The notes under the pieces: model-generated
Databases searched by the model: none
What the model was told of the DNA's origin: nothing
What the model saw: the letters and a program-made list of their open reading frames with translations, nothing else
Shown: piece after piece, positions 1 to 64,000 of the stretch
How the letters are laid out: each line of letters starts with the position of its first letter
Position numbering within the stretch: the stretch's first letter is position 1
NCBI GenBank assembly: GCA_036272195.1
Contig: DATAZE010000058.1
Span: forward strand, 16,326-80,325
Source: Verrucomicrobiia bacterium
Lineage (GTDB): Bacteria; Verrucomicrobiota; Verrucomicrobiia; Limisphaerales; DASXHY01
Length of the DNA stretch: 64,000 nucleotides
Reading direction: 5' to 3'
Position numbers and translations under genes: made by a program

Positions 1-534
1 AATGCGGATACGCGCCTTTCCGAAATCGGCCACGCTGCAGGCTTACTGCCGCCAAGAAATTACGAAAAATTTAAAGCAAAAGAAGCGGCTATTAATTCGG
101 AACTTGTCAGACTGAAACGTACTAGAGTAGGCACCGAATTACTGGAGCAAATGCTCCGGCGGCCCGAGATAAGCCATAAAGACTTGCCGGGCGACAATCC
201 AACTTTGCATCCGGAAGTGGTTCAGCAAGTGGAGATTGCGATTAAATACGCAGGATATATTGATCGGCAACAGACCGATATCGAGAAATTTAAGGGGTTG
301 GAAGGTAAACAGATTCCGCCTCTATTTGATTACTCAACCGTCCCCAGCCTCCGCAACGAGGCTCGCCAAAAGCTAACCAAGATTCGTCCCGCGACCTTGG
401 GCCAAGCCTCCCGCATTTCCGGAGTTTCGCCAGCCGACATCAGCATCCTCACGGTGTGGCTAAAGCGAGCGGCAGCCGGTGACGGCAAGTCTCCCAACTC
501 TAATGATCCGGCACCTGTGGATGCAGGCAACTAA
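1..534 (+). CDS. mnmG: tRNA uridine 5-carboxymethylaminomethyl modification enzyme MnmG/GidA, C-terminal part (5' end lies outside the window)
   Basis: Frame 1 is open from nt 1. The C-terminal sequence EVVQQVEIAIKYAGYIDRQQ...RPATLGQASRISGVSPADISILTVWLKR is typical of the GidA C-terminal domain. Confidence 0.9.
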   Translation, partial: NADTRLSEIGHAAGLLPPRNYEKFKAKEAAINSELVRLKRTRVGTELLEQMLRRPEISHKDLPGDNPTLHPEVVQQVEIAIKYAGYIDRQQTDIEKFKGLEGKQIPPLFDYSTVPSLRNEARQKLTKIRPATLGQASRISGVSPADISILTVWLKRAAAGDGKSPNSNDPAPVDAGN

Positions 535-543
535 TTCAAATCG

Positions 544-1602
544 TTGAACATTAGTTTCCATCACCTCGACTTACAACTCGCTCAGCCCTGGGTCATTTCC
601 CGCGGGAAGACCGACGTCGCAAGAGTGGTCGTGGTGCAACTCATGGATCGCGACGGAGTTATCGGTCTCGGCGAAGCCGCGCCTATTTCTCGTTACCAGG
701 AATCGGTCAAATCCGTGGAAAGTTTCCTGCAAAAAATTGATCCCGCACAACTCTCTCCCGACTCGATTCCTGGGAGCATGGCTTACCTGGATACTTTGCA
801 CGCCGGGGAAATGGCGGCCAAGTGCTCGGTCAACATCGCATTGCTGGACCTTGCCGCGAAGCGCGCTCAAAAATCGCTTTGCGATTTTTTGGGTCTTGGC
901 TTCCGCGAAAAGCATCATGCGACGTCATTCACCATTGGCTTGGGCAGCCTTGCCGTCACTCGCGAAAAGGCCCTGGCCGCCCGCGACTACCCTGTGTTGA
1001 AAATGAAGGCCGGTGGCACGAAGGACCAAGCCGCGCTGCGAGCCTTACGCGAAGTCGCTCCGGAAAAAAAGATCCGAGTAGATGCCAACGAGGCGTGGCA
1101 TAGCAGGGAAGAGGCGCTAAAAAATATCGAATGGCTCGCGCAAGACCCGCAGGTGGAATTTGTCGAACAACCATTGCCGGCCGCCACTGCCTCCAAAGAT
1201 TGGATGTGGCTCAAGCAACGCTCGCCGCTCCCCATTTTTGCCGACGAATCACATCACCTCGCCGCTGACACAGCGCACGCCGCGGAATGTTTTCATGGCG
1301 TGAACATCAAGCTCGTAAAAAGCGCCGGCGTCACCGGCGGATTGGAGGCGCTCAAGGCCGCCCGCCAGGCCGGCCTGAAAACCATGCTCGGCTGCATGAT
1401 TGAGACGAGCATTCTCATCAGCGCCGCCGCGCATCTCGCGGAGTTGTGTGATTATCTCGACCTTGATGGGAATTTGCTGATCACGAATGATCCGTATCTT
1501 GGTGTGGCCGCAAAAAATGGAATTCTTTCGTTCGCCAGCGCGCCGGAAAAATACGGCTTGCGCGTCTGCGCTAAAGAAGGGCAGAGAGCATCTCTCGCTT
1601 AA
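544..1602 (+). CDS. Enolase-superfamily dipeptide (L-Ala-D/L-Glu-type) epimerase / muconate-cycloisomerase-like protein
   Basis: 352 aa with a TTG start. The N-terminal capping domain (GLGEAAP) and a barrel with the KxK (VLKMKAG), DANEAW, EQP and DES metal/catalytic motif order match the MR/MLE subgroup. Confidence 0.75.
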   Translation: MNISFHHLDLQLAQPWVISRGKTDVARVVVVQLMDRDGVIGLGEAAPISRYQESVKSVESFLQKIDPAQLSPDSIPGSMAYLDTLHAGEMAAKCSVNIALLDLAAKRAQKSLCDFLGLGFREKHHATSFTIGLGSLAVTREKALAARDYPVLKMKAGGTKDQAALRALREVAPEKKIRVDANEAWHSREEALKNIEWLAQDPQVEFVEQPLPAATASKDWMWLKQRSPLPIFADESHHLAADTAHAAECFHGVNIKLVKSAGVTGGLEALKAARQAGLKTMLGCMIETSILISAAAHLAELCDYLDLDGNLLITNDPYLGVAAKNGILSFASAPEKYGLRVCAKEGQRASLA

Positions 1603-1612
1603 CCTGATGGCT

Positions 1613-1682
1613 ATGGAGACGCAGAGCGCTCAGCGATTTTTAGATTAAAAAGCAAAGCAGACAATTTCCTACCTCTGCGTTC
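1613..1682. repeat. REP-like imperfect inverted repeat (GAGACGCAGAG ... CTCTGCGTTCTC) between convergent genes
   Basis: The arms were read directly from the sequence. The GACGCAGAG core recurs at 56196-56212. Confidence 0.45.
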
Positions 1683-1724
1683 TCTGTACCTCTGTGGCTA
1701 ACGATTTCTTTACCAACAGGAACT

Positions 1725-2258
1725 CTAAAGCCCCATCTTGCTCAACTCAGCCTCCAGCGAGGATTGGAATTGCTGCAAATCTCCCGGCGAAGGCCGATAA
1801 CCCGCCTGCTGCGGAGACAACCCGAGCCGGCCGGTTTGATCAATATACCAATCGGCCTGCTGGCCGTCGCTGAACGTCACCTTGCCACTGACGACCGCTC
1901 CCGCTCGCGCCAGTTGGTCCACCACCACTGAAATATTTCCCGTCACGCCCGCAGGCGCCGCTGCATTTGGAGTGCTGGGTACCGGCACGGCCTGGGTCGG
2001 AGTGGCCTGGGCCGGCGGGGGCGTGGGCAGCGCCGGGGTGATTGGTTTGGGTGGCTCGGTATCCCTGGGTGTCAGCTTCAAGTCATCCACCAGGAAACGC
2101 ACGTCCATGTAAGTCATCCGTACGCCCAATTCAGAAGCCAGGCGATTTTGGATTTCGGAAAGTTTCATTCCCTCGGCGATCCATTGCGCCACTTTTTTTC
2201 TTTGCGTGTCGTCCAGAGTCATAAGGTGTCCGCTACTGTTTCCAATCGTTTCATTCAT
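1725..2258 (-). CDS. Hypothetical protein with a central Pro/Thr/Ala-rich linker
   Basis: Long ORF with coding-like composition in both the N- and C-terminal domains. The start is taken at MNETIG (an alternative start is 2282). No recognisable family. Confidence 0.5.
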   Translation of the reverse strand: MNETIGNSSGHLMTLDDTQRKKVAQWIAEGMKLSEIQNRLASELGVRMTYMDVRFLVDDLKLTPRDTEPPKPITPALPTPPPAQATPTQAVPVPSTPNAAAPAGVTGNISVVVDQLARAGAVVSGKVTFSDGQQADWYIDQTGRLGLSPQQAGYRPSPGDLQQFQSSLEAELSKMGL

Positions 2259-2534
2259 TGTAGTGCAGCCTTGAAAAAACACAGGTCAATTTTTTCGCGG
2301 CGAATCGCAGCGCTCGCCCTTCCATTTTCAGCGGTGGAATTGGCCATGATCGCGCAAAATTTTTCTTCTTCGCCGGGAATTTTTTTTGGTTTGCGGGAAT
2401 CACCCCATTGAGACAGCACCTCCGCTGAACTCCCTTATAAGACGAATGTTATTCCATATGGAACGTGATGTTTCGAACGGTTTAACGAGGGAGCAGGTCT
2501 CCCCAAAAATGAATTCTCCAATCCAATTTACTCT

Positions 2535-3824
2535 ATGTCTTACGCGCCTATGGGTTCTGAACTGATCGTGACAAATGCCAGTTTCATCGGTGACCAAGGC
2601 TCTCCTTTTCCCAAATCAATTTCCAAACGTTCCCGGCGATCTACTCCACCCACTTTCTCACAGCGAAAAGCTTCGCCCGGTCCGAATTATTCCATCATCG
2701 TTCATTGCCATCTCTGTTGGGATTGGGTGTGGCAGCGTCCGCAGCAATTTCTCTCGCGTCTAAGCGCACGCCACAAAATTCTTTTCATCGAAACCATCGG
2801 GCCGGATCCGCAATTGTCCTCGTCCGTGGCGCGATTTTGGACGGCTGCAAATTTTCCGAATATCACCATTCTCCGGCTCCAATTTCCCACTTGGCGCTGG
2901 AGCGATGGCGCATTCGTGGATCGCGAACGCCGTCGCCTGGTGAAAGAATTTCTCTCCGGTCCCGGCGCGGGCCAATTCGAGAACTCCGTGCAATGGTTTT
3001 ACGATCCGATGGCTGTGCCGTCCTTTTTGGGGCAGATGGATGAAATCGGCATCGTCTACGATTGCATGGACGAGCTCTCAAAATTCCGCGGCGCGCCGCC
3101 ACCGATCCGCACGCGCGAACGGCGATTATTGACGGAGGCCGACGTCGTCTTCACCGGTGGTCACAAGCTCTGGCAATCGAAAAAATTGCTCAATGAGAAT
3201 TGCCATTTTTACGGCTGCGGCGTGGACGTCGCGCATTTTGGCAAGGCCCGCGAAGCCGGCACAAAAATTCCTGATGACATTGTTTCGCTTAACAAACCAG
3301 TGCTTGGCTATTTCGGCGTGGTCGATGAACGCATGGATTACGACCTGCTCATCAAATTGGCCGACGCCAATCCGGATTGGAGTATTGCGATGGTAGGTCC
3401 GACGCTCAAGGTTGATCGAGTCCCGCAGCGCCCGAACATTCATTGGCTGGGACAAAAAAATTACACGGAGCTTCCGGCATACTGCAAAGCGTTCGACGTT
3501 TGCCTCATGCCTTTTGCGTTGAACGAAGCGACCGAGTTCATCAATCCGACCAAGGCTCTCGAATACATGGCCACCGGAAAGCCCATCGTCAGTTCCGCAG
3601 TGCCCGACGTGGTCACGAATTTCGGATCGGTCGTAAAAATCGCGCGCTCACACGAAGAATTTTTGGCGCTTTGCCGCCAGGCCATCGAAGCGCCCGATGC
3701 ACGGGCCATCGAGGCTGGATTAACTCAGGCGGCGAATAATTCCTGGGACAGCATTGTGGCACAGTTGGAGAACCACATTGCAAAAGCCATCGGCCAGAAA
3801 CAAACCACCGAGGCAATCGCATGA
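2535..3824 (+). CDS. Glycosyltransferase (GT1/GT4-like fold)
   Basis: 429 aa. It has the HCHLCWDWVWQRPQQ N-terminal motif and a C-terminal GT-B-like region (PFALNEATEFINPTKALEYMATGKPIV). Its stop overlaps the glf start (ATGA-type overlap at 3821-3824). Confidence 0.7.
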   Translation: MSYAPMGSELIVTNASFIGDQGSPFPKSISKRSRRSTPPTFSQRKASPGPNYSIIVHCHLCWDWVWQRPQQFLSRLSARHKILFIETIGPDPQLSSSVARFWTAANFPNITILRLQFPTWRWSDGAFVDRERRRLVKEFLSGPGAGQFENSVQWFYDPMAVPSFLGQMDEIGIVYDCMDELSKFRGAPPPIRTRERRLLTEADVVFTGGHKLWQSKKLLNENCHFYGCGVDVAHFGKAREAGTKIPDDIVSLNKPVLGYFGVVDERMDYDLLIKLADANPDWSIAMVGPTLKVDRVPQRPNIHWLGQKNYTELPAYCKAFDVCLMPFALNEATEFINPTKALEYMATGKPIVSSAVPDVVTNFGSVVKIARSHEEFLALCRQAIEAPDARAIEAGLTQAANNSWDSIVAQLENHIAKAIGQKQTTEAIA

Positions 3825-5104
3825 AGAATGAAAATGGAAACGGTCACAGCAACGGAAACGGCCACTTGAATGGCAATGGCCACTCGCATTCGGTTCAGCC
3901 GGTCGCGTTCGATTACCTCATCGTCGGGGCCGGTTACGCCGGCAGCGTTTTGGCCGAACGCCTCGCGCGCGGCTCCGGCAAGCAAGTACTGCTCATCGAT
4001 CGCCGCTCACACATCGGCGGCAACGCTTATGATTGCTACGATGACGCCGGCATCTTGATCCACAAATACGGCCCGCACATTTTCCACACCAACTCAAAGG
4101 AGGTGTTCGATTACCTCTCGCGTTTCACTGAGTGGCGGCAATATCAGCATCGTGTGCTGGCGCACGTCGACGGCCAGTTGGTTCCGATTCCGATCAACCT
4201 CGACACGATCAATAAACTTTACGGCCTGAGTCTGAATTCATTCCAGATGGAGGAATTCCTCGCGAGTCGCGCCGAAAAAATCGAGTGCGCGCGAACTTCC
4301 GAAGACGTCGTGGTTGGCAAAGTGGGCCGCGAACTTTACGAAAAATTTTTCCGCGGCTACACGCGCAAGCAATGGGGGCTGGATCCTTCCGAACTCGATG
4401 CGCAAGTGACCGCCCGCGTGCCCACGCGCACGAATCGCGACGATCGATATTTCACCGACGCTTATCAAGCCATGCCCAAGCGCGGTTTCGCGCGCATGTT
4501 TGAGAACATGCTCGACCATCCCAATATTCACGTTTTGTTGAACACCGATTACCGCGCGGTGCGCAATTTCATCCCGCATCGCGAAGTGATTTATTGCGGG
4601 CCGGTGGATGAGTTCTTTGATTTTCGTTTCGGCAAACTTCCGTATCGATGTCTTGAATTCAAGCACGAGACGTTGAACTGCGAACAATATCAGCCTGTGG
4701 CGGTGGTCAATTATCCGAATGACTACGCCTACACGCGTGTGACCGAGTTCAAGCATCTCACCGGCCAGGAACATTCCAAAACGAGCGTCGTCTACGAATT
4801 TCCCAAAGCCGACGGCGACGAATATTACCCGATTCCGCGGCGCGAAAATGCGGATTTATATCGCCAATACCAGGAACTGGCCGAACAGGCGGGCGTGCAT
4901 TTCGTCGGGCGGCTTGCCACTTACAAGTATTACAACATGGACCAGGTGGTGGCGCAGGCGTTGACGCTCTACGCAAAATTGGAAAACAAAACCCGCGCAG
5001 AAGCGGCGGCGTTGCAAAGCGTGCCGTCCATCACTCCTGTCAGTTTCCCGCGCGTCGTCAAACCGCGCCGCATCCGTCGTCCCGCCGTTGCCGTGGAATC
5101 CTGA
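3821..5104 (+). CDS. glf: UDP-galactopyranose mutase
   Basis: Carries the FAD Rossmann motif DYLIVGAGYAGS and the conserved YGPHIFHTN...FTEWRQYQHRV and ATYKYYNMDQVV blocks. It also has an N-terminal (NGNGH)x3 extension. Confidence 0.9.
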   Translation: MKNENGNGHSNGNGHLNGNGHSHSVQPVAFDYLIVGAGYAGSVLAERLARGSGKQVLLIDRRSHIGGNAYDCYDDAGILIHKYGPHIFHTNSKEVFDYLSRFTEWRQYQHRVLAHVDGQLVPIPINLDTINKLYGLSLNSFQMEEFLASRAEKIECARTSEDVVVGKVGRELYEKFFRGYTRKQWGLDPSELDAQVTARVPTRTNRDDRYFTDAYQAMPKRGFARMFENMLDHPNIHVLLNTDYRAVRNFIPHREVIYCGPVDEFFDFRFGKLPYRCLEFKHETLNCEQYQPVAVVNYPNDYAYTRVTEFKHLTGQEHSKTSVVYEFPKADGDEYYPIPRRENADLYRQYQELAEQAGVHFVGRLATYKYYNMDQVVAQALTLYAKLENKTRAEAAALQSVPSITPVSFPRVVKPRRIRRPAVAVES

Positions 5105-6341
5105 TCTGTTGCGGCGTATGAGATGCAAAGAGGCGCATCCGGGGGTCGAAGCTATTCCGCGCGAGCCGCTCTTTAAGAGTTTTTTCGCGGGTGGCTTTGA
5201 ATGTTCCACCCATCGCCTGCGCAACGGCCAACGGCTGGACCTCGTGGCCGCCACGCATCACGAAGAATTCGCGTCGCAGGATTATCAACGTCTCAAAAAA
5301 CAAAGTCTTCGTGTTGCGCGCGAGGGTTTGCGCTGGCATCTCGTGGAACGAACGCGCGGCCACTATGATTTTTCCACCGCTTCGTCCATCGTGCGCGCCG
5401 CGCGCGCCACCGGCACACAAGTCATCTGGGATTTGTGCCATTTCGGTTGGCCAGATCATCTCGATATTTTCACGCCGGACTTTGTCACCGCACTCGCCGA
5501 TTACGGTGCTGCATTCGCCAAGTGGTTGGCCAAAGAAACGGACGAGCCCGGCTTCTTCGTCCCGGTAAATGAGATTTCATTTTTTTCCTGGGCCGCGGCC
5601 GACGAAGGTTGCATTTTCCCGTTCGCTGCCGGCCGGGGTTTTGAATTGAAAACACAGCTGGCACGCGCCGCGATCCGTGCCATGGACGCCATCTGGAGCG
5701 TAATGTCCGCCGCGCAGTTCGCCCACGTGGATCCGATTATTCATGTCGTGGCCGATTTGACACACCCCGAGGAGAAAGCCGAGGCCGAGGCCTACCGTCT
5801 CTCACAATTTCAATCGTGGGACATGATCAGCGGCCGTCTCTGGCCTGAACTGGGCGGCCACGAAAAATATCTGGATGTCATCGGGGCGAATTTTTATCCG
5901 CACAACCAATGGTTTTATAATCTCAAGGGCTTTCGCAGCATTCGTCCCTTCACTCCGATTTTGCGCCGGGACCCGGCGTATCGCCCCTTCCGCGAAATGC
6001 TCGGGGAACTTTACGAGCGTTATCATCGCCCGATGTTCATTGCGGAAACGGGTTCGGAAGATCGCAGGCGCGCCGGTTGGCTTCGCTATGTTTGCGGTGA
6101 AACCCTGGCCGCAATTGAAACCGGCGTCCCCATCCACGGCCTGTGTCTTTACCCCATTTTAAATCATCCCGGTTGGGACGATAGTCGTCATTGCCGCAAT
6201 GGTCTCTGGGATTATCCGGACGCGGACGGACACCGGCAACTTTACGAACCGCTCGCGCGCGAATTGAAAGCGTGGCAAAAAGTTTTTGAACACGGTGAGG
6301 CATCCGGACACGAGGCCGCAATGGAGGCGGCGACGGCATGA
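5088..6341 (+). CDS. Clan GH-A (family-1-like) glycoside hydrolase
   Basis: 417 aa. The FAGGFECSTH start, VNEISF (acid/base-like NE) and FIAETG (nucleophile-like E) fit a (beta/alpha)8 retaining glycosidase. It overlaps the glf end by 17 nt. Confidence 0.55.
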   Translation: MPWNPDLLRRMRCKEAHPGVEAIPREPLFKSFFAGGFECSTHRLRNGQRLDLVAATHHEEFASQDYQRLKKQSLRVAREGLRWHLVERTRGHYDFSTASSIVRAARATGTQVIWDLCHFGWPDHLDIFTPDFVTALADYGAAFAKWLAKETDEPGFFVPVNEISFFSWAAADEGCIFPFAAGRGFELKTQLARAAIRAMDAIWSVMSAAQFAHVDPIIHVVADLTHPEEKAEAEAYRLSQFQSWDMISGRLWPELGGHEKYLDVIGANFYPHNQWFYNLKGFRSIRPFTPILRRDPAYRPFREMLGELYERYHRPMFIAETGSEDRRRAGWLRYVCGETLAAIETGVPIHGLCLYPILNHPGWDDSRHCRNGLWDYPDADGHRQLYEPLARELKAWQKVFEHGEASGHEAAMEAATA

Positions 6342-6356
6342 ACGCAAATAAAAACC

Positions 6357-6425
6357 GAATGACGAATGATGAATGGCTCTCGCAGTACTTGCGGGCATCA
6401 CAAAGCCATTCGTCATTCGTCATTC
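6357..6425. repeat. REP-like hairpin (GAATGACGAATGATGAATGGCT ... AGCCATTCGTCATTCGTCATTC)
   Basis: About 22-nt imperfect inverted arms with an inner CGCAGTACTTGCG palindrome. It lies in the 95-nt gap between the GH-A-like and GH2 genes. Confidence 0.6.
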
Positions 6426-6436
6426 GTCATTAACCC

Positions 6437-9364
6437 ATGCCCACTCAATTTCTCTATCCGCGTCCCGAATATCCCCGGCCCGACCGGCAGCGGGGCACGA
6501 TTGAGGGCGACGACTGGTTAAATCTCAACGGCCCGTGGCAATTTCGTTTCGATGGCAACCGGCGCGGAAATGAAGAGCTTTGGTTCACGCCCGACCACTC
6601 AGAATGGCGCGAACAAATCATCGTGCCCTTCTGCTGGGAATCCCTCGCCGCGTGGGGCGAGGGCGACGCCGCAGGCAATGACAACTACTACGCCACCCGC
6701 GTCTTCCGCAACCCGCTCGAAGTGACGCGCGAGAACCATCGCTCGGCGGTGCGCTATGAGGTGGGATGGTATCGGCGTTTGGTGGAGATTCCGCAAACCG
6801 ACGCCTGGAAAAACAAGCGCGTCATTCTCACGATCGGCGCGGCGGATTTTTTCACCGATTGCTGGTGCAACGGAAAACATCTCGGCCACCACGAAGGCGG
6901 CTATACCCCATTCGATTTCGATCTCACGGACGCGTTGGTGGAACAGGACGGCAAACGGACCGCTTTGATCGTTTTTCGCGTTGAGGACCCGATGGACAAC
7001 CGCGAGCAGCCCGTCGGCAAACAATGGCGCTGGTACACCACCACGAGCGGCATCTGGCAAACCGTGTTCATCGAGCCGCGAAGCGAAACGCACATTAAAT
7101 TGTTCCGCATCGTCAGTGATATCGACAAAGGCACGGCGCAATTCACAATTGAATGCGCGAACACGAAAAACGGATGTTCGGTCGAGATCGAAATCAGCCC
7201 TCCTGGGAGCGCCGCCGTCCCGGCGGCAAGCCCCAACTGCGACCAGGCCGGCGAGACGCCAGCGCTCACAGGGAACTGCGCCACGTCCAGCGAACCGCAA
7301 ACCTCCCTGGTTAAAGTCAAAAATGGCCGCGCCGAAACCACCATCAAGCTCAACACCGTTCGCCTGTGGGACCCGAACGCGCCGAACCTTTACAACGTCC
7401 AGCTCCGCCTGCGCACCAACGGCGACAAATACGACACCGTGCGCACTTATTTCGGGCTGCGCAAAATCGATTTTGAGATCGCCAGGGATTCCGGTGTGCC
7501 CGCTGCGCTTCGGTTAAACGGCGTTCCCCGCTATCTGCGCGGCGCGCTGCATCAGTCTTTTTATCCGGATGGCGTTTACACCGCCGCCAGCGTGAACGTC
7601 ATCAAGAACGACATCACGCGCGCGAAGGAATACGGCTTCAATTTTCTCCGCATCCACATCAAGGTGGACGATCCGTTGATCTATCATTGGGCCGACAAGC
7701 TGGGAATTTTGCTCATGGCTGATTTCCCGAATTTCGGTGAAGGCGGCGACACCGCGTTCGGCCGCCGACGGTTTGAGCAAATGGTGCATGAAGCGATTGA
7801 GCGCGATTTCAATCATCCATCCATCTTTGCGTGGTGTTTGTTCAATGAAACCTGGGGTTTCGGCGGCCAAATGAGTTTCCTCGATAAACTCCTCGCACCA
7901 ACACCCGCCGTCGCGCCCGGCGATGAAAAATCAATTGCCGAAACCGCGAAGAAAAAAGGAGGCGCGACCGAAGCAACACCCTTGTCCAAACCGCAGGTGT
8001 GGGTCCAACAAATGTGGGAACTCGCCAAATGCCTCGACCCTACAAGGCTAGTCGAAGACATGAGCGTTTGTCATTGGGACCACCTGGAATATTATCAGCA
8101 CTGCGATACCGACATCAACTCGTGGCACTTTTACATCAACGATTACCAGAAGGCGAAAGAGCACATTCAGAAAATCGTCAAATCAACTTTCGTCGGCTCC
8201 AGTTTTAATTACGTCCCCGGTTTTCAACACAAAGGTCAACCGCTCATCAACAGCGAATACGGCGGCATCGGCGCGCTCGATGGCGACCGAGACATCAGTT
8301 GGAGCTTCAAATTTCTCACCAACGAATTGCGCCGCCACCAGCAAATTTCCGCCTATATCTATACCGAACTGCACGATGTGGAATGGGAATACAACGGCTT
8401 CCTGAATTACGACCGCACGCCGAAGGAATTCGGCTACGACCCGCGTTTCATCAATGAAAGCAATACGCTGCCCATCGATGCCCCGCCGATTGTCCACGCG
8501 AAACCTGGCGACACGATCCGGTTTGAAATTTCGTCGTCGCACTTTTCCTCGCGTGCCTACAAAAATGTTTCGCTGCATTGGGAAATGGGCGGCGTGGATA
8601 CTCGCGGGCGGGTCTACCAGGACCTCGCGCTCGGGCGCGTGCAGATTCCCTTTCCTCACCGCAAAGTCGAGCACGCGCACACGATGGAATTAAAAATGCC
8701 GGACACGGAGATGCTGTGCACACTCCTGCTTTCCGCCCGCACCTCGGACGGTACGGTGCTCGCGCAAAACTTCGTGAACTTTTTCTGCAACGGCATTTAT
8801 CCGACCGCCCGTGAAGAGACACCACGCGCGTTGATCCTGCGCGGCCTGCCCGCCAATTGGGAGCAAGCCAATTGGGAAGGTGAATTCGCCGATCGCGACA
8901 AAGCGCGCGCGGAAGACATTTGCTACGGTTTCGGCCATGGTTATTTTGAGTGGAAACTGCCGCTGGAAGGCGCGGACCTCGCAAAAGCGCACCGTTTAAA
9001 AGTCGTATGCGAAGCCTCGTCGCATCGCATGGACAGTCCGCAAACGGATGCCGACATCTTTCCAACGACACTGCAACTTTCGTTGAATAACGTTCCGGTT
9101 TACAAAGGAGTATTGCGTAATCATCCGCACGACGCGCGCGGCGTGCTCAGTTATCTGCGCGGTGGCGCGGGCGCCTACGGTTATCTTGTCCACGCCTTCG
9201 CTGAAGGCGATCTGCTTCGTCAAATTGCCGCCAGTGATGGCGATGGTTCGCTCCGTCTGCGTTGCGCCGTGCCGCCGGATGCCTTGCCCGTGGGTGGTTT
9301 GACCCTCTACGGCGCTGAATGCGGGAGATTCCCGGTGTGCCCGACAGTGATTGTAGAGTGGTGA
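6437..9364 (+). CDS. Glycoside hydrolase family 2 protein (beta-galactosidase/beta-mannosidase-like)
   Basis: 975 aa. It has the sugar-binding domain motif GGYTPFDFDLTDAL, the acid/base region NHPSIFAWCLFNETWG and the nucleophile region LINSEYGG. Confidence 0.8.
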   Translation: MPTQFLYPRPEYPRPDRQRGTIEGDDWLNLNGPWQFRFDGNRRGNEELWFTPDHSEWREQIIVPFCWESLAAWGEGDAAGNDNYYATRVFRNPLEVTRENHRSAVRYEVGWYRRLVEIPQTDAWKNKRVILTIGAADFFTDCWCNGKHLGHHEGGYTPFDFDLTDALVEQDGKRTALIVFRVEDPMDNREQPVGKQWRWYTTTSGIWQTVFIEPRSETHIKLFRIVSDIDKGTAQFTIECANTKNGCSVEIEISPPGSAAVPAASPNCDQAGETPALTGNCATSSEPQTSLVKVKNGRAETTIKLNTVRLWDPNAPNLYNVQLRLRTNGDKYDTVRTYFGLRKIDFEIARDSGVPAALRLNGVPRYLRGALHQSFYPDGVYTAASVNVIKNDITRAKEYGFNFLRIHIKVDDPLIYHWADKLGILLMADFPNFGEGGDTAFGRRRFEQMVHEAIERDFNHPSIFAWCLFNETWGFGGQMSFLDKLLAPTPAVAPGDEKSIAETAKKKGGATEATPLSKPQVWVQQMWELAKCLDPTRLVEDMSVCHWDHLEYYQHCDTDINSWHFYINDYQKAKEHIQKIVKSTFVGSSFNYVPGFQHKGQPLINSEYGGIGALDGDRDISWSFKFLTNELRRHQQISAYIYTELHDVEWEYNGFLNYDRTPKEFGYDPRFINESNTLPIDAPPIVHAKPGDTIRFEISSSHFSSRAYKNVSLHWEMGGVDTRGRVYQDLALGRVQIPFPHRKVEHAHTMELKMPDTEMLCTLLLSARTSDGTVLAQNFVNFFCNGIYPTAREETPRALILRGLPANWEQANWEGEFADRDKARAEDICYGFGHGYFEWKLPLEGADLAKAHRLKVVCEASSHRMDSPQTDADIFPTTLQLSLNNVPVYKGVLRNHPHDARGVLSYLRGGAGAYGYLVHAFAEGDLLRQIAASDGDGSLRLRCAVPPDALPVGGLTLYGAECGRFPVCPTVIVEW

Positions 9365-9431
9365 TACGGTAATAAATTTCGCGCCCCGGTTTTTCTCTTG
9401 TCTCGCACTCCTTTTGTTTCACAATTCAAAC

Positions 9432-11057
9432 GTGAAGCAACGCGCTGGCATTTTCTTGTCCCTTCTCGTCGCGAGCTTTTCGGCCTTTGGCCAGATGACT
9501 TCCAACCAGGTGGCCACTGTCATGGCCCAGGCTCTCACGCGCGCGAATGATTTCCTGGTTTCAGGCGCCACTTCCAATGGCGTCGTGGCCGTGGTCGACC
9601 GCGAAGGTTTTGTGCTCGGTGTTTGGAGCCTGGCACCAAGTCCGTCCGCGTTGGACGTCATTGACGCCATCACCAAGGCTGGCACGGCGGCATTCCTCAG
9701 CAGCGATCAACAGGCGCTGACCTCGCGCACCGCCGGGTTCATCGTCCAACAACATTTTCCGCCCGGAATAAAAAATCGCGAACCCGGCCCGCTGGTCGGT
9801 GTGAATTTTTCGAATCTGTCCTTTTCGGACGTGAATCATTTCAAGGACCCGCGCACCTATAATCCACTCGCATTTGGCGGTGGAGGCACAAATGGCGCGC
9901 CCATTACACCGCTCGGATTAGCGGCACTTTCCGGTCTCGCCGGTTCGCCGGGCGGCGTGCCGTTGTATGATGCCAGCGGCCATCTCCTCGGCAGCGTCGG
10001 CGCGGCAATTTCCGGCCACGCTCCGATTCCTGAACTCTACGACATCCAACCAACCGCCAAACAACGGACGGACATCGACGAGGACGTCGCGCTCGCCGGT
10101 CAACTCGGCTTCGCGCCGAACAAAAAATTCTTTGGCTCGCAGGTGTTCATTGCCGGCATCCGCGTTCCTTACGTGAACAGTAAAACCAAGGTTGAATCGC
10201 CGCTGCCCTTGGGTACCGTTGGCGCACCTGTTCCGCCGTACGACATCACGAATTCGCCGCCGGTCAATTATCCTGCGCTCACTCTCGGCGGGGTGGCCGG
10301 TGAAATGCGCGCGCCCATTATTGACGACCCGGCGGGTGGATTGATTGCCGGCCAGGCTCGCCTCACTGCCGTCGAAGTCACGAACATCCTCACGCTCTCT
10401 GCCCAGCGCGCGGCAATTACTCGCGCCGGCATCCGTCTCCCGCGCGGGCAGGCCGCTCAGGTTTTCATTACGGTGGTCAATAATCCCAATTCACCCGGCG
10501 TTGCGCCAACAGTGCTCGGCACTTTTCGCACTGGCGAAGCAACCATGTTCAGTTGGGACGTGGCCATCCAGAAAGCGCGCACGGCGCTTTACTTTTCCAG
10601 CCCGCTCGCGACCGGCCTTTTGCCCGCTGAATTGCAAAACAAAGCACTCTCGACGCGCGCGATTGGTTTTCTTGCGGAAAGCATGTATCCGCCGGGCATT
10701 CAGAAAAAGCCGCCCGGTCCGTTCCTGGGTTTGCAGGAAAATTTCTCCCTCCTGCCCATTGGTGTGACGAACGTTTTGAATGGAGTTTTTTTTACCGGCG
10801 CCAATCCACCACTCACGGCGCCCGATCCGAATCTGCCGAACGGCATCACGATTTTCCCCGGCGGTTTTCCATTGTATCGCAACGGGGTATTGATCGGAGC
10901 TATTGGCGTCAGTGGCGACGGCGTGGATCAGGACGATCTTATTGCCGCCTCGGGCACGGTGAATTTTCTGGCTCCCACCGCGATTCGTTCCGATCAAATT
11001 ATTTTTCGTCGCACGCGATTGCCCTATGCGAAGTTTCCAAGGAATCCTTCCCTGTAG
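9432..11057 (+). CDS. Exported protein with two GlcG/HbpS-like (DUF336) haem-binding-type domains
   Basis: Signal peptide MKQRAGIFLSLLVASFSAFGQ from a GTG start at 9432 (the ORF track starts at TTG 9414). DUF336-like blocks are present (VVAVVDREGFVLGVW, GAIGVSGDGVDQDDLIA). Confidence 0.6.
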   Translation: MKQRAGIFLSLLVASFSAFGQMTSNQVATVMAQALTRANDFLVSGATSNGVVAVVDREGFVLGVWSLAPSPSALDVIDAITKAGTAAFLSSDQQALTSRTAGFIVQQHFPPGIKNREPGPLVGVNFSNLSFSDVNHFKDPRTYNPLAFGGGGTNGAPITPLGLAALSGLAGSPGGVPLYDASGHLLGSVGAAISGHAPIPELYDIQPTAKQRTDIDEDVALAGQLGFAPNKKFFGSQVFIAGIRVPYVNSKTKVESPLPLGTVGAPVPPYDITNSPPVNYPALTLGGVAGEMRAPIIDDPAGGLIAGQARLTAVEVTNILTLSAQRAAITRAGIRLPRGQAAQVFITVVNNPNSPGVAPTVLGTFRTGEATMFSWDVAIQKARTALYFSSPLATGLLPAELQNKALSTRAIGFLAESMYPPGIQKKPPGPFLGLQENFSLLPIGVTNVLNGVFFTGANPPLTAPDPNLPNGITIFPGGFPLYRNGVLIGAIGVSGDGVDQDDLIAASGTVNFLAPTAIRSDQIIFRRTRLPYAKFPRNPSL

Positions 11058-11063
11058 ACACCC

Positions 11064-11210
11064 CTAATCTTCCCGAAGTATTAAGTCAGCAGATTCATGG
11101 AGGAACATCATCTCGTCTTTTTCCTCAAGCTCTCTCAGACGGTGTAAAATGACAGCCCGCTGTTTATCGGTCAATTTGGGCAGCTCTGCAATTATCTCCT
11201 CAAAGCTCAC
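11064..11210 (-). CDS. Small 48-aa protein resembling addiction-module antitoxin components (below the ORF-track size cutoff)
   Basis: Hand translation gives VSFEEIIAELPKLTDKQRAVILHRLRELEEKDEMMFLHESADLILRED*. The start is GTG 11210 or TTG 11216. It is the last gene of the low-GC islet. Confidence 0.3.
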   Translation of the reverse strand: MSFEEIIAELPKLTDKQRAVILHRLRELEEKDEMMFLHESADLILRED

Positions 11211-11270
11211 AAACAAAGTTTACATGCATTGGAATTTACGGGCAAGCAATCCAGAAGGGGCCGACCGTTA

Positions 11271-11594
11271 TTAAATGCCGGGATTGAGTGGAGGATAGTC
11301 AATGTCAGTCCATGTGTGAGCAAACTCTCGTAAAAGTTTTTGAGTGTTCTCGTCCTTGGATTCGTGCTTCATAAGCCGTCGGGTCAATGCCGTTTGAAAC
11401 AGCACGCCTGCTGCCGCCATGTTTGTGTACGCACGCTGGAAATCGGCAACCGACCACGAACGACTCCAAATAAAGAGCGGAATTTCCGTTTTGGTCTTTG
11501 GCATTGTCACAAATTCGTCTTTGGAACCATCCTCATAGTGAATTTCAATTCGGGCCACGCGTGGAGTTGGGGATATTTCAGCGTGCATTGTCAT
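11271..11594 (-). CDS. Hypothetical protein (107 aa)
   Basis: The ORF is trimmed to MTMHAEISP, starting 10 nt after the upstream stop. Low-GC composition. No recognisable motifs. Confidence 0.45.
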   Translation of the reverse strand: MTMHAEISPTPRVARIEIHYEDGSKDEFVTMPKTKTEIPLFIWSRSWSVADFQRAYTNMAAAGVLFQTALTRRLMKHESKDENTQKLLREFAHTWTDIDYPPLNPGI

Positions 11595-11604
11595 AATTCG
11601 GTGA

Positions 11605-12402
11605 TCAATTTTTGCTGCGTTTTCGTAGGAGGTAACAGTCTTCAAGCAATCGCCGCCAATTGCGATTGAGATCAACCCCAGATGCGTTCGGTTGATAGAC
11701 CCAACCGCGATAAGACCGGTCATTGAATTTGGATTCGTTTAAACAGTCATGAACCGTCTTTCCGATTATCCATACCTTCGATGAACCGCAGGATTTTAAG
11801 AGAAATCCTCCGTAACCTTTCCACCATTGCTCGTGAAGCTCCTTTTGAACCTCGATATCCACTCGCCCCTCCTTTCGTCGATAGATAGCGTGAACGGAAC
11901 CATCGAGCAGCCAAATTCCCATCCTGTAAAGTTCCCTCAAGGTATCGATTTTCCAACGTAGTCGATCGTCAAAGCTTGCGCCGTCTTCTTGCCGCGGTTG
12001 TGGGCTGCGGAAGGTAATCCGGCCAAACATGTCCCAGTACGTTGGAGTTCCAGCATTGCTCAGCTTTGCCGGTTTGATGGTCAACAGGTTGCTCTCTCCA
12101 TAGGCAAGACAGTAAACCAAGCGAACGAAATGTTCTGGTGGTAAGTTTGCATTGCGACGAAGAAACGGCCGAATTTGAGCTTCGCTAATCTTGAAGCTCG
12201 CATCTTGGTCGGATGTGAAGACGTGAGATTCTGCTACGAGAACCAATTTTGGTTGTTTGGGTTTCCAATACCAACGGTGCCTCTCAACCTTAATTGCAAT
12301 CTCCAGACTTTCCGCACGGTAATCAGCTTCTCGCAAGATCCGACAACCCTCAGCATGAGTTGATCTGAGATATTCCAAAGCATCTGAGGTCAATTCCGAC
12401 AT
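11605..12402 (-). CDS. Hypothetical protein (265 aa)
   Basis: The ORF is trimmed to MSELTSD. Its ATG at 12402 lies 1 nt after the decaheme gene stop (12404-12406). Low-GC composition. The motif order (LVLVAESH ... GIWLLDGS ... VWIIGKTV ... YQPNASG) is only loosely reminiscent of UDG-superfamily folds. Confidence 0.5.
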   Translation of the reverse strand: MSELTSDALEYLRSTHAEGCRILREADYRAESLEIAIKVERHRWYWKPKQPKLVLVAESHVFTSDQDASFKISEAQIRPFLRRNANLPPEHFVRLVYCLAYGESNLLTIKPAKLSNAGTPTYWDMFGRITFRSPQPRQEDGASFDDRLRWKIDTLRELYRMGIWLLDGSVHAIYRRKEGRVDIEVQKELHEQWWKGYGGFLLKSCGSSKVWIIGKTVHDCLNESKFNDRSYRGWVYQPNASGVDLNRNWRRLLEDCYLLRKRSKN

Positions 12403-12403
12403 A

Positions 12404-14089
12404 CTATTTTGCCGACGCCATTTCCTTTTTCGCAGAATGAAACGTATGACACGTCGAACAACTGCTCGCCACGCCGCCTTTCGGGCTGTGGCACTCCACG
12501 CAACTTGCCCGGTTCGGCAATAAGATATCCGCTGTGTCGCGACTGTGCGCGGCATCGTGGCATTGCGCGCACGCGACTTTGAAATGTTTGGTGTGATCGA
12601 ACCGCCCGCGAATCAGCCAGCGATCGGGAATGAAAGGCCGGTTCACTGCGGGCGCGCCATCATCTGATTCGGCGACTTGATGGCAATAGGCGCAGCCCGG
12701 AAAGCGCGCGGCTCCCATCGCATCCGTTCCCGCGGCTTGCGCGACCGGGCCGGTGCGAGCATCACTGAAGAAAATGCGCCGCTCCAATTCCTCGCCCGAG
12801 CCGTAGCGCCCGCGGATTTGCGCCATCTGCGTCTGCACGAAATTTTGCAGCGCTGCAGGCGCGATTCCTTTTTGCTTCGCGCCGAAATCGGCATATTGCT
12901 CCGGCAAGCTGCGCAAGAACGCGCGCACGTGCTCCGCGCTGCCATGCGGCAGGCGCAATTGCGGGTTGTTCACGTCAAATTGCAACGAGTGGCACGTCCG
13001 ACAATTCTCCTCGTAAGAAATTTTCAAATAATAGACGCCCGCCGCATCCGGCTTATGGCAATCCGCGCAATCCAGCTTGTGGCCGTTCAACGGCGGGATG
13101 TTTGCCGAGGTCAGATGGAGCGCGTGATTAAATTTCAGCGTGTCCGGATCCCTCAATTTTTCCGCCAGCACCTGGAATTCAGGATGGTCCGCCGCAAAAC
13201 TGTGAATGAGCCCGGTATAACCTGCTTTTGGCCGCGGTGCTTTGAACAAAATCCGTCCCTGCGCCGCGCGAAAATCGAAATCCTCCGCTGGCAATTTTCT
13301 TCCGATCTCCACTGAAGCCCGCATCACCTCTGCGTTCGCGTGGCAGGAAAGACAATTTGCATCGGTCGGTTTCGGCATGAGCCCCGAGCCTTGATGCTCC
13401 CGATGACACGCCGAGCACGAATGCGCGCGCGCGACATTCGGCTCATGAAAGGAATGCGCCGCGTGGCAATGCTCGCAATTCTGGTCAATCGCGTTCATTC
13501 CCGGCGGCTCGATGGCAGCCAGCGCGCGCACTTGAAAAGGTCCCGGCGTGGCATTGAACGCCGCTTTCATCAAGCCATGCGGCCCAGCGTGCGCGGTGCC
13601 GTGGCACGCAACACACGTTTCTTCGTCGCTTTCGCGTGCTCCGGCGATTTTAGCGAATGCGGCCGTGGAATGTTGCGACGAAAGTTTTCCCGGATTGATA
13701 AATTTCGAGCGAAGCGGCCCGCACAAACCGATCAAAAGAATTCCCGCCGTGAACGCCGTCACGCATATTGCCAGCAATTTCCGCTTCGCACGCAGACTGC
13801 GCACCGGCACACATTTTGTGATTGGCCGGCAGCACGTCCCATCGGGCATCGGCCCATTCCGGCATGGACCGCCATATTCCACCGGGCGCGTGCATTTGTA
13901 GCGCCCCTTGCTCTCGCCAGGATTTGTTTCGAGCGCGGGCTGGCATTCGTAAGTGGCGCGACAATGGCCTTTGCCATCCGGCCCGATGCGGCAGGGCTTG
14001 CCTTCCGCCGCGTGCCCGCAAATCCAATTTTGATTGGGCCGCTCGTACTGATGCTTGTCGAAATCCGGCGAGGGCAATTGTTCCTTCAT
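12404..14089 (-). CDS. Membrane-anchored decahaem c-type cytochrome with an N-terminal Cys-rich cytoplasmic module
   Basis: Ten CXXCH motifs (CVACH, CEHCH, CSACH, CLSCH, CADCH, CRTCH, CAYCH, CAQCH, CVECH, CSTCH). One TM helix (LLAICVTAFTAGILLIGLCG) is preceded by RAKRK. The start MKEQ forms an ATGA overlap with the upstream gene. Confidence 0.85.
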   Translation of the reverse strand: MKEQLPSPDFDKHQYERPNQNWICGHAAEGKPCRIGPDGKGHCRATYECQPALETNPGESKGRYKCTRPVEYGGPCRNGPMPDGTCCRPITKCVPVRSLRAKRKLLAICVTAFTAGILLIGLCGPLRSKFINPGKLSSQHSTAAFAKIAGARESDEETCVACHGTAHAGPHGLMKAAFNATPGPFQVRALAAIEPPGMNAIDQNCEHCHAAHSFHEPNVARAHSCSACHREHQGSGLMPKPTDANCLSCHANAEVMRASVEIGRKLPAEDFDFRAAQGRILFKAPRPKAGYTGLIHSFAADHPEFQVLAEKLRDPDTLKFNHALHLTSANIPPLNGHKLDCADCHKPDAAGVYYLKISYEENCRTCHSLQFDVNNPQLRLPHGSAEHVRAFLRSLPEQYADFGAKQKGIAPAALQNFVQTQMAQIRGRYGSGEELERRIFFSDARTGPVAQAAGTDAMGAARFPGCAYCHQVAESDDGAPAVNRPFIPDRWLIRGRFDHTKHFKVACAQCHDAAHSRDTADILLPNRASCVECHSPKGGVASSCSTCHTFHSAKKEMASAK

Positions 14090-14910
14090 CGCGCGCCTCC
14101 CGAAAAAGCAAACACCAGCACAATGTGCGCGAGCGTCCAGAGCAGCAGGCTGTAGGTCAGCGGAATGTGGACGAAGAGCCAAAGCTTGAGCACCAGTTGC
14201 AGCGAATAATGATAATCCAGTCCGTCCTTTTGCCGGACGAGTGTGGCGATGTCGTCCATCGTCGCGCGCTCGGAGTCGTTGAGATAACGATTGAGCTCGG
14301 TGATCTTATTCAGCACCAGGTTCAACGGCGTGCGGACTTCAAACAAATGCGGCACCACATTTCGCGTCCCGTCGAAAAAGCCCTTCAACTCGCGCGCATA
14401 AAAATCAGCGATGGTCGAAGATTTCATTTCCTCGACGGATTTTAACGCCAGCGCTTCGGCGCGGTCCTGCAATTGGCGGCGAATTCCCGGAATGCGCTCG
14501 AACAAAACCTCGCCACCGCGCGTCGTGAGGCGCTTGGGAATCGTGCGCGAAACGAACAAGCCAAAGAATCCGCTGAGCATCACCAATATATATAGCCACG
14601 CGAGCGTGCCCTCGAACCATCCCGTGGGCATTTTGTAGCTGATGTGCACCAGGAACAGCACCGCGGTCAGCAGGCCCGCATAAATGTGAAATTGCAGCCA
14701 CGCCTCCGACGAGAGCAGCGGCAAAAAGGAAATCTTCTTGCGCGCATTGTAAAAAGTAAGGGCGAGCATGACCCCGAACAAAGCCCAGCCGCTGAGATAA
14801 GCGAACCGCGAGACCACACCCGCATATTTTTCGTGCGCCCAAACCGCCAGCACCGAACTGATCAAAAAAAGAATCAGTCCGGCTGAGCGCTGTTTGGAAA
14901 AGACGTTCAT
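14086..14910 (-). CDS. Polytopic membrane protein, putative dihaem b-type cytochrome
   Basis: Several hydrophobic helices. There are two His pairs each spaced H-x13-H (QFHIYAGLLTAVLFLVH and FVHIPLTYSLLLWTLAH). ATG 14910 forms an ATGA overlap with the upstream stop (an alternative GTG start is 14922). Confidence 0.6.
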   Translation of the reverse strand: MNVFSKQRSAGLILFLISSVLAVWAHEKYAGVVSRFAYLSGWALFGVMLALTFYNARKKISFLPLLSSEAWLQFHIYAGLLTAVLFLVHISYKMPTGWFEGTLAWLYILVMLSGFFGLFVSRTIPKRLTTRGGEVLFERIPGIRRQLQDRAEALALKSVEEMKSSTIADFYARELKGFFDGTRNVVPHLFEVRTPLNLVLNKITELNRYLNDSERATMDDIATLVRQKDGLDYHYSLQLVLKLWLFVHIPLTYSLLLWTLAHIVLVFAFSGGAR

Positions 14911-16634
14911 TTCCTTAGCCACTTGGCAAACGCATCCAGGTCATTCATGTTGATTCGCACCAGCGCGCCGTGCGGACAGGCGCGCTGACAGGAGGGACCG
15001 GTGATTTGCTCCACGCACAAATCGCATTTCGTCGCCTTCAAAATCGGTTTCATTTCCTTGTCCACCAGAAATTCCCCTTCCTCATCGCGAGTTTCGACCA
15101 TGCGAATCGCGTCGTAAGGACAATTATTGAAACACGATTTGCAGCCGATGCACGTCGCGGGATTGATCACGACCTGACCGCCAAACGCGTCCCGATGAAT
15201 CGCGCCCGTCGGGCAGCCAATCATGCAAACCGGATCCACGCAATGCATGCACGCATTCGCCACCATCAGTCGCCCGTTTACCGGGCCATTCCGCAGAAAA
15301 CGCGGGTTGTTATCATGCGCCGTTGCGCACGCGCGCACGCAATCGTCGCAGCGCGTGCAACGATCCATGTCAATCAACATGGTCGCCGTGCCGTTGAACA
15401 GGCGGTTTTCCGTCAGGAACTCCAGCATGTCCGCGCCAATTTTTGCGCTCGCATCCATGGCTGGCGGCGGCGCGGCTTCTTCCTCCGCGATGGGCGTCAT
15501 TGGCGGCGGCAATTCGTCCTTCGCAATCGCTGGCAGCACCACCGATTCCATAACCGCCGTCGGCACGACTATCACGTGCGTGTAGCCGATGACACGCAAG
15601 GTGTATTGCAACGGCACGGCCGCCTGCGGGTTGCGCCAGTTGTGCGCGATTTCCTGCAAGCCGTAAATTTGCCCCGCGCCGAGATAATTGAGCGTGCGAT
15701 GGCCATTGCCAAATTTCTGGCTCACGCGCGCGAAGCCGGCCTTGATCAGAATCACCCCGTTCGGGTAATCGCCTTCCTCCGCGATGATCGGCTCCTGCTT
15801 GCGCGGGCCGCTCGCGACGGTTTGCGCGAGCCGCTTGTAATCGCCGGACCAATCGTAATCGCCAAACGTGCCAAATTCTGTTTTGGCCATGACCTGCTTC
15901 AACGCGTCGGCGGAAAGATTTTTGAAAATCGGAATTTCGCGGAGCGCAATTTCCAGCGCCCGCGCCCGGTAAATCTCGTCAATGTGCCGGCGCAGCGCGT
16001 CATCACACTTCATCAAATCGCGCAAACCCTGCCAGCGAATCTCCAGCAGCTCCGCCTGCTCGCTCTCCGCAAAAATGGAGGCCGTGCGCGGCATGCGGCT
16101 GAGCGCGGCGATCTCGCCGAAAAATTCGCCCGGCTCCAGCGTGGCCGTGCGGTGCTCGTCCAGGACCCGCGGCACGTCTTGAAGAAAAATTTTTACTTCG
16201 TCGCCCGCTCGCCGCTCGGACACGCGGCTGTCCTGCTTTAATTGGGACGGGCCGATGCTCTCCGGCTCTTTGGTCTGGCTCCACAATTGCGCCATCACGC
16301 GAAAGAGACTTTTGCGCTTGGAAACGCGCCGACCGAGGACCGACGGCGGCAATTCCGGCCCGAGCACCACGCGCACATTGCCCGACATCACAAGAAACGC
16401 CGACGTGCCGTAATCGCCTTCACGCACGATGATTTCGCCGCGCTTAAATGTTTTAATGCGCGTATCGTGCTTGAGAACGTCCCGCAGGGACGCGCGCTTG
16501 GGGAAATTATCCGGATTCATCCGCGAGAACGGCGCCACCGCCAGCAACCGCTCAACGCTGGCGTCCGTCATTTCCGGATCGAACGCGGCATCCCAGCGTT
16601 GCGGACGATCGAAAGTGAAGGGTGCGGAGGGCAT
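14907..16634 (-). CDS. Cyclic-nucleotide-binding (x2) protein fused to a four-cluster 4Fe-4S ferredoxin domain
   Basis: Two cNMP-binding-like regions (FKRGEIIVREGDYG...FFGEIAALSRMPRTASI, then a second IPIFKNL...). Four Cys clusters are present (CTRCDDCVRAC, CMHCVDPVCMIGCP, CIGCKSCFNNCP, CDLCVEQITGPSCQRACP). No signal or Tat motif. Confidence 0.8.
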   Translation of the reverse strand: MPSAPFTFDRPQRWDAAFDPEMTDASVERLLAVAPFSRMNPDNFPKRASLRDVLKHDTRIKTFKRGEIIVREGDYGTSAFLVMSGNVRVVLGPELPPSVLGRRVSKRKSLFRVMAQLWSQTKEPESIGPSQLKQDSRVSERRAGDEVKIFLQDVPRVLDEHRTATLEPGEFFGEIAALSRMPRTASIFAESEQAELLEIRWQGLRDLMKCDDALRRHIDEIYRARALEIALREIPIFKNLSADALKQVMAKTEFGTFGDYDWSGDYKRLAQTVASGPRKQEPIIAEEGDYPNGVILIKAGFARVSQKFGNGHRTLNYLGAGQIYGLQEIAHNWRNPQAAVPLQYTLRVIGYTHVIVVPTAVMESVVLPAIAKDELPPPMTPIAEEEAAPPPAMDASAKIGADMLEFLTENRLFNGTATMLIDMDRCTRCDDCVRACATAHDNNPRFLRNGPVNGRLMVANACMHCVDPVCMIGCPTGAIHRDAFGGQVVINPATCIGCKSCFNNCPYDAIRMVETRDEEGEFLVDKEMKPILKATKCDLCVEQITGPSCQRACPHGALVRINMNDLDAFAKWLRK

Positions 16635-16639
16635 TTGAA

Positions 16640-17224
16640 TCAGTCTTTAATCTTAAACTCCACATATCCGTCATCAGGAACGTCGCGAATCTGGCGCGCA
16701 AGGTCAGCATGAAAAAGAATTACCTCGTCTGCTCGAACCGGTTTCAACGATGCAGTCGCGCCTGATTGTTGAAAGACAAAAGGCGGATAAGCGAGAAGCA
16801 GTTCTCCAGGCTGCAATGGGTGAGTTAATCCGACGTTTAAAAAATGTTCGACGTCCGCACTCAACCCGCAAAAAAATTCCTCAACAGTCTCAGTTAGCAA
16901 TTCAACTTCTCCGGTTTCAGCAAAAAGCCTTAGAACCACATTATCTCGAATTAGGAACTGGTCGCCAAACTGGTCCTGCGCAAAAGGAATATCCGCAGGT
17001 CCAATGCCTTCGTAGAGCGTGCAAAATGCATGCTGCCCTCGCCACGCAGCACGAAGCGAATGCCATTCCGGCGACAAGCTTGCGCCGCGCACATGCACCG
17101 CTCCTTCGTGGAGAATAAAACCGTTTGTATCAGCAAGAATGCGGCTCAGGGCAGCGGGGAGTTCGCGCAGAATTTCGACATCATCTATGCTATCGCCTCG
17201 CCATGTAATACTGGAGAGATTCAT
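16640..17224 (-). CDS. SMI1/KNR4 (SUKH-1)-like protein
   Basis: 194 aa. The ELPAALSRILADTNGFILHEGAVHVRG pattern is typical of SMI1/KNR4 domains. GC is visibly lower than in the neighbours (hand count 25/60 for 16861-16920). Confidence 0.5.
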   Translation of the reverse strand: MNLSSITWRGDSIDDVEILRELPAALSRILADTNGFILHEGAVHVRGASLSPEWHSLRAAWRGQHAFCTLYEGIGPADIPFAQDQFGDQFLIRDNVVLRLFAETGEVELLTETVEEFFCGLSADVEHFLNVGLTHPLQPGELLLAYPPFVFQQSGATASLKPVRADEVILFHADLARQIRDVPDDGYVEFKIKD

Positions 17225-17230
17225 AGGCCT

Positions 17231-18601
17231 TTATGCATCCAGCACCAAATTCGACTTCGGTTTGCAAATACACGTCAGGCACGAACCTGTCTCGGCGCTC
17301 GCGCCTTGCGACGCCAGATATTCCACGTCGCCGGATTTGATGGCCACCAGGCAGGTGCCGCAATTTCCCGCGCGGCAACCGGCATCAATCCTGACTCCAC
17401 GCGCTTCGGCAAAGTCGAGCAGCGAACCCATCGCCGGGTCCCAATGATGCGTTTTGTTCGATTTGCCGAACGTCACCGTGATCTTCGAGAGCATCATCGT
17501 GTCGCTCGCCGATGGTGGCGCGGCTTTTTTCACCGACGCCGGGCCGAACGCTTCGAAATGCACATTTGCATCCGGCACGCCCCATTCCGTGAGTCCGTCC
17601 GTGATGCTCTTCATGAAAGCGCCCGGGCCGCACAGGAAATAATCGTAATTGTTCGAGGGCAGCAATTGTTTGAACAACTCCACCGTCACGCGGCCTTCGT
17701 GCTGGTAATCTTTGCCCTTGGCATCCTCTTTGGCCGGTTTGCTGTAGCAGACGTGCAGGCGCACGTTTTCATTTCCGGCGGCGATTTTTTCGAGATGCTC
17801 CTTGAGGATATGTTCCTTGCGATTGCGCGCGCCGAAGAAAAACCACACCTCGCGCTTTTGCCCGCTCTCCACAATCGCGTTCAGCATGCTCACCATCGGC
17901 GTGATGCCCACGCCGCCTGAAATCAGCACCACCGGCTTTTCCTCGGACATCTCCAGAAAGAAATGGCCGCCCGGCGCTTTCACATCGAGGATGTCGCCCA
18001 CTTTGATGGTGTCGCAGAAATACGACGAGGCAATCCCGCATTTGGCGCCCTCACAATCCGGCGGCGGCAGCGCCTTTTTGATCGTGACGCGGTAACAATC
18101 GGGCCGATGCGAATCCGAGAGCGAATAACAGCGGATGACGGGCTTGCCCTGGCCGGGCAGGTTCAGTTGAAAGGTAATATATTGGCCGGGTTTAAACTGC
18201 GGGAGCGGCCGCCCATCGTGCGGAGCGAGATAAAACGAATGCACGTCCTCGCATTCGCATACTTTTTTAAGGACCTGAAATTTTCGGTAACCGTTCCAGA
18301 CGAGGTTGATTTGTTCGACCTCTTTGGTCCGGGCTTTGGCCGTCTGGATTTCGATTTTTAACCGCTGGCGCGCCAGTGATTGTTGCTCGCGCTCGAATGA
18401 CAGTCGCCGCAAAGTCCCGTAACAAAGCGAGGCGGCGTAAAGGGTCAAAAATCCGAGCAAGAGATAACCGAAGAGGAGACTGATATTTCCCCCAAATGCA
18501 GATTGCATCTGTTGTATAAGGGATTGCATTTCTGGTGTGCAGAATATAACAAGGCGCTGTGCCCGGCAAACATTTAACTTGGTTCTCGCGGCATTCAACA
18601 A
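17231..18601 (-). CDS. Membrane-anchored FNR-like oxidoreductase (FAD + NAD(P)H domains) with a C-terminal plant-type 2Fe-2S ferredoxin
   Basis: It has an N-terminal TM helix, the RCYSLSD (RxYS) FAD motif, GGVGITPM NAD motif and CRAGNCGTC...CLTC 2Fe-2S motif. The true start may be MQSLIQ at 18529. Confidence 0.8.
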   Translation of the reverse strand: MLNAARTKLNVCRAQRLVIFCTPEMQSLIQQMQSAFGGNISLLFGYLLLGFLTLYAASLCYGTLRRLSFEREQQSLARQRLKIEIQTAKARTKEVEQINLVWNGYRKFQVLKKVCECEDVHSFYLAPHDGRPLPQFKPGQYITFQLNLPGQGKPVIRCYSLSDSHRPDCYRVTIKKALPPPDCEGAKCGIASSYFCDTIKVGDILDVKAPGGHFFLEMSEEKPVVLISGGVGITPMVSMLNAIVESGQKREVWFFFGARNRKEHILKEHLEKIAAGNENVRLHVCYSKPAKEDAKGKDYQHEGRVTVELFKQLLPSNNYDYFLCGPGAFMKSITDGLTEWGVPDANVHFEAFGPASVKKAAPPSASDTMMLSKITVTFGKSNKTHHWDPAMGSLLDFAEARGVRIDAGCRAGNCGTCLVAIKSGDVEYLASQGASAETGSCLTCICKPKSNLVLDA

Positions 18602-18695
18602 AAGAAAAGTGGCGGAGATCCGTCGCCATCCAAAACCTTGCGGATATCTTTGTGCGGCCGACCGCGCGCCAGCGGTTGCTCTGCTGGTCTTGCAG

Positions 18696-18882
18696 CCCGT
18701 CAGGGCGAAAGAAAATAGCCCACCGCTTCAGTGGTGGGGCGTTGCGCGCGAACGTTCAAAGTCCCGGAGGGACGGCAGAACCTCATGGAAGGAATTTCTG
18801 CCGTCCCTGCGGGACTTGGCAAAGCATGGACGTTCATCCCAGCGATGAATCACTGGGCTATTTTCTTTCGTCCTGGCGGACT
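18696..18882. repeat. REPIN/MITE-like nested palindromic element (transposase-less copy of the RAYT element at 22281-22911)
   Basis: Outer inverted arms run (CCCGTCAGGGCGAAAGAAAATAGCCCA ... TGGGCTATTTTCTTTCGTCCTGGCGGA). Inner arms are GTCCCGGAGGGACGGCAGAA (18761-18780) and TTCTGCCGTCCCTGCGGGAC (18796-18815), separated by 15 nt. Confidence 0.75.
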
Positions 18883-20031
18883 TGGCTTTTGGGCCTGCGC
18901 TCGCCCATTGCGGGTTTCGTTCTGATAACTTTATTCGTCATTTCCCCGCCGCGGGTTTTTGCTGATGAAACAACCTCTCCAGTTGTCGCGCCTAAATTTC
19001 TCGGTTCACAAACCTGCAGCTCGAGCAGTTGCCACGGCGGCGCAGGTGAAAAAAGCAATCAATACACGATCTGGTCCACGCACGATTTTCACCACGCGAG
19101 GCCTTATGCGACGCTCGAAACCGCACGATCCGAGCGGTTGGCTGAAGTCTTGAAACTCGGCAATCCCACACAAAGCGCGCGCTGCACTGTTTGTCATGCG
19201 CCTTTTGCCACTGTTCCCGCGGATCGCCTCGGCCACGATGCGCAAATCAGCGAAGGCATCTCGTGCGAAACCTGCCACGGCCCCGCCGAAAACTGGCTCC
19301 GTTCCCACACCCGGCACGATTACACGCACGCCGACCGCGGTGCCGCCGGAATGCGCGACCTGAAAAATCTCTACGTCCGCGCAAACACATGCGTCGCCTG
19401 CCATCAGAACATCGATCCCGAAATTCGCGCCGCCGGCCATCCGGAATTGATTTTCGAATTGGACGGGCAATCGGTGACGATGCCGAGGCACTGGCGCGAG
19501 GAGCGAACGCCGGCTGATCGGTGGTTTGTTGGGCAGGCAGTCGCGCTTCGCGAAATGAGCGCGCAATTACAAAGTTTTCCCAGCCTGGAGTTATCGAATC
19601 GCTGGGCCGGTCTTTTATGGGTGCTTCAACGGGCGGGCAAACCTGAAATTCTCCAAACGAATGACGAAGACATTGCGCGGGTGCAAAAACGTTTCGACGG
19701 TTTTGCGCGGGAAATCGCAATGATCCCAAAAGAAGAACCTTCCGCAAACGGCCTGAAACAAACGGTCCAACAGCTCTCCGCGAGCAGCACAGCTTTTGAA
19801 GATAAAATGATTCCCGTCCCACTCCAGGCACGCCGCGCCGAACGCCTCACACTCGCATTAGACCGTCTGGTTATAATGCTTCCCGGCGTAACCACCAATT
19901 CCGCCGTGAACCAATCCCTGAACAAGCTTTTTGCCGACGCCCAATCGCTGCCGGATTTTGACCCGAACCAGTTCGCGAAGGACCTGAACACATTCCATTC
20001 CAGTGTCGCCGGCTTTCTGGAAACAAAATAA
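18826..20031 (+). CDS. Exported tetrahaem c-type cytochrome (cytochrome c554-like N-terminus)
   Basis: Three CXXCH motifs (CTVCH, CETCH, CVACH) plus one CX4CH (CSSSSCH). The signal peptide ends in VFA/DE. ATG 18826 lies inside the REPIN; an alternative TTG start is about 18886. Confidence 0.75.
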   Translation: MDVHPSDESLGYFLSSWRTWLLGLRSPIAGFVLITLFVISPPRVFADETTSPVVAPKFLGSQTCSSSSCHGGAGEKSNQYTIWSTHDFHHARPYATLETARSERLAEVLKLGNPTQSARCTVCHAPFATVPADRLGHDAQISEGISCETCHGPAENWLRSHTRHDYTHADRGAAGMRDLKNLYVRANTCVACHQNIDPEIRAAGHPELIFELDGQSVTMPRHWREERTPADRWFVGQAVALREMSAQLQSFPSLELSNRWAGLLWVLQRAGKPEILQTNDEDIARVQKRFDGFAREIAMIPKEEPSANGLKQTVQQLSASSTAFEDKMIPVPLQARRAERLTLALDRLVIMLPGVTTNSAVNQSLNKLFADAQSLPDFDPNQFAKDLNTFHSSVAGFLETK

Positions 20032-22222
20032 GCGCTGCTTGGCGCTGCCCGTTTTTTGCCTGAGCGCCACGCTCGCGGCGGCGCAAACGAACTCCGCGCC
20101 CAACACCAACGCCCTCGCGCCGCACCAATTCATCGACACCAATTCACCGCCGCAATCGCCGGTAAAATTCAACCCGGACTTCGGCGTCCCGCCCTCGCGC
20201 TACCATCCGAGTCCAGCGCCCAATCCATCGATCAGCTCGCGCTGGGTGACAAATCTTCCGCCCGAACCAGTCGCACCGCCGGTTTTCAATCCCGACCCCG
20301 GCGCGATGTTGAAATCACAAACAACCAACACGCCGTTCTTTACCAACACATTTTCACCACCACCCGCTTATTCCGGCGAAGCGATACCCCCGGGGTTCAC
20401 GTTGCCGCGCCCGAACGTGCGCAGCGAACAACTCGAACTCACGAACCAGCCCGCGGGCAATTACGGCGCGGGCCCGCTGCCGCCCGGCCTCGAATTGCCC
20501 CGCACCAACACGCGCGGCAATCTTTACATCAAGGAAAAATGGGATACCCCGAAATACGCGCCGCTTTATGATTATACGCTCCCGCCATTCGCCGAACCCG
20601 AAACGAACCGGTGGCGCATCGGTTTTGTGCCGTGGCGCCGTTACACCAGCGGCGACATCGAGCAGCCCTATGAATCACCCAAGCCGATGCTCTGGCGGCC
20701 CTACGCGCAAAGCCTGCTCAAAGGCGACGCGCCCATTCTCGGACAGGATGTTTTTCTGGACCTGACCGCCGGCTCGGAAACCACTTTTGAATTGCGCCGC
20801 GTGCCGACGCCGAGTGGCGTCAGTTCATCGCACCCGAATAACGCGGAATTTTTTGGCAAAAGCGAGCAGATGTTCGTGCAAAATAATTTTTCATTCACCG
20901 TCGACCTCTTCCAAGGCGAAACCGTCTTCCAGCCGGTGCATTGGGCCTTGCGGCTGGAGCCGGTCTTCAACGTCAATTACACTGACACACGCGAGAACAA
21001 CGTCATCAGCCCGAATCCCCAGCGCGGCACGGATCGTCTCGATAGTTTCGTCGCGCTTCAGCAGGCGTTCATTGAGCTTCATCTCGGCGATCTTTCGGAG
21101 AATTATGATTTCATGGCCACGCGAATTGGCAACCAGCCCTTCAACAGCGATTTTCGCGGGTTCATTTTCAACGACGTCAATCTCGCTGCGCGTCTGTTCG
21201 GCAATTACGACAACAATCGCTGGCAATACAACGTCATCGTCTTCGACATGGACGAGAAGGACACGAATTCCGAGCTGAACAAATTCGCGCGGCGCGGCCA
21301 GGACGTTTTCATCGCGAATTTATTCCGCCAGGATTTCCTGTGGCACGGCTATACGGCGCAATTGAGTTTTCACGCGAATTTCGACCACGGCGGCACGCAC
21401 TACGACGAAAACGGGAACCTCACCCGCCCAGCGCCCCTCGGCTCGGTGGTGCCGCACGATGTGAACGCATTTTATTTTGGCTGGGCGGGGGACGGGCACA
21501 TTGGCCGGTTGAATCTCAGTCACGCATTTTATGAGGTGGTTGGGCACGACAGTTTCAACGGCCTCGCCGGCCGCCCGGTGGACATCAACGCTCAAATGGC
21601 CGCGCTGGAACTCTCTTATGATCGCGATTGGATCCGCTACAAGGCGTCCGTGTTCTATGCCTCCGGCGATCACAAAGCCACCGACGGCACGGCGAACGGG
21701 TTTGATTCCATTGTCGACAACCCGAATTTCACCGGCGGCCCGTTCAGTTGGTATGTGCACCAGGGATTCAACCTCGCCGGCACCGCAGTCGGCTTGAAAC
21801 AGCGCGACAGCCTCATCCCTGATTTGCGCACGAGCAAAACGGAAGGACAGGCGAACTTCGTTAACCCGGGCGTATTGCTCCTCGGCCTGGGAACGGAAAT
21901 GGATTTGACCCCAAGGCTGCGGAGTTTCATCAACGCGAATTACGTTCGCTTCATGGAAACCGATGCCATCAAAACCGCGCTCCTCACCGACAAAGTGGAC
22001 AATGAACTCGGCTACGATTTAAGCCTCGGATTTCAATATCGTCCGCTGTTGACGGACAACGTCATCATTTCGACCGGCTTTGGCACATTGATTCCCGGCA
22101 CCGGCTACCGCGACATTTACAAAACCAGCAGCGATCCTGTTTCCGGCTACGGCTCGCACGGCCGCGGCCGGGTGGATGATTTTCTTTACAGCGTGGTGTT
22201 GTCCGTCACACTTACTTATTAA
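20003..22222 (+). CDS. Putative outer-membrane beta-barrel (porin-like) protein with a Pro-rich N-terminal region
   Basis: Signal peptide LALPVFCLSATLAAAQ (an alternative TTG start is 20039). It is rich in alternating aromatic/polar strands and ends in the terminal ...VVLSVTLTY aromatic residue typical of OMPs. Confidence 0.55.
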   Translation: MSPAFWKQNKRCLALPVFCLSATLAAAQTNSAPNTNALAPHQFIDTNSPPQSPVKFNPDFGVPPSRYHPSPAPNPSISSRWVTNLPPEPVAPPVFNPDPGAMLKSQTTNTPFFTNTFSPPPAYSGEAIPPGFTLPRPNVRSEQLELTNQPAGNYGAGPLPPGLELPRTNTRGNLYIKEKWDTPKYAPLYDYTLPPFAEPETNRWRIGFVPWRRYTSGDIEQPYESPKPMLWRPYAQSLLKGDAPILGQDVFLDLTAGSETTFELRRVPTPSGVSSSHPNNAEFFGKSEQMFVQNNFSFTVDLFQGETVFQPVHWALRLEPVFNVNYTDTRENNVISPNPQRGTDRLDSFVALQQAFIELHLGDLSENYDFMATRIGNQPFNSDFRGFIFNDVNLAARLFGNYDNNRWQYNVIVFDMDEKDTNSELNKFARRGQDVFIANLFRQDFLWHGYTAQLSFHANFDHGGTHYDENGNLTRPAPLGSVVPHDVNAFYFGWAGDGHIGRLNLSHAFYEVVGHDSFNGLAGRPVDINAQMAALELSYDRDWIRYKASVFYASGDHKATDGTANGFDSIVDNPNFTGGPFSWYVHQGFNLAGTAVGLKQRDSLIPDLRTSKTEGQANFVNPGVLLLGLGTEMDLTPRLRSFINANYVRFMETDAIKTALLTDKVDNELGYDLSLGFQYRPLLTDNVIISTGFGTLIPGTGYRDIYKTSSDPVSGYGSHGRGRVDDFLYSVVLSVTLTY

Positions 22223-22280
22223 AGCCATGACGAAAATCCTTCGGTCAATAATCGGCACTCAGGGTAAACAATCTTTCGTT

Positions 22281-22911
22281 AGTCCGATAGGACGTCAGAT
22301 AATAGCCCACCGCTTTAGCGGTGGGTTTAGCCCAAACTTCCCAAGTCCCGCAGGGACGGCAGAACCTTAAAACATGCACGCGTTCACGAGCAGCCTCTAT
22401 CATTGTGTGTGGAGCACGAAAGACAGGCGGCCCGTCCTGACACCCGAAATTCAAGCTCGGCTTTGGCCATATCTAGGTGGAACTGCCCGGGCAAACAAAA
22501 CCTGGGCATTGGCCGTTGGTGGTGTCGCTGACCACGTCCATATCTTGCTTTCGCTGCCTTCAACACTCACAATTTCAAAAGCCATCCAATTGTTGAAAGG
22601 CAATTCGTCAAAGTGGTTGCATGAGGAGTTCCGCGATCTTCGGTCCTTTAATTGGCAGGAAGGATACGGAGCTTTCACGATTGGAATGTCGAGTGTAGCC
22701 GATACCAAAAACTATATTGCCACACAGAACGAACATCATCAGAAGAAAACGTTCCAGGAAAAGTTTCGTTCCTTTCTGGATAAGCACGGTTTGTCGTATG
22801 ATGCAGCGACCTTGTGGGACTAATTTCTGCCGTCCCTGCGGGACTCGACGACGCTCCGGCGTTCATCCCAGCGATGAATCGCTGGGCTATTTTCTTTCGT
22901 CCTTACGGACT
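22281..22911 (+). mobile_element. IS200/IS605-like RAYT element with nested terminal hairpins
   Basis: The outer inverted arms are AGTCCGATAGGACGTCAGATAATAGCCCA and TGGGCTATTTTCTTTCGTCCTTACGGACT. The inner arms are GTCCCGCAGGGACGGCAGAA (22345-22364) and TTCTGCCGTCCCTGCGGGAC (22825-22844), hugging the transposase ORF. Confidence 0.8.
22374..22823 (+). CDS. REP-associated tyrosine transposase (IS200-like Y1/HUH transposase)
   Basis: 149 aa. It has the YHCVWSTKDRRP start, the HUH motif (HVHIL) and the WQEGYGAF tyrosine motif. Confidence 0.85.
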   Translation: MHAFTSSLYHCVWSTKDRRPVLTPEIQARLWPYLGGTARANKTWALAVGGVADHVHILLSLPSTLTISKAIQLLKGNSSKWLHEEFRDLRSFNWQEGYGAFTIGMSSVADTKNYIATQNEHHQKKTFQEKFRSFLDKHGLSYDAATLWD

Positions 22912-25900
22912 GGGCTGGTTGCTTTCGCGATATTTATATTCCTGTCGTTTATTCTTTCGTCGACACCGCTTTTTGCCGATGACGCTGGCTTCGGCCCATC
23001 GATTTCCGTTCCGCGTGATTTGCCTGAAAACGATCCGCATGGTTTGCCCGCGCGAAATTGGATCGATCAAACTCGCGAAGAGGCCACGCACAAAAGCCTG
23101 GGCTGCCTCGAATGCCATAAAGGCATTGAAAACACATCCATGCACGTCAGCCCAAACGTCGTGCTCGGCTGCATCGATTGCCATGGCGGCAATCCGACAC
23201 CCGGCCTCACTCAATACAAGGCGCATGTTCAACCGTCGCACCCGGAATTCTGGCCCACCTCCGCCAATCCGGCTGACGCCGACGTGCTGCTCAATCAGGA
23301 ATCGCCGGAATTCATCCGGTTTGTGAACCCCGGCGATTTGCGCGTGGCGCAACAGACCTGCGGCGTCTGTCATCAGCAAGCGGTCGGGCACGTGTGGCTC
23401 AGCATGATGAACCACGGCGCCACGCTCTGGGGCGCGGCGCTATATAATAATGGCGCGTTTCCGTTGAAGAATTATCGCTACGGCCAGGCCTATGGGCCGA
23501 ATGGCGAGCCGTTGAAGCTGATAAATCCTCACACGCCCACGCCCGAAGAAACGCGATTGCACGGAATTTTGCCGTTCATCGAACCGCCGCCGCGTTTTCC
23601 CATCGCGCAACCGAGCAATATCCTTCGCATCTTCGAAAAGGGCGGCGAGAAGCAATTGCAACTCGGCATTCCCAATTCCGAAGAGGAGCCGGGGCATCCT
23701 GCGCGCCGTTTGTCCGAGCGCGGATTCGGCACGTTGAACCGGATTGATCCCGTTTTTCTCAACATCCAAAAAATGCGCCTGCATGATCCGCTGCTCGGCT
23801 TCATGGGCTCGAACAATCATCCCGGCGATTACCGGAGCAGCGGCTGCTCGGCCTGCCACGTGATTTACGCGAACGATCGCTCGCCCTCGCAGTCCGGCTG
23901 GTATTCCAAGTACGGCAATCAGGGCCTCAGTTTCAGCGGCGATCAATCCGGCCTGCGCCACGATGAACGCGGCCACCCGATTCACCACGAATTGACGCGC
24001 TCGATTCCCAGCAGCCAATGCATGGTCTGCCACATGCACCAGGGCAATTTATTCGTGAACCCGTTCCTTGGTTACACCTGGTGGGACCAGGAATCTGACG
24101 GCGAGTTCATGTATCCGAACCCGGACAATCCGATTGCCAACGACCCGCATTTCCGCGGCAGCCGCTCGCTCGCGCAAATGACGCAGCAGCACAATCCCAC
24201 GGACGAAGAATTTGTTAATTCCATTCGCAACAATCCCGAAGCCGCCGCGGCACGCGGGTTGTGGGGCAATTTGGATTTTCTGGAAAAAACCGCTGAGTTG
24301 AATCCGAAACTCAAGAACACGCAATTCGCCGATTATCACGGCCACGGCTGGATTTTCCGCGCCGTATTCAAGCACGATCGCCAGGGCAACCTTCGCGATC
24401 TCGACGACAACATTATCCCGCACGATGATCCGGATAAATGGGCCAAGGCCGTGCACTTGAAGGACGCGCACCTCGCGCACGGCATGCAATGCGTGGATTG
24501 CCATTTCGAAGCCGACGCCCACGGCAACGGCAATCTCTACGGCGACCCGCGCGCCGCCACAACCATCGAGTGCATTGACTGCCACGGGACTATTTTGAAA
24601 CGCCCGAGCCTCCAAACCACAGGCAATGGCGGCCAGATTGATTTGAATCAAAGTTCAACACCTTCGGGTCCGCGCTTTATCTGGGAAGGCAAAAAACTCT
24701 TTCAACGCTCCATGATGAGCCCGGATGTGCGCTGGGAAATTCCGCAAACGATGGACACGATCGACCCGGCGTCATCCCACTACAATCCGAAATCCGCGTA
24801 CGCGAAAACGCTGCGGCGCGAGGGCAAGGAATGGGGAGATGCCCCGAATGGTGAAAAATGCTCCCGCGAACTGGCGCATGACAATTCCAACATCTCCTGC
24901 CAGGTCTGTCACAGCTCATGGGCCACGAGCTGCTTCGGCTGCCACTTGCCCATGCGCGCAAATCAACGGGCGCCGGCCAATAAGTTCGAAGGCGTCACCA
25001 CCCGCAATTTCACCACGTACAACCCGCAGGTCGTCCGCGACGACGTTTTCCAACTCGGCATTGACGCCACTTACAAGAATCACCGGCTCGCCATATTGCG
25101 GTCGTCATCCGCCGTGATCGTCGGCTCGCAGAACGCGAATCGTGAATGGGTTTATTCGCAGCAACAAACCGTGAGCGCCGAAGGCTACAGCGGCCAGGCG
25201 TTCAACCCGCATTTTCCGCACACCACGAGCGGCGTCGGCACGACCAAGACCTGCACCGATTGCCATCTTTCGAAGGAGAATGACAACAACGCGTGGATGA
25301 CTCAATTGCTCGGCTTCGGCACGGGCGCGGTGAATTTCTTCGGCCGCTACGCGTACGTCGGCGAGGGCAAAGGCGGGTTTGATGCCGTCGCGTGGACCGA
25401 GCAGGAGGAACCGCAAGCCGCCTTCGGCAGTCATTTGCAGAAGATTGCTTACCCCGCTGATTACGCACAACACGAGACCAACCACGGCGTTCTCACCGAA
25501 GCCTATCACCATCACGGGAAGGAAATTCTCGATCTGACATTGCGCGGCGAATATCTCTACACGGCCAACGGTGAAGACGGCTTTGAAGTTTTCGACGTGG
25601 CGAACATCGATCAAAAAGGTTTCTCCGAACGCATTGTGAGCGCGCCCGTTTCGCCGCTTGGCCAGCGGACTTACGTGCGGACGAAATACGCCACTTCCGT
25701 CACGCTGCCGAGCACGCTGGGCATCGATCCGTTGCGGCAGCATTACCCGGAAATTTCCAAGGCTGAAATTAGTGGCACGGGCGTCCCGCCCGTGCGAAGC
25801 GCTCAAGAAACACACGGGCGAGACGCCCGTGCCACTACGAGCGACATTTACACGGGCAACGAAGAACAGCCCATCAGCCTCATCTACACCTGGGCGTTTA

Positions 25901-26886
25901 TCACCGACCGCGAAGAGGGCCTGGTCATGTGCAGCGTCGGGACGCTGGTGGACGGCCAGCCTGACAACAACTTTTTGGATAAGGAAAAAATCATTCGTTA
26001 CAACCCGGACGGCAAACTCACCGGCGCCATGCATTCTTTCATGGCCGGAACGAATTTATTCGTGGTCGGCAAAAACGGCCTCTTCGTGCTCGGTCTGAGC
26101 TACACGGAATTGAAGGCGCCGACGATGGTTGCCGAATTGAGCGATCACGAATTCAAAAACCCCCGCGCGGTGGGCGTGCAATTCCGTTACGCTTTCGTGA
26201 CTGACGAAGAAGGCTTCAAAGTCGTGGACATCACCGATCCGGCGCATCCGAAATTGATTCCGGGCGCCACGGTGCCGCTCAAACACGCCCAGCGCTTTTA
26301 CCTCGCGCGCACTTACGCTTACGTGGCAGATGGCGAGGACGGCCTCGCATTCATCGACATCACCAATCCAGAGAAACCGAAACTGGAACGCCTCTACACC
26401 GCCGATGGCGCGCTCAACGACGTTCGTGCCGTGCAAGTCGGCTCCATCAGCGCATCGGAATTTGCGCTTGTCGCCGATGGAAAGAACGGCTTGCGGGTCA
26501 TTCAACTCATCTCGCCAGAAAACGTCCCCGGTCACATGGGCTTCAGTCCCGCGCCGAATCCGAAATTGATTGCGACTTATCCCACGAGCGGCCCGGCGCT
26601 CGCGGTTTCGCGCGGTCTTGACCGCGACCGCGTCGTCGATGAAACTGGCAATCAAACCGTGGTTTTTGGCCGGCGCGGCTCGCGTCCGTTCCACCTTGAT
26701 GAAATGGAAAAATTTTATCGGCATGAAGATGGCAGTCTGTATCAGGTGGAAGACGTCGTCGCCCGCGCGGGCAAACTCCAAGCTCGCGATGGAACCGAAC
26801 TTCCCGCGCCTGCCCGATTCGCAGCGCCACCTGAACCCACTCTTTCGTCACCTCCACAAAACCGCCTCGTTCGCCGGGGCAATTGA
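22798..26886 (+). CDS. Giant decahaem c-type cytochrome fused to a C-terminal LVIVD-repeat beta-propeller
   Basis: Ten CXXCH motifs (CLECH, CIDCH, CGVCH, CSACH, CMVCH, CVDCH, CIDCH, CQVCH, CFGCH, CTDCH). LVIVD-type repeats are present (YLYTANGEDGFEVFDVANI, YAFVTDEEGFKVVDITDP, YAYVADGEDGLAFIDITNP, FALVADGKNGLRVIQL). The signal-like segment ends in LFA/DD. The start is uncertain (ATG 22798/22801 inside the RAYT 3' end, or a non-canonical start later). Confidence 0.8.
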   Translation: MMQRPCGTNFCRPCGTRRRSGVHPSDESLGYFLSSLRTGLVAFAIFIFLSFILSSTPLFADDAGFGPSISVPRDLPENDPHGLPARNWIDQTREEATHKSLGCLECHKGIENTSMHVSPNVVLGCIDCHGGNPTPGLTQYKAHVQPSHPEFWPTSANPADADVLLNQESPEFIRFVNPGDLRVAQQTCGVCHQQAVGHVWLSMMNHGATLWGAALYNNGAFPLKNYRYGQAYGPNGEPLKLINPHTPTPEETRLHGILPFIEPPPRFPIAQPSNILRIFEKGGEKQLQLGIPNSEEEPGHPARRLSERGFGTLNRIDPVFLNIQKMRLHDPLLGFMGSNNHPGDYRSSGCSACHVIYANDRSPSQSGWYSKYGNQGLSFSGDQSGLRHDERGHPIHHELTRSIPSSQCMVCHMHQGNLFVNPFLGYTWWDQESDGEFMYPNPDNPIANDPHFRGSRSLAQMTQQHNPTDEEFVNSIRNNPEAAAARGLWGNLDFLEKTAELNPKLKNTQFADYHGHGWIFRAVFKHDRQGNLRDLDDNIIPHDDPDKWAKAVHLKDAHLAHGMQCVDCHFEADAHGNGNLYGDPRAATTIECIDCHGTILKRPSLQTTGNGGQIDLNQSSTPSGPRFIWEGKKLFQRSMMSPDVRWEIPQTMDTIDPASSHYNPKSAYAKTLRREGKEWGDAPNGEKCSRELAHDNSNISCQVCHSSWATSCFGCHLPMRANQRAPANKFEGVTTRNFTTYNPQVVRDDVFQLGIDATYKNHRLAILRSSSAVIVGSQNANREWVYSQQQTVSAEGYSGQAFNPHFPHTTSGVGTTKTCTDCHLSKENDNNAWMTQLLGFGTGAVNFFGRYAYVGEGKGGFDAVAWTEQEEPQAAFGSHLQKIAYPADYAQHETNHGVLTEAYHHHGKEILDLTLRGEYLYTANGEDGFEVFDVANIDQKGFSERIVSAPVSPLGQRTYVRTKYATSVTLPSTLGIDPLRQHYPEISKAEISGTGVPPVRSAQETHGRDARATTSDIYTGNEEQPISLIYTWAFITDREEGLVMCSVGTLVDGQPDNNFLDKEKIIRYNPDGKLTGAMHSFMAGTNLFVVGKNGLFVLGLSYTELKAPTMVAELSDHEFKNPRAVGVQFRYAFVTDEEGFKVVDITDPAHPKLIPGATVPLKHAQRFYLARTYAYVADGEDGLAFIDITNPEKPKLERLYTADGALNDVRAVQVGSISASEFALVADGKNGLRVIQLISPENVPGHMGFSPAPNPKLIATYPTSGPALAVSRGLDRDRVVDETGNQTVVFGRRGSRPFHLDEMEKFYRHEDGSLYQVEDVVARAGKLQARDGTELPAPARFAAPPEPTLSSPPQNRLVRRGN

Positions 26887-26914
26887 TTAGAATGTTTCTC
26901 AAAAGAAATTACTT

Positions 26915-28012
26915 ATGAAAAAACTCCGTTTCGCCATCGCCGCGCTTTGCGCACTCCTGGCCATCACCGCCCGTTCGCAAGAAGAGAAGCCGCCCGTCCG
27001 CATCGCCATCATTGGCCTGAGCCACGACCACGCCTACGGCTTTTTACCGCGATTGCCGGAGCGAAAAGATGTAGTGCTCGTGGGAATCGTGGAAACGAAC
27101 ACCGACCTGATTCAACGCTACAGCAAACGATACCATCTCGACCCCGGCCTGTTCTTTCCCAACGCCGAAGCACTATTGGCTCACACCAATGTCCAGGCTG
27201 TTGCTGCTTTTGGCAGCGTCTTTGAGCATCGGCAGGTGGTGGAGGAATTCGCGCCGCATCATATCGACGTGATGATGGAAAAACCGCTGGCCGTGAACAT
27301 GAAACACGCGCGCGCCATCGAAGCCGCCGCGAAGAAATACGGCATCCAGGTCATCGTGAATTACGAGACGACGTGGTATCCCGGCAACGCCGCCGCTTAT
27401 GACATCGTGCAAAGCCATGCAATCGGTGATGTGCGGAAAATCGTGGCCCACTACGGCCACAACGGCCCCAAGGAAATCGGCTGCTCCACGAATTTTTTAA
27501 ACTGGCTGACCGATCCAGTCCTGAACGGCGGCGGTGCGGTGGTTGATTTTGGTTGTTACGGCGCGGATTGGATCACCTGGCTGATGCATGGTGAAGCGCC
27601 GACTTCCGTGTTCGCGGTCACGCAACAAATCAAACCGGACGTGTATCCGAAAGTGGACGATGAAGCGACGATTGTTCTCACCTATCCCAAGGCGCAGGCG
27701 ATCATTCAAGCCTCCTGGAACTGGCCGTTCAATCGCAAAGATATCGAAATCTACGGCCGTACCGGCTACGTGATAGTGCCGAACCCTGACTTGATGCACG
27801 TGCGGAAACCGGGCGAAGGCCAGGAGCACGACGTCACACCCCCGCCCATCGCCGGGCCGGATGCGGACCCGTTGTCCTATCTCCTCGCCGTCGTGCGTGG
27901 TGAAATCAAACCCGCCGGCCCGTCTTCGTTGGGGGTAAATTTGATCGCGATGGAAATTCTGGACGCCGCCCGCGAATCCGCCCGCACCGGCAAGCGCGTC
28001 GAACTGAAATAA
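26915..28012 (+). CDS. Exported Gfo/Idh/MocA-family oxidoreductase
   Basis: Sec-type signal peptide MKKLRFAIAALCALLAITARSQ, followed by the Rossmann start RIAIIGLSHDH and the EKP motif (MMEKPLA). Confidence 0.85.
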   Translation: MKKLRFAIAALCALLAITARSQEEKPPVRIAIIGLSHDHAYGFLPRLPERKDVVLVGIVETNTDLIQRYSKRYHLDPGLFFPNAEALLAHTNVQAVAAFGSVFEHRQVVEEFAPHHIDVMMEKPLAVNMKHARAIEAAAKKYGIQVIVNYETTWYPGNAAAYDIVQSHAIGDVRKIVAHYGHNGPKEIGCSTNFLNWLTDPVLNGGGAVVDFGCYGADWITWLMHGEAPTSVFAVTQQIKPDVYPKVDDEATIVLTYPKAQAIIQASWNWPFNRKDIEIYGRTGYVIVPNPDLMHVRKPGEGQEHDVTPPPIAGPDADPLSYLLAVVRGEIKPAGPSSLGVNLIAMEILDAARESARTGKRVELK

Positions 28013-28045
28013 TTTTAAACGCGCTGGCGCCGTTCAACCAATGAT

Positions 28046-28082
28046 GTAGCCGCCGACGTTAGTCGGCGGCTACGGCATTTTT
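28046..28082 (+). terminator. Hairpin GTAGCCGCCGAC-GTTA-GTCGGCGGCTAC followed by GGCATTTTT (terminator-like; also a REP-family member)
   Basis: Perfect 12-bp stem read from the sequence, lying between convergent genes. It shares the GTAGCCGCCGACG core with 63161-63232. Confidence 0.5.
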
Positions 28083-28097
28083 AGAGACGCGCTGAGT

Positions 28098-28826
28098 TCA
28101 CGCGGCAAATTTGGCGTGACGTTCCGCGATGAAATCCCAGTTGATCACGTTCCAGAATGCGCCGATATATTCCGGCCGGCGATTTTGATATTTGAGATAG
28201 TAAGCGTGTTCCCAAACATCGAGGCCGAGGAGCGGCTGCCGGCCATGGCTCAGGGGCGAATCCTGGTTCGGTGAAGTTTCAATCTTTAAATCTCCGCCGT
28301 CCACGACAAGCCACGCCCAGCCACTGCCAAAAACCTTGGTCGCGGCTTCCGTGAATTTATCCTTGAAGGCGCCGAAACTTCCAAAATTCTTGTCGATGGC
28401 TTTCCCCAATCCAGCGGACGGCGCGCCGCCGCCCTTTTTCAACATCTGCCAGAACAACGAATGATTGAAATGACCACCACCGTGATTGCGGACGGCTATT
28501 CGGATTTTCTCCGGAATGAATTCCAAATCCCCGATCAATTCCTCGATCGATTTCTTGCCCAGATCGGGAAAGTCCCCAACAGCTTTGTTCAAGTTCGCGA
28601 CATACGCGGCGTGATGTTTGTCGTGATGAATCTGCATGGTTTGCGCATCGATGTGCGGCTCCATCGCATCATAAGGATAGGACAGCGGCGGCAGCGTGAA
28701 CGGACCGCTCGGAACCGCTGGCGAGGCGGGAGCGGTTTGGCTTTGGGCATTCGGCAGTATTGAGCCCACGGCACAAACCGTGACAGCCATGGCGGTGGTT
28801 TTAAGAGCTTTGCGTCGCGTCATCAT
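28098..28826 (-). CDS. Fe/Mn superoxide dismutase with a Tat-like signal peptide
   Basis: [27 protein letters not shown] and DVWEHAYYL are canonical Fe/Mn-SOD blocks. The N-terminus is [21 protein letters not shown]. Confidence 0.9.
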
Positions 28827-28965
28827 AAATATCCTTTTGTTGTTCGGGCAACTTTTACGGTTTACGAGTGGTTCGCCTCATCTTTCCCCTGCGAGGCAAC
28901 TTATGCAAGTCATGGAAATGCATCACGACGGCTATGATCGAATCCGTCACTCCGGGAATTTTGAC

Positions 28966-29850
28966 CTACCGGACCTGCTTGAAAAGTTTTCTCAGGAATT
29001 TTAATCCGCCAATGGCAATTTCGTCGCGAGTCGGTTCCATGCGGCGCCAGACAGCGGCACTGCGGGCGATGTCCGGAACATCCAAAGTCACCGATTCAAT
29101 CACCACGTCCCCTTTATATCGAATCGCCCCCAGCGCCTTCGCAAAACCCCGCCAATCCGTATCGTCATTTCCAGGTGTGCCCCGGTCGCGGCCGCAAACG
29201 TGAAGGTGCGCGAGATGTTTTCCCGCTTTGCGGATGGCCTTCGCCATTGATTTTTCCTCGATGTTCGCATGAAAAGTGTCCAGGTGCAGCTTCAACGCGG
29301 GACTGCCCACCTCCTCAATCAACCTGGCCCCCTGTTCCAGCGTGTTGAGAAAATCAGTTTCAAAACGATTCAGCGGTTCGACGCAAACAAGTTTCCCCCG
29401 CTCTTCCGCGTACTTCGCCACGATTCTCAAATTGCGCACGACCGTTTTCCATTGCTCCCGGTAATCTTTGGGAGCCACCGCCTCCGCCCGGCCCACGTAA
29501 GAATAAATCGGCCCGCCCAGCACCGGGCAATCGAGCGCCACCATTTGATCCAGCAGCGCACAAAGAAATTTCACACCGTTCCGCTGACTGGCGGGGAAGC
29601 CGCGCAAATCGCGGTCCGGATTCATGGCTCCGCAGATGGAACCACAGACTAATCCCTGTTTTTCCAACTCACTCTTTATAAATGCTGGATCAATGTGCGA
29701 AGGGTCTTGAATCAGAAGTTCCACCGCGTCGAATCCCCATTTTTTGAACCGGCGAAAAAGATTCGCGTTCTCGTTTTTAAACGGAAAGACGAACAGCACC
29801 GTGTTAACACTTAGTCTCATGCTCTTTGGTGAGGTGATATTCGCGCCCAC
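28966..29850 (-). CDS. Sugar-phosphate isomerase/epimerase (xylose-isomerase-like TIM barrel)
   Basis: 294 aa with AP-endonuclease-2/TIM-barrel-like blocks (GFDAVEL, CVEPLNRFETDFLNT, HLHVCGRDRGTPG). It starts 8 nt downstream of the regulator gene. Confidence 0.7.
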   Translation of the reverse strand: MGANITSPKSMRLSVNTVLFVFPFKNENANLFRRFKKWGFDAVELLIQDPSHIDPAFIKSELEKQGLVCGSICGAMNPDRDLRGFPASQRNGVKFLCALLDQMVALDCPVLGGPIYSYVGRAEAVAPKDYREQWKTVVRNLRIVAKYAEERGKLVCVEPLNRFETDFLNTLEQGARLIEEVGSPALKLHLDTFHANIEEKSMAKAIRKAGKHLAHLHVCGRDRGTPGNDDTDWRGFAKALGAIRYKGDVVIESVTLDVPDIARSAAVWRRMEPTRDEIAIGGLKFLRKLFKQVR

Positions 29851-29858
29851 CGGTTAAA

Positions 29859-30989
29859 TCAACGACGAACTGGCGAATTTTTCCGCGACAAATACGCGCC
29901 GCAGGATTCGCGGATGACGAGTTGCGGAGCCAGCAGGACGTTCCGCGGCGGAAGCGTTGGCTCCGCGATGCGGCTGAGCATCGTTTGAAAGGCTGTGACC
30001 GCGATGTCTTTGCACGGTTGCCGGATGGTCGTCAATGGAACGCTGACCAGCGTCGCGTATTTCGCATCGTCAAAGCCCGCCACGCGCACGTCCTCCGGTA
30101 CGCGCCAGCGATTGTGTTCAATGGTCCGAATCAATTGCGCCGCCGTCAGGTCATTGGCGCAAATAATCGCATCCCACCTTTTTCCGGCCATGAGGGAACA
30201 GACAAATTTGGAGTCTTGCGGATCACCCGTCTGCAACCAATCCGGCTGCACTTCGATTTTATTGCGCGCGAGCGCTTCCCGCACTCCGGCAAATCTCCGC
30301 TCCACCGTCGGCGCCGAAAGCGGCCGCATGACAAACGCGATATCTTTGCAGCCGAGCTTGATTAAATGTTCCGCCAGCAAATAACCCGCGGCCACGTTGT
30401 CCAATCCCACCACGTCGAATCTCCCGCTCCTGGGAAAAGCGGCGAGATCGCGGTCCAGTAGCACCAGCGCAATCCCGGCCTCGCTGAATTGTTCCGAAAT
30501 GCTGCGATTGACCTCATCCTGACCTTCGGTCAATTCGAACGGCGCAAAAAACACGCCGGCCACGCGCCGCTCAATGAACTGCTCACAAAGTTCGCGTGCA
30601 TGTTCGCGGCTCCCGTCCTGGTCCAGCCGCGGATGAGACGAACCTCCCCAGAGCAGCGTGTACTCGCTCCTTCGTCCCAGGCTGGCGAGTTCGCCGCAGA
30701 TAATTTCAAAAATTTCCGTCGTTCCCAGCCCCGGAATCAGCAGGCCTATCTGCCGCGTCGCCACCGCCACGCGTTTTTTATCGCGCACAAAAGTTCCCGC
30801 TCCGGCCCGGCGCTCGATAATTCCTTCCGCCATCAAATCGCGAAAGGCCCGCGCGACCGTCGGCCGCGAAACTTTGAATTGAGTGGATAACTGCGCTTCG
30901 CTCGGCAACCGATCGGCCGCGCCATATTTGCCCGCGGCGATTTGAGTGAGCAAATATTTCGAGATATCGGAGTGCTTATGCGCGTTCAT
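29859..30989 (-). CDS. GntR-type winged-HTH regulator fused to a LacI/PBP1-type sugar-binding domain
   Basis: N-terminal LPSEAQLSTQFKVSRPTVARAFRDLMAEGIIERRAGAGTFV, with a C-terminal periplasmic-binding-protein-like fold. Confidence 0.8.
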   Translation of the reverse strand: MNAHKHSDISKYLLTQIAAGKYGAADRLPSEAQLSTQFKVSRPTVARAFRDLMAEGIIERRAGAGTFVRDKKRVAVATRQIGLLIPGLGTTEIFEIICGELASLGRRSEYTLLWGGSSHPRLDQDGSREHARELCEQFIERRVAGVFFAPFELTEGQDEVNRSISEQFSEAGIALVLLDRDLAAFPRSGRFDVVGLDNVAAGYLLAEHLIKLGCKDIAFVMRPLSAPTVERRFAGVREALARNKIEVQPDWLQTGDPQDSKFVCSLMAGKRWDAIICANDLTAAQLIRTIEHNRWRVPEDVRVAGFDDAKYATLVSVPLTTIRQPCKDIAVTAFQTMLSRIAEPTLPPRNVLLAPQLVIRESCGAYLSRKNSPVRR

Positions 30990-31098
30990 GTGAGACGATG
31001 TGTGTACTTACAACCGCAAATCCTGTAATGACATCTTTCTGCCAAGCTGTCTAGTCTGGATTTGCGTTCTTTTCCGATGCGGAGGAAAAATTGTATAG

Positions 31099-32022
31099 AT
31101 GAAGCTCACGTCCGCACCCCGCGTCGGTTGGCGTCATCGAACGAGAATTTCCGGACTCTCCCATGGTCCAAAGAATCTTTCGCTCGACTCCGTCCCCCAG
31201 ACTGCGCCCATTCCTTTTGCCGATCGTACGCATCGGACAGCTTTCACGCTGATTGAACTCCTGGTCGTCATCGCCATCATCGCCATTCTGGCGGCGATGC
31301 TTTTGCCGGCCCTGGCCAAGGCCAAGGACAAGGCCAATCGAATTTCCTGCCTGAACAATCTGCGACAGATCGGCTTGTTCATGCAGCTTTACACGGACGA
31401 TAACTCCGACACATTTCCGGCGCACAGGGATTATCCGTGGTTCATTCCGCCAAACGGCGATCCGCTCAACAATTGGTGGGGCCAGTACATCGTCACTTAC
31501 GGCGGCGGCAAATCGAACCTGTTCATGTGCCCTGCCATCAAGGGCGTCCAGCACAACGCCGATGGCTCAGCCTGGCAGTGGGCCTTTAACCGCAACCTCG
31601 TCGGCTACGGTTATAACTCCTATTTTCTAGGGGCCTTCCCTCAACCGACTTCCATCGACAACGTGACCGTCGGCACTTTCAAATTCACCCCCAACCCCTG
31701 GTTTAAACGGGCGAATGTCCTGCAGCCCTCGGAAAATCTTACGATTTGCGACTCCGATCCGAAACCCGACGGAACGGACAGTTATTCCTGCTGGTGGCCG
31801 AAGGCAGCTCAAACTGTTTCCGGCAGCGGGAGCGGCCAGTTCGAGGGCGTCTGCGTGTATCGTCATAAACCGTCCGGCAACGTCGTGTTTTCCGATTCGC
31901 ACGCCGAGTCGCGCAAAGATTCGGAAATCAATCCACCTATTGATCCGCTCAGTGGTGGCAGTTTGAAATGCCTCGCCAATTCCCGTTTTTGGGATCCGCA
32001 GCGCCGCGCGGGCGGGCTTTAA
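31099..32022 (+). CDS. Prepilin-type N-terminal cleavage/methylation domain protein (DUF1559 / H-X9-DG family)
   Basis: [44 protein letters not shown] and C-terminal [10 protein letters not shown]. The pre-cleavage leader is unusually long if ATG 31099 is the start. Confidence 0.8.
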
Positions 32023-32112
32023 ATTTCTCCGCTGAATTCATGGAAGTAAAATTTTTGCCCAATTTCCTCCCCTAAAAACCCGAAACCAACCCTCCGTTGA
32101 AAGTCCGAACCT

Positions 32113-35100
32113 ATGAAGGCGCAATGCAAATTCACTTCACCAAACCCTGAATCCCGGCACCTCAACTCCCGGGAAGCAACGGCTGTTCTTCGAGATTCCA
32201 CCCGAAGAATTGTTTTCTCCCTCGCGCTGCTGCTCTCACTGGCGGCGGCGGCCGGTGCGCAGACCATCGCCTATTTTGCCGACCCCGTCGCGACCAGCTT
32301 CGGCGGCGCATCCGGCAATCCGCCTGCGCTGAATATCGGAAATACTTTTCATGTCACCGGCGCCGGCATCACTGTTTTCCAACTCGGCGCTTTCGACTGG
32401 CAGGGCGATGGTCTTGCCACCGCGCATACGGTCACGCTTTTTTCCAATCAAGTCGCCATCGCCTCGGTCACGGTTCCCGCCGGCACCGCGGCTCCGTTGG
32501 TCAATGGTTTTCGCCTCGCGCCATTGCCTTCGCCCATCACCCTGCTGGCCGGTGATTATGCCGTGGTCAGCTACCAGATGAACGCCAACGATCCTTACGG
32601 CGATTACAACGGCGATAATCCGCCGGGCTTCAATACCGGCGCCAGCCTGACTCGCGGGGATGGAATCTACGAATTTACCCTCAGCACCACGTCCTACCCG
32701 CCCACTGTCGACACGGGATATAATTTCGTCAGCGCCACGTTCACTTATATTGACTCGACGGGCGTTTGGAACGGCGCCGGTGCGGATAACAATTGGAGCA
32801 CGAGCGCCAACTGGAGCAACGGACTGCCGGCCTTCCCCGCAGTCGTGAACTTCGCAGGCAACACGCGGCCAGCCAATAACAACGATCTCTCAGGCATCAC
32901 GTTGAACGGCATCATCTACGATCCCGCCGCCGGAGCCTTCACGCTCAACGGAAACGACATCACACTGAACGGCAACATCAGTTTCGGCGCGAATCCCTCG
33001 ACGCTGGTTACCCAGAAGATCAATCTGAACATGGCTTGGAACAGTTACGTGAATATCGAAACACCGGCCAACGGCAATCTGATGCTCGCCGGAAATATCA
33101 CTTCTGCGAATGGTCTGACCAAAATCGACAACGGGACTCTGACTCTGAGCGGCACCAATACAATCGCGGGCGCAATTTTCAACGGCGGCACCAACATCAT
33201 CACCGGCAGCACCACCATTAACGGCACGGGCGGCGTTTTCTACGTCGGCAGCCGGAACGCCGCCTACAAAGGCACTCTCGTCCTCCAACCCAATTCGTCA
33301 CTGACGGTCATCGGCAACTTCGGAGATGCCGCCGTGATCGGCCGCGATGGCGGCAGCGGCACGGTGATTCAAAATGGCGGTACGCTTACTTTCACTCCCA
33401 ATAATAACCAAAGCGTCTTTGTCGCGGCCACCGGCAGTTCGGCCACGCGGGCGGAATATCACATGAACGGCGGCTTGCTCGACATGGGCAATAACCGGCT
33501 CGGCATCGGCTTCGGCGCCACCTTGTCCACCGGCATGGTTGCCCAGGTCAGCGGCGTCATCACCAACGTCGGACATCTGTTGATTCCATTTGTCAGCGGC
33601 GGCGGCAATGGCATCGGCATCTATACGCTGAGCGGCGGAAGCATCTACATCGGCTCCGGCGGCATCACCTCGGACGGCAACCGTCACGAAATTGACCTTG
33701 GCGGCGGCACGGTCGGAGCGTATTCGTCGTGGACCTCGCCTTTGAGCATGAACCTGACGAACCTGAACGGCTCGGTCACGTTCAACCCCGGCGGCAACAC
33801 CATTCTGCTCTCGGGCGTGCTTTCCGGCAACGGTGGTTTGACCGTGGCGGGCGGCGGTGTGCTCGAGTTGTCCGGCGCGAACACCTACACCGGCGACACC
33901 AGCGTCACTTCCGGCAGCATCTTGCAGTTGGATGCCACCGGCAGCATCATCGGCGCGGTTCGCCTGGCGAATGGCGCCCAGTTGAACTTAAACTTCGGCG
34001 GCACATATGCGGTGGGCGGGTTGTACACCAACGGCGTGGCCCTGCCGGTCGGCACGTACAATGCCGGCAATCTTTCCGGCTTCCTTATCGGTTCCGGAGA
34101 TCTGCAGGTGGCAAACAACATCAGCACCGGCCTCTGGGACGGCGGTGGCGCGAATAATAATTGGAGCACCGGCGCTAACTGGGATCAGAATGCGGCGCCC
34201 ATCTTTCCCCTTAGCTTGACCTTTGCCGGTTCCACGCGCCTGACCAACAACAACGATCTTTCGAGCATTTCTGTCAGCGGCATCACTTTCGATTCCGCCG
34301 CGGGACCGTTTGAACTCGACGGCAATGACATCACATTAACCGGCCCGATTGGTTTCAGTGCAAATCCGCCGGCGCCCGTCACCCAGACTATCAATTTCAA
34401 CCTGAACTGGACGACCGACGAAACCATTGACACGCCGACCAACGGTAATCTCACCCTCGGCGGCAGCATCAGTTCCGCAAACAATTTGACCAAGATCGAC
34501 GCCGCCACGCTGACCTTGGGCGGAATCGATTCCTTCTCCGGCTACAGTCTCAACGGCGGCACCAATATTATCACTGGCCAGGTCACCATCAACGGCTCCA
34601 GTGGGCATCGCGTCTATTTGGGTGATGGCCAATCGATCCCCAACGCCTCCGGCACGCTCGTTCTTCAAAACGGGTCGGCGTTCACGGTCGTGGGCAGCTT
34701 TGATGATGCCCTCGTCCTCGGCCGCGACGGCGGAAGCGGAAGAGTCATCCAAAATGGCGGCACCTTCACCTACAGCCCGGCCAACCAGACATTCTTGTTC
34801 GTCGGCGCCACCAGCCAGGTCGGCACGAAGTCAGAATACGACATGAACGGTGGTGTGTTCGACCTGCAGGGAAATTCATTGGGAGTCGCTTTGGCGGACG
34901 GAGGCGTTTCATCGACCGACACCGTAAACCAGGTCGGCGGTGTCATCGACAATGTCGGCACGCTGCAACTCGGCTCAATTCGCGCCACTGGCTTGGGCAT
35001 TTATAACCTTGTCGGCGGCCGCATCAATATCGGCTTCGGCGGCATCACCACTTCCAGCGGCCTTTATGCCCTCAACCTCGGCGGCGGCACTGTGGGCGCT

Positions 35101-36708
35101 TCCACGAGCTGGACCTCTCCGCTGAACATAAACCTCACCGGCGTCAACGGGCCCGTCACCTTTGACACGGCGGGGAACACAGTTATCCTGTCCGGCATTT
35201 TGTCCGGCAACGGCGGCTTCACCGTGACCGGCAGCGGCGGCACGTTGGAACTGACCGCAACCAATACCTACTCGGGAAATACCACGGTCAACGCGGGCAT
35301 CTTGCAATTGGATGCCGCCGGCACCAGCCCGGGCACGATTAATCTCGCCAATGGCGCCTTCCTGAACTTGAACTTCAGCGGCAACTACACGGTCGCCCAC
35401 TGTTTCACCAACGGAGTGGCGCTTCCCAACGGCACCTATAACTCCGGCAATCTGCCCGGGTTCATTATTGGTTCCGGCAATCTGCAAGTGGCCAGCGTGG
35501 TCTTCTCCGGCCAGCCGCAGAATCAGTTGGTTTATTTGAACGGCAATTTCCATCAATCCGTGACCTTGATGACCATGACGATTGGCGGCGCAGCCACTTA
35601 TCAGTGGTACCTGAATGGAAACCCTGTCCCCGGCGCAACAGGCACCAACCTGACCTTGTCCGGATTGCAGATCACGAATGGTGGAAACTATTATGTGGTG
35701 GCGACCGGCGGTTCGGGCTCGATCACCAGCAGCGTCGCCTCCGTGACCATCTACGCAGTGAACAACAACGTCTTTGCGTATGATGGTTTTGCTTATCCCG
35801 ATTCCGTGGTGGTGGATGGCTCCAGCCAAAACGGCGGCTTCGGCTGGAACGGGCCGTGGCAACATACTGATGGAAATGGCGTCCAAATCACGCTCGGCAA
35901 TCTTATCGGCGGGGCCAATGTCCCGGCAGGTTACGATTCCCGCTCGATCAGCAATTGCATCGAGGTCCCCTCAAATGCCCAAACTCGCTCGGGCCGCTTC
36001 TTCGATTGCACCGCCGGCAGCGAATTGGCAAAACAAGGGTTCATCGATGCCAACGGAAATATTGGCGCGAACGGCAAGACCGTTTACCTGAGTTTCCTCC
36101 AGCAGGCGGATCGCACCTCCGGGTTTTATGAACTCGAGTTTCACCGCGGCAACCTCAGCGACCCCGGCCGCATGGGTGGCATTGGCAATGACACCGGCAC
36201 CGGCAATGTCAATCTCCGCGCGCCCAACGGCGTAAATAATCGCTCGCTCGGCGCCGGCACCACCGGAGTCAACTTCTACGTGGTCCGCATCGACTACAAG
36301 GCTGGCAACGATGACGTGTTTGTTTATCGCAATCCGACGTCGCTCACCGAGCCTGCCCTGCCGACATTGACCGTCTCCAACGTTGCCGACATGTCGCTCA
36401 GTGGTGTTTCTGTGGCGGCCTATAACGGCCCCGATTTGAAAACGGACGAAATCCGGTTGGGCGCCACCTGGGCGGACGCCATCGGCCTGGCCGTGTCCAA
36501 CCTGTTGCCGCCCACCAAAGTGGCCAACGGCTGGAAAGTCAGCTTCGCCGCCACGCCGGGCTATTCCTATCGCATCCAACGCGCCACCAGCCTCACCGGC
36601 CCGTGGATGGACATCGACACCGTCACCGGACCTGAGAATGGTTACGTGGAATTCGTCGACACGACGGTGCCTGTTGGCCAGTCGTTTTATCGCACCGTAA
36701 CACCTTGA
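32113..36708 (+). CDS. Giant exported autotransporter-associated beta-strand-repeat protein with Ig-like and C-terminal lectin-like domains
   Basis: 1531 aa with a signal peptide (RRIVFSLALLLSLAAAAGAQ). It contains two tandem 456-aa units (nt 32761-34128 and 34129-35496) with LTLSGTNT/LELSGANTYTGDT motifs, an Ig-like module (YQWYLNGNPVPGA) and a C-terminal domain shared with the next gene. Confidence 0.75.
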   Translation: MKAQCKFTSPNPESRHLNSREATAVLRDSTRRIVFSLALLLSLAAAAGAQTIAYFADPVATSFGGASGNPPALNIGNTFHVTGAGITVFQLGAFDWQGDGLATAHTVTLFSNQVAIASVTVPAGTAAPLVNGFRLAPLPSPITLLAGDYAVVSYQMNANDPYGDYNGDNPPGFNTGASLTRGDGIYEFTLSTTSYPPTVDTGYNFVSATFTYIDSTGVWNGAGADNNWSTSANWSNGLPAFPAVVNFAGNTRPANNNDLSGITLNGIIYDPAAGAFTLNGNDITLNGNISFGANPSTLVTQKINLNMAWNSYVNIETPANGNLMLAGNITSANGLTKIDNGTLTLSGTNTIAGAIFNGGTNIITGSTTINGTGGVFYVGSRNAAYKGTLVLQPNSSLTVIGNFGDAAVIGRDGGSGTVIQNGGTLTFTPNNNQSVFVAATGSSATRAEYHMNGGLLDMGNNRLGIGFGATLSTGMVAQVSGVITNVGHLLIPFVSGGGNGIGIYTLSGGSIYIGSGGITSDGNRHEIDLGGGTVGAYSSWTSPLSMNLTNLNGSVTFNPGGNTILLSGVLSGNGGLTVAGGGVLELSGANTYTGDTSVTSGSILQLDATGSIIGAVRLANGAQLNLNFGGTYAVGGLYTNGVALPVGTYNAGNLSGFLIGSGDLQVANNISTGLWDGGGANNNWSTGANWDQNAAPIFPLSLTFAGSTRLTNNNDLSSISVSGITFDSAAGPFELDGNDITLTGPIGFSANPPAPVTQTINFNLNWTTDETIDTPTNGNLTLGGSISSANNLTKIDAATLTLGGIDSFSGYSLNGGTNIITGQVTINGSSGHRVYLGDGQSIPNASGTLVLQNGSAFTVVGSFDDALVLGRDGGSGRVIQNGGTFTYSPANQTFLFVGATSQVGTKSEYDMNGGVFDLQGNSLGVALADGGVSSTDTVNQVGGVIDNVGTLQLGSIRATGLGIYNLVGGRINIGFGGITTSSGLYALNLGGGTVGASTSWTSPLNINLTGVNGPVTFDTAGNTVILSGILSGNGGFTVTGSGGTLELTATNTYSGNTTVNAGILQLDAAGTSPGTINLANGAFLNLNFSGNYTVAHCFTNGVALPNGTYNSGNLPGFIIGSGNLQVASVVFSGQPQNQLVYLNGNFHQSVTLMTMTIGGAATYQWYLNGNPVPGATGTNLTLSGLQITNGGNYYVVATGGSGSITSSVASVTIYAVNNNVFAYDGFAYPDSVVVDGSSQNGGFGWNGPWQHTDGNGVQITLGNLIGGANVPAGYDSRSISNCIEVPSNAQTRSGRFFDCTAGSELAKQGFIDANGNIGANGKTVYLSFLQQADRTSGFYELEFHRGNLSDPGRMGGIGNDTGTGNVNLRAPNGVNNRSLGAGTTGVNFYVVRIDYKAGNDDVFVYRNPTSLTEPALPTLTVSNVADMSLSGVSVAAYNGPDLKTDEIRLGATWADAIGLAVSNLLPPTKVANGWKVSFAATPGYSYRIQRATSLTGPWMDIDTVTGPENGYVEFVDTTVPVGQSFYRTVTP

Positions 36709-36727
36709 AAAGGGGGCTAACTAAGAT

Positions 36728-36761
36728 AGCGTTGCCGGAGGTAACACCGGCAACGCTTTTT
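36728..36761 (+). terminator. Rho-independent terminator-like hairpin
   Basis: AGCGTTGCCGG-AGGTAACA-CCGGCAACGCT followed by TTTTT, 20 nt after the stop at 36708. Confidence 0.6.
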
Positions 36762-36803
36762 ACCATCGGGCGGTCCGCCGGTTTCAAAATTCAGCTGTCG
36801 TGC

Positions 36804-39800
36804 ATGAGAAATTCGTTTTTGTTTTTGACGGCTTGCGCAACTTTGCTGCAAGTGACCCCTTCCCGCGCCGACCTGCTGGCCTATGAAGGGTTCAATTATT
36901 CCGGGCCCGCAACCAACCTCGTTGGCCTGACCGGCGGAAGCGGCTGGAACGGCGGCTGGATCAACGTGACGGGCGGCGGCACGGTGAGCCTCGGCAATCT
37001 CGCGGCGGATACCAACGCGCCTTCCAACTACGACTCGCGCTCCATCGGAAATTCCGCGTTCATCAACAACGGCAACCGCTCCGGGCGGCTCCTGGATTGC
37101 TCGGTGGGCGGCAGCTTCGGTTCGCACGGTTATGTGGATTCCAACGGCCGCATCGGCGCAAACGGTAAGACACTTTACGTCAGCTTCCTGCAGCAGCCGA
37201 ATTCCCCGATGAAATTTTATGAGTTCGAATTCCATCGCAGTGATCTAGGCGATCCGGGCCGCATCGCCGGCATCGGCAATGATTTCAATTCCACCACCGT
37301 CAACTTGCGCGCGCCCAACAGCACGCAAACACCCATCGCATGGGGCAGCACGAACGTCAGCTTTTACATCGTGCGAATCGATTTCAAACCCGGCAACGAC
37401 GACGTCTACGTCTATCGCAATCCCATCGGGAATTACGAAAGCGAAAACGAACCGGCCCTCACGATGTTATCGGTCAGCGATATGTCCTTCGACGGCATCT
37501 CGCTCGCCGCGTTTCTCAACGGCGTAACCGTACGGCATGACGAGATAAGACTCGGCGAAACCTGGGGCGATGTCTTAGGTGGCCCACCGCTCTTCGTCCT
37601 TCAACCCACCAATCAAACAGCTTACGTGGGCCAGCCCATCACGCTTTTGGCGCAGGCCAGCAGCAAGCTCCCGGTGAACTATCAGTGGTTTCGCGGAAGC
37701 AATTCTCTGCCGATAACCACCTCCAATCTCACCCTCGCCAATCCGCAATTAACCGACGCGGATAATTATTACGTCATTGCCAGCAACTCGCTGGGCATGA
37801 GCACCAGCGTCGTCGCGTCGTTAAACGTTCAATTGATCGGACTCTCGATCGCGGCTCAAACTCCCATCCTGGGGGCCGGCAGCAACCTCGTTCTCCAAGC
37901 GTCTGCCAGCGGCGCAGCGCCTCTTTTCTTCCAATGGTTCAAGGATGGGACCGCGCTTCCGGGGGGAAATGATTCGAGCCTGGTTAAAAGCAACGTCAGC
38001 ATCTTCGACGCGGGCCAATACTTTTTGATCGCCAGCAACTCTTCCGGCTCGGTCACCAGCCAGCTCATCACCGTTTATTCAAACGCCGGCGCGTTGCTGG
38101 CTTATGAGGGTTTTGATTATTCCGGCGGCTCGGGAAATCTCGCGGGGCAATCGGGCGGATTCGGTTGGGACGGTTCATGGACGAGCATCGCTGGCGGCTC
38201 GGCGAACGTTGTCGCGGGAAATCTTTCTGCTACCACCAATGGGCCTGCCGGTTTTGATTCCCACTCAGCCGGCAACAAAACCTTTCAACCGAGCGAGACC
38301 CGCAGCGGCCGCTTTTTGGAATGTTCCGCCGGCGGCATTTTTGATTCGCGCGGCTTCATCGATGCCAACGGCGATATCGGTGCGGACGGGAAGACCCTCT
38401 ACATCAGTTTCGTGCAGCAACCCGATGGAACCACCAAGTTCTACGAGTTTGAATTTCATCGCGGCGACCTCGGCGATTCAGGCCGCATCGCTGGCATCGG
38501 CAACGACACCGATGCGACCACCATTAATTTCCGCGCTCCGGACAGCAGCCAAACTTCGCTCGGCACCGGCAGCACCAGTCCCAACTTTTATATCCTCCGG
38601 ATTGATTTCAAGCCGGGCAACGACGACGTCTATGTCTATCGCAATCCCACCGCCACCAACGAGCAGGACGCCTCTCCCACTCTCATAAAACTCGCTGTCG
38701 GCGATATGTCGTTCAACGGAATCTCCTTCGGCGCGTTTGTAAATAATCGCGCGGTCACTCACGATGAGGTCCGTCTCGGCCTCTCCTGGGGCGATGTCAT
38801 CGGTAATTCCAGCTCTCGTTTGCAATTGGCCGCGCACACCACCGGTAATTCCGTCGTGCGCCTCGCCGGGTCTCCCGCGTATGCCTACCAACTCCAGGCA
38901 TCACCGGCACTTAACGGCCCCTGGACGAATGTCGCTCGATTGGTTGTGCCCTCCACCGGCACCTCGAGTTTTGCCGACACCAACGCGACCAGCCCACAGA
39001 AATTCTACCGCGCCTCCGGGGAGCCCGTTGTGTCCCGGCCGCAATCTTCGAATAACATCTACGCCGATTTTGAAGGTCCTGATTATGCCGGCTGGGTCGC
39101 CACCGGAGCCGCTTTCGGCACGCAACCGGCGCAAGGCACGTTGCCCGGCCAGATGCCCGTTTCCGGCTATCTCGGCGCCGGGTTGGTTAATTCCTATCTG
39201 AACGACGATACCTCGATCGGCACTCTCACCTCGCCGGCATTCACCATTGCTTCTCACTATCTCAATTTTCTGATCGGTGGCGGGAATCATCCGGGCCAGA
39301 CCTGCATCAACCTGCTGGTTAACGGCACCGTGGTCCGCACTGCCACTGGCTCAGACAGCGAAACGTTGACCCCCGCGCAATGGGATGTCAGCGCTTTTAT
39401 GGGGCAAACCGCCACGCTTCAAATCGTGGACCTGGCAACCGGTTCCTGGGGCCATATTCTGGTGGATCAAATCGCATTCACCGACGTTCCTTTTCCAACC
39501 AGCGCGCCGCCCTTTGTCATTACCAATTCGTTGCTCAATCTTCCGGTCAAGAACTCCGCGCCCAGCCGTCGCGTCACGCTTCTCGTCGGCACCAATGTAG
39601 CGCGCGACTTTGATATCACCCTCGCCACCGGCACGCCGGATTGGTGGGCTTTCGTCGACGTTTCCGCTTTTCAAAATCAAACCGCGACCCTGTTGCTGGA
39701 CAATAAGCCGGCAAGTTCCACGCTTTTAAACAGCCTCGTCTTTACGAATGGAATCGTGGGCGCGAGTAACCTGTATCAAGAAGCGCTCCGCCCTCAATTT

Positions 39801-41087
39801 CACTTTTCCAGCAAACGCGGCTGGCTCAATGACGCCAACGGAATGATTTTTTACCAGGGCCAATACCACCTCTACTATCAACACGATCCCTTTATTTGGG
39901 CTGGCTCCCAGAAATATTGGGGCCACGCCGTCAGCCCGGACATGGTTCACTGGCAGGAATTGCCGGAAGGCATTTATTCGCATTCCTATCATGACGACGT
40001 CTGGTCCGGCAGCGCCGTGGTCGATTCCGCCAACACCAGCGGGTTCAAGACCGGCACCAACGATGTCATCGTCGCCGCTTTCTACAGCACCGGCCGCGGC
40101 GAATGTATCACCTACAGCAATGACCGCGGCCTCACCTTCACCGATTACACCAATAACCCCGTCGTCGTGCACACAGTTGTCGGTCGCGATCCACACTTGC
40201 TCTGGTATGCGCCTTCCAATTACTGGGTGATGGCGGTTTACGACGGCACGGGCGGCAACAATATCAGTTTTTATTCCTCGCCGAACCTGAAGCAGTGGAC
40301 TTTTCACAGCAAAATCTTCGGGTTCTTTGAATGCCCGGACCTCTTTCAAATGCCCGTGGATGGCAACCTCAACAACCAGATGTGGCTCATCTGCGATGCG
40401 AGCAGCGGCTATATGCTCGGGCAATTTGACGGCGCGGTATTCACTCCCACCACCGCCAAGCTGTCCGGCAACAGCGGCTCCGCTTTTTACGCGTCGCAAA
40501 CATTTACCACCATGCCGCCCGGCGATTCGCGCCGCGTGCGCATCGGCTGGGAAATCTTTGCCACGCCCGGAATGCCGTTTAATCAGACGATGTATTTTCC
40601 AACCGAGTTTACGCTGCAAACGCTCTCCACCGGCGTGCGCCTCTGCTACCAGCCCGTCCGCGAAATTCAAAGCCTGCATCAAAACGAATACGCCTGGACC
40701 AATCTTACACTCGCCGCAGGCTCCAATCCGCTCTCCGGCATCCGCGGCACGCTGTTCGACGTGACCGCGCAAATCACCCCCGGCACCGCGCAACAAATTA
40801 CTTTTTCATTCCAGGGAATAACGGCCACCTACAACACTGCGGCCCAAACCATCTCCTGCGACGGCGTTACTAATCCGCTGCCGCTCCTGAATGGCATTGT
40901 GCAAATTCGAATTTTGGTGGACCGTGACTCCATCGAAATATTCGGCAACAACGGTCAATTGTATATGCCCCTGCCAATTCACAATCCGGTCAGCAGTTCA
41001 CTAGTCTCGCTTTCCTGCACCGGAGGCTCCGCCACCTTTAACTCGCTGGTGGTTTCGAAACTCAAATCATCGTGGCCTCAACCATGA
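36804..41087 (+). CDS. Multidomain exported glycoside hydrolase family 32 enzyme (fructan beta-fructosidase/levanase-like)
   Basis: Signal peptide MRNSFLFLTACATLLQVTPSRA. Two copies of the about 240-aa lectin-like domain plus Ig-like modules. The GH32 catalytic motifs are WLNDANG, RDP (VGRDPHLLW) and EC (FFECPDLF). Confidence 0.85.
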   Translation: MRNSFLFLTACATLLQVTPSRADLLAYEGFNYSGPATNLVGLTGGSGWNGGWINVTGGGTVSLGNLAADTNAPSNYDSRSIGNSAFINNGNRSGRLLDCSVGGSFGSHGYVDSNGRIGANGKTLYVSFLQQPNSPMKFYEFEFHRSDLGDPGRIAGIGNDFNSTTVNLRAPNSTQTPIAWGSTNVSFYIVRIDFKPGNDDVYVYRNPIGNYESENEPALTMLSVSDMSFDGISLAAFLNGVTVRHDEIRLGETWGDVLGGPPLFVLQPTNQTAYVGQPITLLAQASSKLPVNYQWFRGSNSLPITTSNLTLANPQLTDADNYYVIASNSLGMSTSVVASLNVQLIGLSIAAQTPILGAGSNLVLQASASGAAPLFFQWFKDGTALPGGNDSSLVKSNVSIFDAGQYFLIASNSSGSVTSQLITVYSNAGALLAYEGFDYSGGSGNLAGQSGGFGWDGSWTSIAGGSANVVAGNLSATTNGPAGFDSHSAGNKTFQPSETRSGRFLECSAGGIFDSRGFIDANGDIGADGKTLYISFVQQPDGTTKFYEFEFHRGDLGDSGRIAGIGNDTDATTINFRAPDSSQTSLGTGSTSPNFYILRIDFKPGNDDVYVYRNPTATNEQDASPTLIKLAVGDMSFNGISFGAFVNNRAVTHDEVRLGLSWGDVIGNSSSRLQLAAHTTGNSVVRLAGSPAYAYQLQASPALNGPWTNVARLVVPSTGTSSFADTNATSPQKFYRASGEPVVSRPQSSNNIYADFEGPDYAGWVATGAAFGTQPAQGTLPGQMPVSGYLGAGLVNSYLNDDTSIGTLTSPAFTIASHYLNFLIGGGNHPGQTCINLLVNGTVVRTATGSDSETLTPAQWDVSAFMGQTATLQIVDLATGSWGHILVDQIAFTDVPFPTSAPPFVITNSLLNLPVKNSAPSRRVTLLVGTNVARDFDITLATGTPDWWAFVDVSAFQNQTATLLLDNKPASSTLLNSLVFTNGIVGASNLYQEALRPQFHFSSKRGWLNDANGMIFYQGQYHLYYQHDPFIWAGSQKYWGHAVSPDMVHWQELPEGIYSHSYHDDVWSGSAVVDSANTSGFKTGTNDVIVAAFYSTGRGECITYSNDRGLTFTDYTNNPVVVHTVVGRDPHLLWYAPSNYWVMAVYDGTGGNNISFYSSPNLKQWTFHSKIFGFFECPDLFQMPVDGNLNNQMWLICDASSGYMLGQFDGAVFTPTTAKLSGNSGSAFYASQTFTTMPPGDSRRVRIGWEIFATPGMPFNQTMYFPTEFTLQTLSTGVRLCYQPVREIQSLHQNEYAWTNLTLAAGSNPLSGIRGTLFDVTAQITPGTAQQITFSFQGITATYNTAAQTISCDGVTNPLPLLNGIVQIRILVDRDSIEIFGNNGQLYMPLPIHNPVSSSLVSLSCTGGSATFNSLVVSKLKSSWPQP

Positions 41088-42472
41088 ACACGATCCAACC
41101 CAGCCCCAGCGCGAAGGATCCCAACACCGGTTGGCAGAGCGACCACATGACCGGCCGCATTTTCTTTTGGTCGCTGACCTCCGCTCTCGCCGGGTTTTTG
41201 TTCGGCTTTGATACCGTCGTTATTTCCGGCGCGGAACAAAAAATCCAGGCGCTTTGGGGCCTGAGCGCCGGCATGCAGGGAATCGCCATAGCTTCGGCGC
41301 TTTATGGGACCGTGGTGGGCTCCCTCTTCGGCGGCATACCCACCGACCGCCTGGGCCGGAAACCAACCCTGCTCGTCATCGGCCTGCTCTATCTCATTTC
41401 CGCCGTCTGGTCCGGCCTCGCCACTGACGTTTACTCCTTCATTATCGCGCGAACGATTGGCGGCTTGGGAATCGGCATCTCCACCGTGGCCGCTCCGCTT
41501 TACATCTCCGAAATTGCGCCCCCCAAACATCGCGGTCGCCTGGCCGGCATGTTTCAATTCAACATTGTTTTCGGAATCGTCATCGCGTTCCTCTCCAACG
41601 CTCTTCTGTCCGGCATCGGCGAGAATGCCTGGCGTTGGATGTTGGGCGTGGCTGCCTTCCCTTCGCTTCTGTACACCTTGTTTTGCCTTTATCTTCCGGA
41701 AAGCCCCCGCTGGCTGCTGACTCGCAAAGGCGACCGCAAAGCCGGTATCGCCATCCTGCACTTGATTCAACCGGATGCATCCGAATCGAATGTGAACGCC
41801 GAGGCGGATGAAATCATTTCCGCTGCCTCGCAACAAACTTCCTGCGGCCATTTCTGGAGCCGTTCCTTGCGCATTCCGATCCTGATCGCTTTCCTGGTCG
41901 CCTTTTTCAATCAACTCTCCGGCATCAATGCCATCCTGTATTTCGCGCCGCGTATTTTTGAAATGACCGGCCTCGGAGAAAAAGCCGCGCTGCTGCAATC
42001 GGTTGGCATCGGCGTCACCAACCTCATTTTCACTTTTGTCGGATTGGCGCTCATCGACAAACTCGGCCGCCGCACGTTGCTTTATATCGGCTCCTTCGGC
42101 TACATCGCCTCGCTCGGGCTCGTCTCCTGGGCCTTTTTCACCGCGCATTACAGTATCGTGCCGGTTTGCATCTTTGCCTTCATCGCGGCTCACGCGGTGG
42201 GGCAAGGCACGGTCATCTGGGTGCTGATCTCGGAAATATTTCCCAATCGCCATCGCGCCAAAGGCCAGACGCTGGGCAGCTTCACGCACTGGGTTTTTGC
42301 CGCGCTGCTCACCACTTTTTTCCCCAAGATGGTCACCGCGTTCGCTCCCGGCTATGTCTTTCTATTCTTCTGCAGCATGATGGTGCTGCAACTTATCTGG
42401 GTGAAAACGATGGTCGTGGAAACCAAGGGCGTGCCGCTGGAGCAAGTGCAGAAACGCCTCGGGATCGCCTAG
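41072..42472 (+). CDS. MFS sugar porter
   Basis: 466 aa with 12-TM-like hydropathy. Sugar-porter signatures GRKPTLL, PESPRWL and PNRHRAKG are present. It overlaps the GH32 gene end by 16 nt. Confidence 0.85.
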   Translation: MASTMNTIQPSPSAKDPNTGWQSDHMTGRIFFWSLTSALAGFLFGFDTVVISGAEQKIQALWGLSAGMQGIAIASALYGTVVGSLFGGIPTDRLGRKPTLLVIGLLYLISAVWSGLATDVYSFIIARTIGGLGIGISTVAAPLYISEIAPPKHRGRLAGMFQFNIVFGIVIAFLSNALLSGIGENAWRWMLGVAAFPSLLYTLFCLYLPESPRWLLTRKGDRKAGIAILHLIQPDASESNVNAEADEIISAASQQTSCGHFWSRSLRIPILIAFLVAFFNQLSGINAILYFAPRIFEMTGLGEKAALLQSVGIGVTNLIFTFVGLALIDKLGRRTLLYIGSFGYIASLGLVSWAFFTAHYSIVPVCIFAFIAAHAVGQGTVIWVLISEIFPNRHRAKGQTLGSFTHWVFAALLTTFFPKMVTAFAPGYVFLFFCSMMVLQLIWVKTMVVETKGVPLEQVQKRLGIA

Positions 42473-42482
42473 CCCAAGCACC

Positions 42483-44117
42483 ATGTGGTCCAAGAAACAT
42501 CTCACTCCGGTTTGGGCGGTGGTCTTGCTGGCCGTGGCGAACAGCCGTGGCGCCATCACCTTCGAATCGCTCCTGAAGGAAATGATCGACTACGATTCGG
42601 TGGCCCGCTGGCCAAATCCTGATTTCAGCTGCAAGCTGGCGAGCAGCTACGACCGTGCGACCGTGGCGCCGGACAAGCCCGGCTGGTTTGCCAACAGCGA
42701 TCAAAACCAATTCATTCGCACCGAAACGACCCAGGGCCGAACCGAGCGCGTCATGATGGATGCCGACGGACCCGGCTGCATCGTGCGCCTCTGGTTGACG
42801 ACGGATAAAAATAAAAAAGGAACCCTGCGCGTCTATTTGGATGGCGTGGAACAACCGGCGCTGACCTTTCCCGCCTACGACTTGCTCAGCGGAGACCTCC
42901 CTGTGGCCGCGCCGTTGGCCCAGCCCCATCCGGGTTACCAGCCAAATGCCGCGGGCGGCAACACGCTTTATTTGCCCATCCCCTATGCGAGGCACTGCAA
43001 AGTTACCTGGGAGGAAGCCGGCGAAGGCGCGCGCTACTACCAGATCAATTATCGCACCTATCGTGCTGGCGCCGACGTAAAAACATTCACACGCAACTCA
43101 TTGGAAACGGCCCGCCCTTTAATCGAACGCGTCAATAAAGCATTGCTGTCGCCTCCCGAAGAGGCGGAAGGTGAGAATCTGGCCACGGATTACCGCCTCG
43201 CGGGAAACGCCGCCTGTTCGTTCGATTTGCCGCCGGGACCGGCGGTGGTGCGCCAATTGAAATTATCCGTCCCGGCCGGACAGTTGAATGCCTCTGAGCG
43301 CGCATTACGTTCTTTGGTTCTCCAAATGAATTGCGACGGCGAAGCCACCGTGTGGTGCCCGGCGAGTGATTTTTTCGGCAGCGGCGTGGGATTGAACGCA
43401 GTTCAAAGCTGGTATCGCACCGTGGTTACCAATGGCTCAATGACGTGCCGCTGGCGCATGCCGTATCAGAAAAACGCGCGCATCACGCTGACCAATCTCA
43501 GCGCGCAGGATATCACTGTGGCGTTGCGCGCAAATGTTGGCTCGTGGAAGTGGGATGATCGGTCCATGCATTTCCACGCCGCGTGGCACTACGAGACCAA
43601 TCTGAAAACTTCTCCGCCTCGCGACTGGAATTTTATTTCGATCACCGGCCGAGGCGTGTACGTGGGCGACACACTGGCGTTATTTAATCCACTCGCCACC
43701 TGGTACGGCGAGGGCGACGAAAAGATTTGGGTGGACGGCGAATCGTTTCCGTCCGATCTCGGAACCGGCACCGAAGATTACTACGGTTTTTCCTACGCGC
43801 CCAAACCAGTCCACCAAACGCCGTTCTGCGGAGAGACCCGGCTCGATCAACCCATGACTCAGGGGCACAACACTCTGACTCGCACCCGAAACCTCGATGG
43901 CATACCGTTTCGTCATTCGTTTCAATTCGACATGGAATTGATCTCGTGGAAACCTGAGATGTTGACCTATGCGGCCACGACCTATTGGTATGCGTTTCCG
44001 GGTGCGTCGCCGAACATTCAACCACAATCGCGCGATGCTGCATCACCCATTCCCACACTTGCCGAGGCCATGGCTGCCTCCCACAAACCCAGTGCCATGA
44101 TTTCCCAGGAACCGTGA
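42483..44117 (+). CDS. DUF2961 / glycoside hydrolase family 172-like protein
   Basis: Signal peptide, then GPGCIVRLWLT and LGTGTEDYYGFSYAP blocks characteristic of DUF2961 as I recall them. Confidence 0.7.
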   Translation: MWSKKHLTPVWAVVLLAVANSRGAITFESLLKEMIDYDSVARWPNPDFSCKLASSYDRATVAPDKPGWFANSDQNQFIRTETTQGRTERVMMDADGPGCIVRLWLTTDKNKKGTLRVYLDGVEQPALTFPAYDLLSGDLPVAAPLAQPHPGYQPNAAGGNTLYLPIPYARHCKVTWEEAGEGARYYQINYRTYRAGADVKTFTRNSLETARPLIERVNKALLSPPEEAEGENLATDYRLAGNAACSFDLPPGPAVVRQLKLSVPAGQLNASERALRSLVLQMNCDGEATVWCPASDFFGSGVGLNAVQSWYRTVVTNGSMTCRWRMPYQKNARITLTNLSAQDITVALRANVGSWKWDDRSMHFHAAWHYETNLKTSPPRDWNFISITGRGVYVGDTLALFNPLATWYGEGDEKIWVDGESFPSDLGTGTEDYYGFSYAPKPVHQTPFCGETRLDQPMTQGHNTLTRTRNLDGIPFRHSFQFDMELISWKPEMLTYAATTYWYAFPGASPNIQPQSRDAASPIPTLAEAMAASHKPSAMISQEP

Positions 44118-44119
44118 AT

Positions 44120-45109
44120 ATGACAATGGCAAGGAACGGCCGCCCGACGGTCATCGGGGTGGGAGAAGTGCTTTGGGACTTGCTTCCTGGAGGCCAGCAA
44201 CTCGGTGGCGCGCCGGCGAATTTTGCTTACCACGCTCAATCACTAGGCGCTCGCGCTCTCGTAGTCACGCGCGTGGGCAATGACTCTTTAGGACGCGGTG
44301 TGCTGCAACGGTTCAAAGATATGAATCTGCCGACTGGCACCGTCCAGGTGGACGACCAAAACCCCACCGGCACCGTGACCGTCACCCTCAATAACCTCGG
44401 CGTTCCCGAGTTCACTATCAACGAAAACGCCGCCTGGGATCGCATGGTCATTACGCCGCCGGCGCTGGAAGCCGTGCGCCAGGCCGATGCCGTTTGTTTC
44501 GGCAGCCTCGCCCAACGCGATCCGGCCTCCCGCGCGACCATCCAGCAACTCCTCAGGGAAGCGCACGCCGGGGCATTGAGGGTTTTCGATATCAACCTGC
44601 GGCAGAATTTTTATTCGCGCGAAATCATCGAGCAATCGATGCGTCTGGCAAATGTTCTCAAGCTTAACGACGAAGAACTCGTGAAAGTGGCGGAAATATT
44701 CGCCGTGCCCGGCGATACCAAAGCCCAAATGGAATGGCTGGCGAAGAGTTTCGGATTGAAGGCAGTCGTCCTGACCCGCGGGCCGCGCGGAAGTTTGATT
44801 TATTCCGCCAACCGCTGGTCAGAGCAACCGGGACGGGCCGTGCGAGTTGTCGATACCGTTGGCGCCGGAGATTCGTTCGCGGCGGCGCTGGTAACAGGGC
44901 TGTTAAGCGAAATGGAAATCGGCGAAGTCCATGCCATCGCCTCCGAAGTGGCGCGCTACGTCTGCTCCCAAAGCGGAGCCACACCGCCGTTGCCAGAAAT
45001 CCTTCGCAGCAGGTTTGCGAATTGCACGTTCGTTAAAGCGCCTCTCCCTGAGTTTAAATCATCGGAATTATCCAGCAAAGCGCCCAACTCCAAACAGACA
45101 ATTCTCTAA
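44120..45109 (+). CDS. PfkB-family carbohydrate kinase (fructokinase-like)
   Basis: The start MTMARNG lies 3 nt after the upstream stop. Motifs are GEVLWDLLPGGQQLGGAPANFA and the ATP-site DTVGAGDSF. Confidence 0.8.
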   Translation: MTMARNGRPTVIGVGEVLWDLLPGGQQLGGAPANFAYHAQSLGARALVVTRVGNDSLGRGVLQRFKDMNLPTGTVQVDDQNPTGTVTVTLNNLGVPEFTINENAAWDRMVITPPALEAVRQADAVCFGSLAQRDPASRATIQQLLREAHAGALRVFDINLRQNFYSREIIEQSMRLANVLKLNDEELVKVAEIFAVPGDTKAQMEWLAKSFGLKAVVLTRGPRGSLIYSANRWSEQPGRAVRVVDTVGAGDSFAAALVTGLLSEMEIGEVHAIASEVARYVCSQSGATPPLPEILRSRFANCTFVKAPLPEFKSSELSSKAPNSKQTIL

Positions 45110-45120
45110 GTCTACGGAGC

Positions 45121-46905
45121 CTATTCAGAACGCAGCCAGAAAAATTCCGCGGGGACCGAGAACGGATTAAGTTGCACCTGCCAGTTTCCGTTGGTCAGCC
45201 ATGGCAAGTTGGTTTGAATATTGCCCGAGGCCATCATCGTTAAATTGGTTTGTGCGAAAAGCTTCACGCTGACGGACGTTTGCGGCCACGAGAACTGAAA
45301 CTGGCTGTCGGCCTGGCTTAGCTTCAATTGCAGCGGCACGGCGTTGGAAAAAGTTACGTTGTCGAACTGCGCGTTGCATTGGAAAGCGCGCACGCCGATC
45401 TGGCCCCGATTGAAATTAGTGTCTGTCCACGAAATTTTGGGCGTCACGAGATCGTTGACGTAAATCTTCATCGCACCGCCCTGCAAGTTGACGCGCAGAT
45501 GATGCCAGACATTCGTCGGCACGCTCATCGCCGCCGTCGTCAACTGCGTCCACGAATTGCTTTCGCGACCGAGCACGGCAAACCCACCGGCGTCCAGGCC
45601 GGCGTAATACCCCATCGCATCGTCCGGCCCGGTATAATCGGGATTGGTCGTGCGGAACATCACGCCGGCATTGCCAGTGGAATTAAGCATCACGTCGGCA
45701 TCCAGCGTGCCGTCGGTCCAGAAACCATCGCCCGCCATTGCCTTCCCGTTCGTGCCCGCGTTGTTCAATAGATAGGCGCCCGCGTTGAAGGAAAAATTTC
45801 CACCGTAATGCGCCCAGCCGGGATCCGTGCCGCCATTGAAATCGGCCACGAATGGATTCGTCCACTGCGGTCGCGGCGAGACGCTGCCGAAATGCAGTCG
45901 CACATTATTGGTCACGATCATCAGGCCGACTTCGTTCGTTTGCGTGAGATAAATCGCGGGCCAGGTGAATTCAAAATTTGCGGGCCATCCCGGTGGATCA
46001 TTTAACTGCCACGTTGCGCCGTAATCCTCGCTAAATGAAACCTGGTTCTCGCAGGAGGTGACCAGCAGGACGCCGTTGGGCAGCGATATTACAAACGGGC
46101 CGCAATGCTGGCAGGGCATTTTCGTGCCAATTCCGGCGGGCCATGTCACGCCGTCGTCAGAAGTCTGGCAATGCACATCCGCGTTGCCGGAATTGACCAC
46201 TTCAAATACGAGAAAATATTTTCCATTCGACATCCGCACCATCTGCGGCATCCCGGGGCGCAGGCTGCCGCCGCCGACTTGCGCCGCTGCGAAAAATTCC
46301 GCGCCCCAAGTCACGCCGTTGTCGGACGAAACGCGTTCGGACACCACCTGGCTATAGCCGGGATGCGTCTCATTGGCATAAGTCACCGCGAGACGCCCAT
46401 CGTCGAGCACCCAAAAATCCGGCTCCCACAAACCTTTGCCCTGCACTGCGGTTGTGCCGCTGCTCGTATCTATGTTACTCCGGTAAACCCACGTCGTGCC
46501 GTTGTCGGCGCTGGCATAGACGTGCAGTTCGTAGGAACTATTCGGGATGAGCGAGCGCATGGTCAGCAGCACCGTGCCGTCGGGCACCTGGATGAGTTCG
46601 CCATTGTCGAGCGTGCGCGCTTCCTTGACGTTGGCGAGCGTGATCCAGGTCCGGCAATTGTCCGTGCTGCGCGAGATGCGAAGAAAGGTATTCGTTCCCG
46701 CGGGGAATTGCGTCGTGACACAAAGCCAGTTGCCGTTGGTGAGATGGACCATTCTTCCCCAGCCCCCGCCGAGGCTGACCGTGCCGCTCCAGGAAATCGG
46801 TCCGACCGGCCCGGCTACGATTTGAGGCGCCGCGCAAAACAAAATGGCGGCGACAATCGCGGCGGCAGTTTTGGAAATGTCCAGCCGGCTCATTTCATCC
46901 TTCAA
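45121..46905 (-). CDS. Exported BNR/Asp-box (sialidase-fold) glycosidase-like protein with a C-terminal concanavalin/LamG-like (DUF1080-like) domain
   Basis: Five SxDxGxTW boxes (STDNCRTW, SADNGTTW, SSDNGVTW, TSDDGVTW, SEDYGATW) and a signal peptide. Confidence 0.7.
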   Translation of the reverse strand: MKDEMSRLDISKTAAAIVAAILFCAAPQIVAGPVGPISWSGTVSLGGGWGRMVHLTNGNWLCVTTQFPAGTNTFLRISRSTDNCRTWITLANVKEARTLDNGELIQVPDGTVLLTMRSLIPNSSYELHVYASADNGTTWVYRSNIDTSSGTTAVQGKGLWEPDFWVLDDGRLAVTYANETHPGYSQVVSERVSSDNGVTWGAEFFAAAQVGGGSLRPGMPQMVRMSNGKYFLVFEVVNSGNADVHCQTSDDGVTWPAGIGTKMPCQHCGPFVISLPNGVLLVTSCENQVSFSEDYGATWQLNDPPGWPANFEFTWPAIYLTQTNEVGLMIVTNNVRLHFGSVSPRPQWTNPFVADFNGGTDPGWAHYGGNFSFNAGAYLLNNAGTNGKAMAGDGFWTDGTLDADVMLNSTGNAGVMFRTTNPDYTGPDDAMGYYAGLDAGGFAVLGRESNSWTQLTTAAMSVPTNVWHHLRVNLQGGAMKIYVNDLVTPKISWTDTNFNRGQIGVRAFQCNAQFDNVTFSNAVPLQLKLSQADSQFQFSWPQTSVSVKLFAQTNLTMMASGNIQTNLPWLTNGNWQVQLNPFSVPAEFFWLRSE

Positions 46906-47000
46906 TAATTGATCGATTATACTTCAATCACGCGTCCGGCTCCAGCGATTCCCCCAGCCATCACGCCGGTATCATCGATCCGTTGATCGAAAAAGTCGGT

Positions 47001-48584
47001 TCAATCAGAATCTTCCGGCAGCCGTTGCGCGTCCCTGGTTTTTTCTTTCTCAAACAAGTTCATCATCTCCTTCGCCTTGTCCGGAAATTGCGCGATCACG
47101 TTGGTCGTCTCATCCGGATCGGTGCTTAGATTGAACAGCAACGGTTCGCGAATGATGGCGGCGGCAAATCTAGGATCATTTGGGTCCGCACCCGAACCCA
47201 TGCCGCCGACAACGGCACTGGCATTTGCCGGAATAAATTTCCAGTCGCCCTGCCGAAAGGCGAATGCACCGGAAATGCCCTGTTGCACCACTGAGGTGCG
47301 AATCGCTTTGGGTTTTTTGCCGAGCAGGAGCGGTAATTGATTCAAGCTGTCCACGCCCGCCCACTTCGGTAACTTTTCCCCGGTCAATGCGCCGCAAGTT
47401 CTCATCACATCCGTCAGACAAAACATTTTGTCCGAAACGCCCACGGGAACTTTGCCCGGCCAGCGCGCAATGAAAGGCACGCGGGTGCCGCCCTCATAAA
47501 CCAGATATTTCCAACCGCGCAATCCGCCCGCCGGCTGATGACCGTGTGCATCTTCCTGCGAATGATCGTAATAACCGTCGAAGAAAATCGGACCGTTATC
47601 ACTGGTGAAGAGAACCAGTGTGTTGTCGTCCAATTTGAGCCGCTTGAGTACGTCCATGATTTTGCCGGTTTCCCAGTCAATTTGCCCGATAACATCGCCG
47701 CGCACGCCGCAGCCGCTGGTGCCCACGAAAGGCGGATCCGCCATGCGCGGCACATGCGGTTCAAACATTCCCACGTAAAGAAAAAACGGCTGCTTTTGAT
47801 GCGCTTCAATGAAATCCACCGTTTTGGCCACTACCGTGCCGGCCAATTCCTCGTCCTTGAACCGCGCGGCATGGCCGCCTTTCATATAGCCGATGCGGCT
47901 GATGCCGTTGATAATCGTTCCCGCGTGTTGTTTGTCCGCCGGTTGCTTGAGTAATTCGGGATGTCTCAGTCCCGTGGGATCATCGCTGAGATTCGTGAGA
48001 TAGCTGACGCCGATTGGATCAACGGGATTAAGTCCCACGACTCGATGATTTTCAATCCACACACTCGGCACGCGATCCACAGTGGCCGGAATAATGCAGG
48101 AGTAATCAAAACCAACTTCGAGTGGGCCAGGCTTGATTTCACCGTTGAAATTCACCGCTGTCCGTCCATCGCCCAGGCCCAAATGCCATTTGCCGACGAT
48201 GCCTGTGGCATAGCCCGCGCGGCGCAACATTTCTGGCAGCGTCAATGAACCCGGCTCGATGGCGAGCGGGGCGTCACCGTCGAGAATGGAGGTTTTTTTA
48301 TTCTTCTGCCGCCAGGCATAATCGCCGGTGAGCAACGAGTAACGTGTCGGAGTGCAAGTGGAAGCCGGCGCGTAGGCCTGGGTGAAACGCAATCCCTGCG
48401 CGGCAAGACGGTCCACGTTCGGAGTTTGGATCGTCGTAGCGCCATAACAACTCAAGTCACCGTAGCCGAGATCGTCCGTGAGAATGACAATGATGTTCGG
48501 GCACGGCGCGGCGCGGCCCGGGGTGGCGGAAGAAACCAGAAACAGCGAGAGAATGGCGAAGACGAAAAAGCGATTCAAATTCAT
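47001..48584 (-). CDS. Arylsulfatase-A-family sulfatase
   Basis: Signal peptide, PNIIVILTDDLGYGDL and the formylglycine motif CTPTR. Confidence 0.85.
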   Translation of the reverse strand: MNLNRFFVFAILSLFLVSSATPGRAAPCPNIIVILTDDLGYGDLSCYGATTIQTPNVDRLAAQGLRFTQAYAPASTCTPTRYSLLTGDYAWRQKNKKTSILDGDAPLAIEPGSLTLPEMLRRAGYATGIVGKWHLGLGDGRTAVNFNGEIKPGPLEVGFDYSCIIPATVDRVPSVWIENHRVVGLNPVDPIGVSYLTNLSDDPTGLRHPELLKQPADKQHAGTIINGISRIGYMKGGHAARFKDEELAGTVVAKTVDFIEAHQKQPFFLYVGMFEPHVPRMADPPFVGTSGCGVRGDVIGQIDWETGKIMDVLKRLKLDDNTLVLFTSDNGPIFFDGYYDHSQEDAHGHQPAGGLRGWKYLVYEGGTRVPFIARWPGKVPVGVSDKMFCLTDVMRTCGALTGEKLPKWAGVDSLNQLPLLLGKKPKAIRTSVVQQGISGAFAFRQGDWKFIPANASAVVGGMGSGADPNDPRFAAAIIREPLLFNLSTDPDETTNVIAQFPDKAKEMMNLFEKEKTRDAQRLPEDSD

Positions 48585-48826
48585 CTTAAAGCCCGATAAC
48601 TCTAATTTTGACGCCGCACATATTCATCAAACCAAAACCGGTTCACCGCAATCTGGTTCGTGTCCCCGCCGATGGCAACCAGCGGAACGTAAATCGGATT
48701 GAGCAGCCACGGCGCGCCGCCGGGAGCAGGGGCAATTCAGCGCGCCCGCCGAAACTGTGCTGAAAAAACGCATAGGTTGCAATAATGACGCACTGAGGCC
48801 GTCGTGAAATATCTGCAATAAAGCCA

Positions 48827-48878
48827 TTGACAAAAATCCGGAACCAGTTAATACTCTATCATATAGATAGAGTATTAA
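48827..48878 (+). promoter_or_regulatory. Sigma70-like promoter (TTGACA-17-AATACT) overlapped by a perfect 13-5-13 palindrome (putative operator)
   Basis: TTGACA lies at 48827-48832. TTAATACTCTATC-ATATA-GATAGAGTATTAA lies at 48848-48878, in a 430-nt AT-rich non-coding gap upstream of the M14-like/cysK genes. Confidence 0.4.
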
Positions 48879-49016
48879 ACATTGCGAATTAACAGACATA
48901 TATGCAATAACGGCTTGATTTGAGCCAAATCTCTACTCGATAAGTAGCATTTAATAATTTCGATAAACTTAAAACAATAGTGCGACTGACCGGTACACCG
49001 GAAGTTCCTATGAGAA

Positions 49017-49889
49017 ATGAAAAATCATATGCGGAACCCGGTCCAAAAGTTCGAATCTTCCAGCCTCACAGCGAACAAATTTTCACTCTCCGAGCCCTTT
49101 GCTCTGGAACCATCCCGGCGATCCATTGCCGACTTGTTAGCCCCACTCGATGCGTTGACTGTCACGTCAGCGAATTTTGTCCGGCAAGCGATCCACAGTT
49201 TTGAAATCGCGGGCGAGCACTACGAGTTGCCGCGCTATCTCTTCATCGGCCCAAAAGGCGGCGACGCTCCCATTCGAATCGCGATTTTTGCCGGAATCCA
49301 CGGTGACGAACCGGAAGGCGTGCACGCTGCGGTACAGTTCCTGAAATTGCTCGAAAAACGCCCCGAGCTGGCCGCGGGATATGCGCTCTCCGTTTATCCC
49401 GTTTGCAATCCCACTGGCTTTGAAGACAACACCCGTCAATCCCGTCGCGGCAAGGATTTGAATCGTGAATTCTGGAAAAACTCTTCTGAGCCGGAAGTCA
49501 GGCTCTTGCAGGCTGAATTAGTTTCCCGTTCGTTTCATGGACTGATTTCGCTGCATACGGACGACACTGCTTCCGGTTTTTACGGCATCGTGCGCGGCGC
49601 GACCTTGACCAGGCATTTGATCGAGCCCGCGTTACAAGCGGCTGAGGAATTTCTCCCGCGCGATTCGCGTTCTTTCATCGATGGCTTCAAAGCGCGAGAA
49701 GGCGTGGTACGTGAATGCTACGAGGGGATTCTGAGCGCCCCGCCAAAAGTGCGCCCCCGCCCGTTTGAAATCATTCTCGAAACACCGAAGCTGCCGCCGT
49801 CCTTTCTCAAGGAAGCCGCTTTGGTTCGCGCGTTGGCATCCATTCTGACCGAATACCGCAAATTCATCTCCTTCGCGCAAAATCTTTAA
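49017..49889 (+). CDS. M14-type zinc carboxypeptidase / succinylglutamate-desuccinylase-like protein
   Basis: IAIFAGIHGDEPEG (HxxE zinc motif) and NPTGFEDNTRQSRRGKDLNREF. The start is uncertain. Confidence 0.6.
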   Translation: MKNHMRNPVQKFESSSLTANKFSLSEPFALEPSRRSIADLLAPLDALTVTSANFVRQAIHSFEIAGEHYELPRYLFIGPKGGDAPIRIAIFAGIHGDEPEGVHAAVQFLKLLEKRPELAAGYALSVYPVCNPTGFEDNTRQSRRGKDLNREFWKNSSEPEVRLLQAELVSRSFHGLISLHTDDTASGFYGIVRGATLTRHLIEPALQAAEEFLPRDSRSFIDGFKAREGVVRECYEGILSAPPKVRPRPFEIILETPKLPPSFLKEAALVRALASILTEYRKFISFAQNL

Positions 49890-49901
49890 TCAAAAAATAT
49901 C

Positions 49902-50888
49902 ATGAGCCGCATCTACAATGACATCACAGAAACCATCGGCAACACGCCGCTCGTGCGCCTCAACCGCACCGCAAAAAAGCACGGCGCAATCGCCGACGTG
50001 CTGCTGAAACTCGAATTTTTCAACCCGTTGTCCAGCGTCAAGGATCGCATAGGGGTGGCGATGATTGACGACGCGCTCAAATCGGGCGCTATTGGCAGCG
50101 ATACGGTCCTGATCGAGCCGACCAGTGGAAACACGGGCATCGCGCTCGCGTTTGTGGCCGCGTCGCGCGGGTTGAAATTAATTCTCACCATGCCCGAAAC
50201 AATGAGCATGGAACGCCGCAAGTTGTTGAAAATCCTGGGCGCCAAACTGGCCCTCACCGATGGCGCCAGGGGGATGAAAGGCGCCATCGCCAAAGCGGAG
50301 GAACTGCACGAACAAATTCCCAACAGCGTCATCCTTCAGCAATTCTCCAATCCGTCGAATCCCGACATTCATCGACGAACCACGGCCGAGGAAATCTGGC
50401 GCGATACCGACGGCAAAGTGGATTTTGTCGTCGCTGGCGTCGGCACCGGTGGCACGATCACTGGGATTGCGGAAGTCATTAAACAACGCAAGCCGGGTTT
50501 CAAGGCCATCGCGGTGGAACCCGCGAAATCTCCCGTCATTTCCGGCGGCCAACCCGGTCCTCACCGATTGCAGGGTTTGGGCGCCGGTTTCATCCCGTAC
50601 AATCTGAACCCACAAATTCTCGATGAGGTGATCGCGGTCCATGAGGAAGATGCGGGTCCCGTTTCCAAAGAAGTGAACCGTTTCGATGGCATTCCGGTGG
50701 GCATTTCCAGCGGCGCGACTATCTGGGCCGCTTTGCAAGTGGCAAAACGTCCGGAGAATCACGACAAACAGATTGTCGCCATCGTACCTTCATCCAGCGA
50801 GCGTTATCTCTCCTCCTGGCTGTTCGCCGATATCAATGCGGACAGCGATACCTTTGATTCTGAAACTGCATCGCTGGTCGTTGCGTAA
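49902..50888 (+). CDS. cysK: Cysteine synthase A (O-acetylserine sulfhydrylase)
   Basis: [26 protein letters not shown] (PLP lysine) and GTGGTITG. Confidence 0.9.
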
Positions 50889-50905
50889 CTCTAACTTTAA
50901 GAAGC

Positions 50906-51280
50906 ATGAATTCAAACGCTCTCTTCAAATCCGTCCACGAAGCAGGCCAGTCACTGATTACCCTCCTTACCGGCCGCGAAAACGAGATTCTCCTGTCCCT
51001 CTCGCAGGGTCGTGCCAACAAGGAAATCGCAGACCAAATGAATATCAGCGTGCCCACGGTGCGCACGCATCTCCGCCACATTTATGGAAAGCTGGCCGTT
51101 CGATCGCGCAGCGAGGCGATTATTAGATACTTCAACGAAACACGGCCGGCAGGTGTCCCTCAACTGACCGTGGTGACACATAAGCCCGCTCCCAAAATGT
51201 CACGGACAACGGAGAAATATTTCTTCAGGATTCCCGCCTCGAACTCAAAGCCATCCGAAAAGATGAGCCATTTTCACTAA
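50906..51280 (+). CDS. LuxR/GerE-family HTH protein
   Basis: LTGRENEILLSLSQGRANKEIADQMNISVPTVRTHLRHIYGKL. Its 3' end overlaps the convergent pit gene by 36 nt. Confidence 0.7.
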   Translation: MNSNALFKSVHEAGQSLITLLTGRENEILLSLSQGRANKEIADQMNISVPTVRTHLRHIYGKLAVRSRSEAIIRYFNETRPAGVPQLTVVTHKPAPKMSRTTEKYFFRIPASNSKPSEKMSHFH

Positions 51281-52417
51281 TGCGTAGGCAACAACGGCGC
51301 TGGCCGGAAGGGTGAGCACCCAGGCCCAGATAATGCGTTCCACGACATTCAGTTTAAGAGCGTTATACCTCTTCGCACAGCCCACTCCCATAATGGAAGT
51401 CGTAATGGCGTGCGTGGTGGAGACGGGCATTCCGAAATGCGCCGCGGCGAAAAGCACGCTGGCGCCGGTGGCTTCAGCGGCAAAGCCGTGGACGGGATGG
51501 AGCCTTACCATTTTATGACCGAGGGTTTTGATGATGCGCCAGCCGCCACCAGCGGTTCCAGCACACATCGTCAGGGCGCAAAGAATGGTAATCCATGCCG
51601 GGATAAACTGGGCTTTGGGATCGACCGCGGGCGGTTGATAGCCGAACTGCAACCAGACCGGCAGGTGCGTAATTACCCACGCCACCGGCGGCAGGTGCCC
51701 GGCTGGAGTTCCCTCGGATGTTTGCAACCACGTCAACCAGCCAGGCACTGATATTAAAAGGCCGGCCTTGGTGGCAACGACCAGCGCGAGCGTGATGATG
51801 CCCATCGTTTTTTGGGCGTCGTTGGTGCCGTGGGCAAAGCCCATGTAGCCGGCGCTCAACAATTGCAGTTTGCCGAAAACGCGATTCACCGTTACCGGCC
51901 GCCAGTTGCGCAAAAGAAAATATAACAGCGTCATGAACAGAAAGCCGACGACAAAGCCGACAACCGGCGACGTGATCATGGGCACGATGATTTTCCAGAG
52001 AATGCCCTTGCCCTGCCACCAATGTTCCTTGCCGGGCACAGACCAAATGATGGACGACCAATGGTTGGAAGCGGCAAAGACCGCGCCACAAAGCCCGCCG
52101 ACGAGGGCGTGCGACGAACTGGACGGCAATCCAAACCACCACGTGAGCAGGCTCCAAATAATGGCCGAGAGCAACGCACAGCATATCACGGGCATGGTTG
52201 CCACCTGCGCATCCACAAGACCGGAGGCAATCGTCGCGGCGACGGCAGTTCCAAAAAAAGCGCCGATGAGATTGGTGACCGCCGCGAGCATCACAGCCTG
52301 GCGCGGAGTCAGCACCTTCGTCGAAACAACCGTGGCGATGGAATTGGCTGTATCATGAAAGCCGTTGATATAGGTAAACACCAGCGCGATGAAAATGACG
52401 AGCAGGATTAAGAACAT
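51245..52417 (-). CDS. pit: Inorganic phosphate transporter, PiT family
   Basis: The NGFHDTANSIAT and GTNDAQKTMG repeats are typical of PiT. Confidence 0.9.
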   Translation of the reverse strand: MFLILLVIFIALVFTYINGFHDTANSIATVVSTKVLTPRQAVMLAAVTNLIGAFFGTAVAATIASGLVDAQVATMPVICCALLSAIIWSLLTWWFGLPSSSSHALVGGLCGAVFAASNHWSSIIWSVPGKEHWWQGKGILWKIIVPMITSPVVGFVVGFLFMTLLYFLLRNWRPVTVNRVFGKLQLLSAGYMGFAHGTNDAQKTMGIITLALVVATKAGLLISVPGWLTWLQTSEGTPAGHLPPVAWVITHLPVWLQFGYQPPAVDPKAQFIPAWITILCALTMCAGTAGGGWRIIKTLGHKMVRLHPVHGFAAEATGASVLFAAAHFGMPVSTTHAITTSIMGVGCAKRYNALKLNVVERIIWAWVLTLPASAVVAYALVKMAHLFGWL

Positions 52418-52423
52418 CGCGCG

Positions 52424-53059
52424 TCAGGAATTTTTCAGGGCGATTTGCATGACGACGTTGCCGGTGTCGTGGCAACGGTCAACGACCTTTTCCATAAGCT
52501 CATAAACATCGCGGACGACGATCGCGCGGATGGCTTCATATTTGCCGCTATAAAGATCCGCCAGCAGCTCATTCATGTATTGGTCCGACTCCACTTCCAC
52601 GAGTTGGAGACGGTCATTATACGTTTTGAGCTTTTCCATGTCCTCCATGTTGCGCAGTTGCTTGACCATCTCACAGATGGCGTCGGTGGCCTTGCTCATC
52701 ATGTCGGCCTGCCTTGAGAAATCAATTCCGTCCAGATGATGACCGGCGATCTTCAGGCGCTCGGCCAGTTTCTCGGCGGCCTTGGGAATGCGAAAAAGTC
52801 CGCGAGCCAATGCCTCGATGTCCTCGCGTTCCATGCCAGTAATGAAAGTCTTCACCAGCTCATTGCTGATCTGCGAGGAGATTTTCTTCTCCTTTCGGCG
52901 CGCGAGAATAATGTCGTCGAAGTTCTGCGTGTTTCGCGGCGACTTCATCAATTCAATGACGAGCCGGACACTCTCACGCGATTCCTGGGCGGCGGCTTCA
53001 AGCAATTCCTGGAAACGGTTGCCTTTGCTGAAAAGTTGTTGAAGAGAAAACATACGCAA
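52424..53059 (-). CDS. DUF47-family (PhoU-like) phosphate-transport regulator
   Basis: 211 aa, helical, with a PhoU-like repeat pattern. It sits immediately upstream of pit (6-nt gap), the classic DUF47-PiT pairing. Confidence 0.75.
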   Translation of the reverse strand: MRMFSLQQLFSKGNRFQELLEAAAQESRESVRLVIELMKSPRNTQNFDDIILARRKEKKISSQISNELVKTFITGMEREDIEALARGLFRIPKAAEKLAERLKIAGHHLDGIDFSRQADMMSKATDAICEMVKQLRNMEDMEKLKTYNDRLQLVEVESDQYMNELLADLYSGKYEAIRAIVVRDVYELMEKVVDRCHDTGNVVMQIALKNS

Positions 53060-53096
53060 CGAATTTTGCCGAAAAAAGCGGGAGACGCAGTAAAAA

Positions 53097-53753
53097 TCAA
53101 TTTTTCAACGTATGCCGGATATCCTGCGCTTCGTAGAGGTAAACCACCTCCTCGGCGATGTTTTTCGCATGATCGGCGATGCGTTCCAGGCTTTTGGCCG
53201 CCACGATCCAATGCAGGCACCGTGCTATCGTTTCCGGGTTTTCCGTCATGTGGCCGATGAGCGCCTGAAGAATCTCGCGGTTGAGCGCGTCCACTTCCTT
53301 GTCGCGGGGGATGATGGAGCGGGCGGTGGCAGAATCACGTTGAGAAAACGCGTCCAGGGCCCCCTTGACCATCGCCAGCGAAAGACCTGCCATTCGGGGA
53401 AGGTCCAAATGAATACTGACTTGAGGTTCTTGCGCGAGAGCGCAGGCGCACTTTGCGATTTTCGTGGCTTCGTCGCCAACGCGTTCGAGGTTCTGGGAAA
53501 TTTTCATTACCACCTTCACGAGGCGCAAATCGGTCGCAAGCGGGGCCTTGGTCAGCAGCAGAATCGCAACATCATCGATCTCAACCTCGAATTGATCGAT
53601 CACATCGTCATTTCCACGCACACGCAAAGCCAGGTCCGTATCGCGTTGCATGAGTGCCTGCATGGATTCATTGACCGCTTTTTCCGCATGGCTCGCCATG
53701 GTCAGCAACTTCTGTTTCAGCGCGTCCAATTCCGTTTCGAAATGAAAGTCCAT
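53097..53753 (-). CDS. phoU: Phosphate signalling complex protein PhoU
   Basis: Two PhoU repeats (DDVIDQFEVEID, LERVGDEATKIA / LERIADHAKNIAE). Confidence 0.9.
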   Translation of the reverse strand: MDFHFETELDALKQKLLTMASHAEKAVNESMQALMQRDTDLALRVRGNDDVIDQFEVEIDDVAILLLTKAPLATDLRLVKVVMKISQNLERVGDEATKIAKCACALAQEPQVSIHLDLPRMAGLSLAMVKGALDAFSQRDSATARSIIPRDKEVDALNREILQALIGHMTENPETIARCLHWIVAAKSLERIADHAKNIAEEVVYLYEAQDIRHTLKN

Positions 53754-53873
53754 AGGCGGTTTTGAGGGAGCCTACAGCCCCCGGTCGACACCTCAAGGAG
53801 AAACGATCATGACCAGAAATCGAAAAAGGCTACTCTACGAAAAGTCAAATTCCTCACCGCTAAAATTCGAGAA

Positions 53874-53910
53874 GCACCATCTTTCGCTCGGCACAAAATA
53901 GTTCCGAGCG
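53874..53910. repeat. Direct repeat copy 1 (37 nt) flanking the GIY-YIG cassette
   Basis: GCACCATCTTTCGCTCGGCACAAAATAGTTCCGAGCG matches 54285-54321 at 36 of 37 positions. Confidence 0.8.
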
Positions 53911-53922
53911 TGAAGGCATTCC

Positions 53923-54168
53923 TCAAAGCCCAAGATGCCGTTTTGCAAAAGCGTGTCCTGAACCACTTTTCAAATACCGTTCAAATTGCTGAGCGAGTTC
54001 CAAGGTTTCAAATGCTGCGTAAAATTTAAGAGCCCAGGGTTTGAACTTTGAAGTGTGCGGACATTTCCCGTCATTGTGTTCCACGAGTCTTTGTTTCAGA
54101 TCTTCGGTATGTCCCCGATAAGTTTCCTGGGGATAATTTATGCTCTGAAGAATATACGCGTAGAACAT
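53923..54168 (-). CDS. GIY-YIG nuclease-family protein (81 aa)
   Basis: MFYAYILQS...YRGHTEDLKQRLVEHN...FERYLKSGSG matches the GIY-(x10)-YxG...R...E...N architecture. Confidence 0.85.
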   Translation of the reverse strand: MFYAYILQSINYPQETYRGHTEDLKQRLVEHNDGKCPHTSKFKPWALKFYAAFETLELAQQFERYLKSGSGHAFAKRHLGL

Positions 54169-54284
54169 CTTTCCGTATTACAGAACAGAAATAAAAATCC
54201 AAGAGCGAAATTGGAAGGATGGCCTGCCATCCGTAGCTCGGAACAGAGAGTGGCGCCAGCCCTCCTGTGCTAAAGCTGCGGAGG

Positions 54285-54321
54285 GCACCATCTTTCGCTC
54301 GGCACAAAACAGTTCCGAGCG
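54285..54321. repeat. Direct repeat copy 2 (37 nt), 15 nt from the tmRNA 3' end
   Basis: GCACCATCTTTCGCTCGGCACAAAACAGTTCCGAGCG. Confidence 0.8.
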
Positions 54322-54336
54322 AAGGATGGTGGAGGC

Positions 54337-54678
54337 GGCGGGAGTTGAACCCGCGTCCCTAACAAATCAACCAGCCGCGACTACATGCTTAGTCCGGAAA
54401 GATTTTTCTGCTATGCGATAACGTCCGAACTCGAGTCGCACTGCCTAGTCTGCATGGAATTTTCTCGGTTGTCGGCGCGCAGTCTCCGCCTTCAACCATG
54501 CCTGCTGTAGCGTTCATCCAACCTAGCAGGTGTCAGCCAGTGAACGTCGGGGCACTTAGGCCGCGAGAGCTAATTCGTTATTGTTAGCTGTTTTTGGTTC
54601 GATGATTAACGAGGCCAACGAACCGTCCTCGGCATGCCGCCTCTGGCGTATCTATAAGGTCGAAACCAGTACGCCCCC
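54337..54678 (-). ncRNA. ssrA: Transfer-messenger RNA (tmRNA, SsrA)
   Basis: The reverse complement starts GGGGGCGUACUGGUUUCGAC and ends GGACGCGGGUUCAACUCCCGCCGCCUCCACCA. The internal tag reading frame is GCU AAC AAU AAC GAA UUA GCU CUC GCG GCC UAA (ANNNELALAA*). Confidence 0.85.
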
Positions 54679-54877
54679 ATCCAAGCGGAACAGACATATC
54701 CTCGCGCAAATCAAGCGAACGGTCAAGACCGGGCCTTATGTCGTTTGACGTCCTTTTTTGTAGAATCCAACAAATTCGGAACACTTTTCAGGTTATCAGT
54801 CCGGGTTTGAACGGAACCGTGCATGGACGGAACATCCTTTAAATATTGAACATCCATTGACGAGGCCAACGAACCGT

Positions 54878-55069
54878 CTATTCCGCTTCAAAAATATCCT
54901 CGATCTTCAGTTTGAACAATCGCGCCGCTTTAAATGCCAGCGGCAAACTCGGGTCGTATTTTTCCGTTTCAATGGCGTTTATCGTTTGCCGGGAAACTTC
55001 GAGCTTATCCGCCAAATCAGATTGCGACCACTCCTTCGCCGCGCGCAATTCGCGCAATTTATTTTTCAT
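54878..55069 (-). CDS. XRE-family HTH transcriptional regulator (63 aa)
   Basis: MKNKLRELRAAKEWSQSDLADKLEVSRQTINAIETEKYDPSLPLAFKAARLF. It forms an ATGA overlap with the upstream membrane-protein gene. Confidence 0.85.
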   Translation of the reverse strand: MKNKLRELRAAKEWSQSDLADKLEVSRQTINAIETEKYDPSLPLAFKAARLFKLKIEDIFEAE

Positions 55070-55569
55070 TTGTAGCGGCGGTTCAAAACACTGCAGGCGG
55101 CGAAATAAAATAATGTCAGCAACAAAAATCCATGGCCCACTGTGACGATGTCCCAACTGCCTCCATTTCTTGGATGACCAAACAGGACGTCCCACAAGCC
55201 CGCCGCATCCAGCCGATGCCAGAGCAGCAGAAAAAAGAAAGTTGCACTCACGGCAAAAAGCACGGCTGAAAGAGTGATCCGCCGGTGCATTTCGTCCATG
55301 CCTCGAATCCAACGGGCCAGGCCGCGCGCCCAAAGCGCAATGGCTGCAAATTCTGCGAGTTGGATTCCCACCCGCGCGCCGACCGGCCACTGCCAGACAG
55401 CATGATGGAAAATGATATCGAAAAAGCATGAGATCAACGTGGCCACGAACAGCCAACCGTTCACCTGCCAATCCATGCGCCACGAATATTCCTGGTTGCC
55501 CATAAAAATCTCGCCCGGGATATTTAGCTTTTCTTTCGTCATGCGCTCACTGTAAAGCATACTTGTCAC
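55066..55569 (-). CDS. Small integral membrane protein co-transcribed with the XRE regulator
   Basis: About four hydrophobic helices. Its stop overlaps the XRE start. The start is uncertain (MTKEK at 55542 is possible). Confidence 0.55.
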   Translation of the reverse strand: MTSMLYSERMTKEKLNIPGEIFMGNQEYSWRMDWQVNGWLFVATLISCFFDIIFHHAVWQWPVGARVGIQLAEFAAIALWARGLARWIRGMDEMHRRITLSAVLFAVSATFFFLLLWHRLDAAGLWDVLFGHPRNGGSWDIVTVGHGFLLLTLFYFAACSVLNRRYK

Positions 55570-55768
55570 ATGTCAAGCATTCTTTACATTGAGTTTTAGA
55601 AATTAAGGAGGGCATAGAGTCAGGAATATTTTGTTAACCCAGCGAAGCCAACGGCCATCGCCCGTCCAATTTAAGATTGAGACAAATAGATCGAGAGTCC
55701 AGATTGCAACGGCGGGCCGGCTCGTGGTTCAGCATTTAGTTTGGAACATTTGCGCGAATCTTAAACTC

Positions 55769-56175
55769 ATGATGATTGAACTAACTCCCATTGGCTGCGT
55801 GGTCAGTGTTCGCGATGATACTCGCGATGACTTCTGGGGTGAGGTCGAGGCGCGGATTGAACTCTCTCCCGACTTCACACCGGAAGCCCTGGCGGGCATT
55901 GAGGAGTTTTCGCATGTCGAAGTGATCTTTTTCTTCGACCGAGTCCCGCAGGAGCGCATCGAGCGCGGCGCGGCAAAAACCGGCCGAATCGATTGGGCGT
56001 CTCAGTTGCCCGGCTGGTTGCCCGGCAAGAGCGCACTCTCGTTGTGCGCGGTCTGGATGCTATTCACGGCACGCCGGTCCTTGATATCAAACCCGTCATG
56101 AAAGAATTTCTGCCGCAAGGCGAAATCATCCAACCCGCCTGGACACATGAATTGATGCGGCACTATTGGCGATAG
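55769..56175 (+). pseudogene. TsaA/TrmO-like (UPF0066) methyltransferase gene, frameshifted and apparently internally deleted
   Basis: The N-terminal part (MMIELTPIGCVVSVRDD...FSHVEVIFFFD) is in one frame. The C-terminal part (KNRPNRLGVSVARLV...GLDAIHGTPVLDIKPVM) is in another. The switch is near the A5 run at about 55974. Total length is 407 nt, not divisible by 3. Confidence 0.6.
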
Positions 56176-56341
56176 CCCATGATAAAGAACTTTTAGCGCA
56201 AAGACGCAGAGGTTTACCGATTGCCTTTCCGATTCGACTTTTGATTCCACCGATCTTCACTTGGCGTCTTTGCCTCTTCGCGCCTTTGCGTTGAAACTCT
56301 TCCGCAAAGAGAAAAGCTTGCTCTTCTCAATGATTCCGCAG

Positions 56342-56374
56342 AAAAAAAGCGAGGCCGGATTGCTCCGGCCTCGC
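56342..56374 (-). terminator. Rho-independent terminator of groESL
   Basis: On the minus strand, GCGAGGCCGG-AGCAAT-CCGGCCTCGC is followed by TTTTTTT, 27 nt after the groEL stop. Confidence 0.75.
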
Positions 56375-56400
56375 GTGTTCCTCCAGCTTTGTGATTCCCC

Positions 56401-58053
<1,653 letters not shown>

Positions 58054-58079
58054 TTATCGGTTGATTGTTGAGAATTGAA

Positions 58080-58373
58080 TTACTCGATCACGGCCAGGAT
58101 GTCGTCCGAGCTCAAAATCTTGTATTCCTTGCCATCGAGTTTGATTTCCGTGCCGCCGTATTTGCTGACCAAAATGCGGTCGCCTTTTTTGACTTCGAAC
58201 GGAATTTTCTTTCCGTCGTCGTTGGTTTTGCCGGTGCCCAGCGCCACGACGATGCTTTCCATCGGCTTTTCCTTGGCGGTATCGGGGATGATGATCCCGC
58301 CCTTTTTCACTTCCTTCTCTTCGACGGCTTCCACGAGGATGCGATCGCCGAGCGGTTTAACGTTTAGTGCCAT
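58080..58373 (-). CDS. groES: Co-chaperonin GroES
   Basis: [21 protein letters not shown]...[13 protein letters not shown]. 97 aa after trimming the longer ORF. Confidence 0.95.
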
Positions 58374-58445
58374 AGTTCTAGTTTGGTTTTGTGTTTTTTC
58401 GTTTGAATTAAATCCCGCCGCACTCGCGGTGGGAAAATTATTTTC

Positions 58446-58604
58446 AGCTCCGTAGGAGCGGCATCTCTGTAGCAAAAAGGAACAAAGGAATATCTGGCTC
58501 CGCAGGAGCGGCATCTTCTGCATTGCGACGGACTATGCCGCTCCTGCGGAGCTTGCCATCACTGGCAACTCCGCCTGCTACAAATAGGTCGCTCCTACGG
58601 AGCT
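58446..58604. repeat. Nested REP cluster (four units, two forward and two inverted) forming a REPIN-like double hairpin
   Basis: The units are AGCTCCGTAGGAGCGGCATC (58446), GGCTCCGCAGGAGCGGCATC (58497), ATGCCGCTCCTGCGGAGC (58535) and GTCGCTCCTACGGAGC (58589). Each unit is a 5-bp stem with a GYA loop. Confidence 0.7.
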
Positions 58605-58640
58605 TTTTTTCCGCCTGGTTCATTCTGCTCAAATCTTATT

Positions 58641-58838
58641 TCATTTCCCCTGCGTCGCGCCCATCGGCCCGATGGTGGAAACCATCGCCTGGCAAATAAT
58701 GGGCCCCTGCGAGTCGTTCACTATATACGGACTCCCGAACGGTTGCCAGCCCATCTGTAAAGACTTCGTCACCGATTCATCCAGGTCCTTATGGTTCGTA
58801 TGATGAACCGTCTTATAGCGTTTGAACTCGTCAGCCAT
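58641..58838 (-). CDS. Small hypothetical protein (65 aa, possibly DUF1737-like)
   Basis: ORF with plausible composition (MADEFKRYKTVHHTNHKDLDESVTKSLQMGWQPFGSPY). The family assignment is from memory only. Confidence 0.4.
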   Translation of the reverse strand: MADEFKRYKTVHHTNHKDLDESVTKSLQMGWQPFGSPYIVNDSQGPIICQAMVSTIGPMGATQGK

Positions 58839-58929
58839 GGAGCGTGATTATTTTCTTACTTGTTGACGCTTCTCGAATTCTCCGGAGTTGCAGGAGAAAC
58901 AATTAATGTCTCACCCATTCCACCTGAAG

Positions 58930-59131
58930 CAACCTGAAAGGTTGCTGGAAATTAGCCTCGGGTTGAGCGAAGCGATACCCCAGGAAAACGTCCAATAAAA
59001 TAATGCGCCCTGAAAGAGCGCCGGAAACCATGGAGAGAACATTCCGCCGCCCTTCCAGGGCGGTGAAAAAATACGAAGCTGACCAGGGGCTGCGGCCTTC
59101 GGCCTTGCCCCCGGCTAATTTCCAGCAAGCC
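58930..59131. repeat. MITE/REP-like long inverted repeat downstream of dnaK
   Basis: GGTTGCTGGAAATTAGCC (58930-58947) faces GGCTAATTTCCAGCAAGCC (59113-59131), with further imperfect complementarity extending inward. Confidence 0.5.
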
Positions 59132-59165
59132 TTCAGCTTGCTCAAAATTATCTTCGACAATTTCA

Positions 59166-61115
59166 TTACTTCTTCTCGTCCACAACTTCCGCGTCGATGA
59201 TCGGACCCTCGTCCTTGCCGCCTTCGGGCTTCTGCCCTCCAGCTTCGGCCCCCGGCTGTTCGCCGCCCGGCTGGCCTTGCGGGCCGCCGGCACGAGACTT
59301 CTCCGAAGCGGCCTTGTAAAGTTCCTGTCCGACCAACTGGGAAGCTTCATTGAGCTTCTCCGAAGCCGCTTTGATGGCCGCGCTGTCGCTGCCCTTCAAC
59401 GCTTCTTTGACATCGGCCACCGCCTTCTCGACTTTGCCCTTCACATCGCCGGAAATTTTATCCGCGTTGTCCTTGAGCATTTTCTCGGTGCGATAAACCG
59501 CGCTGTCCGCTTCGTTGCGGGTCTCCACTTCCTCGCGGGCTTTCTTGTCGTCTTCCGCGTGGGCCTCGGCGTCCTTGCGCATCTTCTCGACTTCATCCTT
59601 CGAGAGACCGCTGCTGGCCGTGATAGTGATCTTCTGTTCCTTGCCCGTGCCCAGGTCCTTGGCGTTCACGTGCAGGATGCCGTTGGCGTCGATGTCAAAC
59701 GTGACCTCGACCTGCGGCATGCCGCGCGGGGCCGGCGGAATGTCGGTAAGCTGAAACTTGCCGATCGTTTTGTTGTCGCGCGAAAATTGGCGCTCGCCCT
59801 GGAGCACGTGAATTTCCACGCCCGGCTGATTGTCCGAAGCCGTCGAAAAGATTTCCGATTTGCGCGTCGGGATGGTCGTGTTGCGCTCAATCAATTTCGT
59901 GAACACACCGCCCAGCGTTTCAATGCCCAGCGAAAGTGGCGTCACGTCGAGCAACAGCACGTCTTTGACTTCGCCCTTGAGCACGCCGCCCTGGATGCCG
60001 GCGCCGATGGCAACGACTTCGTCCGGGTTCACGCCCTGGTGCGGCGGTTTGCCCACGAGCTTATGCGCGGTTTCAACGACGCGCGGCATGCGGGTCATGC
60101 CACCGACAAGCACGAGCTCGTCAATCTTCGCCGCTTCAATGCCCGCGTCCTTCAGGCAGTTCTTCACCGGCCCGATGGTGCGCTCGAATAAATCATCGCA
60201 AAGCTGCTCCATTTTGGCACGAGTCAGCGTCTTCTGGATGTGCTTGGGCCCGCTGGCATCCGCCGTGATGAACGGCAGGTTGATGTCGTATTGCTGCGCG
60301 CTGGAGAGGGCAATCTTCGCCTTCTCGGCTTCTTCCTTGATGCGTTGGAGAGCGTCAGGTTGCTTGCGTAGGTCCATGCCCGCTTCTTTTTTGAATTCGT
60401 CGAGAATCCAATCCATGATGCGATTGTCCCAATCGTCACCGCCGAGGTGCGTATCGCCGTTGGTCGCTTTCACTTCGAAAACGCCATCGCCGATTTCCAG
60501 CACGGAAATATCAAATGTGCCGCCGCCCAAATCGTACACCGCGATCTTCTCGTCCTTTTTCTTGTCGAGACCATACGCGAGCGATGCCGCCGTGGGTTCA
60601 TTGATGATGCGCAGGACTTCCAACCCGGCAATTTTGCCGGCGTCCTTGGTGGCCTGGCGCTGGGAATCGTTGAAGTAAGCCGGAACAGTAATCACGGCCT
60701 GCGTGATTTTCTCGCCGAGACGCATTTCGGCGTCGCTCTTGAGCTTGGCAAGAATCATCGCCGAAATTTCCGGCGGCGTGAACTGCTGGGTTTTGCCTTC
60801 GACTTCCACCTCGACCGCCACGTCGCCGTTGGCGGCGCGCACGGCCTTGTAAGGCACGCGCTTGAGTTCTTCCTGCACTTCATCGAACTTGCGACCCATG
60901 AAGCGCTTGATGGAATAAACCGTGTTGCGCGAGTTGGTGACAGCCTGGCGTTTCGCGGCGTCGCCCACGAGGCGCTCGCCGGTCTTGCTGAAAGCCACCA
61001 CCGACGGCGTCACGCGCCGGCCTTCCGAGTTTTCCAGAACGAGCGGCTCGCCGCCTTCCATGACGGCCATGCAAGAGTTCGTCGTTCCCAAATCAATACC
61101 TAATACTTTTGCCAT
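59166..61115 (-). CDS. dnaK: Molecular chaperone DnaK (Hsp70)
   Basis: [18 protein letters not shown]..., DLGGGTFD, and an acidic/Gly-rich C-terminus. The ORF is trimmed from 61178. Confidence 0.97.
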
Positions 61116-61405
61116 AAAATCTCTTTCGATAGAATTATTGCTATTCCTTACGCAACCTTGGTGCCATCCTGAAAACAACGGCTATAACTCATTAATGTAA
61201 AATGTGTTACCGTATTTCCAGCTAACATTCGCCGAGCCCCTTTCAGAGACACATTGGCACTAATTCAAGAGCCGTGTCACACTTGCCGTGGCGCTATCTG
61301 GTCCCATGTTTTTTGGGATTTGCGTTTTGATCGCGCACAATTTTTTTACGAATTATTTGCGATTGCCTGACAGATTCCGAACCCACTTGAAGTTAGAATC
61401 GAGAT

Positions 61406-61819
61406 ATGAAACCCAAACAATTCCTAATCGGCCTCGCGGTACTCACCCTCCTCACCTTAATGCCTGCCTTGTTTCGCGCAAACTCGGCCCCGACCCCGGA
61501 GATTCCGTCCGTCATTCGCGCTCGCGCTCTGGAACTAGTGGACGACCATGGACGCGTCCGGGCGGAACTCAAAGTATTTCCGGCGCAACCCGCGCTTAAA
61601 ATGCCGGACGGCACGACGGGATATCCCGAGTCAGTGCTGTTGCGCCTGATAAATTCAAAAGGCGGCCCCGACATAAAGCTCACGGCAACCGAGGATGGCG
61701 CAGGGCTCGTTATTGGCGGCGAATCGGGATATGTGCAAATCCTTTCACGAGGCACGAACCTGCCAATCGTAAAACTCGTCGCCAAAGATGGCCGCGAGCA
61801 GGTCGTCAAGCTCCCGTGA
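61406..61819 (+). CDS. Exported hypothetical protein (137 aa)
   Basis: Signal peptide MKPKQFLIGLAVLTLLTLMPALFRA. No recognisable family. Confidence 0.5.
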   Translation: MKPKQFLIGLAVLTLLTLMPALFRANSAPTPEIPSVIRARALELVDDHGRVRAELKVFPAQPALKMPDGTTGYPESVLLRLINSKGGPDIKLTATEDGAGLVIGGESGYVQILSRGTNLPIVKLVAKDGREQVVKLP

Positions 61820-61854
61820 TAGAAGGAGCGCAGTCGGCGCGACCGTTGGCGTTA

Positions 61855-62571
61855 TCAGGCATTATGGAAATGCCCCAGCTCCCTCAATGACGCGTATTCC
61901 TTCGGCCGTGTCTTGGTCGCCGAACCGATAACAATATGGTCCAGCACCTCAATCTTCAAAAGCTGCCCGGCGCGGATTAAATCGCGAGTCACTTTCACGT
62001 CGGCTTCACTCGGCGTCGGATCGCCGCTCGGATGATTATGCACCAGTACGATGGCCGAGGCATTCGCCGCGATGGCAGACTTGAAGACCTCGCGTGGATG
62101 CACAAGCACCGTGTCCAGGATGCCGTCGGAAATTTTATCCACCCGAATCAATCGCCGGCGCGTGTTGAGCATCAGCACGTGAAACGACTCCACATTCCGC
62201 AAGCGATTCATCTCGCGCACGTGATCAACAATCGTCTGCGGATTATCCATGACCGGCGATTCCTCGCGTTTCTCCGCCTCCATCCGCCGCGCCAGGGCAA
62301 AGGCCGCGACAAGCGTGGCCGCTTTGTCCGGCCCCACACCCGGCTCGCGTTTTAAATCATCCACCGACGCCAGCGCAATGGCATGCAATGAACCGTATTT
62401 TTGTAGCAACCGCCGGCTGACTTCCACCACGTTCGCGCCTTTCAATCCGGTGCGGAGCAGGATGGCGATCAATTCGGCGTGAGTAAGCGCATCCGGCCCG
62501 CGCGCCACGAGCCGCTCGCGCGGGCGTTCGCTGACCGGCTGATCTTTGAGTCTCATCCCCTCGGACATGCC
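61855..62571 (-). CDS. radC: RadC-family JAB/MPN-domain protein
   Basis: RPRERL...LTHAELIAILLRTG (HhH region) and the HNHPSGDPTPSEAD JAMM motif. The start is taken at MSEGM. Confidence 0.85.
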   Translation of the reverse strand, partial: GMSEGMRLKDQPVSERPRERLVARGPDALTHAELIAILLRTGLKGANVVEVSRRLLQKYGSLHAIALASVDDLKREPGVGPDKAATLVAAFALARRMEAEKREESPVMDNPQTIVDHVREMNRLRNVESFHVLMLNTRRRLIRVDKISDGILDTVLVHPREVFKSAIAANASAIVLVHNHPSGDPTPSEADVKVTRDLIRAGQLLKIEVLDHIVIGSATKTRPKEYASLRELGHFHNA

Positions 62572-62738
62572 GCATTGATAAACCGAGGGACAAAAGCGCG
62601 CGAGCAAATTCCGCCCTGGGAGCGCCGGCGTCCCGCTGGCCAGTTGCATCTGGATTTGCTTGAACAACCGCCGCTCAATGCGAGTCTATAGGCAAGGGAA
62701 CAAAAGACCACTCAGCTGAATTAATCGTCGGTACTGTT

Positions 62739-63146
62739 ATGAAAACAAAACTGTTTCTGCTTTGTTTCGCCTCGGCAGCAACCGCGCTGGCCGCCGACTC
62801 TCCCACGAACAGCTATAATTTCACCTCCCGCCTCGCGCCCATCCCGATCACCGAAGAGATGCGCCTGCAAAATCTACTCACACCAAAGCTGGACCTCCCG
62901 GTCATCGCCCTGGGAAAAAGTGATTTCGTTCTGAGTGGTCCGTTAGTCGAAGGATTCCGCCGCCTGCCACCCGCGGAAAATTTAAGTCGCGGCCAAAAAT
63001 TCCTGCGGTTGCCCGTCATCCGCCTTTTCGTGCCCAAACCCATGCCCTGGCCGGAGGATGGAGGAAAATATTTCGCCTGGCACAACAACTCTCTCCCCTG
63101 GACACTCGCCAGCTCCCGGCCGGGAATTCAAAAGGGGCCGAATTAA
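62739..63146 (+). CDS. Exported hypothetical protein (135 aa)
   Basis: Signal peptide MKTKLFLLCFASAATALA. No recognisable family. Confidence 0.45.
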   Translation: MKTKLFLLCFASAATALAADSPTNSYNFTSRLAPIPITEEMRLQNLLTPKLDLPVIALGKSDFVLSGPLVEGFRRLPPAENLSRGQKFLRLPVIRLFVPKPMPWPEDGGKYFAWHNNSLPWTLASSRPGIQKGPN

Positions 63147-63160
63147 TTCAATTGATTCCG

Positions 63161-63232
63161 TAGCCGCCGACGTCGGGAGGCTCTAATCCTTTCTTCGGAG
63201 ATGGTATAAGCCTCCTGACGTCGGCTGCTACG
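63161..63232. repeat. Long REP-like hairpin (22-bp stem, 2 mismatches) between convergent genes
   Basis: GTAGCCGCCGACGTCGGGAGGC ... GCCTCCTGACGTCGGCTGCTAC. It shares its core with the hairpin at 28046. Confidence 0.6.
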
Positions 63233-63236
63233 AGGC

Positions 63237-64000
63237 TCACGCCGTCTGCAATTCACGCACGAAAAACGGCTCAAATTCGCGATGATAATGTGGCGGAATG
63301 CGCGCCTTGAACCGCGCGGTTTTCCCCGTGTAACGCCGCTCAATCACTTGCGCCACCTCATGCAGCCGCGCAATCACTCCGGCCCGATCATGCGGCACGG
63401 ACAGCTCAAAAAATTCCCGCAGCGGCCGAAGCTGGCTGCTGAGTTCCTGGAGCAATATCGGAATCCCATCGCCCTTCTCCGCTGAAATCGCCACACCCTG
63501 CGGATAACGCTCGAGAAAACGGTTCAACGTCTCGCGACTGTCGTTGAGCAAATCCACCTTGTTGAAAACCATCAGCGTCGGTTTTCCGTCCGCGCCGATT
63601 TCCTTCAGCACCGCATCCACAGATTCAATTTGTTCGCGCGCCTGCGGATGGCTCACATCCACCACGTGCACGAGCAAATCCGCCTGCACCACTTCCTCCA
63701 GCGTGGCCTTAAATGCCTCCACCAGGCCGTGCGGCAATTTGCGAATGAAACCCACCGTGTCCGTCAGCAATACGTTTTGGTTCGTCGGCAAGCGCAGCCG
63801 CCGTGTCGTTGGATCCAAGGTGGCGAACAGCTTGTTCATCGCCAGCACGTCCGCGCCCGTCAATTTGTTTAACAGTGTGGACTTACCCGCGTTGGTGTAG
63901 CCCACGATGCTGGCGAGCGGCCATTGATTTCGCTGCCGGCCGTTGCGCTGCGTGGAACGCTGCCGCACCACCACCTCGAGTTCACCGCGAATTTTCGCGA
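63237..64000 (-). CDS. hflX: GTPase HflX, C-terminal part (5' end lies outside the window)
   Basis: G1 GYTNAGKSTLLN, G3 DTVGF and G4 NKVD. The reading frame stays open to the window edge. Confidence 0.85.
   Translation of the reverse strand, partial: AKIRGELEVVVRQRSTQRNGRQRNQWPLASIVGYTNAGKSTLLNKLTGADVLAMNKLFATLDPTTRRLRLPTNQNVLLTDTVGFIRKLPHGLVEAFKATLEEVVQADLLVHVVDVSHPQAREQIESVDAVLKEIGADGKPTLMVFNKVDLLNDSRETLNRFLERYPQGVAISAEKGDGIPILLQELSSQLRPLREFFELSVPHDRAGVIARLHEVAQVIERRYTGKTARFKARIPPHYHREFEPFFVRELQTA

Follow-up and report, generated by a model that had tools for sequence, protein, structure and literature searches.

Genes of the minus-strand operon

The window, a stretch of 64,000 nucleotides from a Verrucomicrobiia genome, contains a minus-strand operon read in the order FNR-like reductase, 194-aa insert, cNMP/FeS protein, membrane protein and decahaem cytochrome. 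The stop of the FNR-like gene (17231) lies 6 nt from the next ATG (17224), a 5-nt gap (16640 to 16634) separates this second gene from the third, the TGA of the third overlaps the ATG of the membrane gene at 14907-14910, and the membrane gene TGA overlaps the decahaem gene ATG at 14086-14089. Both ATGA overlaps and the 5-6 nt gaps had been reported in an earlier note on this DNA, and all were confirmed. A pattern scan found no terminator-like sites at the gene junctions; overall site counts were within ~2 SD of shuffles, and we take the scan as no evidence either way on operon integrity. The rest of the window, with genes for GH32, a sulfatase and a sugar transporter, is that of a polysaccharide degrader. 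The host is a soil or freshwater Verrucomicrobium.

The first gene (17231..18529, minus strand) encodes a 432-aa FNR-like NAD(P)H oxidoreductase, identified with Pfam and NCBIfam models. Its probable start is the ATG at 18529, the maximal ORF beginning at a TTG at 18601. An N-terminal hydrophobic anchor (residues 13-31) and a coiled region are followed by FAD_binding_6, NAD_binding_1 and a C-terminal plant-type [2Fe-2S] Fer2 domain, which bears out the description of this protein as an FNR-like reductase; the RxYS, GGxGxxP and CGP motifs and the Fer2 cysteines are kept across 52 orthologues. Like NqrF, it combines a transmembrane anchor with 2Fe-2S, FAD and NADH domains, but its 2Fe-2S domain is C-terminal and its score is 116.8 bits against an NqrF cut-off of 295. 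The second gene (16640..17224, minus strand; 194 aa) had been omitted from the gene list of the module, although it lies within the interval. Its product is weakly SUKH/SMI1_KNR4-like (E = 0.047 against SMI1_KNR4, below the cut-off) and has zero matches in 72 related loci, and its GC3 is 0.44 compared to 0.66-0.74 for its neighbours. From these sequence features, the gene is probably foreign and outside the conserved module.

The third gene (14907..16634, minus strand) encodes a 575-aa cytoplasmic polyferredoxin with two cNMP_binding domains and, after them, four [4Fe-4S] motifs in a HycB/HydN-type domain. Public annotation calls it only a 'cyclic nucleotide-binding domain-containing protein'. 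It had been claimed to lack a Tat signal, and indeed has neither a Tat-like N-terminus nor an N-terminal hydrophobic segment. The two N-terminal cNMP domains claimed for it were both recovered (60 and 29.4 bits; Pfam cut-off 27.5). Domain 1 (~residues 47-225; 15960..16496), which is interrupted by a ~55-aa insertion and whose phmmer matches are the CNB domains of PKA-R and PKG, carries a canonical phosphate-binding cassette, FGEIAALSRMPRTA (16080-16121). Across 58 orthologues this FGE...R[T] cassette is conserved at F172, G173, E174 and R183 (at least 95%) and at T184 (at least 80%). The expectation that cassette residues would be present was met by this domain only. Domain 2 (~residues 283-365; 15540..15788) has a conserved G-x2-E-I-A-H-N-W-R where FGE...R[ST]A is expected, so that, judged by orthologue conservation and alignment with a Crp-family structure, its cassette is degenerate and non-canonical. 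Ligands other than cyclic nucleotides are often bound by cNMP folds. The ferredoxin domain (residues 417-566; 14937..15386) contains 16 cysteines in four Cx2Cx2-8Cx3C motifs, all conserved in orthologues, and scores above cut-off for Fer4_11 (40.6 bits versus 26.2), Fer4_7 and related models. A resemblance to NrfC/DmsB-type subunits was not upheld, the nearest type being the cytoplasmic HycB/HydN proteins. Among solved structures it is closest to HycB3 of the hydrogen-dependent CO2 reductase, with which it aligns end to end (E = 1e-15), and to HycB4 and subunit 2 of formate hydrogenlyase; HycB, HydN and HycB3-B4 lack the pair of cNMP-binding domains that precede it here.

The last gene (12404..14089, minus strand) encodes a 561-aa decahaem c-type cytochrome, and the claim that the membrane protein is followed by a ten-haem protein was confirmed by its 10 CXXCH motifs. 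A cytoplasmic N-terminal domain with eight cysteines (13790-14089) precedes a single TM helix (13721-13777), beyond which the ten CXXCH lie in a periplasmic domain; all ten motifs and all eight N-terminal cysteines are invariant in 62 orthologues. The protein matches the TmcA NCBIfam model only weakly (26.3 bits versus 114).

Three further genes lie on the opposite, plus strand. A divergent cytochrome c554-like protein (18559..20031; Pfam Cytochrome_C554, E = 3.7e-9) has three CXXCH and one CX3-4CH motif, and its true start must lie downstream, since the beginning of the listed ORF crosses a repeat element. It is followed by a putative outer-membrane beta-barrel porin of 739 aa (20003..22222), supported by a weak Alginate_exp match only, and by a large multihaem cytochrome of 1389 aa (22717..26886) with 10 CXXCH and LVIVD beta-propeller repeats, whose true start is also downstream of a repeat element. 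The latter is a putative outer or extracellular electron outlet.

Histidine pairs of the membrane protein

The fourth gene of the operon (14086..14910, minus strand) encodes a predicted dihaem b-type cytochrome with five TM helices. Starting at the ATG at 14910, the choice of most database gene calls, it is 274 aa long, compared to 278 aa for the listed ORF. Histidines at 30, 79, 93, 192, 238, 252 and 266 of that ORF form three H-x13-H pairs, an arrangement found in 0.02% of shuffles (at least two pairs, 0.7%). Only two pairs had been described earlier. H79/H93 and H252/H266 are conserved, whereas the third pair, H238/H252, is not, being Gln in half of the relatives. In the 274-aa numbering, used below, the conserved residues are H75 (14686-14688), H89 (14644-14646), H248 (14167-14169) and H262 (14125-14127). 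All four are invariant in 134 diverse representatives of 35-54% identity.

The AlphaFold2 model (pLDDT 94.9, pTM 0.87) has five TM helices and places the pairs in TM3 and TM5 (model helices 68-89 and 212-269), with H75/H248 predicted near the cytoplasmic ends and H89/H262 near the periplasmic ends, consistent with the expectation that the pairs are conserved and sit within the membrane at matching depths. The N-in orientation rests on the positive-inside pattern and on an N-terminal fusion to the cytoplasmic FeS protein in a relative. Between TM4 and TM5 lies a conserved, helical cytoplasmic insert of ~115 aa that is suited to docking.

The family, which comprises 1569 clusters at 50% identity, is not captured by Pfam: no model was matched at its cut-off, and most of the distant members had no match at all. 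Sub-threshold matches were to DUF4405 (47/82 members), Ni_hydr_CYTB (25/82) and Ferric_reduct (12/82), with cytochrome b561 similarity likewise sub-threshold. DUF4405 is the best Pfam match of the window protein, covering TM2-TM3, yet it remains below the gathering score (18.4 versus 26.7 bits). Proteins of the DUF4405/PepSY-TM/FezC class (Light laboratory, mSystems 2024; PMC11334425) likewise have four central, most-conserved histidines in TM helices; haem b co-purified with DUF4405 proteins, and a role in transmembrane electron transfer to extracytosolic acceptors has been proposed for the class (PMC11334425). The protein described here differs in having five helices rather than six, and in being partnered by a polyferredoxin and multihaem cytochromes rather than by ApbE flavinylation or ferrosomes.

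Bis-His dihaem bundles characteristically show exact H-x13-H spacing on two TM helices, and we infer that two b-haems are bound by the membrane protein, though no experimental support for haem exists in the family. The four histidines could instead bind another cofactor, for instance at a metal site, or be purely structural, in which case the protein would serve to anchor or assemble the decahaem cytochrome. Searches of the PDB gave no significant sequence match, nor did Foldseek give a significant structural one (best E = 0.22; cytochrome b561, 4o7g, 2.4), which, with the lack of a Pfam match at cut-off, leaves room for such a role. Comparisons by hhalign with E. coli MsrQ and YodB were not significant either. 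We nevertheless give it very little credence, given that the exact x13 spacing is present on both of the parallel helices in 132/132 representatives, that the recurrent weak matches are only to haem-b families, and that the neighbouring genes supply electron carriers to both membrane faces.

Gene neighbourhood in related Verrucomicrobiia

Gene order was compared across 72 Verrucomicrobiia loci. The cNMP/FeS gene immediately preceded the membrane gene in 57/61 loci, the FNR gene was upstream on the same strand in 53/56 with sufficient flank, and the decahaem gene directly downstream in 66/68. Relatives of only 34-35% identity (L074 and L075) have the same gene set, all on one strand. A natural 843-aa protein joins the cNMP/FeS and membrane parts in a single chain, and its gene is followed by one for a multihaem cytochrome.

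The set is not complete everywhere. L073 lacks the FNR gene, L004, L015 and L071 have no FeS gene upstream, and L076 and L077 have only the membrane protein and the cytochrome, with no cNMP/FeS gene nearby. NAD(P)H may thus not be the sole or universal donor, and the invariant core is only the membrane protein and the cytochrome, which a quinol-oxidising b-type cytochrome would also fit. The loci without the FeS gene favour a menaquinol dehydrogenase functionally like CbcL, CymA or NarI, passing electrons from MK-7H2 to the decahaem protein, with the cNMP/FeS and FNR proteins as a regulatory or auxiliary second input; related Limisphaera contain MK-7, and quinone sites are common in dihaem b-type cytochromes. 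CymA, ImcH, CbcL and CbcBA, which start known routes of extracellular electron transfer from the inner membrane, likewise pass electrons to multihaem cytochromes of the periplasm beside a porin-cytochrome cluster. However, all four are quinol dehydrogenases, whereas domain searches of the membrane protein detected no match to the quinol-binding NrfD/PsrC, NapC/NirT or HybB-type families, and on its input side the module has FeS and flavin proteins of soluble type. Translational coupling of the FeS gene to the membrane gene that it so regularly precedes, the fusion of the two and the insert suited to docking all point away from a merely auxiliary FeS protein, and a four-cluster wire requires a redox partner at both ends. 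We regard quinol oxidation as possible but unlikely.

The c554-like gene adjoins the FNR gene in 50/72 loci. The porin was near the module in 26/72 within the fetched flanks, and the LVIVD multihaem cytochrome in 22/72. An HbpS-like secreted protein, of a family tied to haem and oxidative stress, was found near the module in 33/72 loci. This last association would suit a reductase for periplasmic maintenance or assimilation, in the manner of MsrPQ or FoxB, that keeps a cytochrome or iron pool in the periplasm or outer layer reduced, for instance for oxidative-stress repair or iron uptake, and does not serve extracellular electron transfer on a respiratory scale. It would also suit a cNMP/FeS protein acting mainly as a redox sensor; the nearest mechanistic precedent, Fre/MsrQ, also serves repair rather than respiration. 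The co-located porin and surface-type multihaem cytochrome (1389 aa) argue otherwise, as does a total of ~24 c-haems, including those of the c554-like protein, which suggests a long-range conduit; in addition, related isolates respire ferrihydrite. A maintenance or mainly sensory role thus appears highly improbable.

Proposed electron path and its precedents

With moderate confidence, we propose that the four conserved genes encode a split, NOX-like route by which electrons cross the inner membrane without quinones and enter a porin-cytochrome pathway. The membrane-anchored FNR protein would oxidise NAD(P)H and release single electrons through its own [2Fe-2S] cluster to a cytoplasmic wire, the four [4Fe-4S] clusters of the dual cNMP-sensor protein. 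This protein would dock on the 274-aa membrane protein, to which it is sometimes fused; contacts between the partners are inferred. Two b-haems would be held between TM3 and TM5, by H75/H248 on the cytoplasmic side and H89/H262 on the periplasmic side, and electrons crossing the membrane would reach the single-pass decahaem cytochrome encoded by the overlapping next gene. From there, the c554-like cytochrome, the porin and the LVIVD multihaem cytochrome could carry them to extracellular acceptors, for example Fe(III) or humic substances. cNMP domain 1, with its canonical cyclic-nucleotide pocket, probably tunes or gates the flow, although ligand gating too is an inference.

The outward direction is inferred from thermodynamic reasoning only. 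Electrons could also flow inward, the decahaem cytochrome taking them from Fe(II), reduced humics or a partner cell and the b-haems and FeS protein delivering them to the cytoplasm, as in Hmc and Tmc. HmcABCDEF and TmcABCD of sulfate reducers share the three layers of periplasmic multihaem c, membrane haem-b and cytoplasmic FeS proteins, and the weak TmcA match of the decahaem cytochrome points the same way. The subunits belong to other families, with no NarI-like cytochrome b and no HdrD/CCG protein in the module. Against inward flow, the chain ends in the cytoplasm at a flavoprotein of FNR type linked to NAD(P), and the cluster encodes no cytoplasmic terminal reductase. Transfer from Fe(II) or humics to NAD(P)+ (~-320 mV) would, we infer, run uphill and be opposed by the inside-negative membrane potential. 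Inward flow is accordingly highly improbable, and the direction is probably the opposite of that in Hmc/Tmc.

For the outward conduit, the split FNR plus dihaem-b system Fre/MsrQ is a precedent (PMC5676040). As in Fre/MsrQ, SpNOX and NOX5, an FNR-family flavoprotein would feed a bis-His TM3/TM5 protein, with putatively two stacked b-haems and a periplasmic acceptor, and the Fre/MsrQ arrangement, with dehydrogenase and membrane part on different chains, is shared as well. Unlike these systems, the module has five predicted TM helices instead of six, the ~115-aa insert before the last helix, a [2Fe-2S] cluster and a four-cluster ferredoxin between flavin and haems, cNMP sensor domains, and a decahaem c-type cytochrome rather than O2 or MsrP as acceptor; no significant profile or fold match to Ferric_reduct/MsrQ was found. 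The earlier note had described a split, NOX-like exporter feeding a decahaem cytochrome. Synteny and the natural fusion strengthen the functional link between the genes. An analogy of mechanism is all that 'NOX-like' means here; membership of the ferric-reductase/NOX family was not demonstrated. That interpretation survived every refutation test that could be run, and we consider it supported.

A Verrucomicrobia porin-cytochrome cluster has been published with its inner-membrane step unassigned (PMC5615132). Export of this kind would keep protons inside and send negative charge out, and we infer that it would give a sugar fermenter an electron sink that regenerates NAD(P)+, and would not be a proton-motive step. 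If the proposed path is correct, it would represent an undescribed, quinone-free start of extracellular electron transfer, leading from NAD(P)H to a ten-haem cytochrome.

Gene layout and related loci

Five closely packed genes occupy the minus strand between positions 12404 and 18601. They code for an FNR-like protein (maximal ORF from a TTG at 18601; probable start at ATG 18529, giving 432 aa, with which the extent of the orthologues agrees), a 194-aa protein (17224–16640), a 575-aa cNMP/FeS protein (16634–14907), a membrane protein (GTG 14922 or ATG 14910, end at 14086) and a decahaem cytochrome (ATG 14089 to 12404), in which we counted ten CXXCH motifs. This number of haem motifs, like the ATGA overlaps at 14907–14910 and 14086–14089 and the gaps of 6 and 5 nt at the two remaining junctions, is as described in an earlier note made from the sequence. 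Most database gene calls give the membrane protein as 274 aa, that is, from the ATG within the ATGA overlap; its residues are numbered here in the 274-aa form, and the 278-aa numbering of the earlier note is higher by four. No terminator-like sites were found at the gene junctions in a promoter/terminator pattern scan, which is not informative on operon integrity (it gave 19 terminator-like sites where 11.6 ± 4.2 were expected, and 3 promoter-like sites where the expectation was 3.3).

Scanning one genome per species yielded 72 related loci, nearly all from Verrucomicrobiia (subdivision 3, Limisphaerales, Pedosphaera); one distant cluster holds a protein labelled Acidobacteriota. Where the flanks were long enough, the cNMP/FeS gene lay directly upstream of the membrane protein gene in 57 of 61 loci and an FNR gene lay upstream of it in 53 of 56. 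The decahaem gene was directly downstream in 66 of 68 loci. Within 10-kb flanks, a c554-like gene was found in 50 of the 72 loci, a porin-like gene in 26 and a counterpart of the 1389-aa cytochrome in 22. In two loci with 34–35% identical relatives (L074 and L075), the full gene set lies on one strand, in the order large cytochrome, unassigned 500–525-aa protein, FNR, c554-like cytochrome, cNMP/FeS protein, membrane protein and cytochrome. At two others (L076 and L077), just the membrane protein and cytochrome genes are adjacent. Since the FNR or FeS gene is missing near some relatives, the invariant core is made up of membrane protein plus cytochrome, which the FeS protein joins nearly always and the FNR protein in most cases.

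Loci without the FeS gene keep alive the main rival to the NAD(P)H-driven path considered below, namely a b-cytochrome that, like CbcL or NarI, takes its electrons from menaquinol, with the FeS and FNR proteins being accessory. The coupling of the genes argues against menaquinol oxidation, as does a natural fusion (P0205, 843 aa) in which a cytoplasmic FeS protein is joined straight to TM1 of the membrane protein. The fusion gene is followed by one for a 656-aa multihaem cytochrome, with no FNR gene nearby.

The interval 14086–18601, which the earlier note treated as a single module, also contains the 194-aa gene (16640–17224, minus strand). This gene was found in none of the 72 related loci and has a GC3 of 0.44, compared with 0.66–0.74 in its neighbours; its product faintly resembles SMI1/KNR4 (SUKH, immunity-protein-like; E = 0.047). 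On the grounds of its absence and foreign base composition we rejected it as a conserved subunit. It appears to have been inserted recently from a foreign source, leaving the close gene spacing (5–6 nt on both sides) undisturbed. Directly downstream of the decahaem gene, two minus-strand ORFs (11271–12555) of about 265 aa (ATG 12402; maximal 316 aa from 12555) and 150 aa have a low GC of 0.48, match nothing in Pfam and lack counterparts at the related loci; they are probably another foreign insertion.

A transposase gene and repeats lie among the divergent plus-strand genes. An IS200-like Y1 transposase gene (22374–22823, plus strand; Pfam E = 2e-28) sits between the porin and 1389-aa cytochrome genes, bracketed by two copies of the Rfam motif Acido-Lenti-1 (RF01687) at 22281–22325 (minus) and 22867–22911 (plus), which scored 42–46 bits against a gathering score of 37. 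Related copies, 80–83% similar and without a transposase, are present at 18694–18738 and 18838–18882, where they make up a palindromic element, about 190 nt long, between the FNR and c554-like genes. This arrangement suggests a REP/RAYT-type mobile element whose terminal hairpin is the Acido-Lenti-1 'sRNA' motif. The c554-like (490 aa) and 1389-aa ORFs share an N-terminal peptide, …FCRPCGT…HPSDESLGYFLSS… (18559–18900 and 22717–22920, plus strand), which is merely the translated repeat element; the true starts of both cytochromes must therefore lie downstream, and are expected near hydrophobic signal segments at residues 110–128 (c554-like) and 67–85 (1389-aa). A secreted-looking, 547-aa HbpS-like (haem-degrading/GlcG) protein is encoded at 9414–11057 on the plus strand (domain E = 4e-13). 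Its gene accompanies the electron-transfer cluster at 33 of the 72 loci, usually adjoining the decahaem or porin gene, and the protein may serve the pathway as an accessory factor. Further along, a polysaccharide-utilisation neighbourhood (32113–48584) codes for a 1531-aa PATR-repeat protein, a 1460-aa GH32 protein with Ig domains, an MFS sugar transporter, a DUF2961 protein, a BNR/3-keto-disaccharide hydrolase protein and a sulfatase, a gene content that fits a saccharolytic Verrucomicrobium.

A membrane protein family with two conserved histidine pairs

Histidines at positions 30, 79, 93, 192, 238, 252 and 266 of the 278-aa ORF form three H-x13-H pairs, and two or more such pairs arise in 0.7% of shuffles. 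Conservation is far stronger evidence than this test. Across 134 sequences of 35–54% identity, H75, H89, H248 and H262 (274-aa numbering) are invariant or nearly so, and the exact 13-residue spacing, remarked on in the earlier note for this one protein, is kept in both helices of all 132 representatives. H234 (H238 in the longer numbering) is replaced by Gln in half of the relatives and was rejected as a fifth haem ligand.

An AlphaFold2 model based on an 82-sequence alignment was of high confidence (pLDDT 94.9, pTM 0.87). Helices were predicted at residues 2–29, 36–57, 68–89, 98–130 and 212–269, the last being long, with several short ones within 137–207. The model thus has five membrane-length helices and, between TM4 and TM5, a soluble helical insert of about 115 aa (residues 126–240). 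H75-x13-H89 falls in predicted TM3 and H248-x13-H262 in predicted TM5. The insert is rich in charge (19 Lys/Arg) and the R57/K58 loop is conserved; taken together with the P0205 fusion, these features place the N-terminus inside, and TM3 and TM5 would therefore run parallel, from inside to outside. In this predicted topology H75 and H248 lie 7–10 residues from the cytoplasmic ends of their helices and H89 and H262 at the periplasmic ends, so that both pairs sit within membrane helices at matching depths, as had been expected of them. As modelled, and without measured distances, the layout matches that by which two haems wire electrons across the membrane in cytochrome b and NOX. The conserved cytoplasmic insert is a further argument against menaquinol oxidation.

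The window protein matched no Pfam model at cut-off, the only hit being DUF4405 (PF14358) at 18.4 bits against 26.7, and it had no match to Ferric_reduct (PF01794). Among 82 family members, 47 matched DUF4405 at E ≤ 1 (best E = 2.3e-6), 25 matched Ni_hydr_CYTB (PF01292) below threshold (best E = 1.2e-4) and 12 matched Ferric_reduct below threshold (best E = 2.6e-4, 19.2 bits against a cut-off of 28, in the member P0214). These weak matches span TM2–TM3, and we take all three models to belong to the two-haem cytochrome clan. Most distant family members match no Pfam model, 8 of 10 having no hit at E ≤ 0.01. The family profile gave no significant hhalign alignment to the single E. coli sequences of MsrQ (probability 0.4%) or YodB (0.2%), and only noise when searched against PDB sequences. 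Foldseek of the model against the PDB returned nothing significant (best TenA, E = 0.22; cytochrome b561, 4o7g, E = 2.4). The quinol-interacting NrfD/PsrC subunits, which carry no haem and have eight or more TM helices against the five predicted here, were absent from the families matched by the 82 members. Of the four kinships that the earlier note had thought worth comparing, the profiles support only weak, sub-threshold resemblance of the ferric-reductase or cytochrome b561 type; membership of either, of MsrQ or of NrfD/PsrC is not supported.

NOX and ferric-reductase domains carry their bis-His pairs in TM3 and TM5 with a spacing of 12–13 residues, a feature that the membrane protein shares; they have six TM helices, whereas the model has five. 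Filing the protein under FRD/NOX, DUF4405 or cytochrome b561 was rejected for want of a significant match. For DUF4405 proteins, haem b binding was established by purification and spectroscopy (PMC11334425), and binding through four central histidines is the mark by which that family would be recognised; the membrane protein has four invariant histidines, and its haem binding is only inferred. Because no match was significant and DUF4405 proteins bind haem b, we treat it as the founder of a distinct dihaem-cytochrome-b-like family, presumed to work like a dihaem cytochrome b, with haem binding inferred from sequence alone. The family is large and not captured by Pfam: a HMMER search of 1.84 billion cluster representatives retrieved 1569 clusters (at 50% identity) with E ≤ 0.001, 312 of them with E ≤ 1e-30.

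The flavoprotein, the polyferredoxin and the decahaem cytochrome

The FNR-like protein scored above cut-off for FAD_binding_6 (34 bits), NAD_binding_1 (81.6 bits) and a C-terminal, plant-type Fer2 domain (42.2 bits), and keeps the RxYS, GGxGxxP and Cx4Cx2C motifs, as FNR-like flavoproteins with a 2Fe-2S cluster do (the PDR, PaaE, Hcr and NqrF class); residues 13–31 form a hydrophobic segment. Its best NCBIfam matches were the reductase half of flavohaemoprotein, then PaaE, GbcB, BenC and NqrF. All fell below the equivalog cut-offs, so the protein lies outside any named enzyme. In NOX proper the FAD/NADPH domain is fused C-terminally to the haem domain, whereas here the FNR-like gene is separate and lies two to three genes upstream, a split comparable to the Fre/MsrQ arrangement.

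The 575-aa protein has 416 residues of cNMP domains and linker in front of its FeS domain. The two N-terminal cNMP-binding domains proposed in the earlier note were recovered when scanned separately against cNMP_binding (PF00027), with 60 bits for domain 1 and 29.4 for domain 2 (cut-off 27.5). The phosphate-binding cassette (FGE...R[ST]A), on which the note let nucleotide sensing hinge, was found on alignment in domain 1 only. Domain 1 is split by an insertion of about 55 aa, yet retains FGEIAALSRMPRTA, the canonical cassette; of 58 orthologues, at least 95% keep its F, G, E and R and at least 80% its T. Domain 2 reads YGLQEIAHNWR, kept within the family and without R[ST]A. One true cyclic-nucleotide pocket is therefore likely, and domain 2 probably binds something else or serves as a relay. 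Gating of electron flow by these domains, binding of cAMP or cGMP included, is an inference. At L074 (5359–8001) the cNMP/FeS protein is 880 aa long, so the sensor part differs in size among lineages.

Sixteen cysteines make up four [4Fe-4S] motifs, and every motif cysteine is kept in the 58 orthologues. The FeS domain matched Fer4_11 (PF13247; 40.6 bits against 26.2) and Fer4_7 (49.4 against 27). Its nearest solved relatives are the cytoplasmic subunits HycB3 and HycB4 of hydrogen-dependent CO2 reductase and HycB of formate hydrogenlyase (E = 1e-15, for HycB3, to 3e-11). A Tat signal was sought at the N-terminus, MPSAPFTFDRPQRWDAAF..., which has neither an RR motif nor a hydrophobic h-region, so the protein lacks such a signal, as had been claimed. 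With no Tat signal and with cytoplasmic HycB/HydN proteins as best relatives, a periplasmic FeS protein of the NrfC/DmsB type, to which the earlier note had likened it, was rejected; the same evidence identifies it as a cytoplasmic HycB/HydN-type polyferredoxin.

The decahaem cytochrome fell short of the DmsE/MtrA decahaem family, reaching 19.9 bits against 192.2 for a DmsE-family model, and no Cytochrom_NNT match, which would have pointed to known EET quinol dehydrogenases (CymA/NapC-NirT, ImcH, CbcL), was obtained. Its first 100 residues (13790–14089, minus strand) carry a tandem C-x9-C-x9-C-x5-C motif, whose eight cysteines, with several Gly and Pro of the domain, are invariant in 62 orthologues. 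Since the only TM helix and a cluster of positive charges come after this stretch, it should be cytoplasmic. It had no Pfam match, and an AlphaFold2 model from 18 homologues was poor (pLDDT 66, pTM 0.36) and returned nothing with Foldseek. The domain may be an Fe-S or Zn site, and may help the complex to assemble with the FeS protein. It is unusual for a c-type cytochrome to carry, facing the cytoplasm, a conserved domain that looks metal-binding. At L076 and L077 the cytochrome gene is preceded by a separate ORF of some 100 aa, perhaps a Cys-rich domain that has split off.

A possible NAD(P)H-driven route out of the cell

On the best-supported reading, electrons would pass from NAD(P)H via FAD and [2Fe-2S] to the four [4Fe-4S] clusters, then to an inner and an outer haem b, and from there via the decahaem cytochrome and the c554-like cytochrome to the porin and the LVIVD multihaem cytochrome, and so to an external acceptor. 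We hold this mechanism to be probable, with considerable reserve. Outward flow is favoured, by inference, because on the cytoplasmic side the chain ends in a flavoprotein linked to NAD(P), and because inward transfer from Fe(II) or humics to NAD(P)+ would have to run uphill as well as against the membrane potential. With electrons exported and protons left inside, the module should dissipate rather than build the proton-motive force, as NOX enzymes do, and thus looks like a sink by which a fermenter regenerates NAD(P)+. Sugar fermentation and ferrihydrite reduction are both known from cultured Limisphaera.

To our knowledge, all characterised Gram-negative inner-membrane EET entries (CymA, ImcH, CbcL, CbcBA) draw on the quinol pool. 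Wiring NAD(P)H to periplasmic multihaem cytochromes through an FeS protein and two b-haems would be a different solution, closer to eukaryotic NADPH oxidases than to respiratory chains. In mechanism the nearest precedent is Fre/MsrQ, a split NOX-like pair (PMC5676040); in architecture the Hmc/Tmc complexes come nearest, and in sequence the membrane protein has DUF4405 as its nearest neighbour. The module differs from all of these in its subunit families, the intercalated cNMP-polyferredoxin, the five-helix fold and the decahaem acceptor. Our literature search found no description of this gene combination, whose members are publicly annotated as 'hypothetical protein' and 'cyclic nucleotide-binding domain-containing protein'. 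That it constitutes an undescribed inner-membrane EET entry, NAD(P)H-driven, quinone-independent and cyclic-nucleotide-gated, with a new five-helix dihaem b family and a decahaem cytochrome whose eight-Cys (Fe-S/Zn) cytoplasmic domain helps to assemble or regulate the complex, is a proposal we make tentatively, at somewhat less than even confidence.

An NAD(P)H-fed module of this kind would fill the inner-membrane step left unassigned when a Verrucomicrobia porin-cytochrome cluster was described in 2017 (He et al. 2017; PMC5615132). Were the whole proposal true, fermentative Verrucomicrobia and relatives in other phyla could dump reducing equivalents directly on humics or Fe(III) under second-messenger control, the cNMP-gated polyferredoxin being an unusual case of direct control of an electron wire by a second messenger. 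Verrucomicrobia of subdivision 3 are abundant in soils, bogs and lakes. In humic-rich anoxic habitats, such an electron sink would move carbon from fermentation products and methane to CO2.

Follow-up and report, generated by a model that had tools for sequence, protein, structure and literature searches.

In a stretch of 64,000 nucleotides from a bacterium of the class Verrucomicrobiia (the window), the genes for a small multihaem cytochrome (A), an outer-membrane barrel protein (B) and a large multihaem cytochrome (C) follow one another on the forward strand. This raises the question of whether their products form a porin-cytochrome complex such as MtrCAB of Shewanella or the OmaB/OmbB/OmcB complex (Pcc) of Geobacter, as the initial annotation had proposed. 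The window was compared with 83 loci that carry relatives of B (labelled L001 and so on), in which the window genes were sought by tblastn. Most of these loci were screened for the window's own genes only, and Pfam-labelled neighbours were read in L081–L083.

The gene for A (18889–20031, forward strand) encodes a secreted tetrahaem cytochrome resembling cytochrome c554. The protein scores 39 bits against Pfam Cytochrome_C554 (PF13435; cut-off 20.8) and aligns with Nitrosomonas europaea cytochrome c554 (1BVB; also 1FT5) over the four haem sites, CSSSSCH (nucleotide 19015), CTVCH, CETCH and CVACH, which hold all eight cysteines that follow the signal peptide. The unusual first site, CSSSSCH, opposite which the alignment with 1BVB places CS--SCH, had been taken as either a rare CX4CH motif or a single-Cys site. 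It is CX4CH in 26/26 orthologues and therefore a fixed feature of A, not a lesion. The motif is of a known type: Desulfovibrio cytochrome c3 likewise has CX4CH sites, and A weakly matches NCBIfam TIGR01904 ('CxxxxCH/CxxCH domain'). Besides having CX4CH instead of CXXCH at this site, A differs from the Nitrosomonas protein in an added C-terminal non-haem domain of ~200 aa and in a gene context without hydroxylamine oxidoreductase. Its score against the NCBIfam equivalog NF043010 (Nitrosomonas CycA) is 21.8 bits (cut-off 400), and of homology to MtrA or OmaB the searches showed nothing beyond a sub-threshold Pfam match to an MtrC/MtrF domain. The 5' end first given for A is translated repeat DNA: its ATG start at 18826, which remains an alternative, lies inside a 186-nt palindrome, and the signal peptide is cleaner if translation begins at TTG 18889.

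The gene for B (20003–22222, forward strand), which A overlaps by 29 nt in the window, encodes a 739-aa outer-membrane protein. The features first noted in it are all present, namely a signal peptide (…ATLAAA, followed by QT), a Pro-rich N-terminal extension of ~215 aa (residues about 28–245) that is disordered in the AF2 model, and a C-terminus …VTLTY. B has invariant motifs, and the extension contains the duplicated motifs FNPDxG and LxLPRxNxR. The barrel comprises residues 250–739 (490 aa, of which 142 lie in four long loops) and is predicted to have 18 strands, a count based on a moderate-confidence AF2 model (barrel pLDDT about 70–90, overall mean 60) and on domain length. Foldseek matched the model to AlgE in all 15 best PDB hits (E about 1e-14, target TM 0.57–0.64) and next to OccK/OpdO, ChiP and MOMP, and the 50 best fold matches did not include MtrB. 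With AlgE, OccK, ChiP and MOMP, B shares the predicted 18-strand barrel and long conserved loops, by which the pore could be gated or narrowed. Sequence searches gave no Pfam match above cut-off, no NCBIfam match (TIGR03016 included) and no PDB match, and thus no homology to MtrB or OmbB was seen; a search for a haem motif in B also found none. The closest Pfam family is below its threshold (Alginate_exp, PF13372; 19.2 bits, E 5.6e-4, cut-off 25.2). Homologues of B number >3000, all annotated 'hypothetical'. Its putative extracellular loops, including one of 70 residues, are conserved as much as the strands, which fits loops that would be folded into or over the modelled lumen; they might just as well serve an external C as its docking site. 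Counted roughly, the residues facing the lumen are net acidic (10 K/R vs 20 D/E). To sheath a multihaem wire in the Mtr and Pcc manner, a barrel would need about 20–26 or more strands, and the B barrel, as modelled, looks too small for an Mtr-type porin-cytochrome conduit.

The gene for C (22915–26886, forward strand) encodes a secreted decahaem cytochrome joined to an LVIVD beta-propeller. The proposal of ten haems fused to LVIVD repeats is borne out by exactly 10 CXXCH motifs, a number shared by 58/58 full-length orthologues, and by a score of 59 bits against Pfam LVIVD (PF08309; cut-off 20.2). The haem domain extends to about ORF residue 920 and has a pLDDT of 25–60, and residues 960–1150 are modelled at about 90 and match 7–8-blade propellers. 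The fusion is kept in distant relatives at 43–54% identity. SPase-I-type signal peptides and no lipobox were seen in C and 16 displayed orthologues, so that C is, on sequence grounds, not a lipoprotein, and a Pfam scan found no recognised C-terminal sorting domain. Propellers of the LVIVD and 'choice-of-anchor B'-like types are typical of cell-surface proteins, which favours an exposed C; the protein also weakly matches the latter model (TIGR04312). A GC-rich palindrome (25770–25837), inserted in frame within a variable loop of the propeller region (…GTGVPPVRSAQETHGRDARATT…), corresponds to inverted repeat I6 (25-nt arms, 96% complementary) and appears in the orthologue alignment only in the window and in L081. 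The length of 1389 aa first given for C is too great, the ORF being over-extended at its 5' end by translated repeat DNA: at least the first 64 residues correspond to the 3' end of a transposase gene and the right arm of its element. No ATG, GTG or TTG occurs between 22801 and 23020. The start of C is uncertain, being either CTG at 22915, the orthologous position, or ATG at 22798/22801 inside the transposase gene.

This transposase gene, set between inverted arms, separates B from C, so the stretch 18826–26886 is not the uninterrupted operon first drawn. It belongs to an IS200/RAYT-like element (22281–22916, forward strand) that consists of a left arm (22281–22367), a gene (22374–22823) for a 149-aa Y1/IS200-like transposase (Y1_Tnp, E 2e-28) and a right arm (22809–22916). 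The inverted arms, of ~90–108 nt, form hairpins. The element is missing from the B–C spacer of the closest relatives L001, L003 and L081, and the distant locus L011 has an element in the same spacer at 70% identity over 636 nt. Both arms recur without the transposase gene in a palindromic mini-element (18694–18887), which occupies the divergent spacer between A and gene F (described below) and reaches into A at its annotated 5' end. The mini-element, common to the window, L001 and L081, contains repeat families D3, D6, D7, I1, I2 and I4; arm-motif searches gave 3–4 matches vs 0 expected, and its 186-nt palindrome folds as DNA with a dG of -72.9 kcal/mol (z -11.6). In REP/RAYT and IS200/IS605 systems too, a Y1 transposase gene lies between inverted hairpin-forming arms, and the two arms also occur as a palindrome without the gene. 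A RAYT would be expected to have many REP copies across the genome; the 64 kb here contain two copies, one full and one gene-less. The element may be a domesticated RAYT or else an IS200-like element that is mobile.

The comparison of loci shows which of these genes belong together. C lies ≤1.5 kb downstream of B in 58/60 loci, and the pairing spans Pedosphaerales/Limisphaerales, Opitutae and Chthoniobacterales/Udaeobacter. Directly upstream of B, in the 62 related loci whose upstream DNA is long enough, stands H in 40, M in 6 and A in 5. In the 38 loci where B has flanks of ≥8 kb at either side, H was found 37 times and at least one of A, T or M 20 times, in several orientations; about half of the loci have none of T, M and A in their flanks. 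Since A adjoins B in only 5/62, the conserved unit is not the trio A-B-C; it is B-C, usually with the divergent secreted HbpS-like gene H. The gene order in L082 and L083 is A on the opposite strand followed by F-N-T-M-B-C. The window has M-T-N-F on the minus strand followed by A-B-C, and H lies upstream, a position that it also has in L046 and L058 of the Opitutae; the arrangement is that of L082/L083 with the A..M block inverted. The order A-B-C recurs in the closest relatives L001–L004 and L081, and outside these A stands divergently next to F-N-T-M or just T-M. In L082/L083 and in Opitutae loci the gene that directly precedes B is M, which in several lineages also overlaps it; loci of Pedosphaerales and Opitutae have N co-linear with F, T and M. 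The position of A next to B is a derived arrangement that arose by inversion of the neighbouring A..M block, and A is assigned to a second module with T, M and, in some lineages, NAD(P)H-flavo and Fe-S proteins. The sequence small cytochrome, barrel, large cytochrome, once taken as telling, is thus real in the window but derived. It is proposed that the IS200/RAYT element split B from C in this genome after that inversion.

M (12404–14089, minus strand; likely start ATG at 14089, overlapping the T stop), a protein of the second module, is a decahaem c-type cytochrome whose conserved N-terminal domain is rich in Cys; it has a single transmembrane helix. It has 10 CXXCH motifs, as do 25/27 orthologues, and matches Pfam Cytochrome_C7, c3_2 and Paired_CXXCH. 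T (14086–14922, minus strand) is a 278-aa polytopic membrane protein in which hydrophobic segments carry two invariant pairs of His, the partners of each pair being spaced by 14 residues. Weak DUF4405 matches occur in 7/10 T orthologues (best E 1.5e-4) and no PDB relative was found; T is probably a dihaem b-type cytochrome. N (14907–16634, minus strand) is cytoplasmic and combines cyclic-nucleotide-binding domains (cNMP_binding, E 7e-24) with a 4Fe-4S dicluster domain (Fer4_7, Fer4_11). F (17231–18601, minus strand) is a FAD/NAD(P)H oxidoreductase with a C-terminal 2Fe-2S ferredoxin domain (NAD_binding_1, FAD_binding_6 and Fer2; NCBIfam flavohaemoprotein reductase part, E 6e-83), anchored by an N-terminal hydrophobic helix read from its sequence. 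A 194-aa ORF, U (16640–17224, minus strand), is inserted between N and F, with no match in Pfam or NCBIfam and no tblastn match in any of the 83 loci. H (9414–11057, forward strand), the usual divergent neighbour of B elsewhere, encodes a secreted protein whose residues 367–514 match Pfam HbpS-like (E 4e-13). Its N-terminal half, conserved and with similar motifs, appears to be a second, tandem HbpS/GlcG-like half. A gene for an Fe/Mn superoxide dismutase with a signal peptide lies 1.2 kb downstream of B-C in this genome, and this linkage was seen in the window and its closest relative only.

The coupling of B to C, with inner-membrane and periplasmic cytochromes linked to them, makes a role in envelope electron transfer plausible. 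The explanation tentatively preferred, one that falls somewhat short of probable, is a system of two modules in which C is periplasmic near B and B is a channel and anchor. The invariant core would be B, then almost always C, with divergent H as usual companion; the second module, often ≤10 kb away in either orientation, would comprise T, M and soluble A, joined in Pedosphaerales and Opitutae by F and N. Electrons from the cytoplasm or membrane would pass to T and M, then to A and on to C. Small tetrahaem proteins serve as periplasmic shuttles. The pair of T and M, a dihaem-b and a multihaem c protein, presumably resembles the CbcL-type inner-membrane oxidoreductases of Geobacter: His pairs in transmembrane helices and an anchored decahaem give the same cofactor layout. 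The layout is split here over two proteins, M adds a cytoplasmic Cys-rich domain, and some orders link an NAD(P)H-flavoprotein and Fe-S proteins. At the outer membrane, B, its Pro-rich extension lying in the periplasm, would act as a specific channel and anchor, not as a sheath around a haem wire. C would be kept on the periplasmic side near B, its propeller possibly bound by the duplicated short linear motifs of B, and would reduce or oxidise a solute entering through B.

Set against MtrCAB and Pcc, part of the original porin-cytochrome reading holds. A barrel gene is coupled to one for a large cytochrome of the decahaem class, genes for multihaem partners at the inner membrane and in the periplasm lie close by, and some lineages have the order multihaem cytochrome, barrel, large multihaem cytochrome. 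The reading falters on the small barrel and on the lack of a lipobox in C: B has 18 strands and an AlgE-like fold in its model, compared with 26 strands in MtrB and ~20 predicted in OmbB, and C differs from MtrC and OmcB in its SPase-I signal and its C-terminal propeller. That reading had called for a wide barrel unlike an alginate exporter, and the model speaks against it. The periplasmic cytochrome, moreover, is not a fixed neighbour of B, and B carries its disordered extension.

A possible though rather unlikely alternative is a trans-outer-membrane conduit of a new type, nearer the small-barrel Cyc2 than MtrAB. A surface C would dock on the conserved loops of B, and electrons would cross the 18-strand barrel through a segment of A, M or C that carries haem, or with the N-terminal extension of B as a plug. 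The tight coupling of the two genes, the conserved loops, the usually surface-associated LVIVD propeller and the lineages in which M overlaps the barrel gene ahead of the large cytochrome all argue for it. So does the presence nearby of all three tiers known from classical chains for extracellular electron transfer, at the inner membrane (T, M), in the periplasm (A) and at the outer membrane (B, C). On the other side, the modelled barrel is far smaller than MtrB, B lacks a haem motif, C has neither lipobox nor sorting signal, and a folded 1300-aa haem protein would have to be exported. The haem domain of C, at 64–91% identity among orthologues where B is 50–89%, is also more conserved than B, which would be unusual for a surface-exposed protein. 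Other porin-cytochrome clusters proposed in Verrucomicrobia lend the idea some weight. He et al. 2017 (PMC5615132) have described a verrucomicrobial porin of ≥20 transmembrane strands together with a periplasmic cytochrome of 8 haems. Fiorito et al. 2026 (10.64898/2026.05.27.727921) have described EET4, with a 286-aa 8-haem MtrA-like protein, a TIGR03016 porin matching MtrB and a 583-aa 9-haem OcwA-like protein. The He et al. clusters and EET3/EET4 share with B-C the phylum, the habitats, the idea of a porin clustered with multihaem cytochromes and partly even the genomes (Opitutus sp. GAS368, Udaeobacter). EET4 differs in that B has no NCBIfam match and is AlgE-like, the cytochromes here have 4, 10 and 10 haems, and C bears a propeller; the He et al. 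cluster is set apart from B-C by description only, not by sequence. With a conduit of the new type, the cell would pass electrons to extracellular humics or metals, or would take electrons up.

It is improbable that B, C and H form a system for haem and iron handling or oxidative stress instead of a respiratory conduit, with H binding or degrading haem, B channelling iron or haem species and C serving as a redox buffer or peroxidase-like scavenger. The constancy of H (Pfam 'haem degrading') beside B-C, the superoxide dismutase gene downstream, the occurrence of the system in aerobic soil lineages such as Udaeobacter and a lumen whose rough acidity would favour cations are in keeping with it. 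Ten bis-His-capable haems and the linkage to T, M and A point rather to electron transfer, the dismutase linkage is narrow, and HbpS-like domains have diverse, poorly defined roles. Very improbable is a functional three-gene operon in which A occupies the barrel lumen as MtrA does in MtrB. The A/B overlap suggests translational coupling and the closest relatives keep the order, but synteny disfavours it, with A elsewhere partnering F-N-T-M or T-M, the barrel is too small and AlgE-like, and the transposase gene with its terminator-like hairpins breaks the run. That B exports an alginate-like exopolysaccharide beside cytochromes by chance is scarcely credible: AlgE gives its best fold matches and Alginate_exp a weak Pfam match, but the latter is under cut-off and extends to 4/54 family members (E up to 0.01), B and C adjoin across orders, B has a Pro-rich extension and a roughly acidic lumen where a polyanion channel would be basic, and the called neighbours in L081–L083 and the scanned window ORFs include redox proteins, an HbpS-like protein and unrelated genes and no polysaccharide synthesis or export genes.

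Overall, the two-module system is read as phylum-wide in Verrucomicrobia and undescribed before, with an outer-membrane part that is not a sheath of the Mtr/Pcc type. B and C probably stand at the outer end of a previously uncharacterised chain for electron transfer.

The three plus-strand reading frames that the initial annotation placed between 18.8 and 26.9 kb of the window are present, and the features described for their products are real. The first product, the tetrahaem c554-like cytochrome A, lies above the Pfam c554 threshold and carries the haem motifs CSSSSCH, CTVCH, CETCH, and CVACH, with cysteine confined to those motifs past the signal peptide. Alignment to Nitrosomonas c554 showed that the first motif carries a two-residue insertion. 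The resulting C-x4-CH was found at this site in all 26 extracted orthologues and is therefore a fixed property of the A family, which makes it well suited to testing how haem is attached at non-canonical motifs. Most ccm genes have been reported to be absent from Verrucomicrobia (10.64898/2026.05.27.727921). The second product, the 739-aa outer-membrane barrel protein B, begins with a signal peptide and a proline-rich N-terminal region and ends in …VTLTY, and the third, the cytochrome-propeller fusion C, contains exactly ten CXXCH motifs plus LVIVD repeats. B and C form a module that is conserved and undescribed.

Scanning one genome from each species for relatives of B yielded at least 565 stretches, and the best 80 loci were nearly all labelled Verrucomicrobiota, from the Pedosphaerales/Limisphaerales, Opitutae, and Chthoniobacterales/Udaeobacter lineages. 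C lies within 1.5 kb downstream of B in 58 of the 60 loci with enough downstream DNA. In one exception, L041, B and C are separated by three unrelated genes (4.2 kb), one of them a dihaem ORF; the other (L010, OY969763.1) has no C within 10 kb downstream, with B present alongside the dihaem-b-like membrane protein T, the decahaem membrane cytochrome M, and the HbpS/GlcG-like secreted protein H. Of the 62 loci examined, 40 carried a divergent H directly upstream of B, six carried M and only five A. The usual place of A is as the divergent partner of F-N-T-M, where F is an NAD(P)H flavo-2Fe2S protein and N a cNMP-domain/4Fe-4S protein, or of T-M alone in Chthoniobacterales. In L082 and L083, A on the minus strand is divergent from F-N-T-M-B-C, and the Opitutae loci L046 and L058 have the same order preceded by H. 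The window reads H … M-T-N-U-F on the minus strand, divergent from A-B-C, which is the Opitutae-type order with the block from A to M inverted. The succession of small cytochrome and barrel, taken initially as the design of a porin-cytochrome complex, is therefore a recent rearrangement and not a conserved arrangement. Several lineages have M, B, and C in succession, which is closer to the Pcc type. The 194-aa ORF U (16640–17224, minus strand), which lies between N and F, had no Pfam or NCBIfam match and no counterpart in the 83 related loci.

The structure model of B is disordered over residues 1–244 and then forms an 18-strand barrel with pLDDT mostly 70–90. Foldseek placed 15 AlgE entries on top (E about 1e-14, target TM 0.57–0.64), followed by OccK/OpdO, ChiP, and MOMP interspersed with 16-strand general porins; MtrB was not among the best 50 matches. 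B thus resembles an alginate-export or substrate-specific porin, a likeness that the initial annotation had named as counting against its own proposal. Alginate export itself was considered as the function of B and rejected. The protein falls below the Pfam Alginate_exp threshold, only 4 of 54 members of the B family hit that model, and B had no match in NCBIfam or, by single sequence or profile, in the PDB. The presumed extracellular loops are conserved as much as the strands (0.84 for the 70-residue L7), and a rough count of lumen-facing residues, with facing inferred from strand alternation, gave 10 K/R and 20 D/E. In the N-terminal extension the motifs FNPDxG and LxLPRxNxR are duplicated and nearly invariant. 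More than 3000 homologues of B were found, and those listed with a source name are all "hypothetical."

The C family is also large, with at least 8000 matches in the search, and the listed members with a source name are all "hypothetical protein." Ten CXXCH motifs are present in 58 of 58 full-length orthologues, the haem domain is 64–91% identical over loci where B is 50–89% identical, and the LVIVD fusion is retained in relatives at 43–54% identity. The orthologues have ordinary short SPase-I signal peptides. In an AF2 model of ORF residues 88–1287, built from a 121-sequence alignment, the propeller alone is confident (haem domain pLDDT 25–60), and Foldseek returned generic propellers. The single sequence had no match in the PDB. 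With the profile, the only hits were marginal ones to octahaem nitrite reductase (E 0.012), which were confined to the haem motifs and judged not significant. Similarity to the NCBIfam family ExtM (E 6.6e-14) reached 51 bits, where the cut-off is 800, and was taken as a shared di-haem module, not as membership. A GC-rich, in-frame palindrome (25770–25837; 25-nt arms, 96% complementary) adds about 23 aa (…GTGVPPVRSAQETHGRDARATT…) to a variable loop of C, and was found only in the window and in L081.

T has two invariant pairs of histidines, 14 residues apart in each, and weak similarity to DUF4405; its profile had no match in the PDB. M (12404–14182, minus strand) has ten haems, one transmembrane helix, and a conserved N-terminal segment of about 130 aa with about 12 cysteines. 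This segment had no family match; as it precedes the transmembrane helix it should be cytoplasmic, and it may serve to coordinate a metal or an Fe-S cluster. F, anchored in the membrane, is an FAD/NAD(P)H reductase of the flavohaemoprotein type with a 2Fe-2S domain, and N has both cNMP-binding domains and a 4Fe-4S dicluster domain. H is secreted; its C-terminal half is HbpS/GlcG-like and its N-terminal half has similar motifs. Just downstream of C are genes for a GFO/IDH/MocA oxidoreductase (26915–28012, plus strand) and an Fe/Mn superoxide dismutase (28098–28826, minus strand), both probably exported given their signal-like N-termini; this pair follows C elsewhere only in L081. Farther along, three diverged copies of a 300-nt segment (D1, D2, and D4; 60–70% identical, about 1.1–1.2 kb apart) at 35985–38804 probably mark tandem paralogous genes.

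The window also carries an IS200/RAYT-like element (22281–22916) between B and C, in which inverted arms (22281–22367 and 22809–22916) flank a Y1/IS200-like transposase gene for 149 aa (22374–22823). A gene-less doublet of both arms lies directly upstream of A (18694–18887), where the two arms form a 186-nt palindrome (18697–18882; dG -72.9 kcal/mol, z -11.6). The frames of A and C both run open through the right arm, which encodes a shared pseudo-peptide, FCRPCGT…VHPSDESLGYFLSS, so that the N-termini first assigned to the two proteins are repeat DNA. In a distant locus (L011, about 4445–5074), a copy 70% identical to that of the window occupies the same spacer. At each of these sites, the one upstream of A included, the right arm abuts a signal-peptide coding region. 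The insertion is absent from the closest relatives L001, L003, and L081, and its presence in L011 suggests that the spacer is a recurrent insertion hot spot. In L001, L002, L003, and L081 the spacer has a different repeat-like sequence upstream of C, translating as …KLQ(I/A)PSSKLQR…. The L011 copy is followed immediately by ATG, and the window codon at this position is CTG (22915). ATG, GTG, and TTG are all absent from the window between 22801 and 23020, and upstream ATGs for C occur only inside the 3′ end of the transposase gene. Over this stretch (22798–22916) C appears to have lost its canonical start codon, and CTG 22915 and ATG 22798 are the candidate starts. A terminator-like hairpin with a T-run (22867–22886) stands just ahead of the signal-peptide codons of C, and expression of C may be impaired or rewired in this genome. 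Promoter and terminator scans gave counts at or below chance, with only the repeat-arm hairpins standing out. Two inverted-repeat pairs at 58446–58604 and 58928–59142 (29–35-nt arms, 86% complementary, 100–145 nt apart) are of a sequence type unlike the RAYT arms.

Porin-cytochrome clusters have been described in this phylum. In the verrucomicrobial cluster reported by He et al. (2017; PMC5615132), the porin has at least 20 strands and the periplasmic cytochrome has eight haems. Fiorito et al. (2026; 10.64898/2026.05.27.727921) have defined the clusters EET3 and EET4, the latter consisting of a TIGR03016 MtrB-like porin, an 8-haem MtrA-like cytochrome, and a 9-haem OcwA-like cytochrome. The window system is distinct from EET4, because B has no NCBIfam match and belongs to a different fold class. 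The cluster of He et al., compared by description only, fits EET4 better than the window system. The literature yielded no account of an AlgE-like barrel that is paired with a decahaem-LVIVD fusion, and searches for LVIVD with cytochromes or for this gene cluster found nothing matching.

Overall, the genes cover every tier of an electron-transfer chain through the envelope, which would comprise T and M in the membrane, with or without cytoplasmic F and N, A in the periplasm, and B and C at the outer membrane. This supports the porin-cytochrome idea in general terms; the A-B-C trio and the Mtr-like mechanism are unsupported as stated. The reading we tentatively favour makes B a specific channel that also serves as an anchor, with C working on the periplasmic side. 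It is preferred because B matches alginate-export and substrate-specific porins and because four tested features count against the Mtr/Pcc mechanism of a barrel sheathing a haem wire that contacts a surface lipoprotein cytochrome: the number of strands and the lack of a constant periplasmic partner, of a lipobox, and of homology. The main rival, with C outside and B a new small-barrel conduit, is only somewhat less probable. A bolder reading, less probable again, is that B and C represent a kind of outer-membrane electron conduit not recognised before, in which a small 18-strand barrel and a decahaem-propeller fusion carry electrons over the outer membrane without an Mtr-type haem-wire sheath, spread over Verrucomicrobiota including abundant aerobic soil lineages and fed by a dedicated, possibly quinone-bypassing chain from NAD(P)H flavoprotein through Fe-S protein, dihaem b, and decahaem to the CX4CH tetrahaem.

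If C is a periplasmic enzyme with a dedicated channel, as in the favoured reading, identification of its substrate would show what one of the phylum's most conserved uncharacterised proteins does. If the module is an envelope redox system, Verrucomicrobia of soil, peat, and freshwater would have a major route, so far unaccounted for, by which to exchange electrons with humics, metals or another solute, and the known architectures would extend past the Mtr, Pcc, and Cyc2 types.

Follow-up and report, generated by a model that had tools for sequence, protein, structure and literature searches.

A long-resident REPtron- or TIRtron-like cassette in a verrucomicrobial cytochrome operon, probably serving as the 5' end of a giant cytochrome gene

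RAYT and TIRYT genes reportedly occur within REPtrons and TIRtrons (Nunvar 2010; Ton-Hoang 2012), flanked by inverted REPs or long TIRs. The transposases and repeats of the RAYT type are usually described as extragenic and single-copy, their benefit to the host being obscure. The flanking of RAYT and TIRYT genes by inverted REPs or long TIRs is described by Di Nocera (2013, PMC3733652), who also reports that many REPs map to the N-termini of ORFs, where mis-called starts are suspected. RAYTs are treated together with REPINs by Bertels & Rainey (2011, PMC3116915), and REPINs again in PMC3337134. Two further kinds of repeat touch genes directly: the palindromic elements of Rickettsia, which lie in frame within genes (Ogata 2000, as cited in PMC3184786), and the REP2 repeats of Neisseria and upstream repeats of Borrelia, which carry a promoter and a ribosome binding site together with an ATG (Delihas 2011, PMC3184786).

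The locus considered here lies in a window of 64,000 nucleotides, the whole stretch of DNA that was analyzed; the host is a soil Verrucomicrobium. A first-pass annotation had described two copies of one nested-palindrome element, copy B with a transposase of 149 amino acids and copy A, less than 4 kb upstream, without one. Both were found very nearly where they had been placed (copy A begins at 18694 rather than 18696), and the pair is real and RAYT/REPIN-like: the copies share their units, and the inverted units of copy A are separated by a spacer of only 13–15 nt where copy B holds the transposase ORF. The parts of the two copies are as follows.

18694..18781, minus strand: left unit of copy A, with three hairpins, inverted with respect to the right unit (nhmmer E = 2e-21; inverted-repeat arms I2; fold)
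18796..18882, plus strand: right unit of copy A, reading FCRPCGTWQSMDVHPSDESLGYFLSSWRT in the tetrahaem cytochrome frame and holding ATG 18826 (nhmmer E = 7e-24; translation)
22281..22365, minus strand: left unit of copy B (nhmmer E = 1e-21; fold z = -4.0)
22374..22823, plus strand: transposase, 149 aa, IS200-like Y1/HUH, RAYT- or TIRYT-like (Pfam PF01797, NCBIfam NF033573, dN/dS)
22825..22911, plus strand: right unit of copy B, reading FCRPCGTRRRSGVHPSDESLGYFLSSLRT in the giant cytochrome frame (nhmmer E = 3e-22)
22867..22899, plus strand: hairpin 2 of that right unit (CCCAGCG ATGAAT CGCTGGG) and a T-rich tract, terminator-like, in sense orientation and inside the proposed leader (consensus terminator scan; fold)

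The building block shared by the two copies is a unit of 88 nt with three hairpins, of the REP/TIR type. A copy count of the element across the 4.35-Mb genome, which the first-pass annotation had proposed, was made with nhmmer and gives about 25–28 units, among which the four units of copies A and B score at E = 1e-21 to 7e-24. Only two doublets without a transposase occur in the genome (copy A and C25:30759-30943), the remaining units (about 20) being singlets. Past the foot of hairpin 2 comes CTATT, or AATAG when the opposite strand is read, and nearly all copies thus have ATAG there instead of GTAG. Comparison of 16 full-length copies revealed compensatory changes in 6 of the 17 hairpin pairs. 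The units are constrained as DNA or RNA hairpins, and neither their freedom from stop codons nor their conservation is a clean sign of coding. A seemingly conserved ORF beside seven units (MNTQSKIERAD) was considered and turned out to be no gene, just a 70-nt non-coding extension of a subfamily of the repeat.

The transposase is recognized by the Pfam model PF01797 (E = 2e-28; 99 bits against a cut-off of 23), and its translation contains H54-V-H56 and, within NYIATQ, Y114, which I take to be the HUH motif and the catalytic tyrosine. The claim of a HUH/Y1 enzyme is thereby borne out, and the RAYT label in part. On the one hand, the protein passes NCBI's IS200 model (NF033573, 75.4 bits, cut-off 55) and fails its RAYT model (NF047646, 23.5 bits, cut-off 80). 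On the other hand, the gene lies between inverted copies of a dispersed palindromic repeat, which is the layout of a RAYT gene in a REPtron, and it departs from classical IS200 elements in existing as one copy only and in having flanking units that are inverted, not on the same strand. Three paralogues in the genome are 38–47% identical to it, and units in inverted orientation also flank more distant transposase homologues in relatives. Copy B therefore reads as a REPtron or TIRtron, the sole transposase-bearing copy of the repeat.

Every base of copy B falls within an ORF. Its neighbors are the following.

20003..22222, plus strand: gene for an outer-membrane barrel-like protein of 739 aa, upstream of copy B (ORF list; orthologues 79–91% identical lie beside the same cassette)
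22227..22370, plus strand: short ORF of 47 codons, 18 of them its own, reading the left unit as SPIGRQIIAHRFSGG...SPAGTAEP (translation; ten-locus comparison)
22798..26886, plus strand: giant decahaem cytochrome with LVIVD repeats, from the proposed ATG 22798/22801 (translation; gene call in locus L165; dN/dS)
22912..22980, plus strand: signal peptide, its hydrophobic core and cleavage region, reading GLVAFAIFIFLSFILSSTPLFA and then DD (translation; same layout in ten loci)

The succession of barrel, unit, transposase, unit and giant cytochrome recurs in nine further assemblies (loci L080, L082, L084, L085, L087, L088, L091, L165 and L242, with the reference genome's own locus as G000), in which the transposase is 71–93% identical. 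These ten loci are related by descent and should not be read as ten independent trials. Among the orthologues the transposase has a dN/dS of 0.065, with dS at least 1 in most pairs, and the giant cytochrome, in the loci bearing the element, has a dN/dS of about 0.05 (0.04–0.075) at dS 0.6–1.2, its ORF intact at 1324 and 1305 codons. The dS values of the two genes are weakly correlated (r = 0.32) because dS is saturated, and co-divergence is not settled by this comparison. Conservation within the cassette peaks in the right unit, at 87% mean identity as against 76–79% in its neighbors. Copy B, being syntenic in these loci, is an old, long-resident cassette of the operon and not a fresh insertion, and its retention goes back at least to the divergence of these lineages (dS about 1). 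In loci that carry the element, purifying selection on the giant cytochrome is strong, and the gene appears to be functional there. At the same time, the distribution of the cassette among close relatives is patchy and polymorphic. Some carry another allele, whose signal peptide is encoded by a different dispersed palindrome, and one cassette shows signs of exchange; the cassette appears to have been exchanged among relatives by recombination.

On its left side, the cassette is tied to the operon through the short ORF. The ATG of this ORF lies 4 nt past the barrel stop and its own stop 3 nt before the ATG of the transposase. A similarly placed ATG follows the barrel stop in every locus but L091, whose sequence is truncated on that side, and in all ten, L091 included, the left unit is read in one phase. 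ATG and element are always separated by complete codons (13, 15, 15, 16, 16, 18, 18 and 51; L165, whose left flank contains an extra unit, has a longer stretch), changes in the length of the left linker coming in multiples of 3. The end of the short ORF overlaps the transposase ATG or lies 0–5 nt from it, and in L082 the two are fused in frame. From this placement of start and stop, the transposase is probably translated by coupling to the operon. Near other transposase homologues in relatives the flanking units are general; the short ORF is not clearly so. A consensus scan predicted no promoter within the cassette, and expression by read-through from upstream transcripts is for that reason plausible, as the REPtron literature suggests.

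On its right side, the cassette overlaps the giant cytochrome gene. The first-pass annotation had pointed out that the right units of copies A and B are read in one frame as VHPSDESLGYFLSS(W/L)RT, running on into both cytochrome ORFs, and translation confirms this. It had also held that the giant cytochrome lacks a canonical start downstream of the element. None that is usable exists there, the first being TTG 23020, beyond the signal peptide, but two adjacent in-frame ATGs inside the element had been overlooked (22798/22801). They lie within the last nine codons of the transposase gene, whose 3' end the cytochrome ORF, read from the first of them, overlaps by 26 nt. In all ten loci an ATG at -114 or -111 begins an open cytochrome frame, and in all ten the hydrophobic core starts exactly where the element ends. 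The features of a signal peptide, judged by eye, are RRR...LRT, GLVAFAIFIFLSFIL and SSTPLFA, followed by DD. The linker RRR is preserved through synonymous changes (CGA CGA CGC, CGG CGG CGC, CGA CGG CGC). In the non-genic units of the genome, by comparison, the linker varies in length (55–61) and the leader frame is interrupted by stops in 9 of 15, so the open leader frame is not merely a property of the repeat family.

The account I consider rather likely is that copy B is a long-resident REPtron or TIRtron cassette in which the cytochrome starts inside the end of the transposase gene, its leader running through the right unit. Ribosomes would translate the short ORF from the barrel stop through the left unit to the transposase ATG. 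Initiation of the giant cytochrome would most likely occur at ATG 22798/22801, and ribosomes would then cross the right unit, producing an n-region of 38 residues, MMQRPCGTNFCRPCGTRRRSGVHPSDESLGYFLSSLRT, that runs into the hydrophobic core at the end of the element, with cleavage probably after LFA and export of the mature protein. Translation of the right unit would also prevent the terminator-like hairpin from forming. Thus the earlier suggestion that the element supplies a start codon and n-region probably holds for the giant cytochrome, in view of the ten open loci, the five among them with no alternative start and the signs of selection. The gene call by JGI in L165, from an independent gene caller, uses the ATG equivalent to 22798/22801. 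No ribosome binding site is apparent at the proposed start, which is no objection to it, because the genome as a whole shows no enrichment for Shine-Dalgarno sequences. In favor of the start, the GAT (Asp) codon that creates the ATG at -111 is invariant in the nine close orthologues, whereas of the codons for 84 invariant residues only 11 are themselves unchanged. Against a start within the element, conservation of the ATG is partly forced, the codons that form it being those for a conserved Tyr-Asp pair of the transposase. It would also be unusual for a signal peptide to reach 60 residues and to hold acidic residues in its n-region.

Is the element instead wholly an untranslated leader, the cytochrome starting just past it at a canonical or near-cognate codon (CTG 22915 in this genome)? 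On this view the open frame across the right unit would simply come along with a repeat that is conserved anyway, and the right unit does have reasons of its own to be conserved. In five of the ten loci a canonical start lies at +0 to +9 past the element (ATG in L085 and L242, GTG in L165 and L087, TTG in L088), and in these the element could be a 5'-UTR. The other five (G000, L080, L084, L082 and L091) lack any canonical start after the element that leaves a usable signal peptide. Four of them, all but L082, offer a CTG at +3 to +12, but initiation at CTG is rare in bacteria, any hydrophobic core can be expected to contain codons for Leu, Val and Met by chance, and L082 has not even a CTG that would serve. 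Moreover, signal peptides begun in this way would have no n-region, since the element boundary is where the core starts, and the sole positive charge nearby, the Arg of ...RT, is encoded by the element. I judge an untranslated leader to be unlikely, though worth weighing against a start within the transposase gene.

A more ambitious interpretation, and a decidedly doubtful one, would make the whole cassette, from the short ORF through both units and the transposase to the hydrophobic core, a portable module of export leader and control, governing the cytochrome either through translation of a hairpin or through excision. Related Verrucomicrobia would swap the cassette by recombination, the other allele drawing its signal peptide from its own palindrome. 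Expression of the cytochrome might require ribosomes to translate through the terminator-like REP hairpin, or else seamless excision by the transposase might rejoin the in-phase flanks to give a canonical signal peptide. If so, a RAYT-type transposase would have a conserved role at the level of the host, controlling a cytochrome of extracellular electron transfer.

The second of these options, taken by itself as a reversible switch, would have the transposase precisely remove 22281-22911 to join MTKILRSIIGTQGKQSFV to GLVAFAIFIFLSFILSSTPLFA, the cytochrome being made only in cells where excision has occurred. Both flanks do meet the cassette at codon boundaries in every locus, excision in the IS200/IS605 family is seamless, and the joined peptide would be a textbook signal peptide in G000/L080, L084, L087 and L242. 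Elsewhere, however, the products would be odd: L088 would have a second hydrophobic core after an old signal peptide that is itself complete, L165 an n-region of about 59 residues with an extra unit, and L082 an acidic n-region. Translational coupling between short ORF and transposase accounts just as well for the phase of the left flank. Furthermore, the units are inverted, whereas excision in the IS200/IS605 family uses ends on the same strand, and no RAYT-type enzyme is known to excise its own gene. The uninterrupted allele, MTKILRSIIGTQGKQSFVGLVAF..., was absent from the N-termini and loci recovered (with the first query, of 120 residues, only short fragments could count as candidates). 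Such a switch strikes me as improbable. A related proposal, of a recent disruptive insertion whose excision restores the gene, was downgraded in view of the nine syntenic loci and the strong purifying selection.

That the insertion split a signal peptide and inactivated the cytochrome, leaving a pseudogene in the making (or, in the terms of the first-pass annotation, a damaged operon), might be read from ATG 22227, which is conserved and directly follows the barrel gene yet lies 631 nt from the hydrophobic core, and from the stop of the short ORF at 22368, but it is scarcely credible and is rejected, given that ten loci retain the arrangement at a dS of about 1 from one another, that full-length cytochrome ORFs are intact at dN/dS 0.04–0.075 and that the transposase is also under purifying selection.

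Copy A presents a similar picture upstream of a second cytochrome gene.

18826..20031, plus strand: tetrahaem cytochrome ORF with three CxxCH and one CX4CH (Pfam Cytochrome_C554; start compared with G002, G007 and G008)

ATG 18826, within copy A, is the sole ATG in this frame, as had been claimed, and a scan for start candidates added TTG 18889, 7 nt past copy A. The frame is also open upstream, free of stops across the entire copy. A TTG near the end of copy A (at about 18886) had been offered beforehand as a start that would speak against the element. It is real, and it lines up with the GTG at which the gene starts in G008, a relative without the element, so the tetrahaem start in this genome may lie outside copy A. 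The same does not apply in the sister genome G002, which has no canonical start 3' of copy A and in which, for that reason, initiation must, as far as the start comparison goes, be within or upstream of the copy. A further finding that would have spoken against the element was named beforehand, namely relatives sharing the VHPSDESLGYF N-terminus without any palindrome, which would make it ordinary coding sequence; those without the palindrome proved to be without VHPSDESLGYF as well, so the idea is not refuted on this count. A far-upstream GTG (18559) was discarded as a start, the conserved DNA there being read in a different frame in G007. That stretch is conserved at the DNA level and not as protein, and is probably a promoter or operator. 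Across the genome, units abut genes in this manner at only two of about 20 loci.

All this adds a well-documented example of familiar behavior, and neither a new kind of system nor a new mobile element or mechanism. What is new is the age and conservation of the cassette. Copy B belongs to the operon of what is putatively an outer-membrane electron conduit, with both flanking ORFs locked to it in phase. It offers a concrete and testable example of repeat DNA as the 5' end of a gene, and the two alleles in close relatives provide a natural system in which to gauge the effect of the cassette on cytochrome expression. Annotators may also take a warning from it, since a start codon called within a repeat or a neighboring gene can be legitimate for proteins that Verrucomicrobia export.

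Comparison with the systems described at the outset makes both the likeness and the departures plain. With respect to length of leader, the extended signal peptides of autotransporters and two-partner secretion proteins, in which a long N-terminal extension precedes a normal hydrophobic core to give 50–60 residues in all, resemble the proposed leader of the giant cytochrome, but there is no sequence relationship, and the extension here is derived from a repeat. Neisseria REP2 and the Borrelia repeats are alike in that a dispersed repeat directly upstream of genes supplies signals for expression, including the start codon; they differ in that neither a promoter nor a ribosome binding site is evident here and the start is shared with the 3' end of a transposase gene. 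Like the Rickettsia palindromic elements and intragenic REPs, copy B has a palindrome that is in frame and free of stops, apparently read as protein in an otherwise normal gene that seems to be kept functional. Unlike the intragenic REPs suspected of reflecting mis-called starts, the leader is argued to be used by the evidence of ten loci, purifying selection and the lack of an alternative start in five, and the start codon of the giant cytochrome would itself lie within the transposase gene.

Copy A resembles a REPIN in consisting of two inverted units with a short spacer, lacking a transposase and lying near a copy that has one, and differs in that its arms are long with multiple hairpins and that this genome has just two such doublets, its units being mostly single and giving no sign of recent replication. 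Copy B is closest to the REPtrons and TIRtrons, sharing with them a single-copy Y1/HUH transposase between inverted copies of a repeat dispersed about 25-fold, persistence within a lineage and purifying selection. It stands apart from REPtrons in its units (88 nt and three hairpins, with ATAG in place of GTAG at the foot), in a protein that scores as the IS200 type and not by NCBI's RAYT model, in its polymorphism and apparent exchange by recombination among close relatives, and in being nested in an operon, where a short ORF upstream and a host gene downstream both overlap it.

The palindromic element occurs twice in the operon, where the first-pass annotation had placed it (with copy A beginning at 18694, given there as 18696):

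Copy A, 18694-18882: two inverted 88-nt units with 13-15 nt between them
Copy B, 22281-22911: the two units of copy A, flanking an ORF at 22374-22823

The fold of each unit consists of three small hairpins, and compensatory changes are seen in 6 of the 17 stem pairs among 16 full-length copies in the window's genome. The proposed count of copies was made with nhmmer over that genome (4.35 Mb in 65 contigs), in which the window is C58:16326-80325. It gave about 25-28 units, mostly single, with two doublets and seven units carrying a 70-nt extension. Those outside this operon are intergenic, mostly 90-300 nt from long ORFs, one of them preceding a start codon by about 15 nt. The claimed position, each time at a cytochrome gene's 5' end, thus holds for copies A and B and is particular to this operon, not a rule of the family.

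The 3' extension is conserved within its subfamily (TTTCCCCAATGAACAC...GATTTGCTCACC..TTTTAATCAC). It resembles the start of an ORF (MNTQSKIERAD), yet is no gene.

Units with the 70-nt extension in the window's genome (contig:position)
C28:61405
C62:76456
C25:30943
C30:535
C49:281046
C5:74035
C20:38388

Two more long inverted-repeat elements, different in sequence, lie at 58446-58604 and 58928-59142, with arms of 29 and 35 nt (86% complementarity); they probably belong to other repeat families.

The ORF of copy B encodes a Y1/HUH transposase (Pfam PF01797, E = 2e-28) with H54-V-H56 and Y114 present. It is the only one of its type in the genome, which also holds three paralogues 38-47% identical, each presumably with a repeat family of its own:

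C44:29939-30364, Y1 transposase paralogue
C5:50452-50895, Y1 transposase paralogue
C57:129203-129646, Y1 transposase paralogue
C44:34693-34930, fragment

Under the NCBI models the protein scores as IS200-type and fails the RAYT model, and the foot of the unit hairpin is ATAG, not GTAG. I therefore file the system as RAYT-like or TIRYT-like in behavior, outside the classical RAYT family; the "textbook" pair, one copy with and one without a transposase, is real and RAYT/REPIN-like.

Copy B, as a cassette of left unit, transposase and right unit, separates the barrel gene (20003..22222) from the giant decahaem cytochrome gene. The same order was found by a metagenome contig scan at seven loci, to which a JGI protein look-up added L165 and a species-genome scan L242, from a Limisphaerales MAG with just 64% identity in the cytochrome. 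The comparisons below cover ten loci, the window's included, which share ancestry. Copy B was first read as a disruptive insertion, since its removal (22281-22911) would fuse the flanking MTKILRSIIGTQGKQSFV and GLVAFAIFIFLSFILSSTPLFA in frame, and damage to the operon had been one of the alternatives in the first-pass annotation. That reading, and with it a pseudogene, is rejected: the giant cytochrome has a dN/dS of 0.04-0.075 at dS 0.6-1.2 among element-bearing loci, with full-length ORFs intact, and so stayed functional with the cassette present. The transposases of the other loci are 71-93% identical to the window's copy (dN/dS 0.065, with dS at least 1 in most pairs). The arrangement is old and conserved. 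Its best-conserved part is the right unit (mean identity 87%; left unit 76%, transposase 77%), although structural constraints on the unit confound coding signals.

On the left side, a short ORF begins at an ATG shortly after the barrel stop in each of the nine loci that extend this far; L091, whose contig is cut off upstream, has the ORF open in the phase of the others. Before the left unit the ORF comprises whole codons, 13 to 51 of them, and more in L165, where an additional third unit (9330-9416) lies in frame between barrel stop and left unit. All length changes in the left linker are multiples of three, and in all ten loci the short ORF passes through the left unit in a single phase, giving SPxGRKKIAHRFxGG...SPAGTAEP. 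It stops 0-5 nt from the transposase ATG or overlaps it, and in L082 the two are fused in frame. The window's genome keeps the ATG (22227), followed by 18 codons, the left unit and a stop at 22368.

On the right side, the two cytochrome ORFs do, as had been noted, run through their right units in one shared frame. The giant cytochrome was said to have no canonical start after the element; the first is indeed TTG 23020, past the signal peptide, but a tandem ATG ATG at 22798/22801, in the cytochrome frame and within the last nine transposase codons, had been missed. In all ten loci this frame runs stop-free through the right unit from an ATG at -114 or -111 (counted from the element end), and the hydrophobic core begins at the first base past the element. 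In five loci, the window's among them, no canonical start past the element leaves a usable signal peptide; in the remaining five, ATG, GTG or TTG is found at +0 to +9. The Asp codon that creates the -111 ATG is GAT in 9 of 9 close orthologues, while only 11 of 84 codons for invariant residues are themselves invariant, and the linker Arg triplet is maintained by synonymous changes. Non-genic units in the window's genome have linkers varying from 55 to 61 in length and, in 9 of 15, stops in the leader frame, so the open frame is not simply a family property. In L165, the JGI gene call has the cytochrome begin at the corresponding ATG, with a 26-nt overlap with the transposase. The missing Shine-Dalgarno site is uninformative, since the window's genome shows no enrichment for one (10% upstream of first ATGs, 9% in background).

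Initiation of the giant cytochrome is thus probably at 22798/22801. The transposase, for which a consensus scan predicts no promoter of its own, is probably coupled in translation to the barrel gene via the short ORF. The scan scores hairpin 2 of each unit, with the CTATTTTCTTTCG that follows it, as an outward-facing intrinsic terminator, which in the right unit lies in sense orientation inside the proposed leader; ribosomes translating the leader would block its formation.

A third palindromic repeat (25770-25837; arms TAGTGGCACGGGCG.../...CGCCCGTGCCACTA) lies in frame in the mature giant cytochrome, to which it contributes about 18 residues (SGTGVPPVRSAQETHGRDARAT) absent from the L165 orthologue. 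The genome has 108 occurrences of the repeat's core, CACGGGCG..CGCCCGTG.

Three same-genus genomes (G002, G007, G008) have the operon, none with copy B, and G002 with copy A at the same site; all three have an ATG 3-5 nt past the barrel stop, from which a signal peptide is read. The suggested comparison with orthologous loci lacking the insertion showed that in these genomes (L055-L057) and in the close relative L090 the signal peptide of the giant cytochrome is encoded by a different palindrome, GGAAGCTCCAAGCTCC...GGAGCTTGGAGCTTCC, read as ...KLQAPSSKLQ...GAWNLGFGAS and dispersed at at least 25 places in the window's genome (e.g., C35:52324-52358). In a tree of the barrel protein, cassette-bearing and cassette-free loci interleave with strong support. 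The genes on both sides are 93% identical between L084, which has the cassette, and L090, which lacks it, but the DNA between those genes is non-homologous. Each allele class is collinear across loci only about 80% identical. The window's genome and L080 share 92% identity over the cassette (hydrophobic core included), 81% over the barrel and 84% over the mature cytochrome, with a sharp drop at the signal-peptide/mature junction; dS is 0.32 for the transposase and about 0.9 or more for the cytochrome. In L088 the cassette comes after an entire signal peptide of the palindrome type. Exchange of the junction cassette by recombination among related lineages is the simplest reading.

In L083 (Ga0070681_10436599, ~20-300), a gene for a small membrane protein of about 75 residues (MSLFDVISIAIY...) lies between the barrel and giant cytochrome genes, its first codons resembling the short ORFs of L084, L085 and L087. 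This junction looks like an insertion hot spot.

Copy A is absent from G007, G008 and L165 and is therefore younger than copy B. One frame is stop-free through both its units in the window's genome and G002, the spacers differing in sequence and equal in length, and its left boundary has the phase of copy B. ATG 18826, inside copy A, and TTG 18889, 7 nt past it, are both candidate tetrahaem starts in the window's genome. The TTG gives MGLRSPIAGFVLITLFVISPPRVFA and aligns with the GTG start of G008, yet G002 has no canonical start past copy A, only TTG and GTG within it. Upstream (18540-18600), the interval that separates the tetrahaem gene from the divergent ferredoxin-reductase gene contains GCAGAATATAACAAGGCGCTGTGCCCGGCAAACATTT, which is conserved at the DNA level, also in G002, G007, G008 and L165; its reading frame differs among genomes, so it is probably a shared promoter/operator region.

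Y1 transposases between REPs or long inverted repeats that match dispersed families are known as REPtrons and TIRtrons (PMC3733652), and REPINs, as outlined in PMC3116915 and PMC3337134, are doublets without a transposase. Earlier descriptions exist of in-frame palindromes within genes and of REPs at the N-termini of ORFs, the latter suspected to reflect mis-called starts (PMC3733652; PMC3184786), and in Neisseria and Borrelia repeats bring a start codon (PMC3184786). What is particular to copy B, compared with these known cases, is the long-conserved nesting of a transposase-bearing copy in an operon, with ORFs phase-locked on both sides, a host start codon proposed to lie within the transposase gene, and a two-allele polymorphism at the site.
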